A stretch of DNA of 64,000 nt from an uncultured Methanomicrobiales archaeon (GTDB lineage Archaea; Halobacteriota; Methanomicrobia; Methanomicrobiales; Methanospirillaceae). The position numbers and the translations under genes are program-made. The notes under the pieces were generated by a model. It made no database searches, was not told the DNA's origin, and saw nothing but the letters and a program-made list of their open reading frames with translations. Positions within the stretch are counted from its first letter, which is position 1; each line of letters opens with the position of its first letter. The stretch is from NCBI GenBank assembly GCA_963758915.1, contig CAVWXH010000003.1, positions 1 to 64,000 of the forward strand, read 5' to 3'. Below, piece after piece: positions 1-64,000 of the stretch.

Positions 1-236
1 TTTTGTCCGATTACCCGGTATCAACGCTTTTATTCAAACACACAACTGAACGGGAAGTTCACACCCTGACGATTGGAAATGCCCTTTGAAAATCTAACCG
101 GGGTCAATTTAAAGCATTTACTATTGATGATATCACCGGCATTTTCATATTGTATGCTGGTGTCACAGGTGTGAATAATGTCCGTTTTTCACGGGGAAAC
201 CCTCCAAAATCTATCTTGCGGATAGCAGGTTGTACC

Positions 237-410
237 AAAATTTAGTAACACTCCCGGGCTCAACCCGCCACTCTGGTGACCCCGGGTTGGGATAGGGGGG
301 GTCTCGAACTCTTTGAAATATTCCGGGGTCCGGATGTTGAACCTGTTGAACCGTTGCCCGGAGAATATCTTATCTGGGGTGGGCAGGGTGGGGATGGAGG
401 CCCTCTTCTC
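237..410 (+). repeat. Dispersed structured repeat (MITE core), copy 1
   Basis: Contains aaatttagtaacactcccgggctc...ggttgggatag...ttgcccggagaatatcttatctggggtgggcaggg, the same motif order as the copy at 32117-32374. Confidence 0.8.
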
Positions 411-699
411 GGCGTATTTCTTCTCAATAAGACAGGCGATTGTACAGACCTGGTTGAATATAGGATATCGTGTCTCCTGCAGGTGTATAGGTTGGCACTT
501 TCCAGCCGGGCAGGAGGAAATCAGGGTCTGTTCCATACCAGAATCGGCTAGCCTCAGGTTTCCACTCTTTTGAGTCCATAATAAAAGAAGCCCGGGACTG
601 CCGGAACATCAACGGTGAGCGAATAAGAGAATGTATATGTTGCCTGATTGCCAATCTAATGTCAAAGAGGTTCATAACGGGCAACTCAGGGAGAGATGA

Positions 700-1926
700 A
701 TGTTCTTGGAACTGGAATCATGTAAAAAATCGTACAATTCAGAGACACAACGGACAATTCCCCCGGAGGAGACACTTCTGAAAGTAGAATCACTCCTCCC
801 GGTGGCAGGTATCACGCGTGTCGCTGATATCACCAGTCTTGACCGCATTGGAATCCCCGTATTTTCAAGTATCCGCCCGATGGCGAAGGATGGGGCGATA
901 TCAGTCTATAACGGCAAAGGGGCGACCCCGGTCGAGGCGAAAGTCTCGGCAATAATGGAAGGTATCGAACGTTGTTCGGCAGAACCATCGGTACGTGAGA
1001 CCGTGATGGCAGCATACGGGGCACTTCCAATGGGAATGCGTGCGGTAGATCCAAACGACCTTGTCCTGCCTGAAGGCGCGGATGTGTCGGTTATGGTCCC
1101 CTGGGTGGAAGGATATGATATCGCAAATAACAGGGAGATCTGGGTCCCGTCCCATGCAGTTTTCCATCCGCTCCCGCGGTTCACCCTCCCGCTCTTCCGT
1201 ACCAATACGAATGGCCTGGCATCAGGAAATACCCGTGAAGAAGCAATATTTCATGCGTTGATGGAACTGATCGAACGGGATGCATGGTCACTTGCAGAGA
1301 TCACAAGACGGACAGGCCCCAGGGTTGTGAATGTCAGTTCCGGGCTGGAAAAGGAATTACTTGACAAATTTACCAATGCCGGTGTTGAAGTAATTATCAA
1401 GGATATCACCAGTGATATCGGGATACCGACCATCGCTGCGGTCTCGGATGATCTCCAGCTGAAAGACCCGACACTTCTTACCATCGGGATGGGCACCCAT
1501 ACCAATGCCAAAATCGCCCTCCTTCGGGCCCTGACCGAGGTGGCCCAGAGCAGGCTGACACAGATCCATGGGGCCAGGGAAGATACCGATGTTGCCGATT
1601 TCAGGAGAAAAATCGGCTATGAACGGACCAGGAGACTGAACCGGTACTGGTTCGAATCTGACAGGGATGAAGACTTTGCAGGAATCCCTTCAAGTGATAC
1701 CGATGATTTCCTCACTGATATCAGGAACGTAGTCGAAGCCCTGGGGAACGCAGGACTCAACAAGGTGATCGTAGTCGATCTTACCCGTCCCGATCTCGGG
1801 GTACCGGTCGTACGGGTTATTGTACCGGGACTTGAGGTATTTGCGATGGACGGGGAACGAAGCGGGAGGCGTTGTAATGAAGCACGAACTCGTCGTGTAC
1901 CTCGGGCCGAGTCTTCCCGTCCGTGA
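700..1926 (+). CDS. ycaO: YcaO-family McrA glycine thioamidation protein
   Basis: [37 protein letters not shown] and [10 protein letters not shown] motifs; directly upstream of tfuA. Confidence 0.93.
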
Positions 1927-2536
1927 TGCGGGGCAGATCCTCCACGCAGAATATCTTCCACCCGCTAAACGGGGAGATATCCCCCTCGCAGTCCGCCAGG
2001 GGGCCAGGATCATCTGCCTTATCGATGGTGTCTTTTTCCAGGACTGTTCGGTAGGGCACCGGGAGATACTGGCGGCACTATCAAAAAATGTCAGGGTTAT
2101 CGGGTCCTCGAGCATGGGGGCACTCCGGGCGTCCGAGCTGGATACCCTCGGCATGGAGGGTATTGGCGAGATATACCAGTGATATAAAAACGGGGATGTC
2201 GAGTCGGACGACGAGGTTGCATTGATCTTCGACCCTGAATCGGGTATCGCCCTATCAATTCCACTCGTAAATATCCGTCATATCCTGAACCTTGCAGCAG
2301 ACCAGGGGGTCATCGACAGGATACAGAAGGACATCCTTTTCAGGACAGCACAATCGTTATATTTCCCGGAACGGACCTGGGAACGGATAGGGGAACTTGC
2401 ATGCAAAACCATTCCTGCCCCGGTCCTTGAAAAATTTTTAACATTTGCAGAGGACGGGCCTGACCTGAAGCGTGAAGATGCTGTCAGGGCGTTGAGGTAT
2501 ACCAGGGAAGTGGCAGAAGAGCTGGGTATTATTTGA
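1877..2536 (+). CDS. tfuA: TfuA-related McrA thioamidation protein, interrupted by an in-frame TGA at 2180-2182
   Basis: [33 protein letters not shown]; the same frame continues after the stop ([18 protein letters not shown]) to DLKREDA. Confidence 0.88.
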
Positions 2537-2953
2537 TACACTTTTTTACCTCGTAGTGATCCTTCACTACATTTTGGGACCTTCACGTCACGGATAATTG
2601 ATCAATGGTAGAAATACCTGTAATCCCGTGGCAGGGCCGATTCTGGAAATTATTCGTAATGACCCCGGATGTACGTAGCGTGCATTCACTAAAAAAAATC
2701 AGGATCACAGACCCGACTGTATGCTGGTATATGCAACAGTCTGTGCAGGATGGGATCGCTGTGACCATCCGTGGCTGCAGGTGCACCAGGCACGAACTGA
2801 CCGGGATGCCCTTTCTGAAATTATGTATCTTGATGAATACTCAATCCTGCTCCGCCAGGTCCGGAAATGAAATATCTCCAATTGGAAAAAGATCTAAACC
2901 AGATAATTTTGGCTCTTCCGGAATCCTGAAAAAAAAGTAATCAGAACTGTTTC

Positions 2954-3108
2954 GACAGGAGGGGCTTTCACGCCCTCCCTGTCCCACCCCCATTAAGATA
3001 TTCATTAGGCAGGGTTCACCTGAAGATTCTGAGATTAAAACAACAGTCTCTATCCTAACCGGGCCGCCAACGCGGCGGGCCATGAGCCCCGGGAGCGTGA
3101 GTAAATTT
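2954..3108 (-). repeat. Dispersed structured repeat (MITE core), copy 2
   Basis: Reverse complement reads aaatttactcacgctcccggggctc...ggttaggatag...ccctgcctaatgaatatcttaatgggggtgggacagggagggcgtgaaagcccctcctgtc. Confidence 0.85.
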
Positions 3109-3138
3109 CAGGGCACCCTTAAATCTGTTAGATGGATT

Positions 3139-4047
3139 TTATGTAACTGCGAGCATCCTTTCGATCGCATTCCGGGCGCGTGATGCAACAGGTTCCGGTA
3201 CCGTAACCTGTGGCGCCAGGTTTTCCAGGGACCGGAGGACAAGTGAAAGACTTGTCTTTTTCATATTGGAACAGACGGCCCGGCCGGACAGGGGATAACA
3301 GGACTTCCCGGGACATTCTTTTTGCATACGGTACAGGATTCCTATTTCCGTTCCGATGATATATGCGGGTTTATTTCCCTGGCAAACGTGGTGGATCATC
3401 CCGGACGTGCTGTACACAAAATCCGCTGCATCGATAACTTCAGGCCGGCATTCGGGGTGCACGAGTACCTCTGCCCCTGGATGACCCTGTTTGGCCAGGT
3501 TCACATCTTCAACCGTTATCAGATCATGGACGATACAAAATCCATCCCATGGGATTACCTGCTTTTTTGTGAACCGGGCCACATAACGGGCGAGGTTCCT
3601 GTCCGGGACAAAGAGCACCTGGTCTTCCTCAAGTGAACTGACAACCTTCACTGCATTTGCCGAGGTACAGCAGATGTCGCTTTCCGCTTTCACCTCAGCC
3701 GTCGTATTCACGTAGGCGACAACGGCCGCATCAGGAAACCGTGCCCTTGCAGACCGGACCTCTGCTGCCGTGACCATTTCTGCCATCGGGCAGCCGGCAT
3801 CATGGGCAGGGAGGAGGACCTTTTTTTGAGGGGAGAGAATTGCGGCTGTTTCTGCCATGAAGTCAACACCGCAAAATACGATCACCCGGCCGTCAAGGGA
3901 GGCAGCAGCCCTTGATAACTCCAGCGAGTCCCCGATAAGGTCAGCCACGTCCTGCACAGGGCCTTCCTGGTAATTATGGGCGAGGATGATCGCATCCCTC
4001 TCTTCCTTTAATTCAAGGATTTTTTTAATGATTCCGTTGTTGTCCAT
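3139..4047 (-). CDS. nadA: Quinolinate synthase A
   Basis: ILAHNYQ, FCGVDFMAETA, GCPMA, YVNT, CTSANA, VHPEC and CSNMKK motifs. Confidence 0.95.
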   Translation of the reverse strand: MDNNGIIKKILELKEERDAIILAHNYQEGPVQDVADLIGDSLELSRAAASLDGRVIVFCGVDFMAETAAILSPQKKVLLPAHDAGCPMAEMVTAAEVRSARARFPDAAVVAYVNTTAEVKAESDICCTSANAVKVVSSLEEDQVLFVPDRNLARYVARFTKKQVIPWDGFCIVHDLITVEDVNLAKQGHPGAEVLVHPECRPEVIDAADFVYSTSGMIHHVCQGNKPAYIIGTEIGILYRMQKECPGKSCYPLSGRAVCSNMKKTSLSLVLRSLENLAPQVTVPEPVASRARNAIERMLAVT

Positions 4048-4306
4048 TGTTATGTCCCCGATATCCCTCACTGACAGGGAATCCATTCTCATGTTCCATC
4101 CGGAACCAGCTGAAACACAGGCAACCTGGCAGGCTTTTTCTTACTAATTTATATGTACGGGGAAAAAGTCTTGCTGGTTGGACCCGTACAGGTGCAGGGG
4201 TTTTAGGGATGAGACCTGTCCCAAGCGATAGGTTGAGAATGGACTATGAGAGACATAGTACAACGCATGTGCCTGATTATATCAAAAAAACCGGTGTGAA
4301 TACCTG

Positions 4307-4501
4307 ATGCGGTTGCAATTACCAGATGGTACAATACTTGACGCGGGAACGGACCCGAAACCCGCAGCCTCGTTACTGGCCAGGTACAACCTTAACCCGC
4401 TTGAAGTGATTGTCACGAGGAATGGCAGACTCATCCCCGAGGATGCAATCGTTTCAGGCAACGACGAAATCAGGGTGTTCCTCGTTGCCCACGGAGGGTG
4501 A
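4307..4501 (+). CDS. ThiS/SAMP-like ubiquitin-like sulfur carrier
   Basis: 64 aa, beta-grasp-like, C-terminal AHGG; directly upstream of a TtuA/Ncs6-type gene. Confidence 0.85.
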   Translation: MRLQLPDGTILDAGTDPKPAASLLARYNLNPLEVIVTRNGRLIPEDAIVSGNDEIRVFLVAHGG

Positions 4502-4511
4502 AACGGCAGAC

Positions 4512-5459
4512 ATGAACGCAGGAAAGCCCGGGAATGTTCCATCCTGTGATCACTGTGATGAACCGGCGATATTCTTCAACCCGTATTTGCAATGCCATTT
4601 GTGCGACAGACATCTCTGCCATAGTGTCGAACAACGGGTCATTGACAGCATTACCAGGCATGGCATGGTCCGGGACGGGGACAGGATTGCCGTTGGTCTC
4701 TCGGGGGGAAGGACAGTTCAGTCCTTCTTTCAATCCTGTCAGGTATCATCCCGGAACGATGGGATGCAGAGATCGTTGCCATCACCGTTGACGAGGGGAT
4801 CGCAGGGTACCGGGAAGAGACGGTGCAATCGGCGGTGTCACTAACCTCACAATTAGGAATACCCCACCATGTAGTCTCCTTTCAGTCATTGTTTGGCCTT
4901 ACTCTCGATTCACTCCTCGAGGTCCATCCTCTCCGGGCCTGCACTGCCTGTGGGATCCTCCGTAAAAAAGCTCTTTCTGACGCTGCAAAAGAGATCGCCG
5001 CAACCAGCATCGCAACCGGCCATAACCTCGATGATGCGGCCCAGTCTGTGTTGATGAATTACCTCAGGGGAGATTTTGAACGCCTCCTCCGTGACAGCAG
5101 TTCCATTGGAGACCGGGGGTTTATCCGCCGGATCAAACCTCTCCAGGACGTAAATGAGAAGGAGATCACGCTCTACAGCATGATCAAGGGGATCACCGGC
5201 CGGTTGCCTGAATGTCCCTATGCAACTACTGCGTTCAGGGCAGAAGTGAGGACACTGCAGGCGGCGATTGAATACCATTACCCGGGTGCATCACGCCGGA
5301 TTATTCATGGGCAGGAAGAACTGGTCACTATGGCTCAGCGGGTCCGTGACAGAGAGAACCATAGACCATTGTTCTGTGTGCGGGGACCCGTGTAGCGGTA
5401 CGATCTGCCAGGCATGCGGATTGCTGGCTGGAATTAAAGTAAGGATCAAAAAAAATTAA
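4512..5459 (+). CDS. tRNA 2-thiouridine synthetase TtuA/NcsA (TIGR00269-like), frameshifted near 4710 and 5350
   Basis: N-terminal CxxC...CxxH, PP-loop SGGKDS split by an indel, CTACG, TGHNLDD, CPY, C-terminal CSVCG...CQAC across three frames. Confidence 0.85.
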
Positions 5460-5631
5460 GATGCGGGGACATTATTTGTCGATAATTATAACATCAGGTA
5501 TATGTTATTTCATTAACTCGGAATAAGATTATAATTTTTTCCCATTGCAATTCCGGCAGAGTGCTCGACAGAATTCACCAATATATATTTAAATCTGAAC
5601 GTTTACGAACTGATATCCGGTTGGGATTGTA

Positions 5632-8600
5632 ATGTCTATTAAACGTCTAATAACTCTGTCATTGATTCTGGTGTTGATCCTGGTAATCAGCAACCCGTGT
5701 TCTGCTGCATGCATTTCAGGGTTTAAATGGATGGATATCAACCGTAACGGCCAGTGGGAAGACGATAATGAACCCCTTCTTCCGGGATGGAATATCACGG
5801 TAAACTATATGGATGGGACATACACGGGGTATTCGGCAATCACGGATGCAAACGGGACCTACACGATCTGTGACCTTTCAAATGGTACCAGTTACAATGT
5901 TTCCGAGATCCTTCAACCAGGTTGGTATAACTCAAAAATTACCAATGTGACAATCGACTGGATAAACTCCTCAGCTATCAATCAGAATGAAACACTATTC
6001 TTTGTACCAGGGCAGCAGGGAGACTCGCAGCTCCAGAACTACATGCCACCCCCCCAGACTCTTTTCGGAGTTGAGTCACGCTACGGCAGCGGAAATCTTC
6101 AGCCCCCGACCGAAATGGAGCTGTTCTATCTTCAAAACCAGGTCTATACAGATGCATCCCATGCCATTGCCCAGACAAATATTGCATGGGTAAATTCAAC
6201 AGTGTATGATTTTAACATTACATATTATCCAGACGGGATGGTCTATTACACGGTTGGAACAACTACCATTTCTGGAAATGTATTCACCGCAAATCCAAGA
6301 GATACCCTCAACTGGCCGCTGCGTGATATTGCTATCCGTCTTCGGTCCATCCATGATGACTCAAGGGTAGACGTTTATGGTATGAACCTCACCGTAAACG
6401 GGAACCGTTACCAGATTGAAAACAACACCCTGAATGCAACCTACCCTACATACCAGCGAGAGACTCTGTTTATCCGGGCACAGGCAATCATGGACAATTA
6501 CTACGGGGGGGTCAATATTTCGAGCCAGGGATTCACACTGACCGGTAAACAAAAGTTCACATTTTCTTCAGCTAACAATAACAAACCAAATGTCCACGAG
6601 CTAGAGTATGCGATATACCTCGGAAGGGCGGCATTCCCCACAAATGATCTGCAATTCGCAGATTTGGGGAATTATAATAATTCTGGTATCCTTAAAGGGC
6701 AGAAATGGAACGATATTAGTGGAAACGGAATAGAAGAGCCAGATGATAACCCGCTTCCGGGATGGTTTATCCACGTTAATAATACAACGCTCGGGAACCA
6801 TACCCTCCTGACAGATGGTGTCGGGGAATGGCAGGTCCTTGTTCCGTTTGGAACTTACGAGGTCTCCGAAGTGCTGTACCCGAATTTCAGGCAGACTTAC
6901 CCCTCCAGTGGTACCTACACCATCGAACTAAACGATTCGGTATTCACCGGACAAAATTATGGTATTGAGTTTATTAATTTTGGTAACCAGGAGATCCCCC
7001 AGATTGGTAATATTTCCGGACTGAAATACAACGATTTTAATCATAACGGGGTTTATGACCCGGTATGGGATATTGATCCGGATGATGAGGAGCTGGGAAT
7101 ATCAGGCTGGAATATCTCACTTTACTACCAGAACGGCACTTATACCGGGATTTCGCAACTAACGAACAATGGAAGCTATTACTTCGCAGGGCTAGATGCG
7201 AACCAGATCTATTATGTCGAGGAGGAAAGCAAGCCTGACTGGTATAATAGCACGCCGACAAGGTTGATGGTTGACTTTAAAAATACCACCGAGTATCCGA
7301 ATGAATCCCTGGTTGATTCAGGTATCGCGATACAAGTCCTCCCTGTCCAGAACGTCGCATTTACCACAAAATCACTGTGGGGTATCAACGGGTCTTTCCA
7401 CCAGGACATCGAATGGAGTCCGTTTGCATTAAAAAATTCAACAAGAGTGTCAAACAATCCTCACTGGCTGAATAACACAGATTACGATTTTACCATTGTC
7501 TATGATCCCTCGACCCCACTTTCGGCGATCAATTATACAGTCAGCGGACCCCTTACCCAGGGATTTACCACCACCACAATTAAAGCACCAGCAGATATCA
7601 ATGGCTCCCGGGCTAATCCAATGGATACCATTGATGTTTTTGCCAGGGCGAGCGTAATCGGAGAAAATGTGACTCTTGAAGTAACCAACCTGAAGCTAAA
7701 GGTGGGGTCTGATACCTTCACTATCACAAACAATTCAGTCGCCCTTTCAAATACATTACAGACTCAGACACACCTCCTCATCAGGGCAAACCGCCTGACC
7801 GGTGGAAACATTACGCAGGGCTTCACTCTTACCGGGAAGCAGAAATTTATCTATCCTGCATCAGCAGTTCCTGCAATCGACGGTGAAGGGTATTCCGTTT
7901 CAATACGTGCCGGGAAGGATAACCTTACCCCTATCGATGTCATCGAACAGTTTGGAAATTATCGGCATACCGGCGAGATTGAAGGGACAAAGTTTAGTGA
8001 TAATAATGGAAATGGCGTTTGGGATGTCGCACTTGGAGAGGAACCCCTTGATAACTGGACATTCCAGTGCTATTATGAGAACGGAACGCTGGCTCGTGAG
8101 CGGATTTCGGGTATTCCCGATCCTGGAGTGTGGGAATTCTATCTGCCCTATGGAAACTACACGATAAAAGAAGTGAACCAGTCCGATTACCGGCCTACGC
8201 TTCGTGCCGGAGGAGTGAATATTACTATCGATGATGTCAGAACCAGACTGGGGGATGTCTGTTTGACTCTCAACTGACCGGAAGTGACGGCTCATACAAC
8301 TTCACGGGTTACCATACGGCGTGACGTTCAACGTCAGTGAAGTGATTCAGCGGGATGGACTCTATCGGGATACCTATCATAACAACCTCGCTATTGACGG
8401 AAGTCTATTTACATAAACCAGAACTTCACTAACGAACGCCAGACGGGATATATCAGCGGGTTAAAACTCTATCCGAACTGACGGGGATTCCAGGATGGAA
8501 CATCACCCTTACAACCAGACTGGCGGTGATGTTCTGTTTGACTCTCAACTGACGGAAGTGACGGTAAACTTCACGGGTTACCATACGGCGTGACGTTCAA

Positions 8601-10402
8601 CGTCAGTGAAGTGATTCAGCAGGATGGACTCTATCGGGCTACTATCATAACAACCTCGCTATTGACGGAAGTCTCTCTTACATAAACCGGAACTTCACTA
8701 ACGAACGCCAGACGGGATATATCAGCGGGTTAAACTCTATCCGAACCTGACGGGGATTCCAGGATGGAACATCACCCTTTACAACCAGACTGGCGGTGAT
8801 GTTCTGTTTGACTCTCAACTGACCGGAAGTGACGGCTCTTACAACTTCACCGGGTTACCATACGGCGTGACGTTCAACGTCAGTGAAGTGATTCAGCCGG
8901 GATGGACTCCTATCGGGGCTACCTATCATAACAACCTCGCTATTGACGGAAGTCTCTCTTACATAAACCGGAACTTCACTAACGAACGCCAGACGGGATA
9001 TATCAGCGGGTTCAAACTCTATCCGAACCTGACGGGGATTCCAGGATGGAACATCACCCTTTACAACCAGACTGGCGGTGATGTTCTGTTTGACTCTCAA
9101 CTGACCGGAAGTGACGGCTCTTACAACTTCACCGGGTTACCATACGGCGTGACGTTCAACGTCAGTGAAGTGATTCAGCCGGGATGGACTCTATCGGGGC
9201 TACCTATCATAACAACCTCGCTATTGACGGAAGTCTCTCTTACATAAACCGGAACTTCACTAACGAACGCCAGACGGGATATATCAGCGGGTTCAAACTC
9301 TATCGAACCTGACGGGGATTCAGGATGGAACATCACCTTTACAACCAGACTGGCGGTGATGTTCTGTTTGACTCTCAACTGACCGGAAGTGACGGCTCTT
9401 ATAACTTCACCGGGTTACCATACGGCGTGACGTTCAACGTCAGTGAAGTGATTCAACCGGGATGGACTCTATCGGATCTACCTATCATAACAACCTCGCT
9501 ATTGACGGAAGTCTCTCTTGCAGAGGCGGGAACTTCACTAACGAACGCAGTACGATAATCAGCGGATTCAAACTCTATCCGAACCTGACGGGGATTCCAG
9601 GATGGAACATCACCCTTTACAACCAGACTGGCGGTGATGTTCTGTTTGACTCACAACTGACCGGAAGTGACGGCTCTTACAACTTCACCGGGTTACCATA
9701 CGGCGTGACGTTCAACGTCAGTGAAGTGATTCAGCCGGGATGGACTCCTATCGGGGCTACCTATCATAACAACCTCGCTATTGACGGAAGTCTCTCTTAC
9801 ATAAACCAGAACTTCACTAACGAACGCCAGTTAGGCAACATATCCGGATCGAAGTACAATGACCTGAATGGCAACGGAATTAAGGAAATAACTGATGTGC
9901 CGATGCCTGGAGTTGTAATAACATTATATTACCAGAACGGGACGTTATTCGGAACGCAGACAACAAATGCAAACGGTAGATATGTTTTTTACCCGGTCCC
10001 TCTGGGAAGTACGTTCTTAATGAAACAGTCCCTTCAGGCTGGAAACAGACCCAGCCTGCCAGCGGAATTACGGTATTATAGTGAACTCAACCAGTGGCAT
10101 TTTCACCATGGTTTTTGGGAACCACGAATTACCACAACGATGTTCCTGCCCAACGAAAGCATATTTCATCTGGAGTGTAGCGCCATCACCTGCTCGAACA
10201 ATCAAATTTACCGATGCCTCCGGGGGTAATGCTATCATACTGGCTTTAAGATTTCGGAGATGGAAAATATTCACCTGCCCGCAGTCCATCGCATACCTAT
10301 CTAAGAGCTGGAACATATACCGTGAAATTTAATGTGAAAGGCTGTAATTGTGACTGCACCACGTACTGGATCTATTATTCAACAAGGGTAACAGTACGAT
10401 AA
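5632..10402 (+). CDS. Large secreted SdrD-B/Cna-B repeat surface protein with C-terminal PKD-like domain (multiple frameshifts after 8240)
   Basis: Signal peptide; repeated ISGxKxxDxNxNG...PGWNITL...SE..QPGW...NFxN modules; many N-x-S/T sequons; the PKD-like tail ends at TAA 10400-10402. Confidence 0.8.
8241..9830 (+). repeat. Near-identical intragenic tandem repeat, ideal unit 282 bp (94 aa SdrD-B), about 5.7 copies
   Basis: Anchor g(t)tctgtttgactc recurs at about 8257, 8531, 8801, 9083, 9361 and 9639. Confidence 0.95.
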
Positions 10403-10463
10403 GCACCTTTTTTTAATCTGTTCTCTGATACAGAGATGCTTTTTCTCTTTTACACAGCAAGAG
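9834..10463 (+). repeat. Duplicated 3' module, copy A (SdrD-B + CSCP + PKD + downstream hairpins)
   Basis: Aligns throughout with 12723-13352; the non-coding aatctgttctctgatacagagatgcttttctcttttacacagcaagaga is identical in both. Confidence 0.9.
10403..10463 (+). terminator. Putative terminator: T-run plus hairpins after adhesin 1
   Basis: ccttttttt immediately after the stop, then tctctg-ata-cagaga and tctctt...aagaga stems. Confidence 0.5.
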
Positions 10464-10648
10464 ACCATCCAATTAGAATACTACAAACAATAGCCGGAAT
10501 TCATATGTTCAACCTGAACCGGATACAATTTTATCACCCGGCTATTTTCCAGGTGTCCAGTATGTCCATTCTCTCATTTTTACAGGGTAATCACCCAATA
10601 ATCACAAAATATTACCCGTTTTCACCCAATATCTTTTTATAAGAATAT

Positions 10649-13291
10649 ATGATAGAACAAATCATGGTTTGCAGGAAACAGGTATTGACTACATTCCTAC
10701 TGGTAATCCTTGCCATTGGACTTATCGTGGGATATGTTTCAGCCGATTCTACTATTGCCCAGTTTTCAGGACTTGGCAGCAATTCGAACATCTACTCCCG
10801 GTATTACTCGGGGAACGTGATAGCCGGCATCCTCAAAATGCAGATACCACCCGGCAATAACGTCCCCCCGTCACCCTATGATTCCTATTGTATCGACCTC
10901 TTCAAACCAATCCAAGTCGGGAATACATTGATCGCCGACGGGGACCTGGCCGAAGCACAGCAGCTCGGCCAGATCAACTGGTGTGGTGTGAACTATATCC
11001 TGAGTAATTTTAATTACACCCAGACATATGCATCAGGTCATCCATTAAACGGTCTTACTCAGAACCAGAGGGCGGCTGCAATCCAGGGAGCGATCTGGTA
11101 TTTCGTCACATCTCCCTACGGGCAGTACACTGGTGCATCCGGTCAGAAATACCAGTTCCTTACTGATCCCCCGACGAATCCCGCAGGGAATACAAGAATC
11201 GATGGTTACCCGTTGAGGAATAATATTATGGGAATTATCAACATGATACCAGGGTGCTCATCTCCCTGTACCTTTGGCATAAATTGTACAGCGGGGTATA
11301 GTGCCTGTAGTGAAGGTACCTGTAATACAAGCTTTTTCATTCCCCGTCAGGATTAACCTGACTCCGGAAACCTCCACCAACTGTGGTTGCCAGACGCTTA
11401 TTGCAACGGTCTATGACCAGAATAACAACCCCATGCCAAATATTGTTGTTCAGTTCATGACAGACCACGGGACCCTTACACCCTCATCGGGAACAACAAA
11501 TGGCACCGGCCAGGTTGAGACCGTCCTCAATATGGCCGGCACGCCCTACACAGCAAACGTCATGGTATACGCAGAAGGGAAGTTTGGTACATTCCTTTTC
11601 GATCAGGCACAGACCAGGCAGTCACTGACAACACTCACGCTGCTCCCCGGATCTGTCTCGGCAAATGCCACCGTGGAGTGCCAGCCTGAACCTGCCATTA
11701 TCGTCTGGAAATACATCTCAAATTCAAGCAGCGGTCCCTGGCTTGATGAAAACAACCCCCCCGGGCTTCTCGTCCCGGGTGGAACTACTATCTGGTACAA
11801 ATTCGTTGTAACCAACACAGGGAATACGCCCCTGACCGATGTAAATCTTACAGATAATGTGTATACAGCCGTGTTTCATAAAAACGACCCTGGCACCCGG
11901 GGAGTCAACAGAGTGCGTGATTGGCCCGATAACAACCCCGATGACAGGTTGTACGTTTGTTAAAAACACTGCAACGGTGACCGGGGTTAACGGATCAATT
12001 ACGGTCACCCATCAGGACGATGCGTATTATACACCGATTTTCGTGAAGTCCGGGATCATCTTCATCGACATAAATGGTGATGGGATCTATGGGCCAGGTG
12101 ATACCGGCATCCCGGACGTAACTGTACACCTATGCCTTGCATGTCCCGACGACCAGGTGGCCCCGATAAATACCATTGGTGTTACAAAAACAGACATAAA
12201 CGGCAATTATACCTTCCCGAATGTTCCTGCATGTCAAAATGATACAATTGAGTGCTATGCTGTTGGTGTATTGAACCAGACTGACGCAGCAGACGACGTG
12301 AATGAATATATTTACCAGCATTACCGTGTTGTTGAAACAGACAGGGTGAAATGGGTAGCTTCGAAAAACCGGTCTGTAATAAGGTTCAACCTCTGCAATG
12401 ATGAACCCGATAACAACTTCGGATTTATGCAGCCTGGAACGGTTAGCGGATACAAGCGGAACCAGACGACCGGCAATGGTCTTGCTAACTGGACAATTAC
12501 CCTTACGAACCAGACGGTGGGGACTCCTGCATATTCAAACGTTACCAACAGCACAGGAGGGTTTATTTTTACGGATATCCCGTGGGGAACATACTGGCTG
12601 AATGAGACAATGCAGGCAGGATGGACACAATCGCTGCTCACCCCGAACCGTATTATCGAGATTAACGGAACGTCGGTATCGCTGGTGGACCAGAACTTCA
12701 CGAACCTGCAGAACCCAAATCAGGCAATATTTCCGGTTCGAAGTATAATGACCTGAACGGTAATGGAATAAAAGAGATTAATGATGTCCCGATTCCGGGA
12801 GTTGTAATAAAATTATATTACCAGAACGGGACGTTATTCGGGACACAGACAACAAATGCAAACGGTATATATGTATTTGACCCGGTGCCCCAGGGAACTT
12901 ACACCCTGAATGAGACCGTGCCATCAGGTTGGAAACAGACCCAGCCTGCCAGCGGTAATTACGGTATTGAAGTGAACTCAACAAGTCGGAATTTCACCAG
13001 GTTGTTCGGGAACCAGGAGATACCAAATTCATGTTCCTGCCCAGCGAAGGCAAACTTCATCTGGAGCCAGGCGCCATCCCCTGCACATACAATCAAGTTT
13101 ACCGATGCTTCCGGGGGTAATGCTATCTACTGGTTTTACAATTTTGGCGATGGGAAATATTCACTGCCCCCAGTCCATCGCATACCTATCCAAGAGCTGG
13201 AACCTATACCGTGAAACTTAATGTGAAAGGCTGTAATTGTGACGGCACCACGTACTGGACCTATTATTCAACAAGGGTAACAGTTCCATAA
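10649..13291 (+). CDS. Secreted adhesin: thioester (TED/TQXA-like) domain, Ig-like and DUF11-like domains, SdrD-B repeats, PKD tail (frameshifted)
   Basis: Signal peptide; SYCIDL and AIQGAIWYF motifs; ATVYDQNNNPMPNIVVQF (Big_1-like); YKFVVTNTGNTPLTDV; SdrD-B repeats; ends at TAA 13289-13291. Confidence 0.78.
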
Positions 13292-13352
13292 ACACTTTTT
13301 TTAATCTGTTCTCTGATACAGAGATGCTTTTTCTCTTTTACACAGCAAGAGA
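12723..13352 (+). repeat. Duplicated 3' module, copy B
   Basis: Homologous to 9834-10463, including the identical downstream non-coding hairpins. Confidence 0.9.
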
Positions 13353-13435
13353 TCATGAAATACTCAACAAGACTTTAATAATTCTTGCTGAAGATAGTAT
13401 TATCAGTTATTATGATTCGTGGAAGGAGAATAGTT

Positions 13436-14471
13436 ATGAAGGAAACAATTTCAATATTAATGGTAGTTATTATCGCATTATTTGCATTATCGGTACCCTG
13501 CCTGGCAGCAGTGCCTCCACCGAATACACCTGAAATCCAGACGATAACAACAACCACAGGAGTTGATGCAGTCGGTATTGTTACCGAGACGGATGCCCTT
13601 GGATGGAGACTGAGTAGTGAAGTACTGGATAGTAACCTTGAATGGGGAATCCCACTATCGTGGATGTTGGATGGGGTAATGGGGATTATGATATGGAATG
13701 AGGAAATCGGTGAGTTTCGAATACGTGGGTCCCGGAAATGGGAATTATAAATTAATCGCGTGATACAGTATCTTTACCTGAACCCCCCTTGCCAGCGGGG
13801 AGGTCCAGATGACAATCGCGTATGATGAAACCACAAATGCGGTGAACGGGGTTGTCACCTACAATAAAAATTCTGCAATTCATACGGGTACACAGACTCT
13901 TGGCAATTACAATGTAAAGAATAACAAAATCGTGACATTCAATGCACTTGACGCGGGAAGGATGACATCTGAAGAGAATATGCTTCTTGACAATGTCGGA
14001 AAGTCAACAAATATCAGAGATCCCGAAACGGGTGCAACTTTATCCGTCCACGGTATGTCCATTTGCCACCCGACGGCGATCGGCAATTGTGCACCTGCAT
14101 TCTGTAACTATCGCACAGACAGGTAGCAAGGTTGACGTCTATGTCGCATCTCTTGTCGACCAATGCCCAGTCACGGAGTGTGGGAAGCATGGATCAGGAG
14201 GTGAAGATTGTGGCCACCACTGCCGATTGTTGACGGGCCCCCTGTTGAAATGGACTACAGTATAAACCTGGTCGGGACTCAGAACAGGCAATGCAGCAGA
14301 GGGGATCGCAATGGCATATTTCAAAGCCCATAAACTCGAAGGTGCACGGGAATGTCCAAGCGGATTCACTTGGTGCCGGACAGGAGATCACTTATAATGA
14401 AGTATACATCTGCAAGCGGGTCTATTAGGCAGTTCCAGAAGATCATGAATTACCAGTCAGGGTTAAGCTGA
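13436..14471 (+). CDS. Methanospirillum-type sheath protein (MspA/SH-like) homolog, frameshifted
   Basis: Signal peptide, then PEIQTITTTT, GEVQMTIAYD, SEENMLLD, CPF...PAFCN(I)AQTGS, AMAYFKAH, TSASGSIRQFQK.MNYQSG; this matches my recollection of the motif order in that family. Confidence 0.7.
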
Positions 14472-14706
14472 TCCGGATGAGATACCGCGGATAAATAGTA
14501 ACAATCCATTTTTTTTCGCTTGTAAATTAATTAAGTAAATTCCGGTCATCTATTCAAAATAATTCCTGTATTATTATCAATCGATTTATGCCAGGTTAAC
14601 CAACCAGCATGTGGTTTTCATTGGTTATTTAAGGTAATCTTGACAATTTTCAATAACCAGGTAAACACCCTGAAATCGTTCAGGAACACTACAATAAAAA
14701 AATCCC

Positions 14707-15472
14707 TTATCCCTTTTTCCCAGCCCCACGGACCCGTTCCGGGTGGGTGTAGATATTCATCTGGTCGCTTCTTGCAAACCCGATGATCGTGAGGCCTGTC
14801 TTCTCCGCCATTTCCACGGCCAGGCTTGTCGTCGCACTCCGCGATACGATGACGGGTATTCCTGCAATCAGGCATTTCCGTACCATTTCCGATGAAACCC
14901 TTCCCGAACTGACGACAAATGTCCCGGGGAATGACACCTTGTTCAGCAGGCCATAGCCGATCACACGGTCAAGGGCGTTATGCCGGCCGATATCCTCTGC
15001 AATGCAGACCACTCCGTCCGGGGTAAAAAGTCCGACGATATGGACCCCACCGGTCTTGGCATGGAGGTCTGACTGGAGCGTCTGCTTCATTCCCGCTCCT
15101 GATATCAGCCACATCGATCACGAGGTCTGACGTTATTTTCGGGAGTTTTGCCACGTCAAGGAAGGAGGAGGAACCGCCGCACCCGGAGAGAACGGTTTTC
15201 TTGGAGATGAGAATTTTAAAGGGGTTTTTTGTCAGGACACTGACACGGTCAGGTTCAATCTGCATCGATTCGATCTCATCCGGCTCATGGATGATGCGCT
15301 CGGTATAGAGGAGCCCGGTAACCAGTTCCCGGACCATCACCGGGCTTGTCATCACCGTAAGTGCGTGCCTGCCGTTTACCGTAATGGTGAGGGGTACTTC
15401 CAGGACCACTTCATGTTCAGATTCGGAAAATATCCCCGCCTTTTCCCTGGTGCAACGAACGACCTTGTACAT
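14707..15472 (-). CDS. fdhD: Formate dehydrogenase accessory sulfurtransferase FdhD (frameshift near 15080)
   Basis: EVPLTITVNG, SGCG, TGGVH, EDIGRHNALD and SGRVSSEMVRK motifs in two frames. Confidence 0.9.
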
Positions 15473-16658
15473 TTATACCATCCGTGAGATCTCTTCCACC
15501 GTCACTATGAGTCGTTCAACGTCATCTGCATTGTTATACAGGTGGAGACTTGCCCTGACAGTACCTTCGGGAGTGCCGATATGGCGCATGAGCGGGATAC
15601 AGCAGTGTTCCCCGGACCTGACCATGATACCCGCAGCCTCATCGAGGATATGTGCGACATCGTGCGGATGGAGGTTTTCCACGGTGAACGATACCACCCC
15701 GATACGGTTTTTTCCCGGCGGGGGCCCGTGCACGGTCACGCCTTTAATCGATGAGAGCCCCCCGATCATCCGGGCCGTCAGTGTCCGTTCGTGGTCCCTG
15801 ATCAGGTCCATACCAATATCATTCAGGTAATCAACGGCTTTCCCAAGGCCAATACCACTACCTACCGGGGGGGTTCCCGCTTCATATCGCTGGTACCCGC
15901 CCGTTTCTGTATAATGATCAGTTGATACCCCGCTGATCATGCCACCCCCGACAAGGAGCGGTGACAGGTCAGGAGATTTCATCCATAGTACCCCGGTCCC
16001 GGAGGGGCCAAGCATTTTGTGGCCCGAAAAACAGAGGTAATCGCACCCGATCTTCCTCAACATCCACGGGTATATGGGGGACCGACTGGGCACCATCGAC
16101 AAGGAGCCGGCAATCATGCTCCCTGCACAGTGCCGATATCTCTTTCACCGGTGTGACCGATCCAAGGACGTTCGAAGCATGGCTTACTGCCACGAGTTTT
16201 GTTGAATCATCAATTGCTTCTTCAAACAGGGCAAGGTTAAATGTCCCATCCGGTCCAGGAGGTACGACAGACAGGTCAACCCCGTGCTTCTCCCGGATGC
16301 GGAGCCAGGGAAGATAATTGGAGTGATGCTCGAGCAGGGTAGTGACGATCCTGTCCCCCTTCTGCCAGTCGAGGCCGCATGCGACCATGTTAATCGCTTC
16401 GGTCGTATTCTTGGTAATGACGGTCTCGCCCTGCCGTGCCCCGATAAAGGAGGCGATTTTCTTATGAGCATCTGCATATTTCTGCGTTGCAACCATGGCA
16501 AGGCGGTGAACACCCCTCCCAACATTTGCGCGGTACCGGAGTTCGTAATCATCCATTGCACTGATAACAGGGACGGGGGAGAGGCTCGTTGCGGCGCTGT
16601 CCATGTAAATTAAATCTTTCATTATCGGGAAATCTTCCCTCGCATCCTCGATCCTCAC
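15473..16658 (-). CDS. SufS/CsdA-type cysteine desulfurase (frameshift near 16050)
   Basis: YMDSAATS, ANVGRGVH, LEHHSN, DGAQS, SGHKMLGP, YEAGTP and RSGEHC motifs. Confidence 0.9.
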
Positions 16659-16807
16659 GGTTTCGTCACCAACTAACAAATCATGGTAATACCGGCAGAT
16701 AATACCATTGGGTAGCCATCCGGTCAGGTAGTGCCGCGTTCCGGTTTTCATCCGGTTGGTGGGTGATCATAACCTATAAGTGGATGGATGGGTCAGATGT
16801 ACCAGGG

Positions 16808-16823
16808 ATTCACAATTGTGAAT
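16808..16823. promoter_or_regulatory. Perfect 16-bp palindrome ATTCACAATTGTGAAT, candidate operator
   Basis: Lies between the divergent cysteine desulfurase operons, about 30 bp from a TATA-like cctataag. Confidence 0.5.
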
Positions 16824-16940
16824 ATAGAAGAGGGCGCCGCACAACCCAAAAAGACCATTGACCGTACAGTTGCCTGCGTCGGAATCGGAGGAATAATCCA
16901 ATTGAAGGATCAATCCCTGTTACGAATAACCTGGTGAAGC

Positions 16941-18116
16941 ATGGAAGATCGACAACTGGTATACATGGACCACGCGGCCACCACCGCGGTGCACCCCGAC
17001 GTACTACAGGCGATGGTCCCCTACCTTCACAACCATTTCGGGAACCCGTCTTCAATTTATTCCATTGCACGGGAAGCGAAGGAGGCAGTCGATTCCGCAC
17101 GGGGCAAGGTTGCAGCCGCGCTCGGGGCAAAGCCTGATGAAATCTATTTTACATCCGGTGGGACTGAGTCCGACAACTGGGCCATCAAGGGGGTCGCGTA
17201 TGCCAACAGGAAACGGGGAGACCATATCATCACTTCAAAGATCGAGCACCATGCCGTCCTCCACACCTGCCAGTACCTTGAAAAACAGGGTTTCCGGGTG
17301 ACATATCTCCCTGTTGACCAGTATGGACTTGTAGACCCCGGTGAACTCGAACGTTCCATCACCGATACAACGACCCTTGTATCCGTGATGTATGCCAATA
17401 ACGAGATAGGGACGATTGAGCCGGTGAAGGAACTTGCCTCAATCACCCATGAACACGGGGCATATTTCCATACCGATGCGGTCCAGGCTGTCGGCCATAT
17501 CCCAGTCTCAGTTGAAAGTGCAGGTATTGACCTCCTTTCACTGTCAGGCCATAAATTCAACGGGCCGAAAGGTACCGGTGCCCTGTATATCAGGAAAGGA
17601 GTCAGGATCGACAATATCCTCCATGGTGGCGGCCAGGAACGGAACCGGAGGGCAGGAACGGAAAATCTTGCAGGAATTGTGGGTACGGGAAAGGCGATAG
17701 AACTTGCAACAACCGGGATCGAAGAGAACGGAGAACGAATACGGGCAATGCGTGACCGGCTTATATCCGGCATCCGGGGGTCAGTTGCGCATACACGGTT
17801 AAACGGGCACCCGACCCTTCGGCTTCCCGGTAACCTTAACATCAGCTTCGATTTCATTGAGGGCGAATCCATGCTCCTCCTGCTGGACAGTTTCGGTATC
17901 TGTGCCTCAACAGGGAGCGCCTGCACTTCAGGCTCCCTTGAACCATCCCATGTACTCCTTGCAACAGGACTTCCCGCAGAGACTGCGCACGGTTCTTTAC
18001 GTCTTACGCTCGATGTAGAGAACACTGATGAAGAGGTGGACTATGTGCTCCGGACCCTCCCGAAGGTAGTCAGCCGCCTCCGGGATATGTCACCGCTCGG
18101 AAAACAGTCAACGTAA
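16941..18116 (+). CDS. nifS: Cysteine desulfurase NifS/IscS
   Basis: YMDHAATT, GNPSS, TSGGTESDN, SGHKFNGPKG and STGSACTS motifs. Confidence 0.95.
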   Translation: MEDRQLVYMDHAATTAVHPDVLQAMVPYLHNHFGNPSSIYSIAREAKEAVDSARGKVAAALGAKPDEIYFTSGGTESDNWAIKGVAYANRKRGDHIITSKIEHHAVLHTCQYLEKQGFRVTYLPVDQYGLVDPGELERSITDTTTLVSVMYANNEIGTIEPVKELASITHEHGAYFHTDAVQAVGHIPVSVESAGIDLLSLSGHKFNGPKGTGALYIRKGVRIDNILHGGGQERNRRAGTENLAGIVGTGKAIELATTGIEENGERIRAMRDRLISGIRGSVAHTRLNGHPTLRLPGNLNISFDFIEGESMLLLLDSFGICASTGSACTSGSLEPSHVLLATGLPAETAHGSLRLTLDVENTDEEVDYVLRTLPKVVSRLRDMSPLGKQST

Positions 18117-18129
18117 TTGAGAGATTGTT

Positions 18130-18576
18130 ATGTATAGCAAAACAGTAATGGACCATTTTATGAACCCCCGGAACGTGGGGGAGATTGAAAACCCTGATGG
18201 TGTCGGTGAAGTAGGAAACCCGGTTTGCGGGGACATCATGAAGATCTTCTTAAAAATCGATGACAACCGGATCACCGACGCAAAATTCAAGACCTTCGGG
18301 TGCGGTGCCGCGATCGCGTCGAGCAGCATGGCAACCGAACTGATAAAAGGAAAGTCTCTTGAAGAGGCCTGGGAGGTAACCAACAAGGCGGTAGCCGAGG
18401 CCCTTGAGGGGCTCCCCCCGATAAAGATGCACTGTTCTGTGCTTGCTGAAGAGGGGATCCACAAGGCGATCAACGATTACCGGACCAGGCATAACCTCCC
18501 ACCATGGGAAGAAAAGGCACATGCTCACCACGATGAGAAGGAAGATTGCGGGTGCACCACCTGCAATACAGGGTAA
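18130..18576 (+). CDS. nifU: Fe-S scaffold NifU/IscU
   Basis: GNPVCGD, FKTFGCGAAIASSS and LPPIKMHCS motifs. Confidence 0.95.
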   Translation: MYSKTVMDHFMNPRNVGEIENPDGVGEVGNPVCGDIMKIFLKIDDNRITDAKFKTFGCGAAIASSSMATELIKGKSLEEAWEVTNKAVAEALEGLPPIKMHCSVLAEEGIHKAINDYRTRHNLPPWEEKAHAHHDEKEDCGCTTCNTG

Positions 18577-18656
18577 CAACAATCTGGCAGCGAGAAGATA
18601 ACCGTGCAGTCATTCAGATTCAGGAGTCAGTTCCACCCGGAGCCATGGTATTACCT

Positions 18657-19409
18657 ATGTTGAACGAAAACGAACAGGAGCGGTACCACCGCCAGATAAT
18701 GCTCTTCGGGGAGGCAGGTCAGGAAAGGCTGAAAGCTGCACGGGTGGTAATTGCCGGAGCAGGTGGCCTCGGGTGCCCTGTTGCAACCTATCTTGCAGTG
18801 GCAGGTGTCGGGCACCTGCGGATCATTGACCACGATACGGTCGAACGGACAAACCTGAACCGGCAGATCCTTCACTGGGAAAAGGATATCGGGATAGCAA
18901 AGACAGAGTCTGCAGGTGAGAAACTCATGGCAATTAACCCGGATATCGAGATCGAGTCAGTCCGGGCTACTATCGATGAAAAAACAGCACCCGCGCTTTT
19001 CAGGGATGCGGATGCCATCGTCGATGCGATGGACAATTACCCGGCCCGGTACCTTCTGAATCATCTGGCCTGCGAATTCGGCATACCATTGTTCCACGGG
19101 GCGATCAGGGGATTTGACGGTCAGGTGACCACCATCATCCCGGGAAAGACCGCATGTTTGTCCTGCATCTTTCCAAAAGCCCCTCCGGAAGAAATATTCC
19201 CTGTCATCGGAGTCACCGCTGGTGTGATTGGTACGATACAGGCGAATGAAGTGCTCAAATATCTGCTCGGTACCGGCGAGCTGCTCAGGAACAGGCTCCT
19301 GATCTGGGACGGACTGCGTTCTGACCTTGAGACTATCCAGGTGGAACGTGACCCTTCCTGCACAGAATGCAGCAATATACAGGGTAATCCAATGGAGAAA
19401 TTACCATGA
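18657..19409 (+). CDS. MoeB/ThiF/UbaA E1-like adenylyltransferase
   Basis: RYHRQI, GAGGLG, NLNRQ and two CxxC motifs. Confidence 0.92.
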   Translation: MLNENEQERYHRQIMLFGEAGQERLKAARVVIAGAGGLGCPVATYLAVAGVGHLRIIDHDTVERTNLNRQILHWEKDIGIAKTESAGEKLMAINPDIEIESVRATIDEKTAPALFRDADAIVDAMDNYPARYLLNHLACEFGIPLFHGAIRGFDGQVTTIIPGKTACLSCIFPKAPPEEIFPVIGVTAGVIGTIQANEVLKYLLGTGELLRNRLLIWDGLRSDLETIQVERDPSCTECSNIQGNPMEKLP

Positions 19410-19684
19410 TGGTGCGAATAAAGGCATTTGCAAGGTTTCGCGAGATAATCGGGAGCGAAAACACCCTTGAACTTAATGATGGCACATCGGTACTAAACGC
19501 ACTGCAAAGCCTTTCAGCAGGTTCAAAGGATTTCCCGGATGCCTGCTTTGACAAGGAAGGCAATGTTGCATCCCACGTGGTGCTGATGATTAACGGTAAA
19601 CGGATAAGCGGCAGGGACAGGGAAGCCACAGTGCTCCATGACGGTGACGAGCTTGCCATATTCCCGCCTGTTGCTGGCGGGTAA
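19406..19684 (+). CDS. moaD: MoaD/SAMP1-like sulfur carrier
   Basis: C-terminal FPPVAGG; lies between the moeB-like gene and moaE. Confidence 0.9.
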   Translation: MMVRIKAFARFREIIGSENTLELNDGTSVLNALQSLSAGSKDFPDACFDKEGNVASHVVLMINGKRISGRDREATVLHDGDELAIFPPVAGG

Positions 19685-19706
19685 CTACGTAACAGGGTGA
19701 TTCCAC

Positions 19707-20123
19707 ATGATCAGGTTGCAGCAGGAAGATTTTGAGGTCGGAAAATTTATTGAAGAGGCAAAATCCAGGAGGACTGGTGCTATTGTCACATTTATTGGTA
19801 TTGTCCGCGACGACGGGATAGAATGCATGGAGCTTGAGGCGTATCATAACGTGGCAGAACAGGAACTTGCTATTATCAGGGATGAAGCAATGAAGGAGTT
19901 CCCCTTACACAGCGTTGATATTATCCACCGGACGGGTCCACTCAGGGTTGGTGACAATATTGTCCTTATCGTGGTTAGTGCCGGGCACAGGAAAGAGGCA
20001 TTTCTCGGCTGCGAGTATATAATCGACCGTTTGAAACAGACTGTCCCGATCTGGAAAAAAGAGTTATTAAAAGACGGCGAACGGTGGGTTGAAGGTGAAC
20101 ATGGGCCGGGACCTGCGGCCTGA
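19707..20123 (+). CDS. moaE: Molybdopterin synthase catalytic subunit
   Basis: GAIVTFIGIVR, HRTGPL, AGHRKEAF and LKQTVPIWKKE motifs. Confidence 0.93.
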   Translation: MIRLQQEDFEVGKFIEEAKSRRTGAIVTFIGIVRDDGIECMELEAYHNVAEQELAIIRDEAMKEFPLHSVDIIHRTGPLRVGDNIVLIVVSAGHRKEAFLGCEYIIDRLKQTVPIWKKELLKDGERWVEGEHGPGPAA

Positions 20124-20232
20124 TCCACCCTGCTGTAACGTCAGCTCAAAATCCTTACCCGGATAATTTACAGATTGAGCGATGTCCGGTTTATCAAATA
20201 AAGGGGTTTAAACCCCGATTCAGGTTTAAACG

Positions 20233-21528
20233 TTATTGCCCTGTATTCCTCTTCCGGTAGATGAATACGTAATAAAGTGCCCCGATAACACCGGCAATAA
20301 TAATCGTTACAAGGATTGGGTTGGAGACAACAAGCCCGATCCCTGACCGGTTAATCACATTGATCTTTACCTTCATGGTATCAGAAATATGCGTAGTGTC
20401 AAGCGCATCCCGGTAGCGGATCTCCGAGTCGAGCCCGTATTCTTTCTTCGTCGCAGCCTTGTCAACACTCAGCTGGAAATGGGCAGTAGCATGGTCACCA
20501 GGTTCCAGGTCACCGAGGAACGCGACATCGTCAGTACTGGTGAAGGGGGCGAGGGTGCTGATTCTTGCCTGTGCACTATAGATAGTCGCTGCACCGGTGT
20601 TCTCATATTCGATATTGAACACGCCACTCGTCCCGGGATAGACGGTAATCGGCTCTGATATAATAGTTAGATCAACCTTTCCACCTACCGGGACACCAAA
20701 GATCACCGGGTCTGATGTCACCGTGTCACCATCCCTGTTCTCATACACCACGATCATATTCACCGGATAGGTCTTTGCAGCGGCATCCTTTGTGACCGTC
20801 ACCTTGTAACGGGTGGTTACCGTACTGTCCGGGGGAAAATCACCGATGAAAACACTGCTGTCAACCGGGACAACCGGGCTGGAACTGTCCCTGATAATCT
20901 TGATGACCGCGTTCTTCCCGTTCTCGAAGCCCTTGTTTTTTATGCTGAGGTTAAGGTACCCGTCATTTCCGGCATTCAGGTGCTCAGGCACTACATTTAG
21001 TACTTCTAACGTGACCAGCGGTTTGATTTTTAGCGGTACCTGGAAGGTCTCTGTTTTCTGACGATAATGGTAGATCATGCTGTCACCCCCGATCTGTTCC
21101 GCGTTATCAAGGTACGTGTAATTCAGTTCCAATGGGAGCATATATTCCCCGGGTGGTGCGTCGTTGCTTATCCTGGCGATAAATGGGACGGGTATGGAGG
21201 CACCTCCTGTGATATCCCCGACCATCTGCGGGTCTGATTTAATTACCAGTGGTGCTGAACCACTCCCAAGGCTGACTGTCGTAAGCTTGGCAGTATTTGG
21301 CTGATCAGTAGGACTGGCAAGCGTTGACTGGATAATTTTAATATCATTCAACCCTTTGTTCTGGACGATTACCGTGATCGTCGCATCTTTTCCCTGGCTG
21401 AATTCATTGATCCCGGATATCGTTGCCGTGAGATCGGGAGAGCCGGACATGTATTTTGTACCCGCCATTACCGGACTCGTAAAAAATGCCAGCAGAATTG
21501 CGATTATTAAAATATACTGCGTTTTCAT
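20233..21528 (-). CDS. COG1361 S-layer-domain family membrane-anchored protein
   Basis: Signal peptide, tandem Ig-like repeats, GLDSEIRYRD, C-terminal TM helix and basic tail. Confidence 0.85.
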   Translation of the reverse strand: MKTQYILIIAILLAFFTSPVMAGTKYMSGSPDLTATISGINEFSQGKDATITVIVQNKGLNDIKIIQSTLASPTDQPNTAKLTTVSLGSGSAPLVIKSDPQMVGDITGGASIPVPFIARISNDAPPGEYMLPLELNYTYLDNAEQIGGDSMIYHYRQKTETFQVPLKIKPLVTLEVLNVVPEHLNAGNDGYLNLSIKNKGFENGKNAVIKIIRDSSSPVVPVDSSVFIGDFPPDSTVTTRYKVTVTKDAAAKTYPVNMIVVYENRDGDTVTSDPVIFGVPVGGKVDLTIISEPITVYPGTSGVFNIEYENTGAATIYSAQARISTLAPFTSTDDVAFLGDLEPGDHATAHFQLSVDKAATKKEYGLDSEIRYRDALDTTHISDTMKVKINVINRSGIGLVVSNPILVTIIIAGVIGALYYVFIYRKRNTGQ

Positions 21529-21798
21529 GCCATACCGCCTGTTGTTATTGTTGTAACAACATTTGTTTCGGGGTAATATTAATACCTTGTTTTCTCTGCA
21601 GCTGATCTGATGAGCCGGCATATATGGCGCTTTCATTGGAGTTACGAAAATTTTTTTATAAAAAACGGCAGATCATCGGATTACAATCCAGAAAAACTGC
21701 ATTGTTTGGAGAATAATGCCGGGACTACCCCCATAAGAACGAATGAATGGGATCTACAGAGAACCATATATACCAGAATGACATGGTGAATATCATCC

Positions 21799-22134
21799 AT
21801 GACAACCAGCAACCCAGCGGACCTTATCGGTAAAACCTTCGAACCTGCCGGACTCATTGCCTACCAGGACGGGGCGGTAGTGAGCCGGACAATCGTATTC
21901 CAGAAAAGCGGTACAATCACCCTGTTCGCATTTGATGCAGGCGAAGGTCTTTCTGAACATACTGCCCCATTTGATGCCGTAGTGCAGGTGCTGGACGGGG
22001 AGGTGGAGATCACCATATCAGGAGAGAGATGCAACCTTGGACGGGGGCAGATGATCATCATGCCTGCCAACCAGCCTCATGCCCTGAAAGCACTGACAAA
22101 ATTTAAAATGATGCTCACCATGATCCACACCTGA
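21799..22134 (+). CDS. Cupin-domain protein
   Basis: GEGLSEHTAPFDA...MPANQPHAL. Confidence 0.88.
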   Translation: MTTSNPADLIGKTFEPAGLIAYQDGAVVSRTIVFQKSGTITLFAFDAGEGLSEHTAPFDAVVQVLDGEVEITISGERCNLGRGQMIIMPANQPHALKALTKFKMMLTMIHT

Positions 22135-22292
22135 CATGTTCCGGAGGGACTGCAGGGGATCCTGTTGATAGCAAATCAGTGAAGAATACAAAGCCGGGTG
22201 GAAACCTGGGCCGCCACCCGGGTAACACTTCATAGTATAGTAAAAAACAGGAGAAATCCGGTTATGCTCACGATAATAACAGGATTATTCAG

Positions 22293-22694
22293 TTATCCAT
22301 ACCCTGTGATATCATAATTTATTTCGGTCCTGTTCTTTGCGCAGGATTCACCATGTTCCAGTACTTCCTCGACCATTTTTTTTAGGATTGCCGGGTACAC
22401 CGCCCCGACAAGTTCAGATACCGGTTTACCGCTGCAGAAAAATTTGAAGGTGGGGGTACCCCGGACACCATATTTTTCTGCGGTCCATTGGTTTGTGAGG
22501 ATATTTAACCGTGCAAAAACGATGGTTCCTTTAAATTCCCTCGCATACTCGTGAAAAAATGGCTCCATGGTGTGGCAGTATGAACAGGACGGGGAATAGA
22601 ACATTACGACAACCGGTTTTTCTCCCTTTTCGATCGTCTTCTCCCATGTCTGATCATCGACCTCAACGAGTTCTTCTTGCTGCATCCCATTCAC
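22293..22694 (-). CDS. Thioredoxin-family protein
   Basis: FYSPSCSYC active site and GTPTF cis-Pro loop. Confidence 0.88.
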   Translation of the reverse strand: MNGMQQEELVEVDDQTWEKTIEKGEKPVVVMFYSPSCSYCHTMEPFFHEYAREFKGTIVFARLNILTNQWTAEKYGVRGTPTFKFFCSGKPVSELVGAVYPAILKKMVEEVLEHGESCAKNRTEINYDITGYG

Positions 22695-22962
22695 CAGTAA
22701 TGCTGGATATTGGATCTGAAGGGTTTATAGTTTGCTCAAACAGGCATTCAATCCGGATTGAGTAATTACTGGGTTTTTATTGCTGAATTGAGGGCACAAA
22801 AGGGATAATCCTGCATATCAATAGAATTCGAATCTTTAAATTTGCCCCTTTCTATGGCAGAAACATACTTCAATCTGGCTTATTAAAAAAATCCCCAATT
22901 ACAATTGTTTACACTGATTTGGCTCTTGGATGAGTTGGTTATTAATCTTATCAAAAAAAAAG

Positions 22963-23133
22963 TTAGTACCGGGGTTTCCTGTGTTTAGGAAGGCATTCCT
23001 GACAGTAAACTGGTCTCCCTTCGGTGGGTTTGAAGGGCACTTCACAATCCTTACCACAATCTGAACAGACTGTCTTTGTCATCTCACGAGGGCCGTAATT
23101 CCTTGGGCTCCCATAGCTTCTTCTCTCATTCAT
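22963..23133 (-). CDS. CxxC-x17-CxxC zinc-ribbon protein (56 aa, absent from the ORF track)
   Basis: Manual translation: MNERRSYGSPRNYGPREMTKTVCSDCGKDCEVPFKPTEGRPVYCQECLPKHRKPRY. Confidence 0.9.
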   Translation of the reverse strand: MNERRSYGSPRNYGPREMTKTVCSDCGKDCEVPFKPTEGRPVYCQECLPKHRKPRY

Positions 23134-23371
23134 TTGATTAACTCGTGCAGGTTTATATACTGCATGTAGTAATTAGCGGAACTAGTATAAAAAACAGGGT
23201 ATGTTGGAAGCACGCTGGTGAAAATTTAAAGGAAATTAATCCCGTTTCCTGTTCAAGGGGCAAGATAACATCATAATTAAAACAGCTGAATTCGATCTTA
23301 GAACTTTTCAGGATTGCAGGATTGCAAAGATTTTCCTGAAAATAAGAGGTCCTCCACAACGTTCTACGTTA

Positions 23372-25036
23372 TTACGAGATCTCCTGGATAATCCGCCCGT
23401 TGCGGAAGATTGAGATCTTTCCTCCACTCTGTGAAACGACGATCCCGATTGCATTCGTCACCTGTGTGATCCCTGCAACCGAGGCATGACGGGTCCCGAG
23501 TCCTTTCGGGATTTGCACATTGCTCATTTCTATGGTAATCCGGCGTGCTGCAGCCTCAATCAGGCCGTCCCCGCTGACAACGAATGCACCATCGAGCTGG
23601 GCGAGTTCCTTGATCATCTCCCTGATCTCGCAGTTCGTGATCATCCTGCTCTCTTTTGCATGCCCCTCAAACGGGTTTAAGATCATCTGCTTCGACTTCG
23701 CCATGACATTCGCGGCATCACCAATGATGAACGCGGTCCCAACAGATTTTCCCTCGCGTCCTTCCCGCGCAATCTCCATGCTGATATGAAAAGCCGCTTC
23801 AAATACTTCTTCTGCGACGTCGGTTCCTGCAAGCACTTTATCTTTCCACATTGCCATGCTAATCCGGATACGGTCATGACCCGAGTGGTTGGTGATATCA
23901 TTGCCGACGCAGAGTATTTCGGAGATTTTCCCGGATTCATCCCGAACCGGTTTGTTCGTCCAGGCAATCCATACCGTTTCCCCACCCCTGAGGATATTTT
24001 CATTTATATGGATGTCCCCCTCACTCCCGGACCGGGAGAGGTCACCCATCATGCTAATCACTTCTTTTGCAGAGTGCGAGGTTGGTGAAATAATCGTCCC
24101 GACAATACTTTTTCCGACCACTTCTGCCGCAGACCAGCCGAAAAATGCCTGTGCGGCCTTGTTGAAGAAGGTGATAGTCCCCTCGGCATCTACCTTCAGA
24201 ATAATACTCTGCGAGTCCTGGACAAGTTCGCGGTATTTAATTTCCGCCTGTTTCACCGCTTCGAGGAGCCTCACCCGTTCAGTTGTGTCCTCGGCTATAA
24301 ACGTGTCCCCTTTTGCCGGGTCAGAAGGGTCGACCGGCCTGATCCTCAGGCGGCAGTTGAACGTACTTCCATCCTTTCTGCGCAGTTCTGTATCAGCATT
24401 GCCCCACCCCTGCCCGTCGATCCGGATGGACAGTTCCCTGCAGGCACGGTCGTATTCTTCCCTGCCAGGGAAAATAACTGGCATTTCCTTATCGATAAGT
24501 TCCCCCTCGGTATACCCGAGCAACGTGCATATCGGTGTATTGACCCAGTCGAATTTCCCGTTTCTGACCCGGCTGATCGCCAGTGGTGTCGCAGAAAGTA
24601 ATGCATTCAGCATCTCGTAGCGGGAGTTCTGCTCCCGTTCCAGCCGCTTCCTGAGCACGGCCTGCTTAATGATGTCAAGGAGCTCAGAAAGCGGGGTGCG
24701 GGCAGTGACGACCATCTCTGATGCATAATTGATGTCTTCCAGTACCACCTTATTACCGGGATTTCGGGCGTAGATGATGAACGGCGTGGTATTCCCCTGC
24801 TGTTTTAAGTATTTGAGGAGCTCGACGCCATTCATGTCTCCAAGGAACTCAATCCCATCCACGACAGGCAGGTGATAATACGAAACAATCACATCGTAGG
24901 CCCGGTTTTTCAGGACCTCAAGGGCCTGCTTTGTCGAATTGACACTGTCCACGCGGACCTCCCCCATCCGCTCGAGATAGGACCGGGTTGCATCAATAAG
25001 TTCAGTATTGTCATGCACGAGAAGGACAGTAATCAT
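23372..25036 (-). CDS. Receiver-like/PAS/PAS diadenylate cyclase (DAC/DisA_N domain) fusion
   Basis: N-terminal REC fold, two PAS domains, C-terminal EGREGKSVGT...ELAQLDGAF...GLGTRHAS...VVSQSGG. Confidence 0.85.
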   Translation of the reverse strand: MITVLLVHDNTELIDATRSYLERMGEVRVDSVNSTKQALEVLKNRAYDVIVSYYHLPVVDGIEFLGDMNGVELLKYLKQQGNTTPFIIYARNPGNKVVLEDINYASEMVVTARTPLSELLDIIKQAVLRKRLEREQNSRYEMLNALLSATPLAISRVRNGKFDWVNTPICTLLGYTEGELIDKEMPVIFPGREEYDRACRELSIRIDGQGWGNADTELRRKDGSTFNCRLRIRPVDPSDPAKGDTFIAEDTTERVRLLEAVKQAEIKYRELVQDSQSIILKVDAEGTITFFNKAAQAFFGWSAAEVVGKSIVGTIISPTSHSAKEVISMMGDLSRSGSEGDIHINENILRGGETVWIAWTNKPVRDESGKISEILCVGNDITNHSGHDRIRISMAMWKDKVLAGTDVAEEVFEAAFHISMEIAREGREGKSVGTAFIIGDAANVMAKSKQMILNPFEGHAKESRMITNCEIREMIKELAQLDGAFVVSGDGLIEAAARRITIEMSNVQIPKGLGTRHASVAGITQVTNAIGIVVSQSGGKISIFRNGRIIQEIS

Positions 25037-25128
25037 GGGGCACCCATGGCCGGGACCAGCCGGGAATAGTACAGAATAATAGGGTATGAATGGATTAAAT
25101 AATTAGCGTTACCGGGAAATTTGAAAAA

Positions 25129-26593
25129 TTAATGGGTATATGACCTTCGATCCCTTGGCCCTGAGGACCGTTGCCCACCCCGGTTGTTACTTGCGGGGTG
25201 CGGACTCTTGTATGCCTCCCTTCTCCGGGGAGGACGGTTATTCCGCTCCCGCCTTTCATCATCCCTTGGAATCGGTGCCTGGGACGGGGAATCAATTTTT
25301 GGCCGGGCCTTGTCGGTCATAAACAGGAGCGCCGCAGCAATATCCAGTGAGGTGAACTCCTCGCCCATCATTGCCTGGGCACGCTGGCGGTAATTATCGA
25401 GGTCTTCCTTTTCGATCGCTTCCCTGATTTTTGTGAGTGCCTGCAGGGTCCGCTGCTCTTCAAGGTCCTGGTCACTCGGTATGAAGTCGGGGGTAATTCT
25501 TACGTTTGCATACCGCTGTATGTCACGGAGCTTCCAGACTTCTTTGCCGGAAACGAAGGTAAAGGAGCGTCCTGACCTTCCTGCACGTGCGGTCCTCCCG
25601 ATCCGGTGGACGTAATATTCAGGGTCCTGTGGAACATCGAAATTGAATACCGCTTCGATATCATCGATATCGATACCGCGGGCGGCGACATCAGTCGCGA
25701 TGAGGATGTCCGTCACACCGCTGCGGAACTTTGCCATTACCCGTTCGCGCTGGCTCTGGCTCATATCCCCGTGAAGGCCCTCTGCTGCGTAACCTCTCGA
25801 ATTCAGGCGGCTCGTAATTTCATCGACCCTCCGTTTGGTATTGCTGAACACCAGCGATAACTTGGGGTTATAGCGGTCAAGAAGCCGGCATAACGCCTCT
25901 ATCTTGTCACCCTCCCTCATTTCGTAGTAGAACTGCTCAATCGTTGGCACGGTGAGCTGTGCATGGACTACCTTGACATGTTTCGGTGTCCTCTGGTACT
26001 TCTTTGCCAGTTCCATGATGGGCGGGGCCATGGTTGCCGAGAACAGGACGGTCTGCCTTTTTTCGGGTATTCTCCCAAGAATATCCCCTATATCGTCACG
26101 GAACCCCATATCGAGCATTTCGTCTGCCTCATCAAGGACGACAACCTTAACATTGGAGAGGTCAAGTGACCGGCGGTGAAGGTGGTCGATGATCCGTCCC
26201 GGGTGTACCGATAACGACCTGTACACCTTTTTTCAGCGCGACGAGTTGCCGTTCGATTGGCTGGCCGCCGTAAACCGGGATGATCATGATACCCGGAAGG
26301 TACTTGCCAAGTTTCGCGAGCTCCTCGGAGACCTGGATGGCAAGTTCACGGGTCGGGCACATGACAAGGGCCTGCACCCGGCGGTCGTTCTGGTCAATTT
26401 TCCCCAGCAGCGGCAGGCCATAGGCAGCGGTCTTGCCGGACCCGGTATGGGCCTGGCCGATTACGTCGTGCCCCTCGATGAGCATGGGTATTGCCAGTGC
26501 CTGGATCGGCGTCGGTTCTTCGAACCCGAGGTCAGTGATAGCCTTCTCGAGCTCCTTTGACAGTTCAAGGTCAGGAAATGATATTGTTTTCAT
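25129..26593 (-). CDS. DEAD-box RNA helicase (frameshift near 26200)
   Basis: Q motif, AHTGSGKT, PTRELA, DEAD, SAT and HRIGRTAR motifs. Confidence 0.93.
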
Positions 26594-26769
26594 AGGTGGT
26601 TCACCATAGACCACTCCGGACCATGTAACTTCCAAGGATACGTGAGAATGTATGACCACTCGCAGAAAAATGAAATAATTGGCCCGTTTGATCGATGTTA
26701 CACATAGGTGCTCCCGGGTTAAGAGTGTTGGGGTGGAGGTAATGGTGATGCAAATGAACTTCGGACAGA

Positions 26770-26945
26770 ATCACAGCAATAGGGCAGGCGGGATCACCGA
26801 ATCTTATCCATTATTCATCCTTAATCCCCTGCACTCTTCCTCCTCGTCCCCGGCCTCCTCCTTTTGCCCCTCCATATACATCCAGCCGCCGATTACGAAT
26901 AAACGGGATGGCCTATCGGGATCGTATTACCAGCGGTGAAGCAAA
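26770..26945 (-). repeat. Gene-3'-end repeat, copy 1 (most degenerate)
   Basis: ccggcctcctccttttgcccctccatatacatccagccgccgattacgaata...gcctatcgggatcg. Confidence 0.9.
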
Positions 26946-27081
26946 TGAAACCTGATCATTGATTCAAGGCTATCGCAATTCTGGAGCGCATTAAAAAAGT
27001 AGAGCAGGGGGAGAACTCCGGATTCCTATTTAACAGAAAAGTGGATAGTTATAATAATTATAATTGTTATACCTAATATAT

Positions 27082-27276
27082 ATGTCACAGTCCGGATCAA
27101 CCACAATTGCCATCTCTGTAGAGACAAAGGAAATGATAAGGACACTTGGCGAAAAAGGTGAAACCTATGATGCAATAATTCGACGCATATTCCACAAAGT
27201 CGGAATGAAAGACCTTGATGCACGCTGGAATTCAATTCTCGAAAACGATGAGTTTCTTTCACTGGAAAATCTCTGA
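27082..27276 (+). CDS. Putative antitoxin (RHH-like, archaeal)
   Basis: TTIAISVETKEMIRTLGEKGETYDAIIRR with an acidic C-terminus; stop overlaps the toxin start. Confidence 0.8.
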   Translation: MSQSGSTTIAISVETKEMIRTLGEKGETYDAIIRRIFHKVGMKDLDARWNSILENDEFLSLENL

Positions 27277-27539
27277 TGTTTGAGATTATGGTTTCAAAAA
27301 CCTTTCAGAAACAGTTTCATTCACTTTCCCATGATGATCAGAAACGTATTCGACAAGGACTGCCAGTTCTGGCGGAAGATCCCTTTACCCCGAGATCTGG
27401 TGCAGATATAAAATCTTTACAACAGACATTACCAAAAAAATACCGGTTAAGAATCGGAGAAGTGAGAATTATTTATTCAATACGTGACGAAAAGATACTG
27501 ATTATCGAGGTATTCAGAAGGGGACAGGGATATTCCTGA
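27276..27539 (+). CDS. RelE/ParE-family toxin
   Basis: 87 aa basic protein, YRLRIGEVRIIY...RRGQGY. Confidence 0.88.
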   Translation: MFEIMVSKTFQKQFHSLSHDDQKRIRQGLPVLAEDPFTPRSGADIKSLQQTLPKKYRLRIGEVRIIYSIRDEKILIIEVFRRGQGYS

Positions 27540-27553
27540 TTATAGGGTTTACT

Positions 27554-27739
27554 ATCACAATTACAGTGAACAGGGGTGGGCGGGTGGGATCATACGAGCC
27601 TTACTCTGATTCCTCATCAATCTCCTGCACATCTTCATCCTCGTCCCAGGCCTCCTCTTTTCGCCCCTCCATATACATCCAGCCACCGATGACGAATAGC
27701 ACGGGAAGCCCTATCGGGATCGCTATGAACGGCGGCAAA
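27554..27739 (-). repeat. Gene-3'-end repeat, copy 2 (intact reading frame)
   Basis: Minus strand encodes LPPFIAIPIGLPVLFVIGGWMYMEGRKEEAWDEDEDVQEIDEESE*. Confidence 0.92.
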
Positions 27740-27919
27740 ACGGATGCGGTAATTTTGAATTGGATACATTTTCACCAACCATAATATTATAGAATTGAAA
27801 CAAGGAAAACGATAATTTTTGAGTCCCTTTTACAAAACAAAAAGTGATAGAATCAGGGTTGTCCGCACTTGATCAAATTGTACATATTTTAAATATTTAT
27901 CATGTTTACAATATGTATC

Positions 27920-28114
27920 ATGAATCTTACAAAAAGAATTCCCGTTACCGAATCGGTCTGGAAAGAACTCGCAGAGATGCGCTCCGCGGGGCAGACCTAT
28001 GATGAACTTCTTGCCGAGATGATCGACCTTCGCAAGAAACGCCGGCTCGTAGAAGATATCCGACATTCGATGGGGGAAGATGATTTTGTTCCGCTTTCGG
28101 AGATAATTGAGTGA
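27920..28114 (+). CDS. Putative antitoxin (RHH-like, archaeal)
   Basis: KRIPVTESVWKELAEMRSAGQTYDELLAEMI...DFVPLSEI; overlaps the toxin start. Confidence 0.8.
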   Translation: MNLTKRIPVTESVWKELAEMRSAGQTYDELLAEMIDLRKKRRLVEDIRHSMGEDDFVPLSEIIE

Positions 28115-28401
28115 GTTTCCAGGTCCTCATCAAACGGAAATCGGTTGATGCAATCAATGAGCTGCCTGGAAAGACCCGTCGGATTATCCATGATTCACTC
28201 AAGTCTCTTGAGCAGGACCCGTATCCAGGTGCCGGTGGTGACAAAGAGTTGCTGCATCATGAAGAGGGGATAGAAATTTACAGACTCCACATCGGGAGAA
28301 GTTATACCGCATTCTACACTATCGATAAGCCAGGCCGTGTTGTCCAGGTCCATGATATCATGACAATCGGACAGGCACATAAAAAATATGGCAGGGTTTA
28401 G
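28111..28401 (+). CDS. RelE/ParE-family toxin
   Basis: DPYPGAGGDKE...YRLHIGRSYTAFY...AHKKYG. Confidence 0.85.
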   Translation: MSFQVLIKRKSVDAINELPGKTRRIIHDSLKSLEQDPYPGAGGDKELLHHEEGIEIYRLHIGRSYTAFYTIDKPGRVVQVHDIMTIGQAHKKYGRV

Positions 28402-28550
28402 GAGAGATCCCTAGCCTATAAAAGGCTTTTATCTCCGGACCCCTTTTAATTGTTCCTAATTTCGTCCCTGCAATTACATTGCACACCAACAGTTCAACCA
28501 AACCCAAGACCATAAACCGACTGATATCGGAAACGTGGATAGTGCGATAA

Positions 28551-28735
28551 ATCACAAATACGGTAAACAGGGGTGGGAGGGTGGGAGTCGCAGGAGACTT
28601 ACTCTGATCCCTCACAAATCCCCTGCACCTCTTCATCCTCGTTCCCGGCCTCCTCCTTTCGCCCCTCCATATACATCCAGCCGCCGATTACGAATAGCAC
28701 GGGGAAGCCATTGGGATCGTATGAACGGCGGCAAA
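28551..28735 (-). repeat. Gene-3'-end repeat, copy 3
   Basis: atcacaaatacggtaaacaggggtgggagggtggga...ccatatacatccagccgccgattacgaatagcacgggg...gggatcgtatgaacggcggcaaa. Confidence 0.92.
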
Positions 28736-28766
28736 TGAGTAGTATCTCACGAATATTAAGTGTTAT

Positions 28767-28936
28767 ATCGCAAACACGGTAAACAGGGGTGGGAGGGTGG
28801 GATCACAGAACCTTACTCTGATCCCTCACCAATCTCCTGCACCTCTTCCTCCTCGTCTCCGGCCTCCTCCTTTTGCCCCTCCATATACATCCAGCCGCCG
28901 ATTACGAATAGCACGGGGAGGCCTATCGGGATCGCT
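28767..28936 (-). repeat. Gene-3'-end repeat, copy 4 (the current 3' end and downstream region of the membrane-protein gene)
   Basis: Same sequence as copies 1-3, but continuous with the upstream coding region. Confidence 0.92.
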
Positions 28937-29326
28937 GTGCCGGCAGGGCCGTGGAAAAGTGGACCGTATTTGAACAATTATTGAGAACAGGAATACGAGT
29001 CCTGAACAGAAAATAATAATTCCAGTCATTTTGGAAGAATATAACATATCGGATTTTATTGCGAATGTAGAGACCAGGGCAATAATCATTAAAATTGCCC
29101 CAAACATCCATAACCAGACAGATAATGCCGTCATGCCCGTGTAATACCCATAAATTATATAATTTATATTCTGAAAAATGCTGACATAATTATTGCTTAC
29201 ACTTTCCTGGTACAGGAAAAGGCTCCATTGGATACCAAATCCAAAATTTTTTCCAATAATGTAAAGGTTGAGAGGAATAAAAAATAAAAAAAAACAAAAC
29301 AACTGGCGAATCTGAACAGGCTTCAT
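28813..29326 (-). CDS. Hypothetical multi-pass membrane protein (1-nt frameshift near 28970)
   Basis: Hydrophobic ORF; removing one base gives ...IIVQYGPLFHGPAGTAIPIGLPVLFVIGGWMYMEGQKEEAGDEEEEVQEIGEGSE*. Confidence 0.78.
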
Positions 29327-29428
29327 GTATTTTAAATATTTAAGGAAAGGAGATATTAGTGTATCGATTATGCAAACAGGTCTGTATCAAACCTGAGTAC
29401 TCGTTTGATTAAAAATTAGTTATCCCCC

Positions 29429-30841
29429 ATGAAGCATGCCAGATAAATACCAGATTTGTCTTGATAAGCCTGGTTTTCATCGGAGCTGCGCTTCGGTTCT
29501 ACCACCTGGGTTTTAACTCCCTGTGGCTGGATGAAGCGTATACTTACCATTTTGCCCGGCTCTCCTTAAGCGAGTACTGGCAGATATTCCAAGGTGCTTC
29601 AGATTTTCATCCGCCTTTGTTTTACGACCTTGAAAAGATAGGGCTATTGTTTGGAAACAGCGAAAACAGTTTAAGAATCATTCCTGCCATTTTCGGGATT
29701 GCGGCAATCCCACTATTCTATTTGATCGGGAAAAAATTGTTTTGTCGTCCGGTTGGCATTATCATGGCTGGATTAATCACATTCTCACCCTTGAGCATTG
29801 CATATTCCCAGGAAGCCAGGATGTATACGATGCTTCTTTTTTTTATTTCCTTTGCGTCTTTTAATCTTTTTTGATGTAATTGAATCAAATTCCCAAAAAA
29901 AATGGGTACTGCTCGGGCTCATCTCCGCGATTGCATTGTGGGTACACTTTTATGCTTTTATTTTTGTAATTACTCTTTACTTCACGGCTCTTGTAATAGT
30001 TCATTTGGGACCGGAAGGATATCAGAAATATTGGTGTATTCCTTTATCATTTTTTTTGCTCTTTCATTGCCGGTTCTATCGATTGCACCGGCAATTCTTA
30101 ATGCCCGTGTATCAGGGAATGCCCCCACCTGGGGGGTAATAGGAATTGATTATGTGAGTGATCTGTTGATCACATTTTTTTCGAACTCTCCCGAAAGCCT
30201 TGTTGTCCTGGTTGGATTGTTTACACTTGGGATGGTTAATATCTTACTAATGAAAAGAAGGGTTATTTTTTATACTCGTAATGATACTGTCCCTTAAACG
30301 TTTTAACCGCAATAGTCCTTTCTTTTCGAATCCCGATTGTTGGAAGATATCTCATTTTTTTGCTCCCTCTGCTGTACATCGGAATTGCTTCTGTGTATTT
30401 TTCCTTTGACCGGAAGTGGAACAGGTATGTAATTGTGGGTATTATTCTGGTTTTTTTGATTGTAAATATCCCGCAATATGGTTTTTATTATACAAATACA
30501 ACAAAAGACAACTGGAGAGGGGCAACAGGGGAGTTGCAATCATGGCTGAACAGCAATGATACCATCGTGGTAATCCCGGGATACAATCAGATTACCATTT
30601 GAATACTACTATCGTAATACTTCAGATACCAGGGTACTTTACCTTTCATCCCTCGACGAATTAACTGCAATTCACGATAATTACAGCAATTTTTCAGGGG
30701 ATTCTCATTTTTACGCAGTTATTTCTCCTTTTCGATATTAAGGCAGTTGATCCAGACAATTCAATAATTTCATGGTTGGGAACACACGGGATGATAGAGG
30801 GGAGAATATAAAGGAATCCAGATATGGAATATTTCATCTAA
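29429..30841 (+). CDS. GT-C fold glycosyltransferase (GT39/PMT-like), heavily frameshifted; ends approximate
   Basis: LRFYHLGFNSLWLDEA, HPPLFY, YSQEARMY and KDNWR motifs; AT-rich. Confidence 0.75.
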
Positions 30842-31043
30842 TCTGAAGAGATCGACAATAACACTATGAAATCTATAAATCTCTGACAATGTTATCGATA
30901 GAATACACTGGCATCTTTTTTACGTAATCAGTTCCCAGGTGGTTAATCAATTTTGAATGAAAATGAAAGGAGCAAATATAATCGATCTAACAATTTATTT
31001 ACATTTATTTGATTACCTATTAAAAGAAAAAAAGGTTAATGGA

Positions 31044-31491
31044 TTATACAGTAGTATCGAGAACTACCTGTTCTGTTCCGTCATTGAATTTCGCAACAAC
31101 GATAATGTGTTCTCTCGTACCTGCAGTTTTACCTGGCATTCTCCAGGTTGTACCAACATTCGGCTTTAGTTGCGATTGCAGTGCCAGTAGCCAGAACAGT
31201 TCCACCGGCACCTGTTGTATGGAACACTGTTCCATTGTCCTTGTAGGTAATATTGAGTGAGGCCAGATCAGAATCATCAGGTCCACCATTATAGGTCGTT
31301 GTGAAATTCGACCCTGAAGTCCCGGCAGTGACTGCAATACTTCTTGTTTTACTAACGTTTCCTGCCATTCCGAACACGAATGCTGCAATCACTGCAGCGA
31401 GGATGACGGTAATTGCGACCATCAGGATGACACCGATGACCGGCGACACTGCATCCTCACTTCCCTTTCCAAATGTTGACATCTTCTTCAT
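31044..31491 (-). CDS. Archaeal type IV pilin (DUF1628/Pilin_N), frameshift near 31165
   Basis: Class III signal EDAVSPVIGVILMVAITVILAAVIAAFVFG; C-terminal VVAKFNDGTEQVVLDTTV in the second frame. Confidence 0.9.
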
Positions 31492-32116
31492 CTTACAACA
31501 CCTCGGTTGCTTACGCCTGCATCAACCGATGCAGCAACGTATGATAATGAGGTATTCTTTCTTGGTATAAATAAGTAGTTAACGTTCCATATAGTGTAAT
31601 TATCGGGTATTTTAAAATTCTGAACATTATTAGGGGTTATTTTTGATATGTGTCGCAAAATTGAATTTTTTATTGTAATCCATCATTGTAATGCATTGGG
31701 TGTAATGAATGACATGAATCTGATTCAATACACCCCCCTTTTACTCCGGTATCCCTGGAAGGGTTATCATGATGATAAATTATTGGAACCTGTCGTGCGC
31801 GGAGCGGAGAAATCTAAAGCAGGGGATTCTCCATAGACTTATACCTGTTTTCACCAGGTCATGACCGGAATACCGCATAATATGCCAGTTTTTCACCCGG
31901 AAATGCTTCAAAATCGAATCAATTGGGAGAATATTTGATAAACGGCAATATTTTGCCAGAATTGGATTCGGAGAGAAATGCCACCGGTACCTCGTTGTTT
32001 GCCGGGCTTTTGCATCGCATTTCGGACTGCTTTGTAGTAGTATTAGATAAAAGGTCAGGAATATGGAAAGCAGGGGCCGGAAAACAAGGGGATTTTGTCG
32101 AAAATCAGGGTTTCCA

Positions 32117-32374
32117 GGCTCTGTTGAAAAGTATATTCGGCATCCGGAATCCTGATTATTCTGAAATTTATCTACGCTCTCGGGGCTCCGCCCCGCCGCT
32201 GTGGCGCCCCGGTTGGGATAGAGAGATCCCCCAATACTCTGAATTTAATGAGCCTTCTGGAAACCCTGCCCGAAGAATATCTTAATGGGGGTGGGGCAGG
32301 GGGGGTGAAACCCCCTCCTGTCTTCGTATTTCCCTCTTATTTTTTTTATATCACCTAAGGGTTTCAACAAAGCC
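32117..32374 (+). mobile_element. Complete MITE (258 bp) with IS5/IS903-like TIRs and 8-bp TSD; repeat copy 3
   Basis: Left end GGCTCTGTTGAAA, right end TTTCAACAAAGCC (12/13 inverted match); GGTTTCCA directly repeated at 32109-32116 and 32375-32382. Confidence 0.88.
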
Positions 32375-32505
32375 GGTTTCCAGAATTCTTATGGAGGCAG
32401 GGCTGAGTAAAAAAATATATTGGGTAGAATTTTATTCAATGTCTGGGGCATCAGTAGGATCCGGAATTATTCCCGGAAATTGTCCATAGTAACCGGATAG
32501 TCGAC

Positions 32506-32733
32506 TTGCTGTATAGCCCCAGTGATGCGGAGGGCAATATCAGGGAGTTATGGATCCGGATGACAATTGAAACCCCTGATATGACAGAACAGAAGCTGGG
32601 CGGTACGATTCATTATATTCGTGCGATTAAGGAAAATGGAGAGAGGTATTTAGGAGTGATAGTAAACCCTGCTTTCGATCCGGCACTTGTGGTTCCAATG
32701 TTCTTTGACCGCGGATTGGGAAGATTGGTATGA
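32506..32733 (+). pseudogene. DUF4258-like toxin, apparently N-terminally truncated
   Basis: NIRELWIRMTIETPD...HYIRAI...VIVNP...FFDR; overlaps a DUF2283 gene; no convincing N-terminus. Confidence 0.6.
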
Positions 32734-32930
32734 AATTAAAAGTAGACGAAAAAAATGATGTTCTCTATCTTCGCCTCGACGAATCGAAGATAGTAGAATC
32801 TGAAGAAGTCCAGCCAGGTGTAATCCTTGACTTCGATGCCAATAATAATGTAATAGGAATCGAACTCCTCGGGGTAAGCAGGAGAGGGGCGCTTGATACG
32901 CTTAAAAATTTACAGTTCGAAACGGCTTGA
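32730..32930 (+). CDS. DUF2283 antitoxin-like protein
   Basis: DVLYLRL...ESEEVQPGVILDFD...VIGIELL. Confidence 0.85.
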   Translation: MKLKVDEKNDVLYLRLDESKIVESEEVQPGVILDFDANNNVIGIELLGVSRRGALDTLKNLQFETA

Positions 32931-33023
32931 ACCGAACGATAACCGGGTAATCATTCCTTCCCAGTAAAAAAAACTGAATCCAATAGCACCGGGAAAACAG
33001 AAATAGAAAAATTCCTCTCCCAC

Positions 33024-34091
33024 TTACCCGACCCGGTACCCGCCCTTCGGCACCGTAATCTCAAACCTGGCTCCCTTCCCTTCTTCGCCGGTCTCGGCAA
33101 CAGTCATCCCGGTCAGTGCAAGAATTTCTCTCGCAAGGTACAGCCCATACCCTCGTTTGCTTCCAAACCCGCGGGTGAAGATCCGTTCCTTGTCCCCGGC
33201 AGGCACACCTGCACCGTTGTCACAAAAAGCGATAACAAGTCCGACAGGTTGCTCTGAAGCAGTAATCGTGATCGTATTGGCCGTCTTTCCGTGGAGAACG
33301 GTATTTTCGATAAAATTCGAAATTATTTTCCTGATCAATGGGTCTGCGAAGACCCTGATCCCCGGGTTTATCCCGACTTCAACTTTCATCCCCGGGTGGT
33401 CGATGATCGACGCAGTCTCCCTGATCACCCCCGGCAGGTCAACCCACACCGGCACATTGACGCCGACATCCTGGTAGTCCTTGGTGAATGCAACCTGCCG
33501 GCGGATCGTCTCGGCCGCACCTTCTTCTCTTGCAATGAACTCTTTCAGCGTGTTGTCCGTAACCATATCGTGCGAAAGCTCAAGGTAGCCAAGGAGGATC
33601 GTCAACTGGTTCATAATGTCGTGGCGGCTGATACTATTGAACCGGTTAAGCATCAGGACTGCCGCATTTAGCGATTTTTCCGCACGTATCCGGTCAGAAA
33701 TATCACGGAATATTACCATTATCATCCCGGGATTGCCGGCAGACCCTGGGACAGGGGAGAGTACCGATTCGACTGCAGAGACAGATCCATCCTTTTTTTG
33801 TATAGTGAATTGCAAAGTCTCACCCGTCCGGGGAGAAAGGGCCCGGCCGGAGAATTCCTTGAACATGTTGTGATCGGTCGCAGCCAGGATATGAGTAATA
33901 TTCCTGCCTGAAAGTTCTTCTGCAGCCTGATAACCGGTAATTTCAAGCGCCTTCCGGTTTATGAGGAGAATAACCCCCGTAGTATCTACAATGACCATTG
34001 CATCCGGTCCCTGCTCAAAAACGGCCCGGTATAAATTACTATAATCTGGTTGCATCACGTCCCCCTTCCATTTGATTCCCTGGCTCTCCAC
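33024..34091 (-). CDS. PAS-domain sensor histidine kinase
   Basis: PAS domain, H-box RHDIMNQL, ENTVLHG, DNGAGV and GYGLYL. Confidence 0.9.
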   Translation of the reverse strand: MESQGIKWKGDVMQPDYSNLYRAVFEQGPDAMVIVDTTGVILLINRKALEITGYQAAEELSGRNITHILAATDHNMFKEFSGRALSPRTGETLQFTIQKKDGSVSAVESVLSPVPGSAGNPGMIMVIFRDISDRIRAEKSLNAAVLMLNRFNSISRHDIMNQLTILLGYLELSHDMVTDNTLKEFIAREEGAAETIRRQVAFTKDYQDVGVNVPVWVDLPGVIRETASIIDHPGMKVEVGINPGIRVFADPLIRKIISNFIENTVLHGKTANTITITASEQPVGLVIAFCDNGAGVPAGDKERIFTRGFGSKRGYGLYLAREILALTGMTVAETGEEGKGARFEITVPKGGYRVG

Positions 34092-34141
34092 TGCTACAAC
34101 AAATATCCGCAGGATGGATATAAATCATTCAGCCGATCATC

Positions 34142-34942
34142 TCATGGTCTGCCATATCCGGGATTTACCATATGGCATCCGCTTTTCGTCCTGCAGGATG
34201 TGCCAATGGCATGCCCGACAAACTCTTTTGCTGCAGCACATGCCGCAGGAACATCATCCCCCAGAGCGAGATGTGCCGTAATCGCTGCTGAAAGGCAGCA
34301 ACCGGTACCATGTGCATCAAACGGCAGCCGTTCCCCGGAGAAGAGCCATTCACGACCATGGCCTATTAACAGGTCAGGCACAACCCCGCTGACTTTTGAT
34401 AGGTGGCCCCCTTTCACCAGCACATACGCCGCACCCTCTTTCTGGATATACCGGCCCGCAGCACGCATATCGTCAACTGTTCTGATCGGCCCGTACCCTG
34501 AAAGCACTTCTGCCTCGGGAAGGTTTGGTGTAACCAGTGTCGCCATTGGAACGAGGTTTTTTATCAGATCGTTCAATGCCTCCGGCTCCATCAGGGGCCT
34601 TCCACTTGATGATACCATCACGGGGTCCACAACGAGGGGTATACCCTTCGGGACACCGCATACCACGGCAGCTACCGCCCCGCATTCGGGCAGCATCCCG
34701 GTCTTAAACGCCCTGATATCAAAATCTTCAAGCAGTGTTGCGAGTTGTAACCGTATGATATCCCCGGGTACGTTCCAGGCCCCCATGACATTTTTTGCAT
34801 TCTGGGAGGTCACTGCGGTGATTACGGACAGGCCCCACACCCCCAGTGCACTGAATGTTTTAATATCTGACTGGATACCAGCCCCGCCTGAAGGGTCAGA
34901 CCCGGCTATGGTGCAGGCACATGGTACCGCTGGCATCTCCAT
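34142..34942 (-). CDS. thiD: Hydroxymethylpyrimidine/phosphomethylpyrimidine kinase
   Basis: IAGSDPSGGAGIQSDIKT, DPVMVS, TPNLPEA, KGGH and HGTGC motifs. Confidence 0.93.
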   Translation of the reverse strand: MEMPAVPCACTIAGSDPSGGAGIQSDIKTFSALGVWGLSVITAVTSQNAKNVMGAWNVPGDIIRLQLATLLEDFDIRAFKTGMLPECGAVAAVVCGVPKGIPLVVDPVMVSSSGRPLMEPEALNDLIKNLVPMATLVTPNLPEAEVLSGYGPIRTVDDMRAAGRYIQKEGAAYVLVKGGHLSKVSGVVPDLLIGHGREWLFSGERLPFDAHGTGCCLSAAITAHLALGDDVPAACAAAKEFVGHAIGTSCRTKSGCHMVNPGYGRP

Positions 34943-35322
34943 GGCGAGAATTGAGAGGGCTTTACGCATGAACCTTTTCATTATAACCGGGGTCAGGGAA
35001 CATCATTGCCTGTTTATCGGGCATAAATGCATTCAAATGCACCATTTGTCATGGATCAGATCAGAGGTTTTTTTGTTCGGGGCCGGGTAATTATTGCGAT
35101 GGATGCGCTCCGGGGGACCCGCCGTTCAACATCCCGGTCATCCCAATAGCATGATGCCAGCATGACACACAGTTCATCGTCCTGTTGCGGGTATTTACGG
35201 CGATTTTAACCATTCCTGCTGAAATGATGGCCACTTCGTATAGGTTTAAGTATGCCGGGATCCAATAGAAAAAGCAACAGCGAGGCATCCAAATGCCTCC
35301 CGACTTTTGGAACTGAACCACC

Positions 35323-35784
35323 ATGACTTCACGTATGCTCGCTCCTCACACAACCTGCCCTGGATGCCAGGAGGAAGTATTCCTTGATGAGCTGGTCAGG
35401 GGCCGGTGTCCACTTTGCGGGTGCACACTTGAGGACTTCGTGGACCAGTCAGGGGATATGGACGAGATAGTAGAACGGAGCGATTTCTCATGGCTGGTAT
35501 TCAACTACTTTATCTTCAAGAAATTCGATGAACTGGGCGCAAACCCGCTGCAGGTAATGCAACTGATTGCCGGGCTTGACGAATGCTGCTTAAACCCGGG
35601 CCCTGGTGAGTTCCCACGGACGAAATTTGAATTCGACCTGCCGATGAACCTGAGTGACAAGGTAAAGCCTAAGAAGTGTTCACGGTGTGGAAGGGTCTTC
35701 TTCCGGGGTGGCAGGAAAGTTCTGTCCGGCGACCTGACCAGCCCGGAATTTGAGATCCGGTATCTCTGTTCCCGGGAATTGTGA
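35323..35784 (+). CDS. Conserved hypothetical Zn-binding protein
   Basis: CPGC, CPLC and CSRC motifs; followed by a T-rich terminator. Confidence 0.7.
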   Translation: MTSRMLAPHTTCPGCQEEVFLDELVRGRCPLCGCTLEDFVDQSGDMDEIVERSDFSWLVFNYFIFKKFDELGANPLQVMQLIAGLDECCLNPGPGEFPRTKFEFDLPMNLSDKVKPKKCSRCGRVFFRGGRKVLSGDLTSPEFEIRYLCSREL

Positions 35785-35971
35785 ACGGATTTTCATCTTT
35801 TTTTGCCTCTTTTTGGGCAACAGAAGCATCCGGATTAATGATGATCAGAAAATTTAGTTACCAGTCAACCCTTGCGAATATTTCTGATAGTCTAATAATG
35901 ATCGTGAAAACCGAAAACGATAGTGCAAGTTGAATCTCTCTAATATTTTTTAAACTGATGGAGTGGTATTC

Positions 35972-36128
35972 AGATTTTACTAACGCCCCCGGGGCTCCGC
36001 ACCGCCGCTGTGGCAACCCCGTTGGGATAGACGTGGGCTGAGGGTATAGCTTTATAGATACAAAAAAAACCTGCCCAAGAGATATCCCAATGGGGGTGGG
36101 CCGGTAGGGGGTGAAACCCCCTCCTGTC
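35972..36128 (+). repeat. Dispersed structured repeat (MITE core), copy 4
   Basis: acgcccccggggctccgcaccgccgctgtggc...gttgggatag...cctgccc...aatgggggtggg...gggggtgaaaccccctcctgtc. Confidence 0.88.
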
Positions 36129-36302
36129 TGATGTTTTTTATTTTTAAAATTATTCACAACACTATTTTCCAAAAATAATCCTATTATTTATTGAAAGTTG
36201 TTTTAACCGCTGAAAATGACTCCAATAAGCTGAATTCACTGAAGATTATTGGATCATACGGATCATCAATTCCAACAGAGCCGGATTTTCGCAAAAAAAA
36301 TA

Positions 36303-37736
36303 TTAATATGCCCTGCCAAGAAGTGTTGTTGTACCCGGTTTCCCGCAGATAATGCAGTTCCCTTCAGTTTCATTCAGGTAAGGAGACCGTGCCTCGGTAC
36401 CGAGTACACTTGCCCCGAGACGTTCCTCCATTGCATCAGCGCACCCGCGTTCCCCGCACCAGTTGACGACCGCTACTCCCTGTGCCAGGGCATTTACAGC
36501 CTCTTCGACTGATACTGCATGGACAAGACGCGATCGCATCCGGGATTCCGCACGCTCCCGGAGCCGTTCGTGAACCCCTGCAAGTACACTGCCGACCCCG
36601 TTCACAAGGTCAGTGATCAGGACGGCGGACCGTTCCCCAGTCCTTGTTACCACGGTCACCTGGCCGGCATCGATATCTCTCGGCCCCACTTCAATCCTGA
36701 CCGGGACACCCCGCATCTCCCAGTAGTAGTACTTGGCCCCTGGCCGCAGGTCACGGTTATCGGTTTTTACCCGGAAGCCTGCGGATTTCAGGGTGGATTC
36801 CACGGATAATGCTGCCGCTGCCACGTCATCTTTCCGTTTTCCGATGGTGATCGGGACAATGACAATCTGCACCGGGGCCATGCCGGGCGGGAGCACCAGC
36901 CCCTTGTCGTCACCGTGGAGGCTGATCAGGGCGGCAATCGACCGTTCAGAAATCCCGTAACAGGTCTGGTACGCGTGGCGCTGCACCCCTTCCGGGTCCT
37001 CGAACGTAATCGAGAACGTCTTTGAGAAATGGTCCCCCAGGTGGTGCACGGTGCCGATCTGGAGCGTCTTCCCGTCGGGCATGATCGTGTCCACCGCCAT
37101 CGTATAGTCAGCACCCGGGAACTTGTCCCATTCCGGCCTCTTTGAGACAACGACCGGGATGCAGAGTTTTGCATAAAATTCCTGGTAAAGAGCAAGGGCC
37201 TTTTCGACCTGGGCCTCAGCCTGTTCCCAGGAGGCGTGGACCGTGTGGGCCTCCTTAAACGAGGTAATCTCCCGGAGCCTGATAAGGGGGCGCGTATGCT
37301 TCGTCTCGTACCGGAAGGTGTTCACAACCTGGTACAGCAGGATCGGCAGGTCCGCATGAGACCGGACCCACAGTGCATACATGGGGTATATGGCAGTTTC
37401 ACTGGTGGGACGTAGTGCAAGTGGTACATCGAGCAGGTCTTTACCCCCGTGAGTTACCCAGTACACCTCGTCCTCGAACCCCTTGATGTGCTCTGCCTCC
37501 TTCATGAACTCCTGTTCCGGGATCAGGAGTGGGAACAGGGTTTCCTGGTGTTCCCGGTCCATCAGCTCGCGGAGCCAGGTATACACATGTTTCCTGATTG
37601 CAAACCCGTGGGGGTACCAGACATACAGCCCCTTGACCGGGTAACGGACGTCCATGATCTCCGATTGCCACAGGAGATCATTGTACCATGCAGAAAAGTC
37701 AGCTTTGGGCGGTAATGCGCCGCGTTCTTCTTCCAT
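36303..37736 (-). CDS. proS: Prolyl-tRNA synthetase (archaeal type)
   Basis: [26 protein letters not shown] and CYGISER motifs. Confidence 0.97.
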
Positions 37737-37746
37737 ATCCCACTCC

Positions 37747-38314
37747 TTACGTCACCAGACGTATGATTTCAGGCGTAATAAATGCCTCGACAAACGCCGC
37801 GAGGAGGACAAGGGGGATGACGTACATTACAAATTTCAGGCCGTGGTGCGCAGCCTCAACCGCCGCATCACCGGTCCCGCTCCATTCATCGTAAAGCGAT
37901 TTCGCTAAGGAGGAACCCGAGTGCCCCTGACAGGATGAACGACGGGATCTCAAAAATGCCATGCGGCAGGATAGCGGCGAAAACAAAAACCATGCCCTTT
38001 TCTTCCCGGACCAGTTCCATGATCGAACCGATAATCAGGCCATTCGTTGAGAGGATAAACAGGGAGACCGCCCCGAAGGTTGCACCACCGAGAAAGAGCA
38101 GGAGGCATGCCTGGAGGTTGTTAACGAACAACTTCGCAAAAAGGAGTGGCGCAGGGTCTCCCACAATTCCCCCCACTACCGCATCCTTAAAAAGCGAAAG
38201 GAAATTTTGCCCGATTGACGGGTCCATCAGCGTTGCAATTACACCCATCGTCAGCGAAACTGCAAAGATGACCAGGGTAAGCAGGAGTCCCTGGCTGAGT
38301 TTCCATTCAGACAT
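37747..38314 (-). CDS. SpoIIM/DUF95 membrane protein (frameshift near 37905)
   Basis: [21 protein letters not shown] and [10 protein letters not shown] motifs. Confidence 0.85.
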
Positions 38315-39152
38315 AGAACATCATCCGGACCATATCCCTGATCCCCGGGGCGAGGCCGACCACGATCATGGCGAGGACAATAAGGTGCCAGAGGTCGGTG
38401 CTCCCCTCGTGGCGGTACCGCTCGAGGATCCAGATCCCGGGGATAATTACCACGAGTTTAAGGGGGAACATCACGAACGCGGTACCCGTCCACTCTATCA
38501 GGCTTGACCCCACAACATGTTGTTCGATATAGGCCAGGGGATGGAGGTCAATACCAAAACTGGTGGCACTTGCGTCAAGCAGTTGCCCGAATATGAGCAC
38601 CTTGTAGAGCGGATCAGAAACATACTCCCACCTGAACAGATATCGCAACGCGCCATACACAAGCAGGCTTGTAACGGCTGCAAGCGTGAGGATTATGACG
38701 GCAACCTCCGGGTGGATCACCCCGCGGGAGAGCCCGAACGCAACAAGGATCGAAAATGCCACCACCGCTGCAACTGCACCAGTCCCGGCATACCAGGGGA
38801 TATAATCCTTAATCACACCCTTTCGTGCGAGTGTCGTGGTAATGACGAGAACCCCGGCAGTAACAAAGAAGATAACAAAAAATATGAGCGGCGTCGTAAG
38901 GAAAAACTGCCAGTCCGAATTTATCAGGTGTGCGTCCTGCACGACCCTGATGACACCTCCAAACACCACGTAGGGAAGTGTGGCAAGGATGAACCGCCCA
39001 TCCACGGGGACTTTTGCATACCGCAGCCACCGGTATACCGCGTACACCCCGATGATGAGAAATATTGCATAGGTCAGGGTTTCAACCGGGTTATAGGGCT
39101 GATCAAACCTGACCGGATCGATGTAGTATTTGTAGATGAATTCCCTAATCAT
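38307..39152 (-). CDS. DUF63 family membrane protein
   Basis: YNPVETLTY, GQLLDASAT, EQHVV and GLAPGIRD motifs. Confidence 0.85.
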   Translation of the reverse strand: MIREFIYKYYIDPVRFDQPYNPVETLTYAIFLIIGVYAVYRWLRYAKVPVDGRFILATLPYVVFGGVIRVVQDAHLINSDWQFFLTTPLIFFVIFFVTAGVLVITTTLARKGVIKDYIPWYAGTGAVAAVVAFSILVAFGLSRGVIHPEVAVIILTLAAVTSLLVYGALRYLFRWEYVSDPLYKVLIFGQLLDASATSFGIDLHPLAYIEQHVVGSSLIEWTGTAFVMFPLKLVVIIPGIWILERYRHEGSTDLWHLIVLAMIVVGLAPGIRDMVRMMFYV

Positions 39153-39163
39153 TTCTGATAAGA

Positions 39164-40243
39164 ATGAGCGCCGGAAATATAAAAGTCTTGAAAAATAAAA
39201 TTTTCGGGAAATCCAAGTGGATGCAGCTGCCAAGGGACGTGGTGATCGGGCATGACGTACTCCCTCAGCTGCCAGACGTCTGTGAAGACCTCCGGATTGG
39301 TCATTCGGTCCTTATCGTTTCCGGTGGCCATACCCACGATATTGCTGGAGAACGGGTCAGGGCTCTCCTGAATGACGATTATGAGACAGCCACCTTTACC
39401 GCTGAAACAATCAGCCCCGAAGTGATCAGGCTCGCGGAAATTGCTGCAAAGGATGCAGATTTCCTCATCGGGGTAGGTGGGGGCCGGGTCATCGATACGG
39501 CAAAGATCACCGCCTATAACCTTGACCGCCAGTTTATCAGCATCCCTACCGCGGCCTCCCATGATGGAATCGCATCAGCACGGGCCAGTGTACCAACCGC
39601 AGAGGGGAGCGGGTCACTCGAGGCGCAGCCACCGATTGCGATTGTCGCCGATACCGGGATTATTGCAGCTGCGCCACACCGCCTTCTTGCGGCCGGGTGT
39701 GCCGATATTATCTCAAACTACACCGCGATCCTTGACTGGGAACTCGCCCACCGGTTACGGGGTGAACCGGTATCGGAGTATGCAGTCGCCTTGTCGAAAA
39801 TGACCGCAGAACTGCTGATGAAAAATGCCCATGTCTTAAAACCCCATAACGAAGAGACTGCCTGGTTCGTAACAAGGGCACTCGTATCTTCCGGGGTTGC
39901 AATGAGTATTGCCGGGTCATCGAGACCTGGCAGCGGGAGTGAACACAAGTTCGGCCACGCCCTTGAACGCCTCGCACCCGGTAAAGCACTCCACGGAGAG
40001 GCATGCGGTATCGGAACGATCATTGCAATGTACCTGCACGGAGGAGACTGGAAAATCATCAGGGAAGCATTACAAAGTGTTGGTGCCCCGGTCACACCTG
40101 GTGACCTTGGTATTGAGGACTCGGTCGTGGTGGCCGCGCTCCTGATGGCAAAGACTATCCGCCCGGAACGCTTCACCATACTTGATATGGGGCTCACAGA
40201 GGAATCTGCATGGGAACTCGTAAAAATGCTCTACAGGGATTGA
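39164..40243 (+). CDS. egsA: sn-glycerol-1-phosphate dehydrogenase (true start may be ATG 39221)
   Basis: GVGGGRVID, PTAASHDG, SRPGSGSEH and LHGEACG motifs. Confidence 0.95.
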   Translation: MSAGNIKVLKNKIFGKSKWMQLPRDVVIGHDVLPQLPDVCEDLRIGHSVLIVSGGHTHDIAGERVRALLNDDYETATFTAETISPEVIRLAEIAAKDADFLIGVGGGRVIDTAKITAYNLDRQFISIPTAASHDGIASARASVPTAEGSGSLEAQPPIAIVADTGIIAAAPHRLLAAGCADIISNYTAILDWELAHRLRGEPVSEYAVALSKMTAELLMKNAHVLKPHNEETAWFVTRALVSSGVAMSIAGSSRPGSGSEHKFGHALERLAPGKALHGEACGIGTIIAMYLHGGDWKIIREALQSVGAPVTPGDLGIEDSVVVAALLMAKTIRPERFTILDMGLTEESAWELVKMLYRD

Positions 40244-40695
40244 AAGGGGCGGCTGAGGCAAAGCCGAAGGTCACCCTGATCGGGACCGGGCTTGCAAAAC
40301 CTGGGCTCGAATTTGTCTATGAAGGATCGCTCGATGAATGCACACCCTGTTCACTGAAAAAGGCCTGCAATAACCTAAAAGAGGGGAGACGGTACCGGAT
40401 TGTCAATGTCCGGCCGACAAAGCATGAGTGCCTGATCCACAGGAACGGAACTTTTGCAGTTGAAGTGGTGGAGTCCCCGATCGCTGCCCTTTTAAACGCA
40501 GAAATGGTGATTAAAAACAGCAGGATCAACTACGAATACACCTGCAACAAGGAAGACTGTAAAAGTTACGACCTTTGCCACCCTGACGGGATCGTCGAGG
40601 GGGAAAAATATGTCATCGTGGAAGTGATTGGCAACGCCCCGGATCCCTGTGAGAAAGGGCGGACACTCAAGCTCGTTAACCTGATGTCCCCCTGA
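40240..40695 (+). CDS. UPF0179 family protein
   Basis: VTLIG..LAKPGLEF...CxxC..C; conserved neighbour of egsA. Confidence 0.85.
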   Translation: MKGAAEAKPKVTLIGTGLAKPGLEFVYEGSLDECTPCSLKKACNNLKEGRRYRIVNVRPTKHECLIHRNGTFAVEVVESPIAALLNAEMVIKNSRINYEYTCNKEDCKSYDLCHPDGIVEGEKYVIVEVIGNAPDPCEKGRTLKLVNLMSP

Positions 40696-40717
40696 ATAGT
40701 CCTGTTTTTTTATGGCC

Positions 40718-40979
40718 GGTTGTTATTGAAGCCCTGCATGGTTAAAAAAAAGAGGAAATTCCTGTACAGGAGAGGGTTTCACCCCCTCCCTGCCCCGGCC
40801 CCATTACGATAATTCTGGGCAGGGCTCAATGGTAGAACCCCTGGAGATTTCCGGGGTTTCGGGACCATTCCCTATCCCTACCCGGGTCACCAAAGCTGCA
40901 GGGCATGAGCCCCGGGAGCGTGGGTAAATGTTGGATTACCCAAATATACGGAAAAATTTGAGTGGATGTCAACACAGCC
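40718..40979 (-). mobile_element. MITE copy 5 with degenerate TIRs
   Basis: Core motifs in reverse orientation; right end gtcaacacagcc resembles the TIR. Confidence 0.78.
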
Positions 40980-41026
40980 CGTAACTGCATGGAATTTTTC
41001 AGCATCTGGCCCTTAGCGATAGAATG

Positions 41027-41926
41027 TTATCCTTTTTCCAGTTGTTGCGATACCATCCAGAGCCTCGCCCCGAGTGATGTGATCTTCCCGAAGTCCTGGA
41101 GGTTCACGAGCCACCGGCAGGGGATCTCCCCGATACCAGACCAGGCACCCGCAAGGGCTCCCGCAACGGCACCAACCGTATCAGTATCGCCACCGAGGCT
41201 GATTGCCCGGACAATCGTTTCTTCAAATGACCGGCTGTCCATAAAGACCGTGAGCGCTGCATGCGTGGCAAGGAGTGCATCAAGACCGGGTTCCGGATCG
41301 GACCGGTGGTACGCACCGAGAACCCTGATGACTTCGTCGTCGTCGCAGCGGTGAAGGGCACGGGAAAAAGCCCCGGTGCGCGAAAAGCCGCGGCACATGT
41401 CAGATATCATCTGGTTCACCCATGCTGAACACTCGGCTGCGGTCCTGTCATGGTGGGTCAGTTGCGAGCACCGGATGCTCACCTCGCGCAGCGATGGTCC
41501 GGAAAAAAAAATCCCAACCGGTGCACCCCTCATTACACTCCCGTTACTGCGGCTGCCCCCCCTTTGTAAATGGGTGATCCCTGCCGCACGGTCAGGAGGG
41601 ATACCCGACTGCACCAGGTCAAATACTGCACGCGAAGTAGGGCCGTAAAATTCAGGAAATCGCGAATAACCGTTAATGAGGCGCTTCATGAGGTCGTTCT
41701 GGCAGAAGTCCCTGCAGTGGATGAGTGATTCTGCGACTGCGATCGCCTGGAGCGTGTCATCAGTATAACAGCCGGCTTTTCGCATACGTGGCCCGTCGCC
41801 ATGCATTTCAGTCACAGGCCTCAGGGGAGGTGGGTACCCCTCAAAGGGCGCACCCATTGCATCCCCAATTGCGAGTCCCGTAAGGGCTCCCACCGCGCTC
41901 ACACCACCCGATATAAAGGTCACCAA
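41027..41926 (-). CDS. ADP-ribosylglycohydrolase (DraG/ARH family)
   Basis: GDAMG, TDDT, NGSVMR and GGDTDT motifs. Confidence 0.92.
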   Translation of the reverse strand: MVTFISGGVSAVGALTGLAIGDAMGAPFEGYPPPLRPVTEMHGDGPRMRKAGCYTDDTLQAIAVAESLIHCRDFCQNDLMKRLINGYSRFPEFYGPTSRAVFDLVQSGIPPDRAAGITHLQRGGSRSNGSVMRGAPVGIFFSGPSLREVSIRCSQLTHHDRTAAECSAWVNQMISDMCRGFSRTGAFSRALHRCDDDEVIRVLGAYHRSDPEPGLDALLATHAALTVFMDSRSFEETIVRAISLGGDTDTVGAVAGALAGAWSGIGEIPCRWLVNLQDFGKITSLGARLWMVSQQLEKG

Positions 41927-41976
41927 TAAGATATATCTGCTCCCGGAAATAGTAAATTTTGAGGAAAGGTGATAGT

Positions 41977-42243
41977 GTGCAAAAGGAAGAATTGCTGCAT
42001 TTACACATGCTGATGGTGCATATTAAAAAATACTACGAGAACATCACCAATGATGAAATTCCAACAGGACGCTATAGTGCGCTCGAAATCTCTCCTGTCC
42101 ACATCCACAAAAACAAGAAGTGTCATAAGGATGCGATCCTCGCCCTCGGGGATGAGATCGTGACCCATGTGAAACTCCAGCAGCCCATGATGGTGGACTA
42201 TACCTCGGACACTGCGCAGGGCAAGATCGCGGTTGAACATTAA
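41977..42243 (+). CDS. UPF0058 family protein
   Basis: KEELLHLH...ISPVHIHKNK..HKDAI. Confidence 0.85.
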   Translation: MQKEELLHLHMLMVHIKKYYENITNDEIPTGRYSALEISPVHIHKNKKCHKDAILALGDEIVTHVKLQQPMMVDYTSDTAQGKIAVEH

Positions 42244-42250
42244 TCCCGAG

Positions 42251-43858
42251 ATGGACGAACTTCAGATCTGCAGGGAAATAATTTCCCTCTTCTTCTCCCG
42301 TGATGACCTGGATATCAGCCAGGCACGGATCGAGGTCTGCAGGAAATATAAACTCAGGATAGTCCCGAAAAATTCTCTCCTGCTTTCGTATGCGCTTCCG
42401 GAGGAGCGCGAGATTCTCCGCCTTGTTCTCCAGGTAAAACCGACACGGACACTTTCAGGTGTTGCACCGGTCGCTGTCATGACCTCCCCCTCCCCCTGCC
42501 CGCATGGAAAATGCCTCCCCTGCCCGGGGGGTCCTGACCACCCGTTCCAGTCACCCCAGAGTTATACGGGGGAGGAGCCTGCAGCTATACGTGGCAGGGA
42601 ACACCAGTATGACCCGTATCAACAGGTAACAGCCCGGCTTTCACAGTTTGAGGCCCTTGGTCACCACGTAGGCAAGGCAGAACTGATCGTGATGGGGGGG
42701 ACCATAACGGCGCGCCCGAAGGAATACCAGGAATGGTTTGTCACCAGGTGCATCCAGGCAATGAATGACTATGACACCCTGAAACGATCCAGCCCCGTGC
42801 TCCCGCCAGCCGGAGAACCTGGTGAGCAGCAGGGTGAAGTCAACCGGGATGCCGTGTTTCTTGACAACGAACACGCCCGGGTGCGGTGTGTCGCCATCAC
42901 GTTTGAGACCCGCCCTGACTGGTGCAGGAAAGAGCACATTGAGTCGATGCTCGACCTTGGCGTTACGAAAGTGGAAATCGGGGTCCAGCATGTAGACGAC
43001 AGGGTCCTTACCGTCAACCGCCGGGGTTGCACAGTTCACGATACCACGGAGGCTAACCAGCTCCTCCGGGATGCCGGCCTCAAGGTCGGGTTCCATATCA
43101 TGCCAAATCTCCCGGGGAGCAGCATTGAAAAAGACCGGGAACTGTTCAGGACGTTATTCGATGATCCCCGATTCAGGCCTGATTTCCTGAAAATCTATCC
43201 AACGCTTGTTACACCTGGATCAGAGATCGAAGCACTCTGGAACGATGGCAGGTATTCACCCTACAGCGAGGAAGAGCTTATCGACCTCATCGCCTATGGA
43301 AAATCGCTCCTTCCGGTCTATGTCCGGCTGCAGCGGATCCAGCGTGATATCCCTGCCAAACTGATCGTCGCAGGATCAAAGCACAGTAATTTCCGGCAGC
43401 TGGCGTCTGACAGGCTTATCGCTAATGGCGGACAGTGCCGTTGTATCCGTTGCCGTGAGATCGGGAGGCATCCTTCCGGGGAGACACCGGAGCTCCTCAC
43501 CGAAACCTACGAGTGCGCCGGGGGGATTGAACACTTTATCTCGTCCGTTGCCGGGGACTCACTTGTCGGCTTTGCGCGCCTCCGGTTCCCTGGCACAATG
43601 TTCAGGAAAGAGCTGGAGGGAAGTGCACTGCTCCGTGAGCTCCACGTATACGGGAGCATCGTACCGATAGGCCATGATCCCTCGGGAGGGGAGCAGCAGC
43701 ACCGCAGTACCGGGTCTTCCCTGCTTTCCGCTGCAGAAGATCTCGCACGCGGGCAGGGGTTCCGGAGGATCTCGATCATGAGCGGGATCGGGGTCAGGCC
43801 GTATTACCGGAACCATGGTTATGAGCGGGCAGGACCATATATGCAGAAGGAACTCTGA
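42251..43858 (+). CDS. elp3: tRNA wobble-uridine acetyltransferase Elp3
   Basis: RTLSGVAPVAVM, CPHGKCLPCPGG, ETRPD and GNAT RELHVYG motifs. Confidence 0.95.
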   Translation: MDELQICREIISLFFSRDDLDISQARIEVCRKYKLRIVPKNSLLLSYALPEEREILRLVLQVKPTRTLSGVAPVAVMTSPSPCPHGKCLPCPGGPDHPFQSPQSYTGEEPAAIRGREHQYDPYQQVTARLSQFEALGHHVGKAELIVMGGTITARPKEYQEWFVTRCIQAMNDYDTLKRSSPVLPPAGEPGEQQGEVNRDAVFLDNEHARVRCVAITFETRPDWCRKEHIESMLDLGVTKVEIGVQHVDDRVLTVNRRGCTVHDTTEANQLLRDAGLKVGFHIMPNLPGSSIEKDRELFRTLFDDPRFRPDFLKIYPTLVTPGSEIEALWNDGRYSPYSEEELIDLIAYGKSLLPVYVRLQRIQRDIPAKLIVAGSKHSNFRQLASDRLIANGGQCRCIRCREIGRHPSGETPELLTETYECAGGIEHFISSVAGDSLVGFARLRFPGTMFRKELEGSALLRELHVYGSIVPIGHDPSGGEQQHRSTGSSLLSAAEDLARGQGFRRISIMSGIGVRPYYRNHGYERAGPYMQKEL

Positions 43859-45003
43859 TGAAATCGGCAACTCTCGAATTCCTGAGGCAAAGGTTCTCCG
43901 ACTATTACCGAAAGGAGACGGTTATCCCGCCTTCTTCTCTTTCCCAGCGGGAATGGGGGTTCGTTATGTTCGATGCTTCAGGAGAAACACGGATGCGGCG
44001 CCACATCGCTTTCGGGAGTACCCAGGAGATCGGGGAGTATATACGGTCGATCACCCCAGCGCACATCTATTATTCGAGCGCCTATTACGAGACTCCTGGC
44101 GCGCCAACCATGGACTCAAAGCACTGGGCAGGCGCTGACCTGATCTTTGACCTTGATGCGGACCACATTATCCGGGGGGCCTATGATGTGATGCTCACCC
44201 GCGTCCGGGAGGAGACCATAAAACTGCTCGCGATGCTGACCGATGAGCTCGGTTTTTCAGAGAAACAGATCGAGGTGGTCTTTTCGGGTGGCAGGGGGTA
44301 CCACATTCACGTAAAAGACCTTGCAGTCCGGGGATGGGGGAGTGCCGAACGTCGTGAACTGATCGACTATGTCTGCGGGATTGGGATCGACCCCGGGCAT
44401 ATCCTCGCAGTCCGTTCACCTTCACCCCGCGGATGGCGTCGTCGTTATATAGCTGCGATGTCCGAGTATCTTTCATGGTTGCAGGGGCTGCCCGTGGAGG
44501 AGGCAATGGCTGAACTCGAACGTCTGGAAGGAGTGGGGGAGGCATCAGCAGAGCGGTTCCTCGCAGCAGCACCGGATATGCTCCGGAAGATCAATGAGGG
44601 CATCCCGGTCAACCAGAATGACCGCGTTATCTGGCCGGTCATCCGGGCCCTGACCTCGGCACCGGATGGTGCATTTGCCACCCGCCTGAAACAGAAGGCA
44701 GCCCTTGCCGACGAACCGGTGACGACCGATGTGAAACGCCTGATACGACTGCCAACCTCGCTCCACGGGGGAAGCGGGTTTCGGGTGACACCGCTTTCAC
44801 CCGGTGAGCTCTCGGATTTCGATCCCCTTGTCGACGCGGTCGTTTTTGGCACGAAGGGCATCATGGTTGACTGCTCGGTAAAGAGTTCAATGAAACTTCT
44901 CGGGAACAGCTACGCGCTTGAAAAGTCAACCGTTACCGTGCCGGAGGCCCTCGCGGTGTTCCTCTGCTGCCGGGGCCTGGCAGAGATATCAGGGGGTGGA
45001 TAA
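43858..45003 (+). CDS. priS: DNA primase small subunit
   Basis: FDLDAD, FSGGRGYH and DVKRLIRLP motifs. Confidence 0.95.
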   Translation: MKSATLEFLRQRFSDYYRKETVIPPSSLSQREWGFVMFDASGETRMRRHIAFGSTQEIGEYIRSITPAHIYYSSAYYETPGAPTMDSKHWAGADLIFDLDADHIIRGAYDVMLTRVREETIKLLAMLTDELGFSEKQIEVVFSGGRGYHIHVKDLAVRGWGSAERRELIDYVCGIGIDPGHILAVRSPSPRGWRRRYIAAMSEYLSWLQGLPVEEAMAELERLEGVGEASAERFLAAAPDMLRKINEGIPVNQNDRVIWPVIRALTSAPDGAFATRLKQKAALADEPVTTDVKRLIRLPTSLHGGSGFRVTPLSPGELSDFDPLVDAVVFGTKGIMVDCSVKSSMKLLGNSYALEKSTVTVPEALAVFLCCRGLAEISGGG

Positions 45004-45006
45004 GCC

Positions 45007-45648
45007 GTGCACCTCGAGGAACTACGGGCAATTCTCCTTTCGGAGCGGGAGACCGGCAGGCTGACCAGTATCCCGTCGGATATTTTTGAAACGACAAAAA
45101 AGGAACTGGAGGAACTCACTTCTGATGTGCATGCAAACGAGGACCCGTTCAGCGATCGCACCCGTGTCCTGATTGAACGGGCGTCAAGTATACGTGAGAC
45201 ACTCCAGGACCTCTTCAGGATCAGGGCAGAGAAGATACTCGCCCTCTCGTCAGGCCATATAGAGGGTCACACGCTTGAAAAAGACGAAGTAAAGAAGATG
45301 CTCCCCGCCGAACGGGAGATGTTTGATGCCGTTACCGGGGCGATCGCTAAAAATCGCGAGATTTGCATTATTACCCGGCACGACCGCATACCCGTGACAC
45401 CAGGTGAGAACAAATTCCCCATTAACGGTGATGAAACTACCGGGGAGACGATTCCCGGGACTGGAGAGACGTCCCTGCCTGGCCAGGGATATATCCTCGC
45501 CCGGGTCCTTGACAATATGGAGCCATTTATGGGCGTGGATGGGAGAATTTATCACCTTATGAAAGAAGATATAGTGACACTTCCCCGGAGGAATGCGGAA
45601 GTTCTGAACGAACGCAACATAGTGTTAAATATCACTCCGGGAAAATAA
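45007..45648 (+). CDS. GINS-family (Gins51-like) replication protein
   Basis: Helical A-domain and C-terminal [21 protein letters not shown]-domain; conserved priS-gins-rpl44e context. Confidence 0.8.
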
Positions 45649-45686
45649 TACTGGTATTTGTTACTATTTCCATAGGTGTAAATCTC

Positions 45687-45965
45687 ATGAAAATGCCCGC
45701 CAAATTTAAGACCTACTGCCCATTCTGCAGGAATCATCAGGAGCACGAGGTCGAGAAGGTAAAGAAGAGCAAGACGACCGGGCTCCACTGGATTGACCGG
45801 CAGAAGGCACGAAGAGGCCATGTCGGGAATATGGGGAAATTCTCGAAAGTACCCGGTGGGGACAAGCCGACCAAGAAGATCAATGTCCGTTACCGGTGCA
45901 AGACCTGCGGGAAAGCACATCTCCGCCCGGGATACAGAATTGCGAAATTTGAACTGACGGAGTGA
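45687..45965 (+). CDS. rpl44e: 50S ribosomal protein L44e
   Basis: TYCPFCRNH...KPTKK...CKTCGK. Confidence 0.96.
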
Positions 45966-45973
45966 GATGCGAT

Positions 45974-46162
45974 ATGGTACGCCAGCACAGGGAAAACAGG
46001 AGTGTTTTTATCAAGGTCAAGTGCCCGGACTGCGAAAATGAGCAGCTGGTCTTTGACAAGGCATCCACGAAAGTGGATTGTGTAGTATGCGGAAAAGTGC
46101 TCGCCGAGCCAACTGGTGGCAAGGCAGGCATCCAGGTTGAAAAACTTGCAGTCTACAAGTGA
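45974..46162 (+). CDS. rps27e: 30S ribosomal protein S27e
   Basis: [10 protein letters not shown]...[14 protein letters not shown]. Confidence 0.96.
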
Positions 46163-46171
46163 GTACGGCAT

Positions 46172-46961
46172 ATGAAAGGTGAAGAATGGCCGGAGGAAGG
46201 GGATCTCGTCGTCTGCACAGTCCAGCATGTGAAGGACTTCGTTGCGTTCGTTTCACTCGATGAGTATAACGGGCGGGAAGGTCTGATCCCCATCTCCGAG
46301 ATCGCGACGGGATGGATCAAGTACATCAGGGACCATATCAGGGAAGGCCAGAAGGTGGTCTGCAAGGTCCTCAATGTTGACACGTCACGAGGCCATATCG
46401 ACCTTTCATTAAAGGATGTCAATGAGCACCAGCGCCGGGAAACGATCCGTGAGTGGAAGAACGAGTCGAAGGCCAGCAAGTGGATCAGTTTCGCCGCGGA
46501 AGCGTCAGGCGGATCTGCAGAGGCGATCGAAACCGCATTATACAAAAAATACGGGGACCTGTATACTGCATTTGAAGATATTGTCATGAACGGGGCAGAC
46601 GTCGTAAGGGAACTCGGGCTCCCGGAGGCGTCTGTCGATGCCCTGGTTGCCGTTGCCAAAGAGAACGTCAGGATCCCGAAAGTCACGGTGGCCGGGAATA
46701 TCATCCTTACCTCCCCAAAGCCGGATGGAGTAAACATTATCCGCCGGGCCCTCCGCAGTGCCGAACCAAAGATCCAGGACGTGGAGATCGAACTCACCTA
46801 TATCGGTGCACCGGCCTACCGGATCAAGGTCACCGCACCTGATTACAAGACTTGCCGAGAAGGCAATCGAAAGGGCCGCAAGTGCAGCGATTGGCGTTGT
46901 GGAACGGGCAGGCGGCGAAGGAAAGTTCGTTAAAAAGCCGAAATCCGGTAAGAGTTCATGA
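46172..46961 (+). CDS. eif2a: Translation initiation factor 2 alpha (frameshift near 46850)
   Basis: S1 domain WPEEGDLVVCTV, GHIDLSLK, GAPAYRI; C-terminus AEKAIERA in another frame. Confidence 0.95.
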
Positions 46962-47119
46962 GTGGTCATATCAGGCGTTGCAGCAAGGACAGGACCTATA
47001 CTCTTAACATGCAGTGTCCTGTCTGCGGTGACGCCACAAGGACTGCACACCCGGCACGTTTTTCACCTGAAGACCGGCTTGGGGAGTACCGGAGACGGGT
47101 TAGAGAATGGAAGATATAA
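46958..47119 (+). CDS. nop10: H/ACA RNP protein Nop10 (absent from the ORF track)
   Basis: Manual translation: MSGHIRRCSKDRTYTLNMQCPVCGDATRTAHPARFSPEDRLGEYRRRVREWKI. Confidence 0.95.
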   Translation: MSGHIRRCSKDRTYTLNMQCPVCGDATRTAHPARFSPEDRLGEYRRRVREWKI

Positions 47120-47862
47120 CAATCCGCTTTCTTGATGGTTTTTCGAAGGATGAGGTGGATTCACCCGTTCTTATCGAAGGGCTGCCCGGCATTGGTCATG
47201 TCGGAAAACTTGTGGCAGAACATATCATTCATGAGCTGGGCGCGAAAAAAATCGCCCAGATCCATTCGATCTATTTTCCTCCCCAGGTGATTATCGGGGA
47301 GGACAGTGTAATCCGTCTCGCAAATAACGAGATTTATTTCTATAAAGATGATACCCACCAGATCCTCTTCCTTGTCGGTGATTTCCAGAGCACCTCAAAC
47401 GAAGGGCATTACCTGCTCGCCGAACAGTACCTGAAAATCGCTGAAGAGTTCGGGGTCAGGCGGATCTATACCCTGGGGGGATTCGGTGTCGGTCACCTTG
47501 TGGAAGAACCGAGAGTGCTTGCCGCAGTAAACCGGATTGAGTTAAAAGAAGAGGCGGCAGAAGCCGGAGCTGTCTTTGAAAATGGTGAACCGGTAGGCGG
47601 AATTATCGGGGCCGCAGGACTCCTCCTGGGCCTGAGTGCGTACCATAACATCGATGGGATATGCCTGATGGGGGAGACTTCAGGGTACCTCGTCGACCCT
47701 AAAAGCGCTACCAGCCTGTTAAAAGTCCTTTCATCACTTATCGGTATCGGGATCGATTCAACGACACTCGTAGAGCGGGGGGTCGATATGGAACGGATGG
47801 TCCAGAAACTTATCGAGGGCGAACAAGCAGTACATGACGAAGAACTAAGGTACATCGGTTAA
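47107..47862 (+). CDS. PAC2-family proteasome assembly chaperone
   Basis: EGLPGIGHVGKL, FPPQV and GETSGYLVDP motifs. Confidence 0.9.
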   Translation: MEDITIRFLDGFSKDEVDSPVLIEGLPGIGHVGKLVAEHIIHELGAKKIAQIHSIYFPPQVIIGEDSVIRLANNEIYFYKDDTHQILFLVGDFQSTSNEGHYLLAEQYLKIAEEFGVRRIYTLGGFGVGHLVEEPRVLAAVNRIELKEEAAEAGAVFENGEPVGGIIGAAGLLLGLSAYHNIDGICLMGETSGYLVDPKSATSLLKVLSSLIGIGIDSTTLVERGVDMERMVQKLIEGEQAVHDEELRYIG

Positions 47863-47961
47863 AGAACCGGGTCAGTGTATGGGATCTTTTCCAGAGGTCA
47901 GAGCACTGCAATTGGTTTGGATCCACCAGACCGTATAAAAAAAGGATACTATTTTTGATCT

Positions 47962-48937
47962 CTATACGCTGATCCTTCCTGCGAGTTGTCCCTGCGGGTC
48001 GTAGAGTGAGGCGGTATCTCCCTGTGGGTTCCAGAAATCAACGCCATACGGATAATAGAGCTCGCTGCTCGTGACCATACCATCCGTTCCGAAATAGACG
48101 GTCAGGGTTGAATACGGGTTAAGCACGTAGGTGAAGGTTGATCCACCACCCAGGGGGAAGTCGATAAAGGTAAGGGCATTGCCCCGGCTGTTCGTTATCT
48201 TCCATCCGGTCATGACCACCGGTGATCTTCCCGTATTTGTGATCTTCACATACTTGCCCTGCAGGTTCAGTTCTGTTACAGAAACCCCTGCATTCTGGCC
48301 TGTTACCTCACTTCCTGGCGTTGGTACCTGGGTGGGGAATGTTGTTGAGGGCAGGTAATAGGGGGTAGGCGGCACGGTGATCGGCTTATTATCGGTGAAA
48401 ACCGGCGTAGGTACCTGGGTGGGGAATGTTGCTGTGGGCAGGTAATAGGGGGTAGGCGGCCGGGTGATCGGCTTGTGATAGATGACCGGGTCAGCGTATG
48501 TCGGCACCGGTTGCGTCGTCGGGGTGGGTGTTTCAGTACCAGTTGGGGTAACCGGCACATATCCATTGGTAGTATAGACTCTTAAAAAGCCTGATCCGGT
48601 CTGCCTGGCTGAGCGTCGAAGGGTAGGTAGTGGCAGCAGCCTGCTTTCCAGTCATCTTCCCCCATGCGATAGCCTGTTCAGGTGAAGCAGGAGTGAACCA
48701 CGCTGTATCGTCAGAAGGTTCATACGAGGGTGCTGGCAGGGGAAGTGTTCCTGTGCTGTCGGCCGGCCCGGTCCATGGATGTTGCGCTGTCGTTTTAAAC
48801 CATGCCATAACATCGTCCAGGGAAGCGGGAGTGAACCAGGAAGTGTCATCGCTCGCACTTACCGGCAGGACGAACAATCCAAAAAGGAGGAGGATTCCAA
48901 CTATCAATCCAATACGGGCCCTTGTACTCATTTTCAT
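47962..48937 (-). CDS. Secreted lamin-tail-domain protein with Pro/Thr linker (frameshift near 48560)
   Basis: Signal peptide; duplicated SDDTxWFTPAS and PITxPPTPYYLP.TFPTQVPTP; C-terminal YVKITNTG...GWKI...WNPQGDTASLYD. Confidence 0.8.
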
Positions 48938-49192
48938 TGTAAAACCTCTTGTTATTCAGGGAAAGGCAGGATTATTGGAATTCCTGACCAATAGTATCGT
49001 TTTTGTACACCGTACTACTAAAAACCTCTTAATACGCCAGTATTTTCTTAAAAACTATCTGAAATGGTGATAAACGGTTAATATAAATACCAGGTTTAAA
49101 AGCGAGTCATTGAATGAACAATGTCCCCTGTTTCTGACAAACAGGGTCGATATTATGAGTTTTTATGTCCAGGAAGGTACCTATCCTGTATT

Positions 49193-50329
49193 ATGCAGGT
49201 AAACGCAGACCTCCATATCCATTCCCGTTTTTCGATGGCCACCTCCCCAAGGATGGTGCCGGGTAACATTATCGATGCCTGCGTAATGAAAGGGATAACG
49301 GTCCTTGGCAGCGGCGATGCACTCCATCCCGAATGGCAGCATCTCTGGGCAGATTACATAGATAACAATGCGGGGATCCTTATCATCCCTACCGCAGAGG
49401 TGGAGGACCAGGACAGGGTACATCACCTCATCATTATGCAGGATTTCGAGGGATTTTCTGAGCTTCGTTCGATGCTCATCCCATTCAGCAGGGATATCCT
49501 TACCGGGGGACGTCCCCATATACGGCTCCCGGGCAGCCGGATTGCCGGGATGGTCCATCAACTCGGTGGCATGATCGGCCCTGCCCATGCATTCACCCCC
49601 TGGACTTCTCTTTTTGCATATTATGACCAGGTAGAGGAATGTTACGGCCGGGAGAAGGTGGACTTTCTTGAACTGGGCCTTTCAGCCGATAATTCCTATG
49701 GGGTGGCAATACCCGACCTTTACAAGGTACCCTTTATTACAAATTCCGATGCCCACAGCCCGGACCCTGCAAAATGCGGGCGGGAGTTTACAAGGTTATC
49801 CATAAAGCGGCGTACCGTTGGGGGTGTGCTCTCGGCAGTAAAGTCCGGAGATATTGAAATGAATGTCGGGCTTTTTCCGGAAGAAGGAAAATACAATCGC
49901 ACCGCCTGTACCCGGTGCTACGAGCAGTACACCCCTGCACAGGCCGAAGGATTCCGGTGGCGGTGCCCGAAAGACCGCGGGTTGGTCAAGAAAGGAGTCC
50001 GTGACAGGGCCCGGGAGCTCTCCAGCGGCACCCCGGTAAAGCGGCCACCCTACCTCCACATACTACCGCTCGGTGAGATTATCAGGATAACGGAGAACGC
50101 CTCGTCAACCACTACAAAAAAGTGCATTGCTACGTATACACAGCTCATTTCGGCTTTTGGCAACGAGATTGCGATCCTGACCACCACACCGGTCACGGAG
50201 ATCAGGGAGGTTGACAACAGGATAGCGGATGCAATTGATGCGTTCCGCAACAACCGGATCTCTCTACAGCCAGGCGGTGGCGGACGTTTTGGGACCTTTA
50301 CCCTGGACCCTCCCGGGTATTCAGGTTAA
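49193..50329 (+). CDS. PHP-family hydrolase (TIGR00375 / endonuclease Q-like)
   Basis: ADLHIHSRFS, GPAHAFTPW, ELGLSAD, NSDAHS and GKYNRTAC motifs. Confidence 0.88.
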   Translation: MQVNADLHIHSRFSMATSPRMVPGNIIDACVMKGITVLGSGDALHPEWQHLWADYIDNNAGILIIPTAEVEDQDRVHHLIIMQDFEGFSELRSMLIPFSRDILTGGRPHIRLPGSRIAGMVHQLGGMIGPAHAFTPWTSLFAYYDQVEECYGREKVDFLELGLSADNSYGVAIPDLYKVPFITNSDAHSPDPAKCGREFTRLSIKRRTVGGVLSAVKSGDIEMNVGLFPEEGKYNRTACTRCYEQYTPAQAEGFRWRCPKDRGLVKKGVRDRARELSSGTPVKRPPYLHILPLGEIIRITENASSTTTKKCIATYTQLISAFGNEIAILTTTPVTEIREVDNRIADAIDAFRNNRISLQPGGGGRFGTFTLDPPGYSG

Positions 50330-50434
50330 TCCTCTTCACCATCATACGCGACATCCCCTGATTCATGAGAGAAGTCCTCCGGAGTACTGGCGACTGAGTA
50401 ACTATTATTGGAGTTGCAGGACAATCTGATCAGG

Positions 50435-50608
50435 ATGTTGAAGGTTCACCGGGATATCTGTGGCTACTGTGGATGCTGCGTATCGGTCTGTAAAGAGGGG
50501 GCGCTCGAACTGATCGATGCGTACCTCGAAGTGGGACCGGGTTGCACGGACTGTGGTGTCTGCGCAAAGGCATGTCCGGTCGGGGCACTGGAGGTCGAAC
50601 GCGAATGA
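50435..50608 (+). CDS. 2x[4Fe-4S] ferredoxin
   Basis: [11 protein letters not shown] and [12 protein letters not shown]; coupled to the GGR gene. Confidence 0.92.
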
Positions 50609-51800
50609 AGAAGCATTATGACCTCCTCATGATCGGGGGAGGGCCGGCGGGGGCCATTGCCGCAAGGACTGCTGCAAAGGCAGGACTTTCTGCCTGTATT
50701 GTTGAGAAACGGCCTGCAATCGGGGCTCCGGTGCGTTGTGCTGAGGGTATCGGAATAGAAAGTCTGCAGGAGTTTGTTGAACCCAAACCCTGTTTCATCT
50801 CAGCCGAAATGCATCGTGCCGCGGTCGTTGCACCTGACGGCACAACCATGATGCTTGACTCAGAGAGTGCCGGCGGAAAAGTTGGTTATGTTCTTGACGG
50901 AAAGTGTTTGACCGTGAACTCGTCTGGCAGGCAGCTGATGCCGGGGCAGACGTGGCAGTCAAAACGCGGGCAAGTGCCCCGATCATGAATGACGGAAAGA
51001 TCTGCGGGGCGACCCTGGAGTGCGGCGGGACAAAGACCGATGTAATGGCTGACGTCGTCGTGGCAGCCGACGGTGTGGAGTCAAAATTCTCTAAATGGTG
51101 CGGGATCGACACAACAGTGCCGCTCCGGGAGATCATGTCTTCTGCGCAGTACATCGTGACTGATATCGATATCGACCCTCACTGCACGGTATTCTGCCTT
51201 GGAAATAACGTGGCCCCCCAGGGATATCTCTGGGTATTCCCGAAAGGTGACCGAACGGCAAATGTCGGTATCGGGATCAGCGGGTTAAAAAGCGGTAGCG
51301 GTCACCGGGCTAAGGACTATCTTGACAAGTATATGGCCTCAAAATTCCCCAACGGAAAGACCATCGAGTGGATTGTCGGGGGAGTATCGGTCTGCAGGCC
51401 GCTTGCCTGTACCGTGGCAGACGGACTCATTATCGCGGGTGACGCAGCCCGCGTAGTAGACCCGCTTACGGGAGGCGGGATCTACAACGCAATGTACACC
51501 GGCGACCTTGCAGCAAAGGTCGCAATTGACGCGATCGAAAACGGGGACACCAGCAAAAAAGCGCTCATGCCCTATGACACGCAGTGGCGGGAATCAAAGA
51601 TGGGGAAGACCATCGAGAGGAACTACCATATCAAGGAATATATGATCAACCTCACGGACGCAAAACTGAACGCGATCATCCAGACCGCCACATCTCTCAA
51701 CTTAAAAGAGTTCTCCACGCTCCAGCTGGTAAAAGAGCTGATCAAGAGGGACCCAAAACTCATCTTCGAGCTGGCCTTTTTAAAAGACCTTATAACATAA
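50605..51800 (+). CDS. Digeranylgeranylglycerophospholipid reductase (frameshift near 50897)
   Basis: [21 protein letters not shown] and GDAA...PLTGGGI motifs. Confidence 0.93.
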
Positions 51801-51981
51801 TTTTTCCAGACTGTTGTTCCGGGTTATGTCCCAGATACAAGATTCCCCCATTAAATCCATTTTTTAAAGGAATCGGGAGGTTCATCGTCACTGCCCTTAC
51901 CGGCCGGCATTCCTTTTAGTGGGTGCCTTTCTCTCCCTGCCACCGAAACCACCTAAAATAAATAACATCATACTAGTAATC

Positions 51982-52761
51982 ATGGATTTGATGAAGAAAT
52001 GGGGCATTATACTTAAGGCACTGGTTATCGTCCTCGTTCTCCTCGGGGTGAGGACAATGATCAATATACTCGGGTATGATACGGTACCGATTACCCCGAT
52101 TGTAGGTGCTTTTATCACGGGTGCGATATTCACCATCGCGGTAATTTTCACCGGCACATTCACCGATTTCAAAGAGAGCGAGAAAATTGCGGGTGATATG
52201 GCTTCAGCGCTCAAGGCGCTTTATAATGATTCGATTGTCATCCCCCTCGAGGACCAGACGCCACTGGTAACGATGAGGAGTCACATCCGGGCACTCCTGA
52301 ACACCATCAATGCGTCCTTCATGGAAAACAACTTCAACCCACGTGCAATCAACCACGCGATGGATATTGTAACCGATGATATCCGGGTACTTGGCAAACT
52401 GAATGTGGCGCCCCCGACTCTTGCAAAACTGAGAATCGAACTGGGTGCACTCGATAAACTGGTCAACCGTGTCGATGTTATTACCAGAACGGATTTTATC
52501 CCGGCAGCATACGCAATAGCCGAGATTGCAACTGCGGCAGTGATCCTTGTAATGCTCTTTGTTAAAAATGACCCCTACCTTGAGGGTTCGGTGATTTTCG
52601 TGTTTCTCAGCCTGATGTTGATTGCCCTCGTCTTCCTAATCAAAGACATGGATAACCCCTTCGAATTTCACCAGGGTACGAGTGCTGATGTGGATATTGA
52701 CACACTTCTCAACCTTGGAACCTACTTCGAAGAAAGGGAAGCAAAACTTGGGAAGAGTTAA
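51982..52761 (+). CDS. Bestrophin-like/DUF4239-type membrane protein
   Basis: Two TM pairs and C-terminal IKDMDNPF. Confidence 0.6.
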   Translation: MDLMKKWGIILKALVIVLVLLGVRTMINILGYDTVPITPIVGAFITGAIFTIAVIFTGTFTDFKESEKIAGDMASALKALYNDSIVIPLEDQTPLVTMRSHIRALLNTINASFMENNFNPRAINHAMDIVTDDIRVLGKLNVAPPTLAKLRIELGALDKLVNRVDVITRTDFIPAAYAIAEIATAAVILVMLFVKNDPYLEGSVIFVFLSLMLIALVFLIKDMDNPFEFHQGTSADVDIDTLLNLGTYFEEREAKLGKS

Positions 52762-52777
52762 TACTATTCCTTTTTCC

Positions 52778-53040
52778 GGGTATGTTTAACCCTGCGTGTT
52801 TAAAAAAAAGGAAGGGAAAATACGAAAAACAGGAGGGCGTTTTACCCCCTCCCTGTCCCAGCCCCTGAAAGATATCCAGCAGGCAATGGTTCAACTGCAG
52901 TAACCCTGAAAATTTCAGAGATGTAACGGTCATGTCCTATCCCAACCAGGGAGCCAAAGCGGCAGGCGGGACCCCGGGAGCGTGGGTAAATTTGGGAATA
53001 CTCTAATCTCCAATATAAATTTGAGCGTGTGAACGGAGCC
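52778..53040 (-). mobile_element. MITE copy 6 with degenerate TIRs and near-TSD
   Basis: Ends gggtatgtttaa...gtgaacggagcc; flanks ctttttcc and ctttcttcc; core motifs in reverse. Confidence 0.8.
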
Positions 53041-53245
53041 CTTTCTTCCCTTTTGTATTGTCAGGACAGATAACTACCCCTGGCGTAACAACCCTGATGA
53101 ATTATGGGGGATCCTTTGTGTTTGACGGTGAATGTTCCGCTTAGGGAAGATTATGCATCCATACGATGCTCCTTAAACATGTGGCCATTCATCCAGCCGG
53201 GATAGGCGGCGTACCTAAAAATAGAGGGTCCGATCATTACTGCAT

Positions 53246-53707
53246 ATGCAAGGATACCTGGCACTCCTCTGTTTGCTGTTGGCTGCGGCACTTCTCTTTA
53301 GCGGATGTGGGATGCTCATAAAAGACCCGGATATTAAGGTTAAAAATGTTGCACTGGAATCCGCAGACCTTTCCAGTGTAAACCTTCTGGTAACGCTGAG
53401 TATTGACAACCCGAACCCGCTGGGTATTAACATTAAATCCCTGGTTTTTGACGTATATTACCAGAAAGGGGATGAATGGAACTATATTTCGCATGGTGAA
53501 ACAGGGAGTTTCAGCCTTAAACCAGGAATGAATGAAGTGACAGTCCCGGTGAGCATAAAAACATCTGCAATTCCGGGTGCCGTTGTTGGTGCACTTGCCC
53601 GGGGAGAGATCACCCTTAAGATTACCGGTACAGCATCACCGGATTTCTTCGGTATTGCCCCGCAGATACCATTCTCAACCGTCACCACGGTCCCTTTGAA
53701 ATTGTGA
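53246..53707 (+). CDS. LEA type 2 (WHy domain) lipoprotein
   Basis: Lipobox FSGC and IDNPNPLGI motif. Confidence 0.85.
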   Translation: MQGYLALLCLLLAAALLFSGCGMLIKDPDIKVKNVALESADLSSVNLLVTLSIDNPNPLGINIKSLVFDVYYQKGDEWNYISHGETGSFSLKPGMNEVTVPVSIKTSAIPGAVVGALARGEITLKITGTASPDFFGIAPQIPFSTVTTVPLKL

Positions 53708-53951
53708 GGATACACCAGTGAACCCGGAGGTCTGGAAAAGACTTCCCATTTTTTCCTGGCAGGACCGGACTAAAATTGTCCTTATAGATTAGCTGCCATT
53801 ACTGCCTGTTAGAACCGGATCTGCCCGGATTACTACCAGGTTTTTTGTTGACCAGGTATCAGGGAGGTTTTCCTGTACATCCCCCTGCTATTGTCCGGGG
53901 CATCAGGTCAGGTACAGCAGGTTAATATTCGATCTGGCGAAATAAGTACCA

Positions 53952-54131
53952 ATGACATCGCATCACTCACCAAAGAAATCAGAGAATACATCTCACCTTG
54001 AAGAAGAACATGCAAAATCGCATGAGGTCACTCCTTCAGGTATAAGCTCCGGTAACCAGTCAAAAATTGCAGTGGTCATACTCATCATAATGGTCATTAC
54101 TACAGGAATGATTTTTTTCGGGCTTATCTGA
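53952..54131 (+). CDS. Small tail-anchored membrane protein (59 aa, absent from the ORF track)
   Basis: MTSHHSPKKSENTSHLEEEHAKSHEVTPSGISSGNQSKIAVVILIIMVITTGMIFFGLI; T-run follows the stop. Confidence 0.6.
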   Translation: MTSHHSPKKSENTSHLEEEHAKSHEVTPSGISSGNQSKIAVVILIIMVITTGMIFFGLI

Positions 54132-54241
54132 TAGTATCGACCAGTTCTTTTTTTCCCTCGTTCATCAGCATCGGGCGATGAACGGGGGGGTGGAATTCAT
54201 CCCATTATTCAAATATCATGCTCCCGGTACTACTGGTACGT

Positions 54242-54884
54242 ATGTTCTGCGGGGTTGACGAGGCGGGTAAAGGAGCCGTACTCGGACCGATGGTCGTCGC
54301 AGCAGTGGGCTGCGATCACGAGGACCTCCTCCCTGGCATCGGCATCAAAGACTCGAAGCAGTTATCTCCTGAGAAACGGGGCAGGCTCTACAAAGAGATC
54401 ACAGGTACCTGTTCCATCGCGTTGCGGGTAGTTAGCGCAGGGGAGATAGATTAAAGCCAGAAAGTCTATGACCCTGAATATGCTGCTCGCCCGCCTGCAT
54501 GCATCAGTCATTACTGACCTCTCCCCCACCCTTGCTTATGTCGATGCGTGTGATGTCATTGCAGAGCGGCATGGAAATATGGTGTCGAGTTTCCTGGGTT
54601 GTGAATGCCATATTGTTGCCGAACACCATGCCGACGAGTCATTCCCCCTTGTTTCAGCTGCAAGTATCGTCGCTAAAGTTATACGCGACAGGGAAATTGA
54701 AGCACTTGCCGCAACATACGGGGACATTGGAAGTGGTTATCCTTCTGACCAGCGGACTGTCGATTTCCTTTCAGCCGCGATTCAACGTTCCGGAAAGCCA
54801 CCCGTGTTTGCCAGGGCCAGCTGGAAAACGGTGGAGAAGATGATCTCGGAGCGGTCTCAGGCGAGTATTCTGGATTTCTCCTGA
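54242..54884 (+). CDS. rnhB: Ribonuclease HII (1-nt insertion near 54452)
   Basis: GVDEAGKG, KDSK, VSAASIVAKV.RD and GSGYPSD motifs. Confidence 0.93.
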
Positions 54885-54958
54885 GTATCACCGGGGAAAA
54901 AACCATTGTTGGTCCGGTTTCCACATCATTATGTAGCTCGCCATTCCATATGTATAGA

Positions 54959-56255
54959 ATGAACTGGTTGCTGATCCTTATTTTGGTGATCGCCATCTAT
55001 GCAGCCGTGGCTCTTGTTATCTATACGAAAAAGTTATTCCCGGACCATATTACTTTTTATGGCCCGATAATGGCAATTAAGAGCAGTAAAACTGCATTTT
55101 TTGACTGGTTCACCCGGGTAAGCCCGATTTTGACGGATATATGGCTCAATCGGCGTGATCATTGTGGTGCTGGTCTCGGTCCTCATTACATTCCTGCTCC
55201 TTTTCGCCCTGCAATACACCCTTGTGCTCCAGCCTGAACCAACCGGGATCTACAAGCCCCAGAATATCCTGCTGCTGCCAGGAATCAACGAATATGTCCC
55301 GTCAACTTTTGCCGTCTGGTTTGCATTCGTCCTGACAATTGCAGTCCACGAATTCGGGCACGGTATCCTCTGCCGTGTTGAAAATATCAAGGTACGGGGT
55401 ATCGGAGCCCTCATCGCAGTCATACCGATCGGCTTTTTTGTAGAACCTGATGAGGAAGAACTCGATAAGGCCAAAGGGATGCCTAAGATGAGGATGTTCG
55501 GAGCAGGCATCATGAATAACCTTGTCGTCGGTGCAATCTGTTTCATCCTCCTGATTGTTGTGATGGGGGCAGCAGTACCCACGAATGCACCGGTTGTTCA
55601 CGGGGTCTACCAGAACTATTCGGCATTTAATGCGGGAATACCCCAGGACTCCCTTATTATGGCGGTCAACGGTGTCCCGGTAGCAACGCGTGACGAAGTA
55701 AGTGCGATCCTCAACACGAGTCACCCCGGTGATATTACGGTCCTGCAGGTCCGTAAAGACCAGACCATCAAAGATTACACGCTCAATCTGACCTCCTGGC
55801 CGGCAGAATTCGGGACACATCCATCAGGATTCATGGGGGTTTTCTATTATGACGGGGCACAGGTGATTGACACCGTCAGGAACATGTTCTCCCCGATCGG
55901 GTTCCTCCGTCTTATCAGCGTGCCGTTTGACATGTCGGCAGGAGGCCAGTACCTGAGGGTCCTTGCCTTTGAAACACCGGATACCGGGTATTATACCGTT
56001 CCCTATCCGGGAATTTTCTGGGGTACCGTCCACCTGCTCTTCTGGTGCGGGTGGATAAATATCAATGTGGGCATTTTCAATGCGATCCCGATGGTCCCGC
56101 TGGATGGCGGTTACATCTTAAAAGAAGGCATAGAGAGATTGTTTAACGGAAGAAAAATCGAGAAATATGCACCCTTTGTCGCTACATCCATCAGTACCAT
56201 GATGCTTGTAATTCTCGTATCAATCGTGGCACTCCCTTACCTCCTTCATATTTGA
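54959..56255 (+). CDS. Site-2 protease (M50) with PDZ domain (frameshift near 55130)
   Basis: HEFGH and NAIPMVPLDGG motifs. Confidence 0.92.
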
Positions 56256-56507
56256 AGCGTAAAAGAAGGACTGAACCATGAGACAGCCATTCCGGTCGCT
56301 CGTCGTCATATTCGTTGTCCTGGCTGTGATAGTCGGAATATCTTCTTAGCTCCCGCCTCGCTTAGGGGATGATTCCCTCAAATGTGATGAGTTACTGATT
56401 AATTCGGTTTGCTGAAAACACTCATAAACGGGAATTTCATGTGTGGTTCTATAGAGCCGGCAATTCTGTTTTTTCCGGGGTTATGTTCCGGCAGCCATTA
56501 AAAAGAA

Positions 56508-57362
56508 TTATATGCAGAGTTTCGCAACGAGGGAACCTTTAGGTACACCTATATCGTCTGCAATGGGTTCACATTTGACAGACAGGAGATAGGCAACAGG
56601 GGGAAGGTCCTTTTCGAGTGATAGTGACTCGTAATTTGCCATTCCCTTTGATATGATAAGTGTGCACTGCCTGAGTGCCTCCATGAGGGCTGGCGGGCAG
56701 AGGTCAAGCCGCACCCCCAGTTCAGTCCCGCACCCGGTGGTTGTAAGGGTGGCTGAAACATCTTTGAGGCCAAATTGTTCAGCTTCTTCCATGGTTGCAT
56801 CGTTTAAGATCGGAGCGTCCCTGACCACGAGGGTGATTTCTGCCCCGTTCGCATGGAGATATTCCAATAGCAGGCGGTCAAAAACGATTTCCCCACAATT
56901 ATCTGTAAAATAGACAACCCGCTTTGTCAGCGGCAGGATCCTGTCCGTATCATCTATTGTCAGGCCTTTTGAAAACATGGTGTTAAAAAATTCATCAAAA
57001 TTTTCTGTTACCTGGTGGGTTTTGACACCATAATCGTACGTATTACCGATAATGCTTGCCAGGACAAGTTCCCGAAAACTCCGGAGTGACGGCCGCACGC
57101 GGTTGCAGACTGACAATGCTTCGATATTACTTTGTTCCTTCAATTCCCTAAACGGGTCCGGATTATCCAGCATCCTGTAGGCATGCCGGTGGACCGCGCT
57201 CGCGATCTGCGGGTGGCTCACGGGATCATAACGGATCTTCGACAGGAGTTCTGCACATGAACGCACAGTCTCATCAGTAAGGCCCGGTCCTGCTGCCGAG
57301 AGCTTACATTCAAGGACCACCCTGGAAAGAAGGCAGTCAATACACCGGTCATCAAGTTTCAT
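56508..57362 (-). CDS. DUF89/ARMT1-like damage-control phosphatase
   Basis: CIDC, GNTYDYG, DNCGEIVFD and KGMANYE motifs. Confidence 0.9.
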   Translation of the reverse strand: MKLDDRCIDCLLSRVVLECKLSAAGPGLTDETVRSCAELLSKIRYDPVSHPQIASAVHRHAYRMLDNPDPFRELKEQSNIEALSVCNRVRPSLRSFRELVLASIIGNTYDYGVKTHQVTENFDEFFNTMFSKGLTIDDTDRILPLTKRVVYFTDNCGEIVFDRLLLEYLHANGAEITLVVRDAPILNDATMEEAEQFGLKDVSATLTTTGCGTELGVRLDLCPPALMEALRQCTLIISKGMANYESLSLEKDLPPVAYLLSVKCEPIADDIGVPKGSLVAKLCI

Positions 57363-57400
57363 GCATAACAATCCTGTAATGTTTCAGAAAATAAGTAAAA

Positions 57401-57473
57401 TGAGGCCACTGCGATTTGAACGCAGGTCAGAAGACCCCCAGTCTCCTAGGATGCCAGGCTACCCTATGGCCCC
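57401..57473 (-). tRNA. tRNA-Pro(GGG)
   Basis: GGGGCCATAGGGTAGCCTGGCATCCTAGGAGACTGGGGGTCTTCTGACCTGCGTTCAAATCGCAGTGGCCTCA folds into a cloverleaf; CCA not encoded. Confidence 0.95.
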
Positions 57474-57593
57474 GCACTCATATTCATTCGTCAATATCCC
57501 ATATCTACCTTATTGTCTCTGTGAAAAGTCCTTATCGCCTGTTTCAGACGGGGACTCACATTGTTGCTTTCTGTGCTCTCATGAGCAAAAGAA

Positions 57594-57788
57594 TCAGTCG
57601 TTGATTTTTTCAACGGTTACGCGCACCCGGTCCCCGGCCCTGAGATTGTGCCCTTTCAGCACGTCAATATTGAACCAGAGGCAGGCGGGGTCGGTTGATG
57701 TGGCGTCCTGGGACATGAGGCAGTCTTTACATTCATTGATATCCGCAATGAACTCAATTGTTGATTCAAGTTCTGCAACCTTAGTCAT
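57594..57788 (-). CDS. Small conserved hypothetical protein
   Basis: 64 aa with CKDC and C-terminal LRAGDRVRVTVEKI. Confidence 0.65.
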   Translation of the reverse strand: MTKVAELESTIEFIADINECKDCLMSQDATSTDPACLWFNIDVLKGHNLRAGDRVRVTVEKIND

Positions 57789-57817
57789 AACCTAGAAAAA
57801 TAGTGTATAATGATTTA

Positions 57818-58072
57818 TTAGTATGCCGACCTTGGCTTAACCATCCAGGTCGTGCTGTTCGAATAGCTCCAGCGAATGATTGATAACTCCTGGCAGATCT
57901 CTGACAGAATTGCCATATTAGTGCCGACCTCCTTTGAAGAGAGGCCGAGCTCCTTTGCAATATATTTTGACTTAAAGTAGTGTTTGCCTTTGGTGACACC
58001 CGAGTTCAGGCATGCAATAATCCGCGCCTGGGACTCGTTGTATTTATCGGCGATGCGTCTTGTTGAAGACAT
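57818..58072 (-). CDS. Small archaeal winged-helix protein (DUF7123-like)
   Basis: YFKSKYIAKELGLSSKEVG...WSYSNSTTW. Confidence 0.8.
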   Translation of the reverse strand: MSSTRRIADKYNESQARIIACLNSGVTKGKHYFKSKYIAKELGLSSKEVGTNMAILSEICQELSIIRWSYSNSTTWMVKPRSAY

Positions 58073-58261
58073 TAATCTCTCACCTCCAGAGATATTGAGC
58101 TATAACTTCCCCTCATATATATAAATAACTATTTTTCTTCCCATAATTTTGAGTCTTTTATGAACAGCAGTTCGACAAAGGACGAATTTTTCAGGCTTTT
58201 GTACCGGGGACCATGATACCGGGGGGCAAGAATTACCAGTATTAAACCGTTACGCCTCAAT

Positions 58262-58448
58262 ACAGGAGGGCAGGGGTGTGGCAGCGGAGGAGTGAAACCC
58301 CCCTTCCTACCCTACTCCCGATAACATATTCATTGACAGGGATAATTTGGGGCATTCAAAGAAAATTCCAGAGATTTTGAGATCATTCCTTATCCCAACC
58401 AGGGTCGCTAAAGCGGCGGGCGGGGCCCTGGGAGCGTTACTAAATTTT
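58262..58448 (-). repeat. Dispersed structured repeat (MITE core), copy 7, with an insertion in the terminal hairpin
   Basis: acaggagggc...ttatcccaaccagggtcgctaaagcggcgggcggggccctgggagcgttactaaattt. Confidence 0.82.
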
Positions 58449-58517
58449 GGAATGACCGCATGTTCAAAATAGATTGAGAGGGTTTTAGCAATACGAAAAA
58501 GGAAAAAACCAGGTGAT

Positions 58518-60359
58518 TTATGCACCGGTCGAAGCATCGGAGATTTTTGATACCAGTGCCTCGAGCACTTCGTTCCGCATGCCTTCAACGAACTTGATGC
58601 TCCCGACAACAAGGTGGCCTCCGCCGCTGATACCGCCACCCTTGAGCTCGTCCCTCAGTTCCCTGACCATTCTCGGGATGTTCATCATGACACCCCTCGA
58701 ACGTAAGACTGCAAAGTCGGGGCCAAAGCCGATGGTAACAACCGGCCTCCCGGCATGCTGCCTGCATAACCGGTCATGTACTTCACCTGAGGTCTTACCT
58801 GGCGGCGGGAAGGTAAACTTGTGGGCATGTATCTCGACATCGAGGAGGAACAGAAGGGCGCCATTTTTCAGTTGCCTCTCTTTCACGTGGGGCATACTGG
58901 CATTCATCTGGTCTTCGATCATCAGGTTTGCCCCTTCAACCAGCCTGGCAATAAGTTTCTTGTGCCGCTCAGGGTTATTCGTCAGGTTTAAGATGTCCTT
59001 GACAAGTTCACGCCCGTCATTAAACCTTAGCCAGAACTGCTCATAGTCGAGAGCCAGGGCGATATTTTTGCATTCGTCCTCGGTGTACGAGTCCTTGACC
59101 AGGTCGAGGAACAGTGCACGCTCCGGTGCCTCGCTCCGGTCACCGACACCCGCAATTGCAGGGATATGCCGGATATTAGGTTCAACCGCAGGGTTAATGA
59201 GCCTCGCAACCTCAGTCCCGAGCATCCCGGCCGTAATCCCGAAATCACCCCCGACATGGTAGGGGTTCACATGGCCGATAAGGAACTGGTCAACGATTTC
59301 ATCAGGGTGGTGGTGGTCAATCACGGCAATTGATAAATCGTATACCTGTGCCATACGGTAGGCTGGCAGGTCTTCCTCGGTTGACCCGTTATCTGTCAGG
59401 AGGATCAGGGGCATTTTCTGCCCGAACCGGACGTGGTCCTTCAGCGAGAAATCAAGGTCACGGGTGATATCCTCTATTTCGTAGAACGGAGCTTTTGATG
59501 GGGCCCGTTTGAAAAGGTAGTAATCAGAATCGAAATCTCCACCGGACTCCCGTAAGAGCGCCGTTACCGCCTGCTCAATTGCTACTGCGGAACAGATGCC
59601 ATCCGCATCCGCGTGGTGACGGAGAATAATCGGCTGGGATGTGAAGACTGCCCGCCTGATGATCTTTGCGATCTTCCGCATCTCGGGCCTGAGCTTCTCA
59701 AGGACCGGGCTTGGGACAAGGAGCGGGATCTCAGCGGGCTCTGAACGTATGTCCAGTGCCTTGTTGATCCGTTCCCTGACTTCCTGGGCATCGGGACCGG
59801 TGAGGACTGATAATGAGTCAACTTCAATCTGCAACTGGTTATTCCGCTGCATTACCTCCCCGACGATACGGACAAGGTCACCGAGCTCTGCCTCGGGGTA
59901 AGCACGGACTCCTGCCTCTACAAATGCTGCTGCGTTTTCAGTACCTGACTCGTCAACAATAGTGAAGATCGTCGGTCCGCTGGTCTGCTTGACCTGGGCG
60001 ATCTCGCCTTCTATCCTGACAGTCCTCCCGATTTTCTGGCCCAGTTCTGCAAGGAGTACCGCAGTGCTCTTCTTCTCAATGGGACGCACCTGGTATACCG
60101 GGATTACAACCTCTTCAAGGTCGATATTCCCATTACTCCGGATCGCCCTGACATGGACGAGTACCGTTTCGCGCTCTTTATGCTCAGTCTTTACGTTGCT
60201 CTTGTGTACAAGCCCTTTTACACGTTCATTCAGCTGGACAAATGTCCCAAACGTTGCAAATCCCTGCACACGTCCTGCATATGTTTTCCCTTCTTCAACG
60301 TCGCCAAGGTCACATGATGCACCAAGGCGGTATACGATTATTTCATTGTTATTTTCCAT
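58518..60359 (-). CDS. RecJ-like DHH phosphoesterase with S1 and OB domains
   Basis: HHADADG, DNGS, DHH and GGGH motifs. Confidence 0.9.
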   Translation of the reverse strand: MENNNEIIVYRLGASCDLGDVEEGKTYAGRVQGFATFGTFVQLNERVKGLVHKSNVKTEHKERETVLVHVRAIRSNGNIDLEEVVIPVYQVRPIEKKSTAVLLAELGQKIGRTVRIEGEIAQVKQTSGPTIFTIVDESGTENAAAFVEAGVRAYPEAELGDLVRIVGEVMQRNNQLQIEVDSLSVLTGPDAQEVRERINKALDIRSEPAEIPLLVPSPVLEKLRPEMRKIAKIIRRAVFTSQPIILRHHADADGICSAVAIEQAVTALLRESGGDFDSDYYLFKRAPSKAPFYEIEDITRDLDFSLKDHVRFGQKMPLILLTDNGSTEEDLPAYRMAQVYDLSIAVIDHHHPDEIVDQFLIGHVNPYHVGGDFGITAGMLGTEVARLINPAVEPNIRHIPAIAGVGDRSEAPERALFLDLVKDSYTEDECKNIALALDYEQFWLRFNDGRELVKDILNLTNNPERHKKLIARLVEGANLMIEDQMNASMPHVKERQLKNGALLFLLDVEIHAHKFTFPPPGKTSGEVHDRLCRQHAGRPVVTIGFGPDFAVLRSRGVMMNIPRMVRELRDELKGGGISGGGHLVVGSIKFVEGMRNEVLEALVSKISDASTGA

Positions 60360-60437
60360 GCGAAATCCTCGATATTTTCATTCCTGCAAATTCCGGTGCA
60401 GTTCCGGCGAACTTTCGAATATCAGATGACCGGGGGT

Positions 60438-61362
60438 CTATCCCCTGAATGGTATTTCGAACATATCAAGATCGTCGGGGACGATTACCTTACCACAAAA
60501 CCTTTTCGCTGCATCCCTGATATGGCTTGCTGTACTGGTATACCGGGAGCTGATATGTACAAGTGCCAGCGTATCTGCCGACAGCCTCCCTGCAATATCT
60601 CCTGCCTCTCCCGATGTGGAGTGAAAAACCTCCCGTGCCCGTTCCATTGCTGCATCATCATACGTCGCGTCGTGAATGAGGAGGTCGGCATGATCCACCA
60701 CGGCAAGGAGGTCTTTTATCACCGGCCGCGTGTCCCCGGTATACACGACGGTCCGCCCAGGTCTTGGGGACCCCATCACCTGCCCTGGGGTGATGCTTAC
60801 GGTGACACCATCCTGCACAATGCTGACCGGTTCACCCCGCTGGAGGCGCCCGAAGAGGGGGCCGGGTGGTACCCCAAGCGCTATTGCCCGTTCGCGGTCA
60901 AACCGGCCGGGCCTTGGTTCTTCTACCAGCGCGTACCCGAGGCTCTCCATCCCGTGATCGGTCGCAAATGCCTTTACCTGGTACCCTTCGAACGCAATCG
61001 ACACCCCGTGGACGAGCTCTTCTGACAGGACCGGGAATTTTACATTAAACCGGCAGAGATGGCGGAGTTCCGTGACAAATTCATGCACCCATTCCGGTCC
61101 GTAGATGGTCAGCGGTTCTTTCCGCCCGTTGAACGAGAGCGTCTGTACAAGGCCCAGGATACCAAGAAAATGGTCTGCGTGCCAGTGTGTGATGAAAATT
61201 GCGTCCACGGTAAATCCGGTCCTCGCCCTCATCATCTGCTGCTGGGCACCTTCCCCGCAGTCAAAGAGGATCGTGTCAGACCCTCGCCTGATCATGAAAC
61301 AGGGTGGGTTCCTCTGCGGGGTAGGAAGGGCCCCGGCAGTACCCGAGGAAATATACCTGCAA
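60438..61362 (-). CDS. rnz: Ribonuclease Z (frameshift near 61343)
   Basis: YFLGT/AGALPTPQRN, DCGEG, THWHADH, GDTRP and HISSRY motifs. Confidence 0.93.
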
Positions 61363-61373
61363 TGTCTCCCCGG

Positions 61374-62147
61374 CTATACAAACCACCTCTTGTATACCAC
61401 AAGGCTCTTCTTTCCTTCTTCAGGTGACTTCCCTTCTACCACGACGACACCGGAATAATCCTTCCTGACAGCAGGGCCAACGATATCCCACGGTATTGTT
61501 CCCATCCCGAGTGCAAGGTGCTCATCTGACACTCCCTTGTTGTCATGGATGTGGAGATGCTTCGCATTTTTTAAGAGGGGTAAAAATTCCTTTACCCTTC
61601 CGACCGTATTTGCATGCCCGATATCGATGGTAATCCCGATCCCCTCTATATCTTCTGTCATCCCAAGGATCTCCTCGGGCCTCTGGCAGAGGAACTCCCT
61701 GATCCCAATCATGTTTTCAAGGCATGCAAGCACCCCGCAATCCGCTGCAACCTGACCGATCCTGACCAGGGCCTCTTTCTGGAACTGCCAGGCCTTTTCC
61801 GGGAGAAGTTTTCCCACCGGGGACATGTAGCCGGGATGGATTGTCACCCGGTCCGTGAATTCAGCCGCATTAGTGACGCAGACACATACCTGCCTGATGG
61901 ACTCCTCCCATATCGGATGGTTAAGGGTTGCAAGGTTCAGGTCCCCGTAGGGTGCATGCACTGTTATCCCGAGATCTGTGCTCGCGATCGCTTCACGGAT
62001 ATCCTTCCGGTTGGCCGGATTATCGAGGCGGTAACGGCCATCTGCAACGATCTCCCACCCGCTGTACCCGGCATCAGGGATCCCGTAAATCCATTCAATG
62101 GAATCCCAGACCTTGGCAGACGAGGAGAAATACGGGGTAATACTCAT
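61374..62147 (-). CDS. Sugar phosphate isomerase/AP endonuclease 2 TIM-barrel protein
   Basis: HAPYGDLN, LENM, DIGHAN and HIHDN..DEHL motifs. Confidence 0.88.
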   Translation of the reverse strand: MSITPYFSSSAKVWDSIEWIYGIPDAGYSGWEIVADGRYRLDNPANRKDIREAIASTDLGITVHAPYGDLNLATLNHPIWEESIRQVCVCVTNAAEFTDRVTIHPGYMSPVGKLLPEKAWQFQKEALVRIGQVAADCGVLACLENMIGIREFLCQRPEEILGMTEDIEGIGITIDIGHANTVGRVKEFLPLLKNAKHLHIHDNKGVSDEHLALGMGTIPWDIVGPAVRKDYSGVVVVEGKSPEEGKKSLVVYKRWFV

Positions 62148-62692
62148 GGTAACCCCTTCACTTTTTCGAGGAGTGCCATGACATGTTTGATGAATGACTC
62201 CAGGCTGCTGTCATTATCGATGCGGTAATCTGCTCCCAGAAGGGCTTTTCCAAGGCCCCATGCCTGTTCACGCTCGTCCCTTGCTTTCAGTGCGTCCTCG
62301 TCAAGGTTATCATCGGATCGTCCCCGCCCGGCAATACGGCTGAGGCGTGTCCCGAATGGCGCATCGATCCTGACAAGAACAAAACCGGGGAAACTGTCCC
62401 GGAATACCCGGACTTCTGAATCACCCCTGATCCCGTCAACAATCACCAGCGGGGCTTCCAGGCCCCTGATTTCCGGGACACAAAGCCTGGCGATCGCGTC
62501 CATGCCATGTTCAGCCCTTAGCCTCCCTGCTGTTTCACCAAGGTTCTTATCAGTGAGTGGCCGCCCCGAATCCTGCACTGCCTTTCGGATCACATCTCCC
62601 ATAACAATCACGGGAATGCCCAACGATACCGCAATCCGTGAGAATTCTCCCTTACCGCTCGCTGGCAATCCAACGATCCCTACTACCTTCAT
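62144..62692 (-). CDS. UPF0200 P-loop kinase (dephospho-CoA kinase-like)
   Basis: GLPASGKG, MGDVIR, DGIRG and RGRSDD motifs. Confidence 0.85.
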   Translation of the reverse strand: MKVVGIVGLPASGKGEFSRIAVSLGIPVIVMGDVIRKAVQDSGRPLTDKNLGETAGRLRAEHGMDAIARLCVPEIRGLEAPLVIVDGIRGDSEVRVFRDSFPGFVLVRIDAPFGTRLSRIAGRGRSDDNLDEDALKARDEREQAWGLGKALLGADYRIDNDSSLESFIKHVMALLEKVKGLP

Positions 62693-63374
62693 ACGAAATC
62701 TCACCTCCCTCCCGGGTCCTGATCCTGACCGGCCGGCTGATCTGGTCTGCGATCTTTTTTAATTCACTGCAGGACAACGGGGGGATGTCCCCCTGCACGC
62801 CCTGCTGGATAACAAGGTCTATATCATTGCATTCACGGGCGATATACGGGACCTCGTCCTCGTATCCCCGGAACAGCGTGATTACAACCTCGAATTCATG
62901 AAGTTTCCCACTCTGGCGGGCGGCCCTGCAGAGTGCCAGTGAGCGCTGGACCTTGCTGACGCAGGGCACCTTCATCAGGTTATCATACCGCTGCCACCGT
63001 GCCTTGATATCGAGCGCAATACGGTCAACGAGGTTGCCTTCGATGAGGGCTTCGAGGGTATCAGGGTACACCCCGTTTGTCTGTATACCAACCAGAAGCC
63101 CCATTTTTTTAACCGCCCCTGCAAGTGCAATCAGCGGCTCTGCCTGCATGGTAGGCTCACCGCCGGAAAATACAACTCCGCTTATGAGGAGCAGGGACGA
63201 CCTGATCATCCCGATGACCTCTTCCACGGGCCTTACATCTCTACCTGACAGGATTGATGCATTATGACAGTACGTGCAACGTACCGGGCACCCCCGTAAA
63301 AATACCGTGCATACTGCTTTCCCCCTCCAGTCTACCGTGCTGATAGGGACAAACCCACCGAAGTTGACATCCAT
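62652..63374 (-). CDS. Anaerobic ribonucleotide reductase activase-like radical SAM protein
   Basis: STVDW, GCPVRCTYCHN and SGGEPT motifs. Confidence 0.88.
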   Translation of the reverse strand: MDVNFGGFVPISTVDWRGKAVCTVFLRGCPVRCTYCHNASILSGRDVRPVEEVIGMIRSSLLLISGVVFSGGEPTMQAEPLIALAGAVKKMGLLVGIQTNGVYPDTLEALIEGNLVDRIALDIKARWQRYDNLMKVPCVSKVQRSLALCRAARQSGKLHEFEVVITLFRGYEDEVPYIARECNDIDLVIQQGVQGDIPPLSCSELKKIADQISRPVRIRTREGGEISYEGSRDRWIASER

Positions 63375-63540
63375 CTCGCGACCGTATCGATCTTTGCTCA
63401 GTAGTATGGCGAAGAGTGGTATTCAATGTAGTGAAGTGGCACAGGGCGACGGCATCACAGGATCTCAGGCGTCCGATATTATTTTGCCCGGATGGAAAAA
63501 ATTATGCCCCGGGGAAGCATCCATTGAATGGGAAGCGTAC

Positions 63541-63813
63541 ATGACGAAAAAACATTTTACTACCGAAGATGCTGCGAGGATTGGAAAAACCCTTGGAATC
63601 ACCTGGTCACAATTTGATACGGAACAGTTCAGGATGGGCCTTGACGTGGAACTTGAACACGGCCTTGTAGACCCGGCCACCAACGTGACCAATGATGACC
63701 CCGTGATGACCGGGAAGATCGCGCTTGCACACCTGAACGAGTTCCCGGACTATTACACACGACTTGAAAAAATGGAGAAAGAAGCTGACCTCTTCTGGGG
63801 AAAAGAAGATTAA
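63541..63813 (+). CDS. DUF5661-like conserved protein
   Basis: QFRMGLDVELEHG...KIALAHLNEFPDYYTRL. Confidence 0.82.
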   Translation: MTKKHFTTEDAARIGKTLGITWSQFDTEQFRMGLDVELEHGLVDPATNVTNDDPVMTGKIALAHLNEFPDYYTRLEKMEKEADLFWGKED

Positions 63814-64000
63814 TAAGTATCTTTTTTTATCAATATGCGCCTTGTAATGGAGACAACCCTGCTGGCCACTTCATTTCCCGCGGTCCTGGTAAATAATAAA
63901 GTAATATTGCGTAATAGTAAAACAATTTTACTTGATCTTTTAACAACCTAAATTTAGTCCGCAATCTTTAAAACAAGCCTTTATCTCGTCAATTCCTCAA

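Follow-up and report, generated by a model that had tools for sequence, protein, structure and literature searches.

The attC sites of integrons are imperfect palindromes that fold as single-stranded hairpins, and tyrosine recombinases usually use an inverted-repeat core. In the orphan toxin/immunity arrays of CDI/Rhs systems, the conserved 5' part of each fragment leads into a new, variable toxin tip that can be swapped in. As far as the accessible parts of these papers go, integrase-less tandem islands at gene 3' ends are represented by the Dehalococcoides ssrA genomic islands (PMC3146451) and by IME/CIME accretion (PMC5704250). The search criterion for archaeal dif sites, as given in the accessible part of its source, is an 11–15-bp inverted repeat with a 4–10-bp spacer (PMC2958812). 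We analyzed a 64,000-nt stretch of DNA from an uncultured Methanomicrobiales archaeon (the window), in which a first-pass annotation had proposed an integrase-less array in which displaced copies of a gene 3' end separate toxin-antitoxin cassettes. The anatomy of the window and the comparison with relatives confirm this description, and the locus in relatives suggests a gene-collecting site that is integron-like but differently built.

Using a profile of the four copies, we located four direct copies of a ~185-nt segment on the reverse strand, at 26757–26935 (R1), 27546–27734 (R2), 28543–28730 (R3) and 28759–28944 (R4), with nhmmer scores of 171.6, 202.3, 200.1 and 207.1 bits, respectively. 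The four direct repeats of the annotation were also recovered by a repeat search, which gave a family with a 132-nt core, and by a BLAST search of the whole 2.38-Mb genome with the gene copy, which gave exactly four places at 86–90% identity (E-values 5e-98 for the copy itself, 9e-60, 2e-56 and 3e-39). Each copy consists of the last ~43 codons of a membrane-protein gene and ~54 nt downstream. R4 is the working 3' end of this gene (43 codons and the stop, with 54 nt downstream), and its frame is intact. R1, the distal orphan adjoining a DEAD-box gene, is a frameshifted relic of the 3' end, orphan R2 keeps a 40-codon frame with its stop, and orphan R3 is frameshifted. The identity to the gene copy is 75% for R1, 86.5% for R2 and 88% for R3. 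Thus, the distal copy is the most decayed, as first noted, with the qualification that R3 is broken by a frameshift too and that R2 alone among the orphans keeps the frame. It had also been claimed that all orphans break from the gene at the same point, after GGGATCG. A boundary does lie there, but the similarity to the gene fades over the next ~12 nt (..CGGCGG) and does not stop abruptly. The extra TATGAACGGCGGCAAA reported for copies 2 and 3 is present, but it turned out to be the start of a ~55-nt leader, which ends in TATC[AG]CAA and is carried by many orphan copies of relatives as well.

The repeats are separated by two filled intervals of 610 and 808 nt and by an "empty" interval of 28 nt between R3 and R4 (28731–28758), which holds leader sequence only. 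This agrees with the two antitoxin and RelE-type cassettes and the ~30-bp spacer of the annotation, the matches of cassette B being sub-threshold. In both filled intervals a small antitoxin-like gene overlaps a toxin gene, by 1 nt in cassette A and by 4 nt in cassette B; judged from domain matches and from the genes alone, this is the layout of type II ParE/RelE modules, in which a small toxin is preceded by an overlapping small antitoxin gene. Cassette A has a leader at 26925–26978, running from just past GGGATCG to TATCGCAA, which was delimited by the leader consensus and by aligning the cassette A regions of the window and of two relatives (G010 and G006); it accompanies cassette A in all three genomes. 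On the forward strand follow an antitoxin-like gene of 70 aa at 27064–27276 (Pfam DUF7557, E 2e-5, 24.3 bits, cut-off 25) and a toxin gene of 87 aa at 27276–27539, which belongs to the ParE/RelE superfamily (PF05016 ParE_toxin, E 9e-7, 29.9 bits, cut-off 23). Cassette B carries, on the same strand, an antitoxin-like gene of 70 aa at 27902–28114 (DUF7557, 18.6 bits, cut-off 25; VAPB_antitox, 19 bits, cut-off 27.9) and a ParE/RelE-like toxin gene of 96 aa at 28111–28401 (ParE_toxin, 21.9 bits, cut-off 23). Toxin A alone scores above its Pfam cut-off, and the other three cassette genes score below theirs. The cassette B antitoxin falls into one BLASTP cluster with antitoxin genes of five other arrays, and the cassette B toxin clusters with five homologues from other arrays.

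The membrane-protein gene (~170 codons, reverse strand, 28813–29326) is present as annotated, but translations and an alignment with five homologues show that it is not a single open frame. The frame of its body ends at 28826, and the conserved C-terminal frame occupies 28813–28977. Relative to the homologues, the gene carries one extra base at about 28964–28975, which places the frameshift ~20 nt upstream of the repeat; the extra base is absent from one public contig. The protein has a predicted four-helix claudin-like fold and no Pfam family. Its conserved partner is an archaeal type IV pilin-like gene located upstream (31129–31491, reverse strand), whose N-terminal 45 residues are near-identical to those of L035:2636–3076, a match to the NCBIfam archaellin/pilin N-terminal domain at 46.2 bits. 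At the distal end, the conserved flank of the array is a DEAD-box helicase gene (25129–26659, reverse strand, from its open reading frames), which is common to G006, G010 and G011; the alignment with G010 and G011 shows a 1-nt insertion at 26197 that interrupts its reading frame in the window.

The first-pass annotation had called for a comparison of the interval between the DEAD-box gene and the membrane-protein gene in relatives. This comparison fell out in its favor: G011 has no cassette, the number and order of cassettes differ in G006 and G010, and the boundaries are fixed. In G011 (contig C145), the pilin and membrane genes are followed by one repeat only, and the DEAD-box gene lies 125 nt beyond it. 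At or beside the same gene there are 4 copies in the window, at least 5 in G006, 13 in G010 and 18 on a single 12-kb contig of G012. The repeat is present in 6 of the 12 other same-genus genomes (Methanomicrobiales MAGs), and its profile was found on 17 of 23 metagenome stretches, which had been pre-selected by an exact pattern from the repeat. Such an architecture is seen repeatedly, in 6 MAGs and on 16 distinct metagenome contigs. The lengths of 85 intervals between repeats (the duplicate L072 left out) are bimodal, with 35 empty intervals of 18–104 nt and 50 filled ones of 543–4071 nt. Toxin-antitoxin genes occur in 44 of the 50 filled intervals: ParE/RelE in 16, HicAB in 14, PIN in 7, a VapB-like gene alone in 5 and HEPN-MNT in 2. 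Among the intervals listed, most kinds of cassette (HicAB, HEPN-MNT and ParE cassettes A, B and X) face the same way throughout with respect to the repeat, but PIN and a further ParE kind occur in both orientations.

The junctions of the cassettes are always the same two. Between genomes, the similarity of cassettes A and B breaks exactly at TATCACAA and GGGATCG, and that of cassette X and of HicAB (G006 compared with L082) breaks at the repeat edges. The flanking genes are 93–96% identical between genomes. Cassettes change neighbours between genomes. In the window, A follows the DEAD-box flank and precedes B; G010 and G006 have the reverse order, B,A, and in L085 the unit before A is empty. 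A duplication of the 3' part of the membrane gene (130–769 nt), 1.6–8 kb downstream, was also found in four further genomes, which belong to three other genera and families; the duplicates flank toxin-antitoxin or defence-like genes (AAA_21 with DUF4276, HicB, HepT-MNT, PIN, DUF3800). The frequency of the motif ATC[AG]C per 258-nt unit is 3.1 on one strand, 0.70 on the other and 0.60 in shuffled sequences, and its recurrences may be protein-binding sites.

As coding sequence, the orphan copies are mostly defunct. Of the 68 that cover the coding tail in full, 40 carry a frameshift and 9 a premature stop, 5 have lost the stop, and only 14 are intact; gene-joined copies are intact in 4 of the 7 that could be classed. 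The annotation had regarded the array as polar and serially growing. In the window and in one metagenome contig, copies farther from the gene are indeed less identical to the gene copy (rho -0.71, p 0.07), but this gradient is absent from the three other arrays tested (rho 0.04, 0.14 and -0.2), and the reversed order of A and B also speaks against polarity. The idea that each cassette brings a new gene 3' end lacks general support as well. We looked for the same repeat variants beside cassettes A and B across genomes and did not find them, whereas linkage between repeat and cassette is seen for X and HicAB; the picture is mixed. From GGTGGCTGGATG on, 163 of 165 positions agree between the gene copy and the first orphan in L070, where the units are arranged as a higher-order repeat of period 2. 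This near-identical pair and the period-2 repeat clearly indicate that homologous recombination is active in the arrays.

Six single-stranded DNA folds (R2 and R4, both strands) gave no attC-like folding, with z-scores from -0.79 to +1.64. A scan of 72 copies for a conserved inverted-repeat core gave an 8-of-10 inverted repeat at the stop codon in only 7 of them, three more in a neighbouring bin, one elsewhere and none at either junction. CRISPR repeats of 25–40 nt alternate with unique spacers of similar size; here the repeat is a gene fragment of ~185 nt, and the intervals hold genes or 18–104 nt of conserved leader. Thus, the repeats resemble neither attC sites nor CRISPR repeats, as had been stated. 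A known RNA family was rejected, the one Rfam match being sub-threshold (20.6 bits against 90). The same applies to a tRNA target, with no tRNA in 20000–36000, and to a viral or plasmid donor: one IMG/VR pattern match was unconfirmed by the repeat profile, and no integrase relative was found there. In public data, Logan contigs break at the repeats. Run X1 gave one weak joint with 30-nt sides from 26747 to 28768, which skips both cassettes, and one back-joint from 27723 to 26933. Public reads contained no excised circle or clean gain/loss variant, but the raw-read runs gave just 3 and 0 reads.

The absence of an integrase from the window was upheld for tyrosine recombinases. All PF00589 matches in the genome of the window (G000) lie outside it, at 81.6 kb of the same contig (C3), on C18 and on C5; no serine recombinase was found in G000. 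The match on C3 (81.6–82.4 kb; L058:1402–2355) is a XerA, with 281.9 bits for XerA_Arch against an NCBIfam cut-off of 220. In G010, a 416-aa Phage_integrase protein (PF00589, E 4e-16) is the sole gene of a 1646-nt interval between two repeat copies on contig C72, beside a paralogue of the membrane gene. This is the only one of the 50 filled intervals that contains an integrase. Its edges differ from those of the cassettes: the distal copy runs ~100 codons into a gene fragment, and the proximal copy is without the first 41 model positions. On the integron-integrase model TIGR02249 the protein scores 15.9 bits against a cut-off of 265. Its family has no match at E<=1e-5 in G000, G005, G006 and G011 and was found in G009, a genome free of the repeat; 3 of 6 array genomes have it, compared with 1–2 of 7 array-free genomes. 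Close relatives of the C18 integrase of G000 occur in G005, G009, G002 and G012 and are absent from G006. None of the other 19 integrase-homologue loci examined adjoins the repeat or the membrane gene. For the co-occurrence with a tyrosine or serine recombinase, which the annotation had proposed to check, there is one integrase between repeats and no pattern across the few genomes, which are incomplete MAGs.

We favor, with a probability of about 55%, the reading that cassettes were inserted site-specifically at the 3' end of a gene and that homologous recombination then rearranged the array, which became enriched for addictive modules. In this view, the final ~43 codons of the membrane gene and ~54 nt downstream would serve as a recombination or attachment region, and small DNA modules would enter at two fixed junctions, one just past GGGATCG within the coding tail and the other at TATC[AG]CAA, ~45 nt past the stop codon. 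Every insertion would add one ~185-nt copy, so that repeats and cassettes alternate; the gene would stay whole through the copy attached to its body, and the remaining copies are decaying relics. The cassettes are units of ~0.55–1.25 kb with their own ~55-nt leader, nearly all of them type II toxin-antitoxin pairs. Since they encode no recombinase, they would have to be moved in trans. The likeliest agent may be a tyrosine recombinase like the one found alone between two repeat copies in G010, and the alternative is the host XerA. After insertion, unequal crossing-over between copies would duplicate, delete and reorder units, and addictive toxin-antitoxin modules would be those that survive between direct repeats. 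The array of the window is small, two of its three orphans are broken, and the genome (94% complete, 18 contigs) is without the cognate integrase; therefore, this array is probably quiescent or reliant on an incoming recombinase. Several observations were weighed against site-specific insertion: no inverted-repeat core of the kind usual for tyrosine recombinases, a single integrase link with different edges, repeat variants that differ beside A and B, and active homologous recombination. A broader proposal, which we put forward only tentatively, is a second, independently evolved archaeal cassette-capture platform. In it, a gene 3' end would act as a double-stranded attachment site copied with each insertion, leader-bearing toxin-antitoxin or defence cassettes would be moved in trans by a cassette-borne tyrosine recombinase, and the same tail would be a hotspot across several Methanomicrobiales families.

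It is also possible, though unlikely, that homologous recombination alone built the arrays. One ancient 3'-end duplication would have been followed by growth, loss and exchange of units through gene conversion, unequal crossing-over and the homologous capture of relatives' DNA, with the ~185-nt copies as portable homology and no dedicated recombinase; toxin-antitoxin pairs would accumulate as their loss is punished. The 99%-identical gene/orphan pair and period-2 repeat of L070 fit this explanation, as do the window copies R2–R4, which are mutual nearest relatives, the three of six array-bearing genomes without the repeat-associated integrase family, the absent inverted-repeat core and the frequency of tandem empty units (35/85). 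However, homologous recombination cannot repeatedly put unrelated genes at the same two nucleotide positions. The similarity of cassettes A and B ends at the repeat edges and not within the repeats, and the adjoining repeat sequence already differs. The copies of G010 are only 61–81% identical to the gene copy; they are therefore not homogenised and would be poor substrates. Moreover, crossing-over of flanking copies leaves one copy and not the repeat-leader-repeat units that we observe.

Modules driven by the host Xer system, with XerA acting on dif-like sites at the repeat edges in the manner of Acinetobacter pdif modules or IMEX, are improbable. The genome has an above-cut-off XerA on the very contig of the array, units of repeat and cassette alternate strictly, and the cassettes are small, integrase-less and rich in toxin-antitoxin genes like pdif modules, as described in the accessible parts of the reports (PMC13141974, PMC6449649). 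Nevertheless, no dif-like site by the archaeal criterion is conserved in the repeat among the 72 copies, the criterion being taken as the accessible part of its source words it (PMC2958812). A role of the repeats within the toxin-antitoxin modules, as functional genes (for instance for a 45-aa membrane peptide as a third component) or as regulatory elements, is very improbable. R2 does have a 45-codon open reading frame with a TTG start, and the copies vary most at third codon positions (entropy 0.76, against 0.49 at first and 0.58 at second positions), but this pattern is expected of variation inherited from once-functional gene ends, just 14 of the 68 full-tail orphans are intact, and empty units have no toxin-antitoxin partner. 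Least credible of all is a classical integron remnant (CALIN) or an assembly artefact. The layout is array-like and toxin-antitoxin-rich with no adjacent integrase, and most reported archaeal integrons are CALINs according to the accessible part of PMC9668308. Against a CALIN, the folds and the inverted-repeat scan gave no hairpin-forming attC, the associated integrase is far below the integron-integrase cut-off, and the repeat belongs to a protein-coding gene. The recurrence in 6 MAGs and 16 contigs means that the array is not a misassembly of the window's genome.

Full-text literature searches found no published description of such an array; supplementary tables might list such loci. In their accessible parts, neither the archaeal integron paper (PMC9668308) nor a review of archaeal tyrosine recombinases mentions Methanomicrobia. 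If site-specific capture is the true explanation, methanogens collect genes at a locus comparable in its working to an integron or a tandem-island site but made of different parts, namely a long non-palindromic attachment site inside a protein-coding gene, tiny cassettes that are almost all toxin-antitoxin pairs, and a recombinase that is usually absent. Cassette arrays would then have evolved more than once, and the locus would be a clean natural system in which to ask why addictive modules accumulate between direct repeats. It would also be a predictable toxin-antitoxin and defence hotspot in an environmentally important archaeal order, and could provide a site-specific integration target for methanogen genetics.

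In comparison with known systems, the array shares features with each and differs from all. Like integrons and CALINs, including archaeal ones (Ghaly et al. 2022, PMC9668308), as far as the accessible text describes them, it has small integrase-less cassettes between recurring recombination-type repeats; close relatives differ in which cassettes they carry and in what order, toxin-antitoxin modules figure prominently, and arrays often have no adjacent integrase. Unlike the 50–150-nt hairpin-forming attC, the ~185-nt repeat is double-stranded, non-palindromic and a host gene 3' end. The methanogen array has no attI, intI or Pc platform, its cassettes are mostly two-gene, with PIN and one ParE kind in both orientations, its linked integrase is not IntI-like, and many of its intervals are empty. 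In tandem 3'-end islands, according to the accessible parts of the sources, the target gene stays intact and its 3' end recurs as a direct repeat at the boundaries of every element; several elements lie in tandem downstream in strain-variable number, some without an integration module. The same is seen here, and, as in IME/CIME accretion, direct repeats of the 3' end accompany a whole gene and the site is unoccupied in a relative (G011). However, the methanogen units measure 0.55–1.25 kb against many kb, and the repeat ~185 nt against 20 bp in the same sources. The target is an archaeal protein-coding gene, 49 of the 50 filled units have no integrase, the content is almost only toxin-antitoxin pairs, and the order is shuffled without clear polarity. 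XerC/XerD-moved Acinetobacter pdif modules are likewise small, recombinase-less and often toxin-antitoxin; they are bounded by short recombination sites, shuffled between replicons, and of two alternating types, in the accessible parts of their descriptions (PMC13141974, PMC6449649). Their sites, by the same accounts, are 28-bp dif-like inverted repeats on plasmids, none of which is conserved in the methanogen repeat, and the methanogen array is chromosomal and anchored in a gene. As in CDI/Rhs arrays, fragments of a gene's end recur downstream of the complete gene and alternate with small genes, but in the methanogen the repeated part is the very C-terminus, which is conserved and followed by no variable portion, and the intervening genes are free-standing toxin-antitoxin pairs, often on the other strand.

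The four direct repeats claimed by the first-pass annotation are real and far beyond chance. A BLAST search of the whole 2.38-Mb, 18-contig genome with the gene-joined copy gave matches at these four places only, with E values from 5e-98 to 3e-39. With a profile built from the four copies, the orphan repeats R1, R2 and R3 were placed at 26757-26935, 27546-27734 and 28543-28730. R4, at 28759-28944, is the 3' end of the minus-strand membrane gene and consists of 43 codons, the stop codon (28813-28815) and 54 nt downstream. The 610-nt interval R1-R2 (cassette A) contains two overlapping genes, one DUF7557-like (70 aa) and the other for a ParE_toxin (87 aa). The 808-nt interval R2-R3 (cassette B) contains a second pair, of 70 and 96 aa, dissimilar to the first, and 28 nt separate R3 from R4. 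Of the four cassette-gene matches, that of the first toxin alone passes Pfam's own cut-off, and the rest fall just under it; BLASTP clusters contain homologues of both pairs from other arrays.

A unit consensus was derived by aligning 36 good copies, taken from several sources. On the plus strand, it reads TATCGCAA, about 12 nt and GGGGTGGGNGGG..GGGATCACAGA, then the stop codon. There follow 40 codons for ...IPIGLPVLFVIGGWMYMEG and an acidic tail, GGGATCG, 4 nt and GAACGGCGG. In orphan copies the next element is a leader of about 55 nt (..AACGAGTGAGATCGCAAAAGTTGAT..), which in some of them closes with a second TATC[AG]C[ATC]A. Of 87 orphans, 31 have a loose form of this motif 20-75 nt beyond the repeat; shuffles predict 2.0. 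The 16 nt described as extra in copies 2 and 3 are present, but they are the start of this common leader. The motif ATC[AG]C has a frequency of 3.1 per 258-nt unit on one strand, compared to 0.70 on the other and 0.60 in shuffles; since the copies are homologous, this recurrence represents only about five independent positions.

The repeat was found in six of the 12 other same-genus genomes, and other genera gave two matches, both very short; all genomes are metagenome-assembled, 65-98% complete, and the profile, built from the window's copies, under-scores diverged arrays. A degenerate repeat pattern retrieved 23 metagenome stretches, and 17 of them carry the repeat, one being a duplicate of another; these contigs may overlap the samples of the assembled genomes. 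As the annotation expected, the number and content of cassettes between the DEAD-box gene and the membrane gene vary among relatives. G011 has an unoccupied site consisting of the pilin-like gene, the membrane gene, one repeat and the DEAD-box gene. In its gene-joined copy (L035:3498-3606), an in-frame TAG eight codons ahead of the usual stop shortens the acidic tail. In G006 the order is DEAD-box, repeat, B, repeat, A, repeat, HEPN-MNT, repeat, HicAB, repeat and contig end. G010 has 13 copies, its cassettes being, in order, X (ParE), Y (VapB-like), B, A, a further RelE-like pair, HicAB, three empty units and a 517-aa PMT_2 glycosyltransferase, and G012 has 18 copies on a single 12-kb contig. 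The array is real and recurrent.

The lengths of the 85 repeat-to-repeat intervals from all sources are bimodal: 35 measure 18-104 nt and 50 measure 543-4071 nt. Using a Pfam scan of cluster representatives, extended through BLASTP clusters, we found toxin-antitoxin genes in 44 of the 50 filled intervals. ParE/RelE was assigned to 16, HicAB to 14, PIN to seven, HEPN-MNT to two and a VapB-like gene alone to five; two had no Pfam match, and four held other contents (an integrase, a glycosyltransferase, a SWIM protein and a 4-kb block). Among the intervals listed, orientation relative to the repeat is constant for most cassette kinds, and PIN and one ParE kind occur both ways. The 4-kb block, on G010:C15 (L031:7260-11546), has five or six genes. 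On either side of it is a partial repeat copy, the two being complementary (model positions 3-108 and 81-189), which gives the impression of an insertion into a repeat. Its last gene, the only one scanned, has an acylphosphatase-like match; by the look of the N-termini, the block may consist of dTDP-sugar (sugar-nucleotide) synthesis genes.

The annotation had treated the membrane gene (28813-29326, minus) as one gene. This does not hold for the window, where one extra base at about 28964-28975, compared to five homologues, breaks the frame: the body frame stops at 28826, and the conserved tail frame occupies 28813-28977. A public contig (run X1, depth 4.5) has no extra base and would read through, so the break may be due to misassembly or to strain variation. 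The DEAD-box gene (25129-26659, minus) is likewise split into two ORFs by a 1-nt insertion at 26197 when compared to G010 and G011. A PMT_2-like glycosyltransferase at 29461-30602 (plus) is spread across at least three overlapping frames and shares only 39% identity with the intact 517-aa PMT_2 cassette of G010 (L031:14144-15697). Taken together, the three breaks suggest consensus errors of the assembly or real decay.

No family was found for the membrane protein in Pfam or NCBIfam; its predicted fold is four-helix and claudin-like. Among 61 Methanomicrobiales genomes, 33 have its gene, which is spread over 14 of 31 genera and usually lies downstream of a type IV pilin-like gene. Across the housekeeping flanks, identity among the window, G010 and G006 is 93-96%. 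Despite this, BLASTN gave no alignment of the membrane-gene body between the window and G010, conservation being limited to the last ~55 codons. Both this body and the part of the pilin-like gene that encodes its C-terminus are unalignable as DNA (window 28945-31325, L031:15990-16800). From the DEAD-box gene as far as the N-terminus of the pilin, the whole region is a hypervariable island, which could be due to surface-protein diversification or allele replacement. Four genomes, which belong to three other genera and families, have a repeat of the membrane-gene 3' part (130-769 nt) 1.6-8 kb downstream, with AAA_21+DUF4276, HicB, HepT-MNT, PIN, DUF3800 or DUF4351 genes between the duplicates. 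Judging by these duplicates, the membrane-gene tail is probably a general insertion hotspot in Methanomicrobiales. Two such loci from another family, L106 (G038:C1:2069970-2074590) and L104 (G043:C1), have duplicated 3' parts around defence/toxin-type genes: an AAA_21/AAA_15 ATPase and DUF4276 pair, HicB, HepT-MNT and PIN. One of these duplications is 769 nt long at 95% identity.

Orphan copies are relics. By profile alignment, which makes the classes approximate, the 104 orphans comprise 36 partial, 40 frameshifted, nine with premature stops, five with the stop lost and 14 intact copies. Variation among copies is highest at codon position 3 (entropy 0.49, 0.58 and 0.76 for positions 1, 2 and 3), which is consistent with ends diverging during use. 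The claimed decay with distance from the gene is seen in the window (identity to the gene copy 88, 86.5 and 75%, the last in the distal copy) and in the metagenome contig L070 (rho -0.71, p 0.07), but not in G010 (rho 0.04), G012 (0.14) or G006 (-0.2).

Despite the similar flanks, cassette order differs: A,B in the window, B,A in G010 and G006; cassette A is 94-97% identical. Between genomes, similarity of A and of B spans the leader and genes. Its exact limits are GGGATCG at one end and TATCACAA at the other, and the repeats directly adjoining the cassettes already differ. Across genomes, the copies beside A, or beside B, do not pair as nearest relatives; R2-R4 are closest to each other. Cassette X is accompanied by a truncated repeat in three sources, and HicAB of G006 and of contig L082 share both flanking repeats (95%), with similarity stopping at the outer repeat edge. 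The idea that each cassette brings its own gene 3' end lacks general support: repeat and cassette are linked in X and HicAB and not in A and B. These comparisons place the breakpoints at the repeat edges and show a mixed repeat-cassette linkage. Recombination without a dedicated enzyme would agree with L070, where, starting at GGTGGCTGGATG, 163 of 165 positions match between the gene copy and the first orphan and the array has the structure of a two-unit higher-order repeat, indicating recent unequal crossing-over or gene conversion. As an account of the whole array it is nevertheless doubtful, because the ends of A and B lie at fixed motifs beside repeats that already differ.

There is no recombinase in the window, in line with the annotation, which saw no integrase. 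The genome (G000) encodes XerA on the same contig, about 52 kb from the array (C3:81654-82400; 281.9 bits, cut-off 220), and this host enzyme could be the agent; we consider this improbable, since no dif-like site is conserved in the repeat. C18 carries a 400-aa tyrosine recombinase and C5 a broken one; no serine recombinase was found in this genome. G010:C72 has a 1646-nt interval, bounded by a repeat copy on each side, whose sole gene encodes a 416-aa Phage_integrase protein (E 4e-16). The interval adjoins a 179-aa membrane-gene paralogue, and the distal copy extends into a ~100-codon gene fragment. This 3' fragment comes from another allele of the membrane gene; the locus (L034:3400-5900) has an AlbA_2/HATPase_c_4 gene on one side and, presumably, cas5/cas6-like genes on the other. 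Scoring against the integron-integrase family rejected this protein as an integron integrase. Its family is present in G002, G009, G010 and G012, with no match at E<=1e-5 in G000, G005, G006 or G011; none of the other homologues examined adjoins a repeat or membrane gene, and BLASTP shows no relation to the C18 enzyme (E 0.08). As to the proposed co-occurrence, no recombinase family tracks the arrays in this small set of incomplete assemblies. We favor, at a probability of roughly 55%, site-specific insertion of modules at two fixed junctions in the membrane-gene tail. Insertion would be catalysed in trans, homologous reshuffling would follow, and addictive modules would be retained.

We found no description of such a layout in the literature. 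The main texts of the archaeal integron paper (PMC9668308) and of an archaeal tyrosine-recombinase review do not mention Methanomicrobia; their supplements may differ. Small toxin-antitoxin modules without a recombinase are also known as pdif modules (available portions of PMC13141974 and PMC6449649), which differ from our array in their dif-like site. In its working, the array is closest to the integron/CALIN and to tandem islands at a gene 3' end with integrase-less members, such as those at Dehalococcoides ssrA (available portion of PMC3146451). As defined, it belongs to neither. Integrons have an attC hairpin and IntI; the array has neither, and fold and inverted-repeat tests agree with the annotation that the repeats are not attC-like. 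In the tandem islands, as far as the available text goes, the units are about ten times larger and the repeat about ten times shorter than here, where 49 of 50 filled units are without an integrase.
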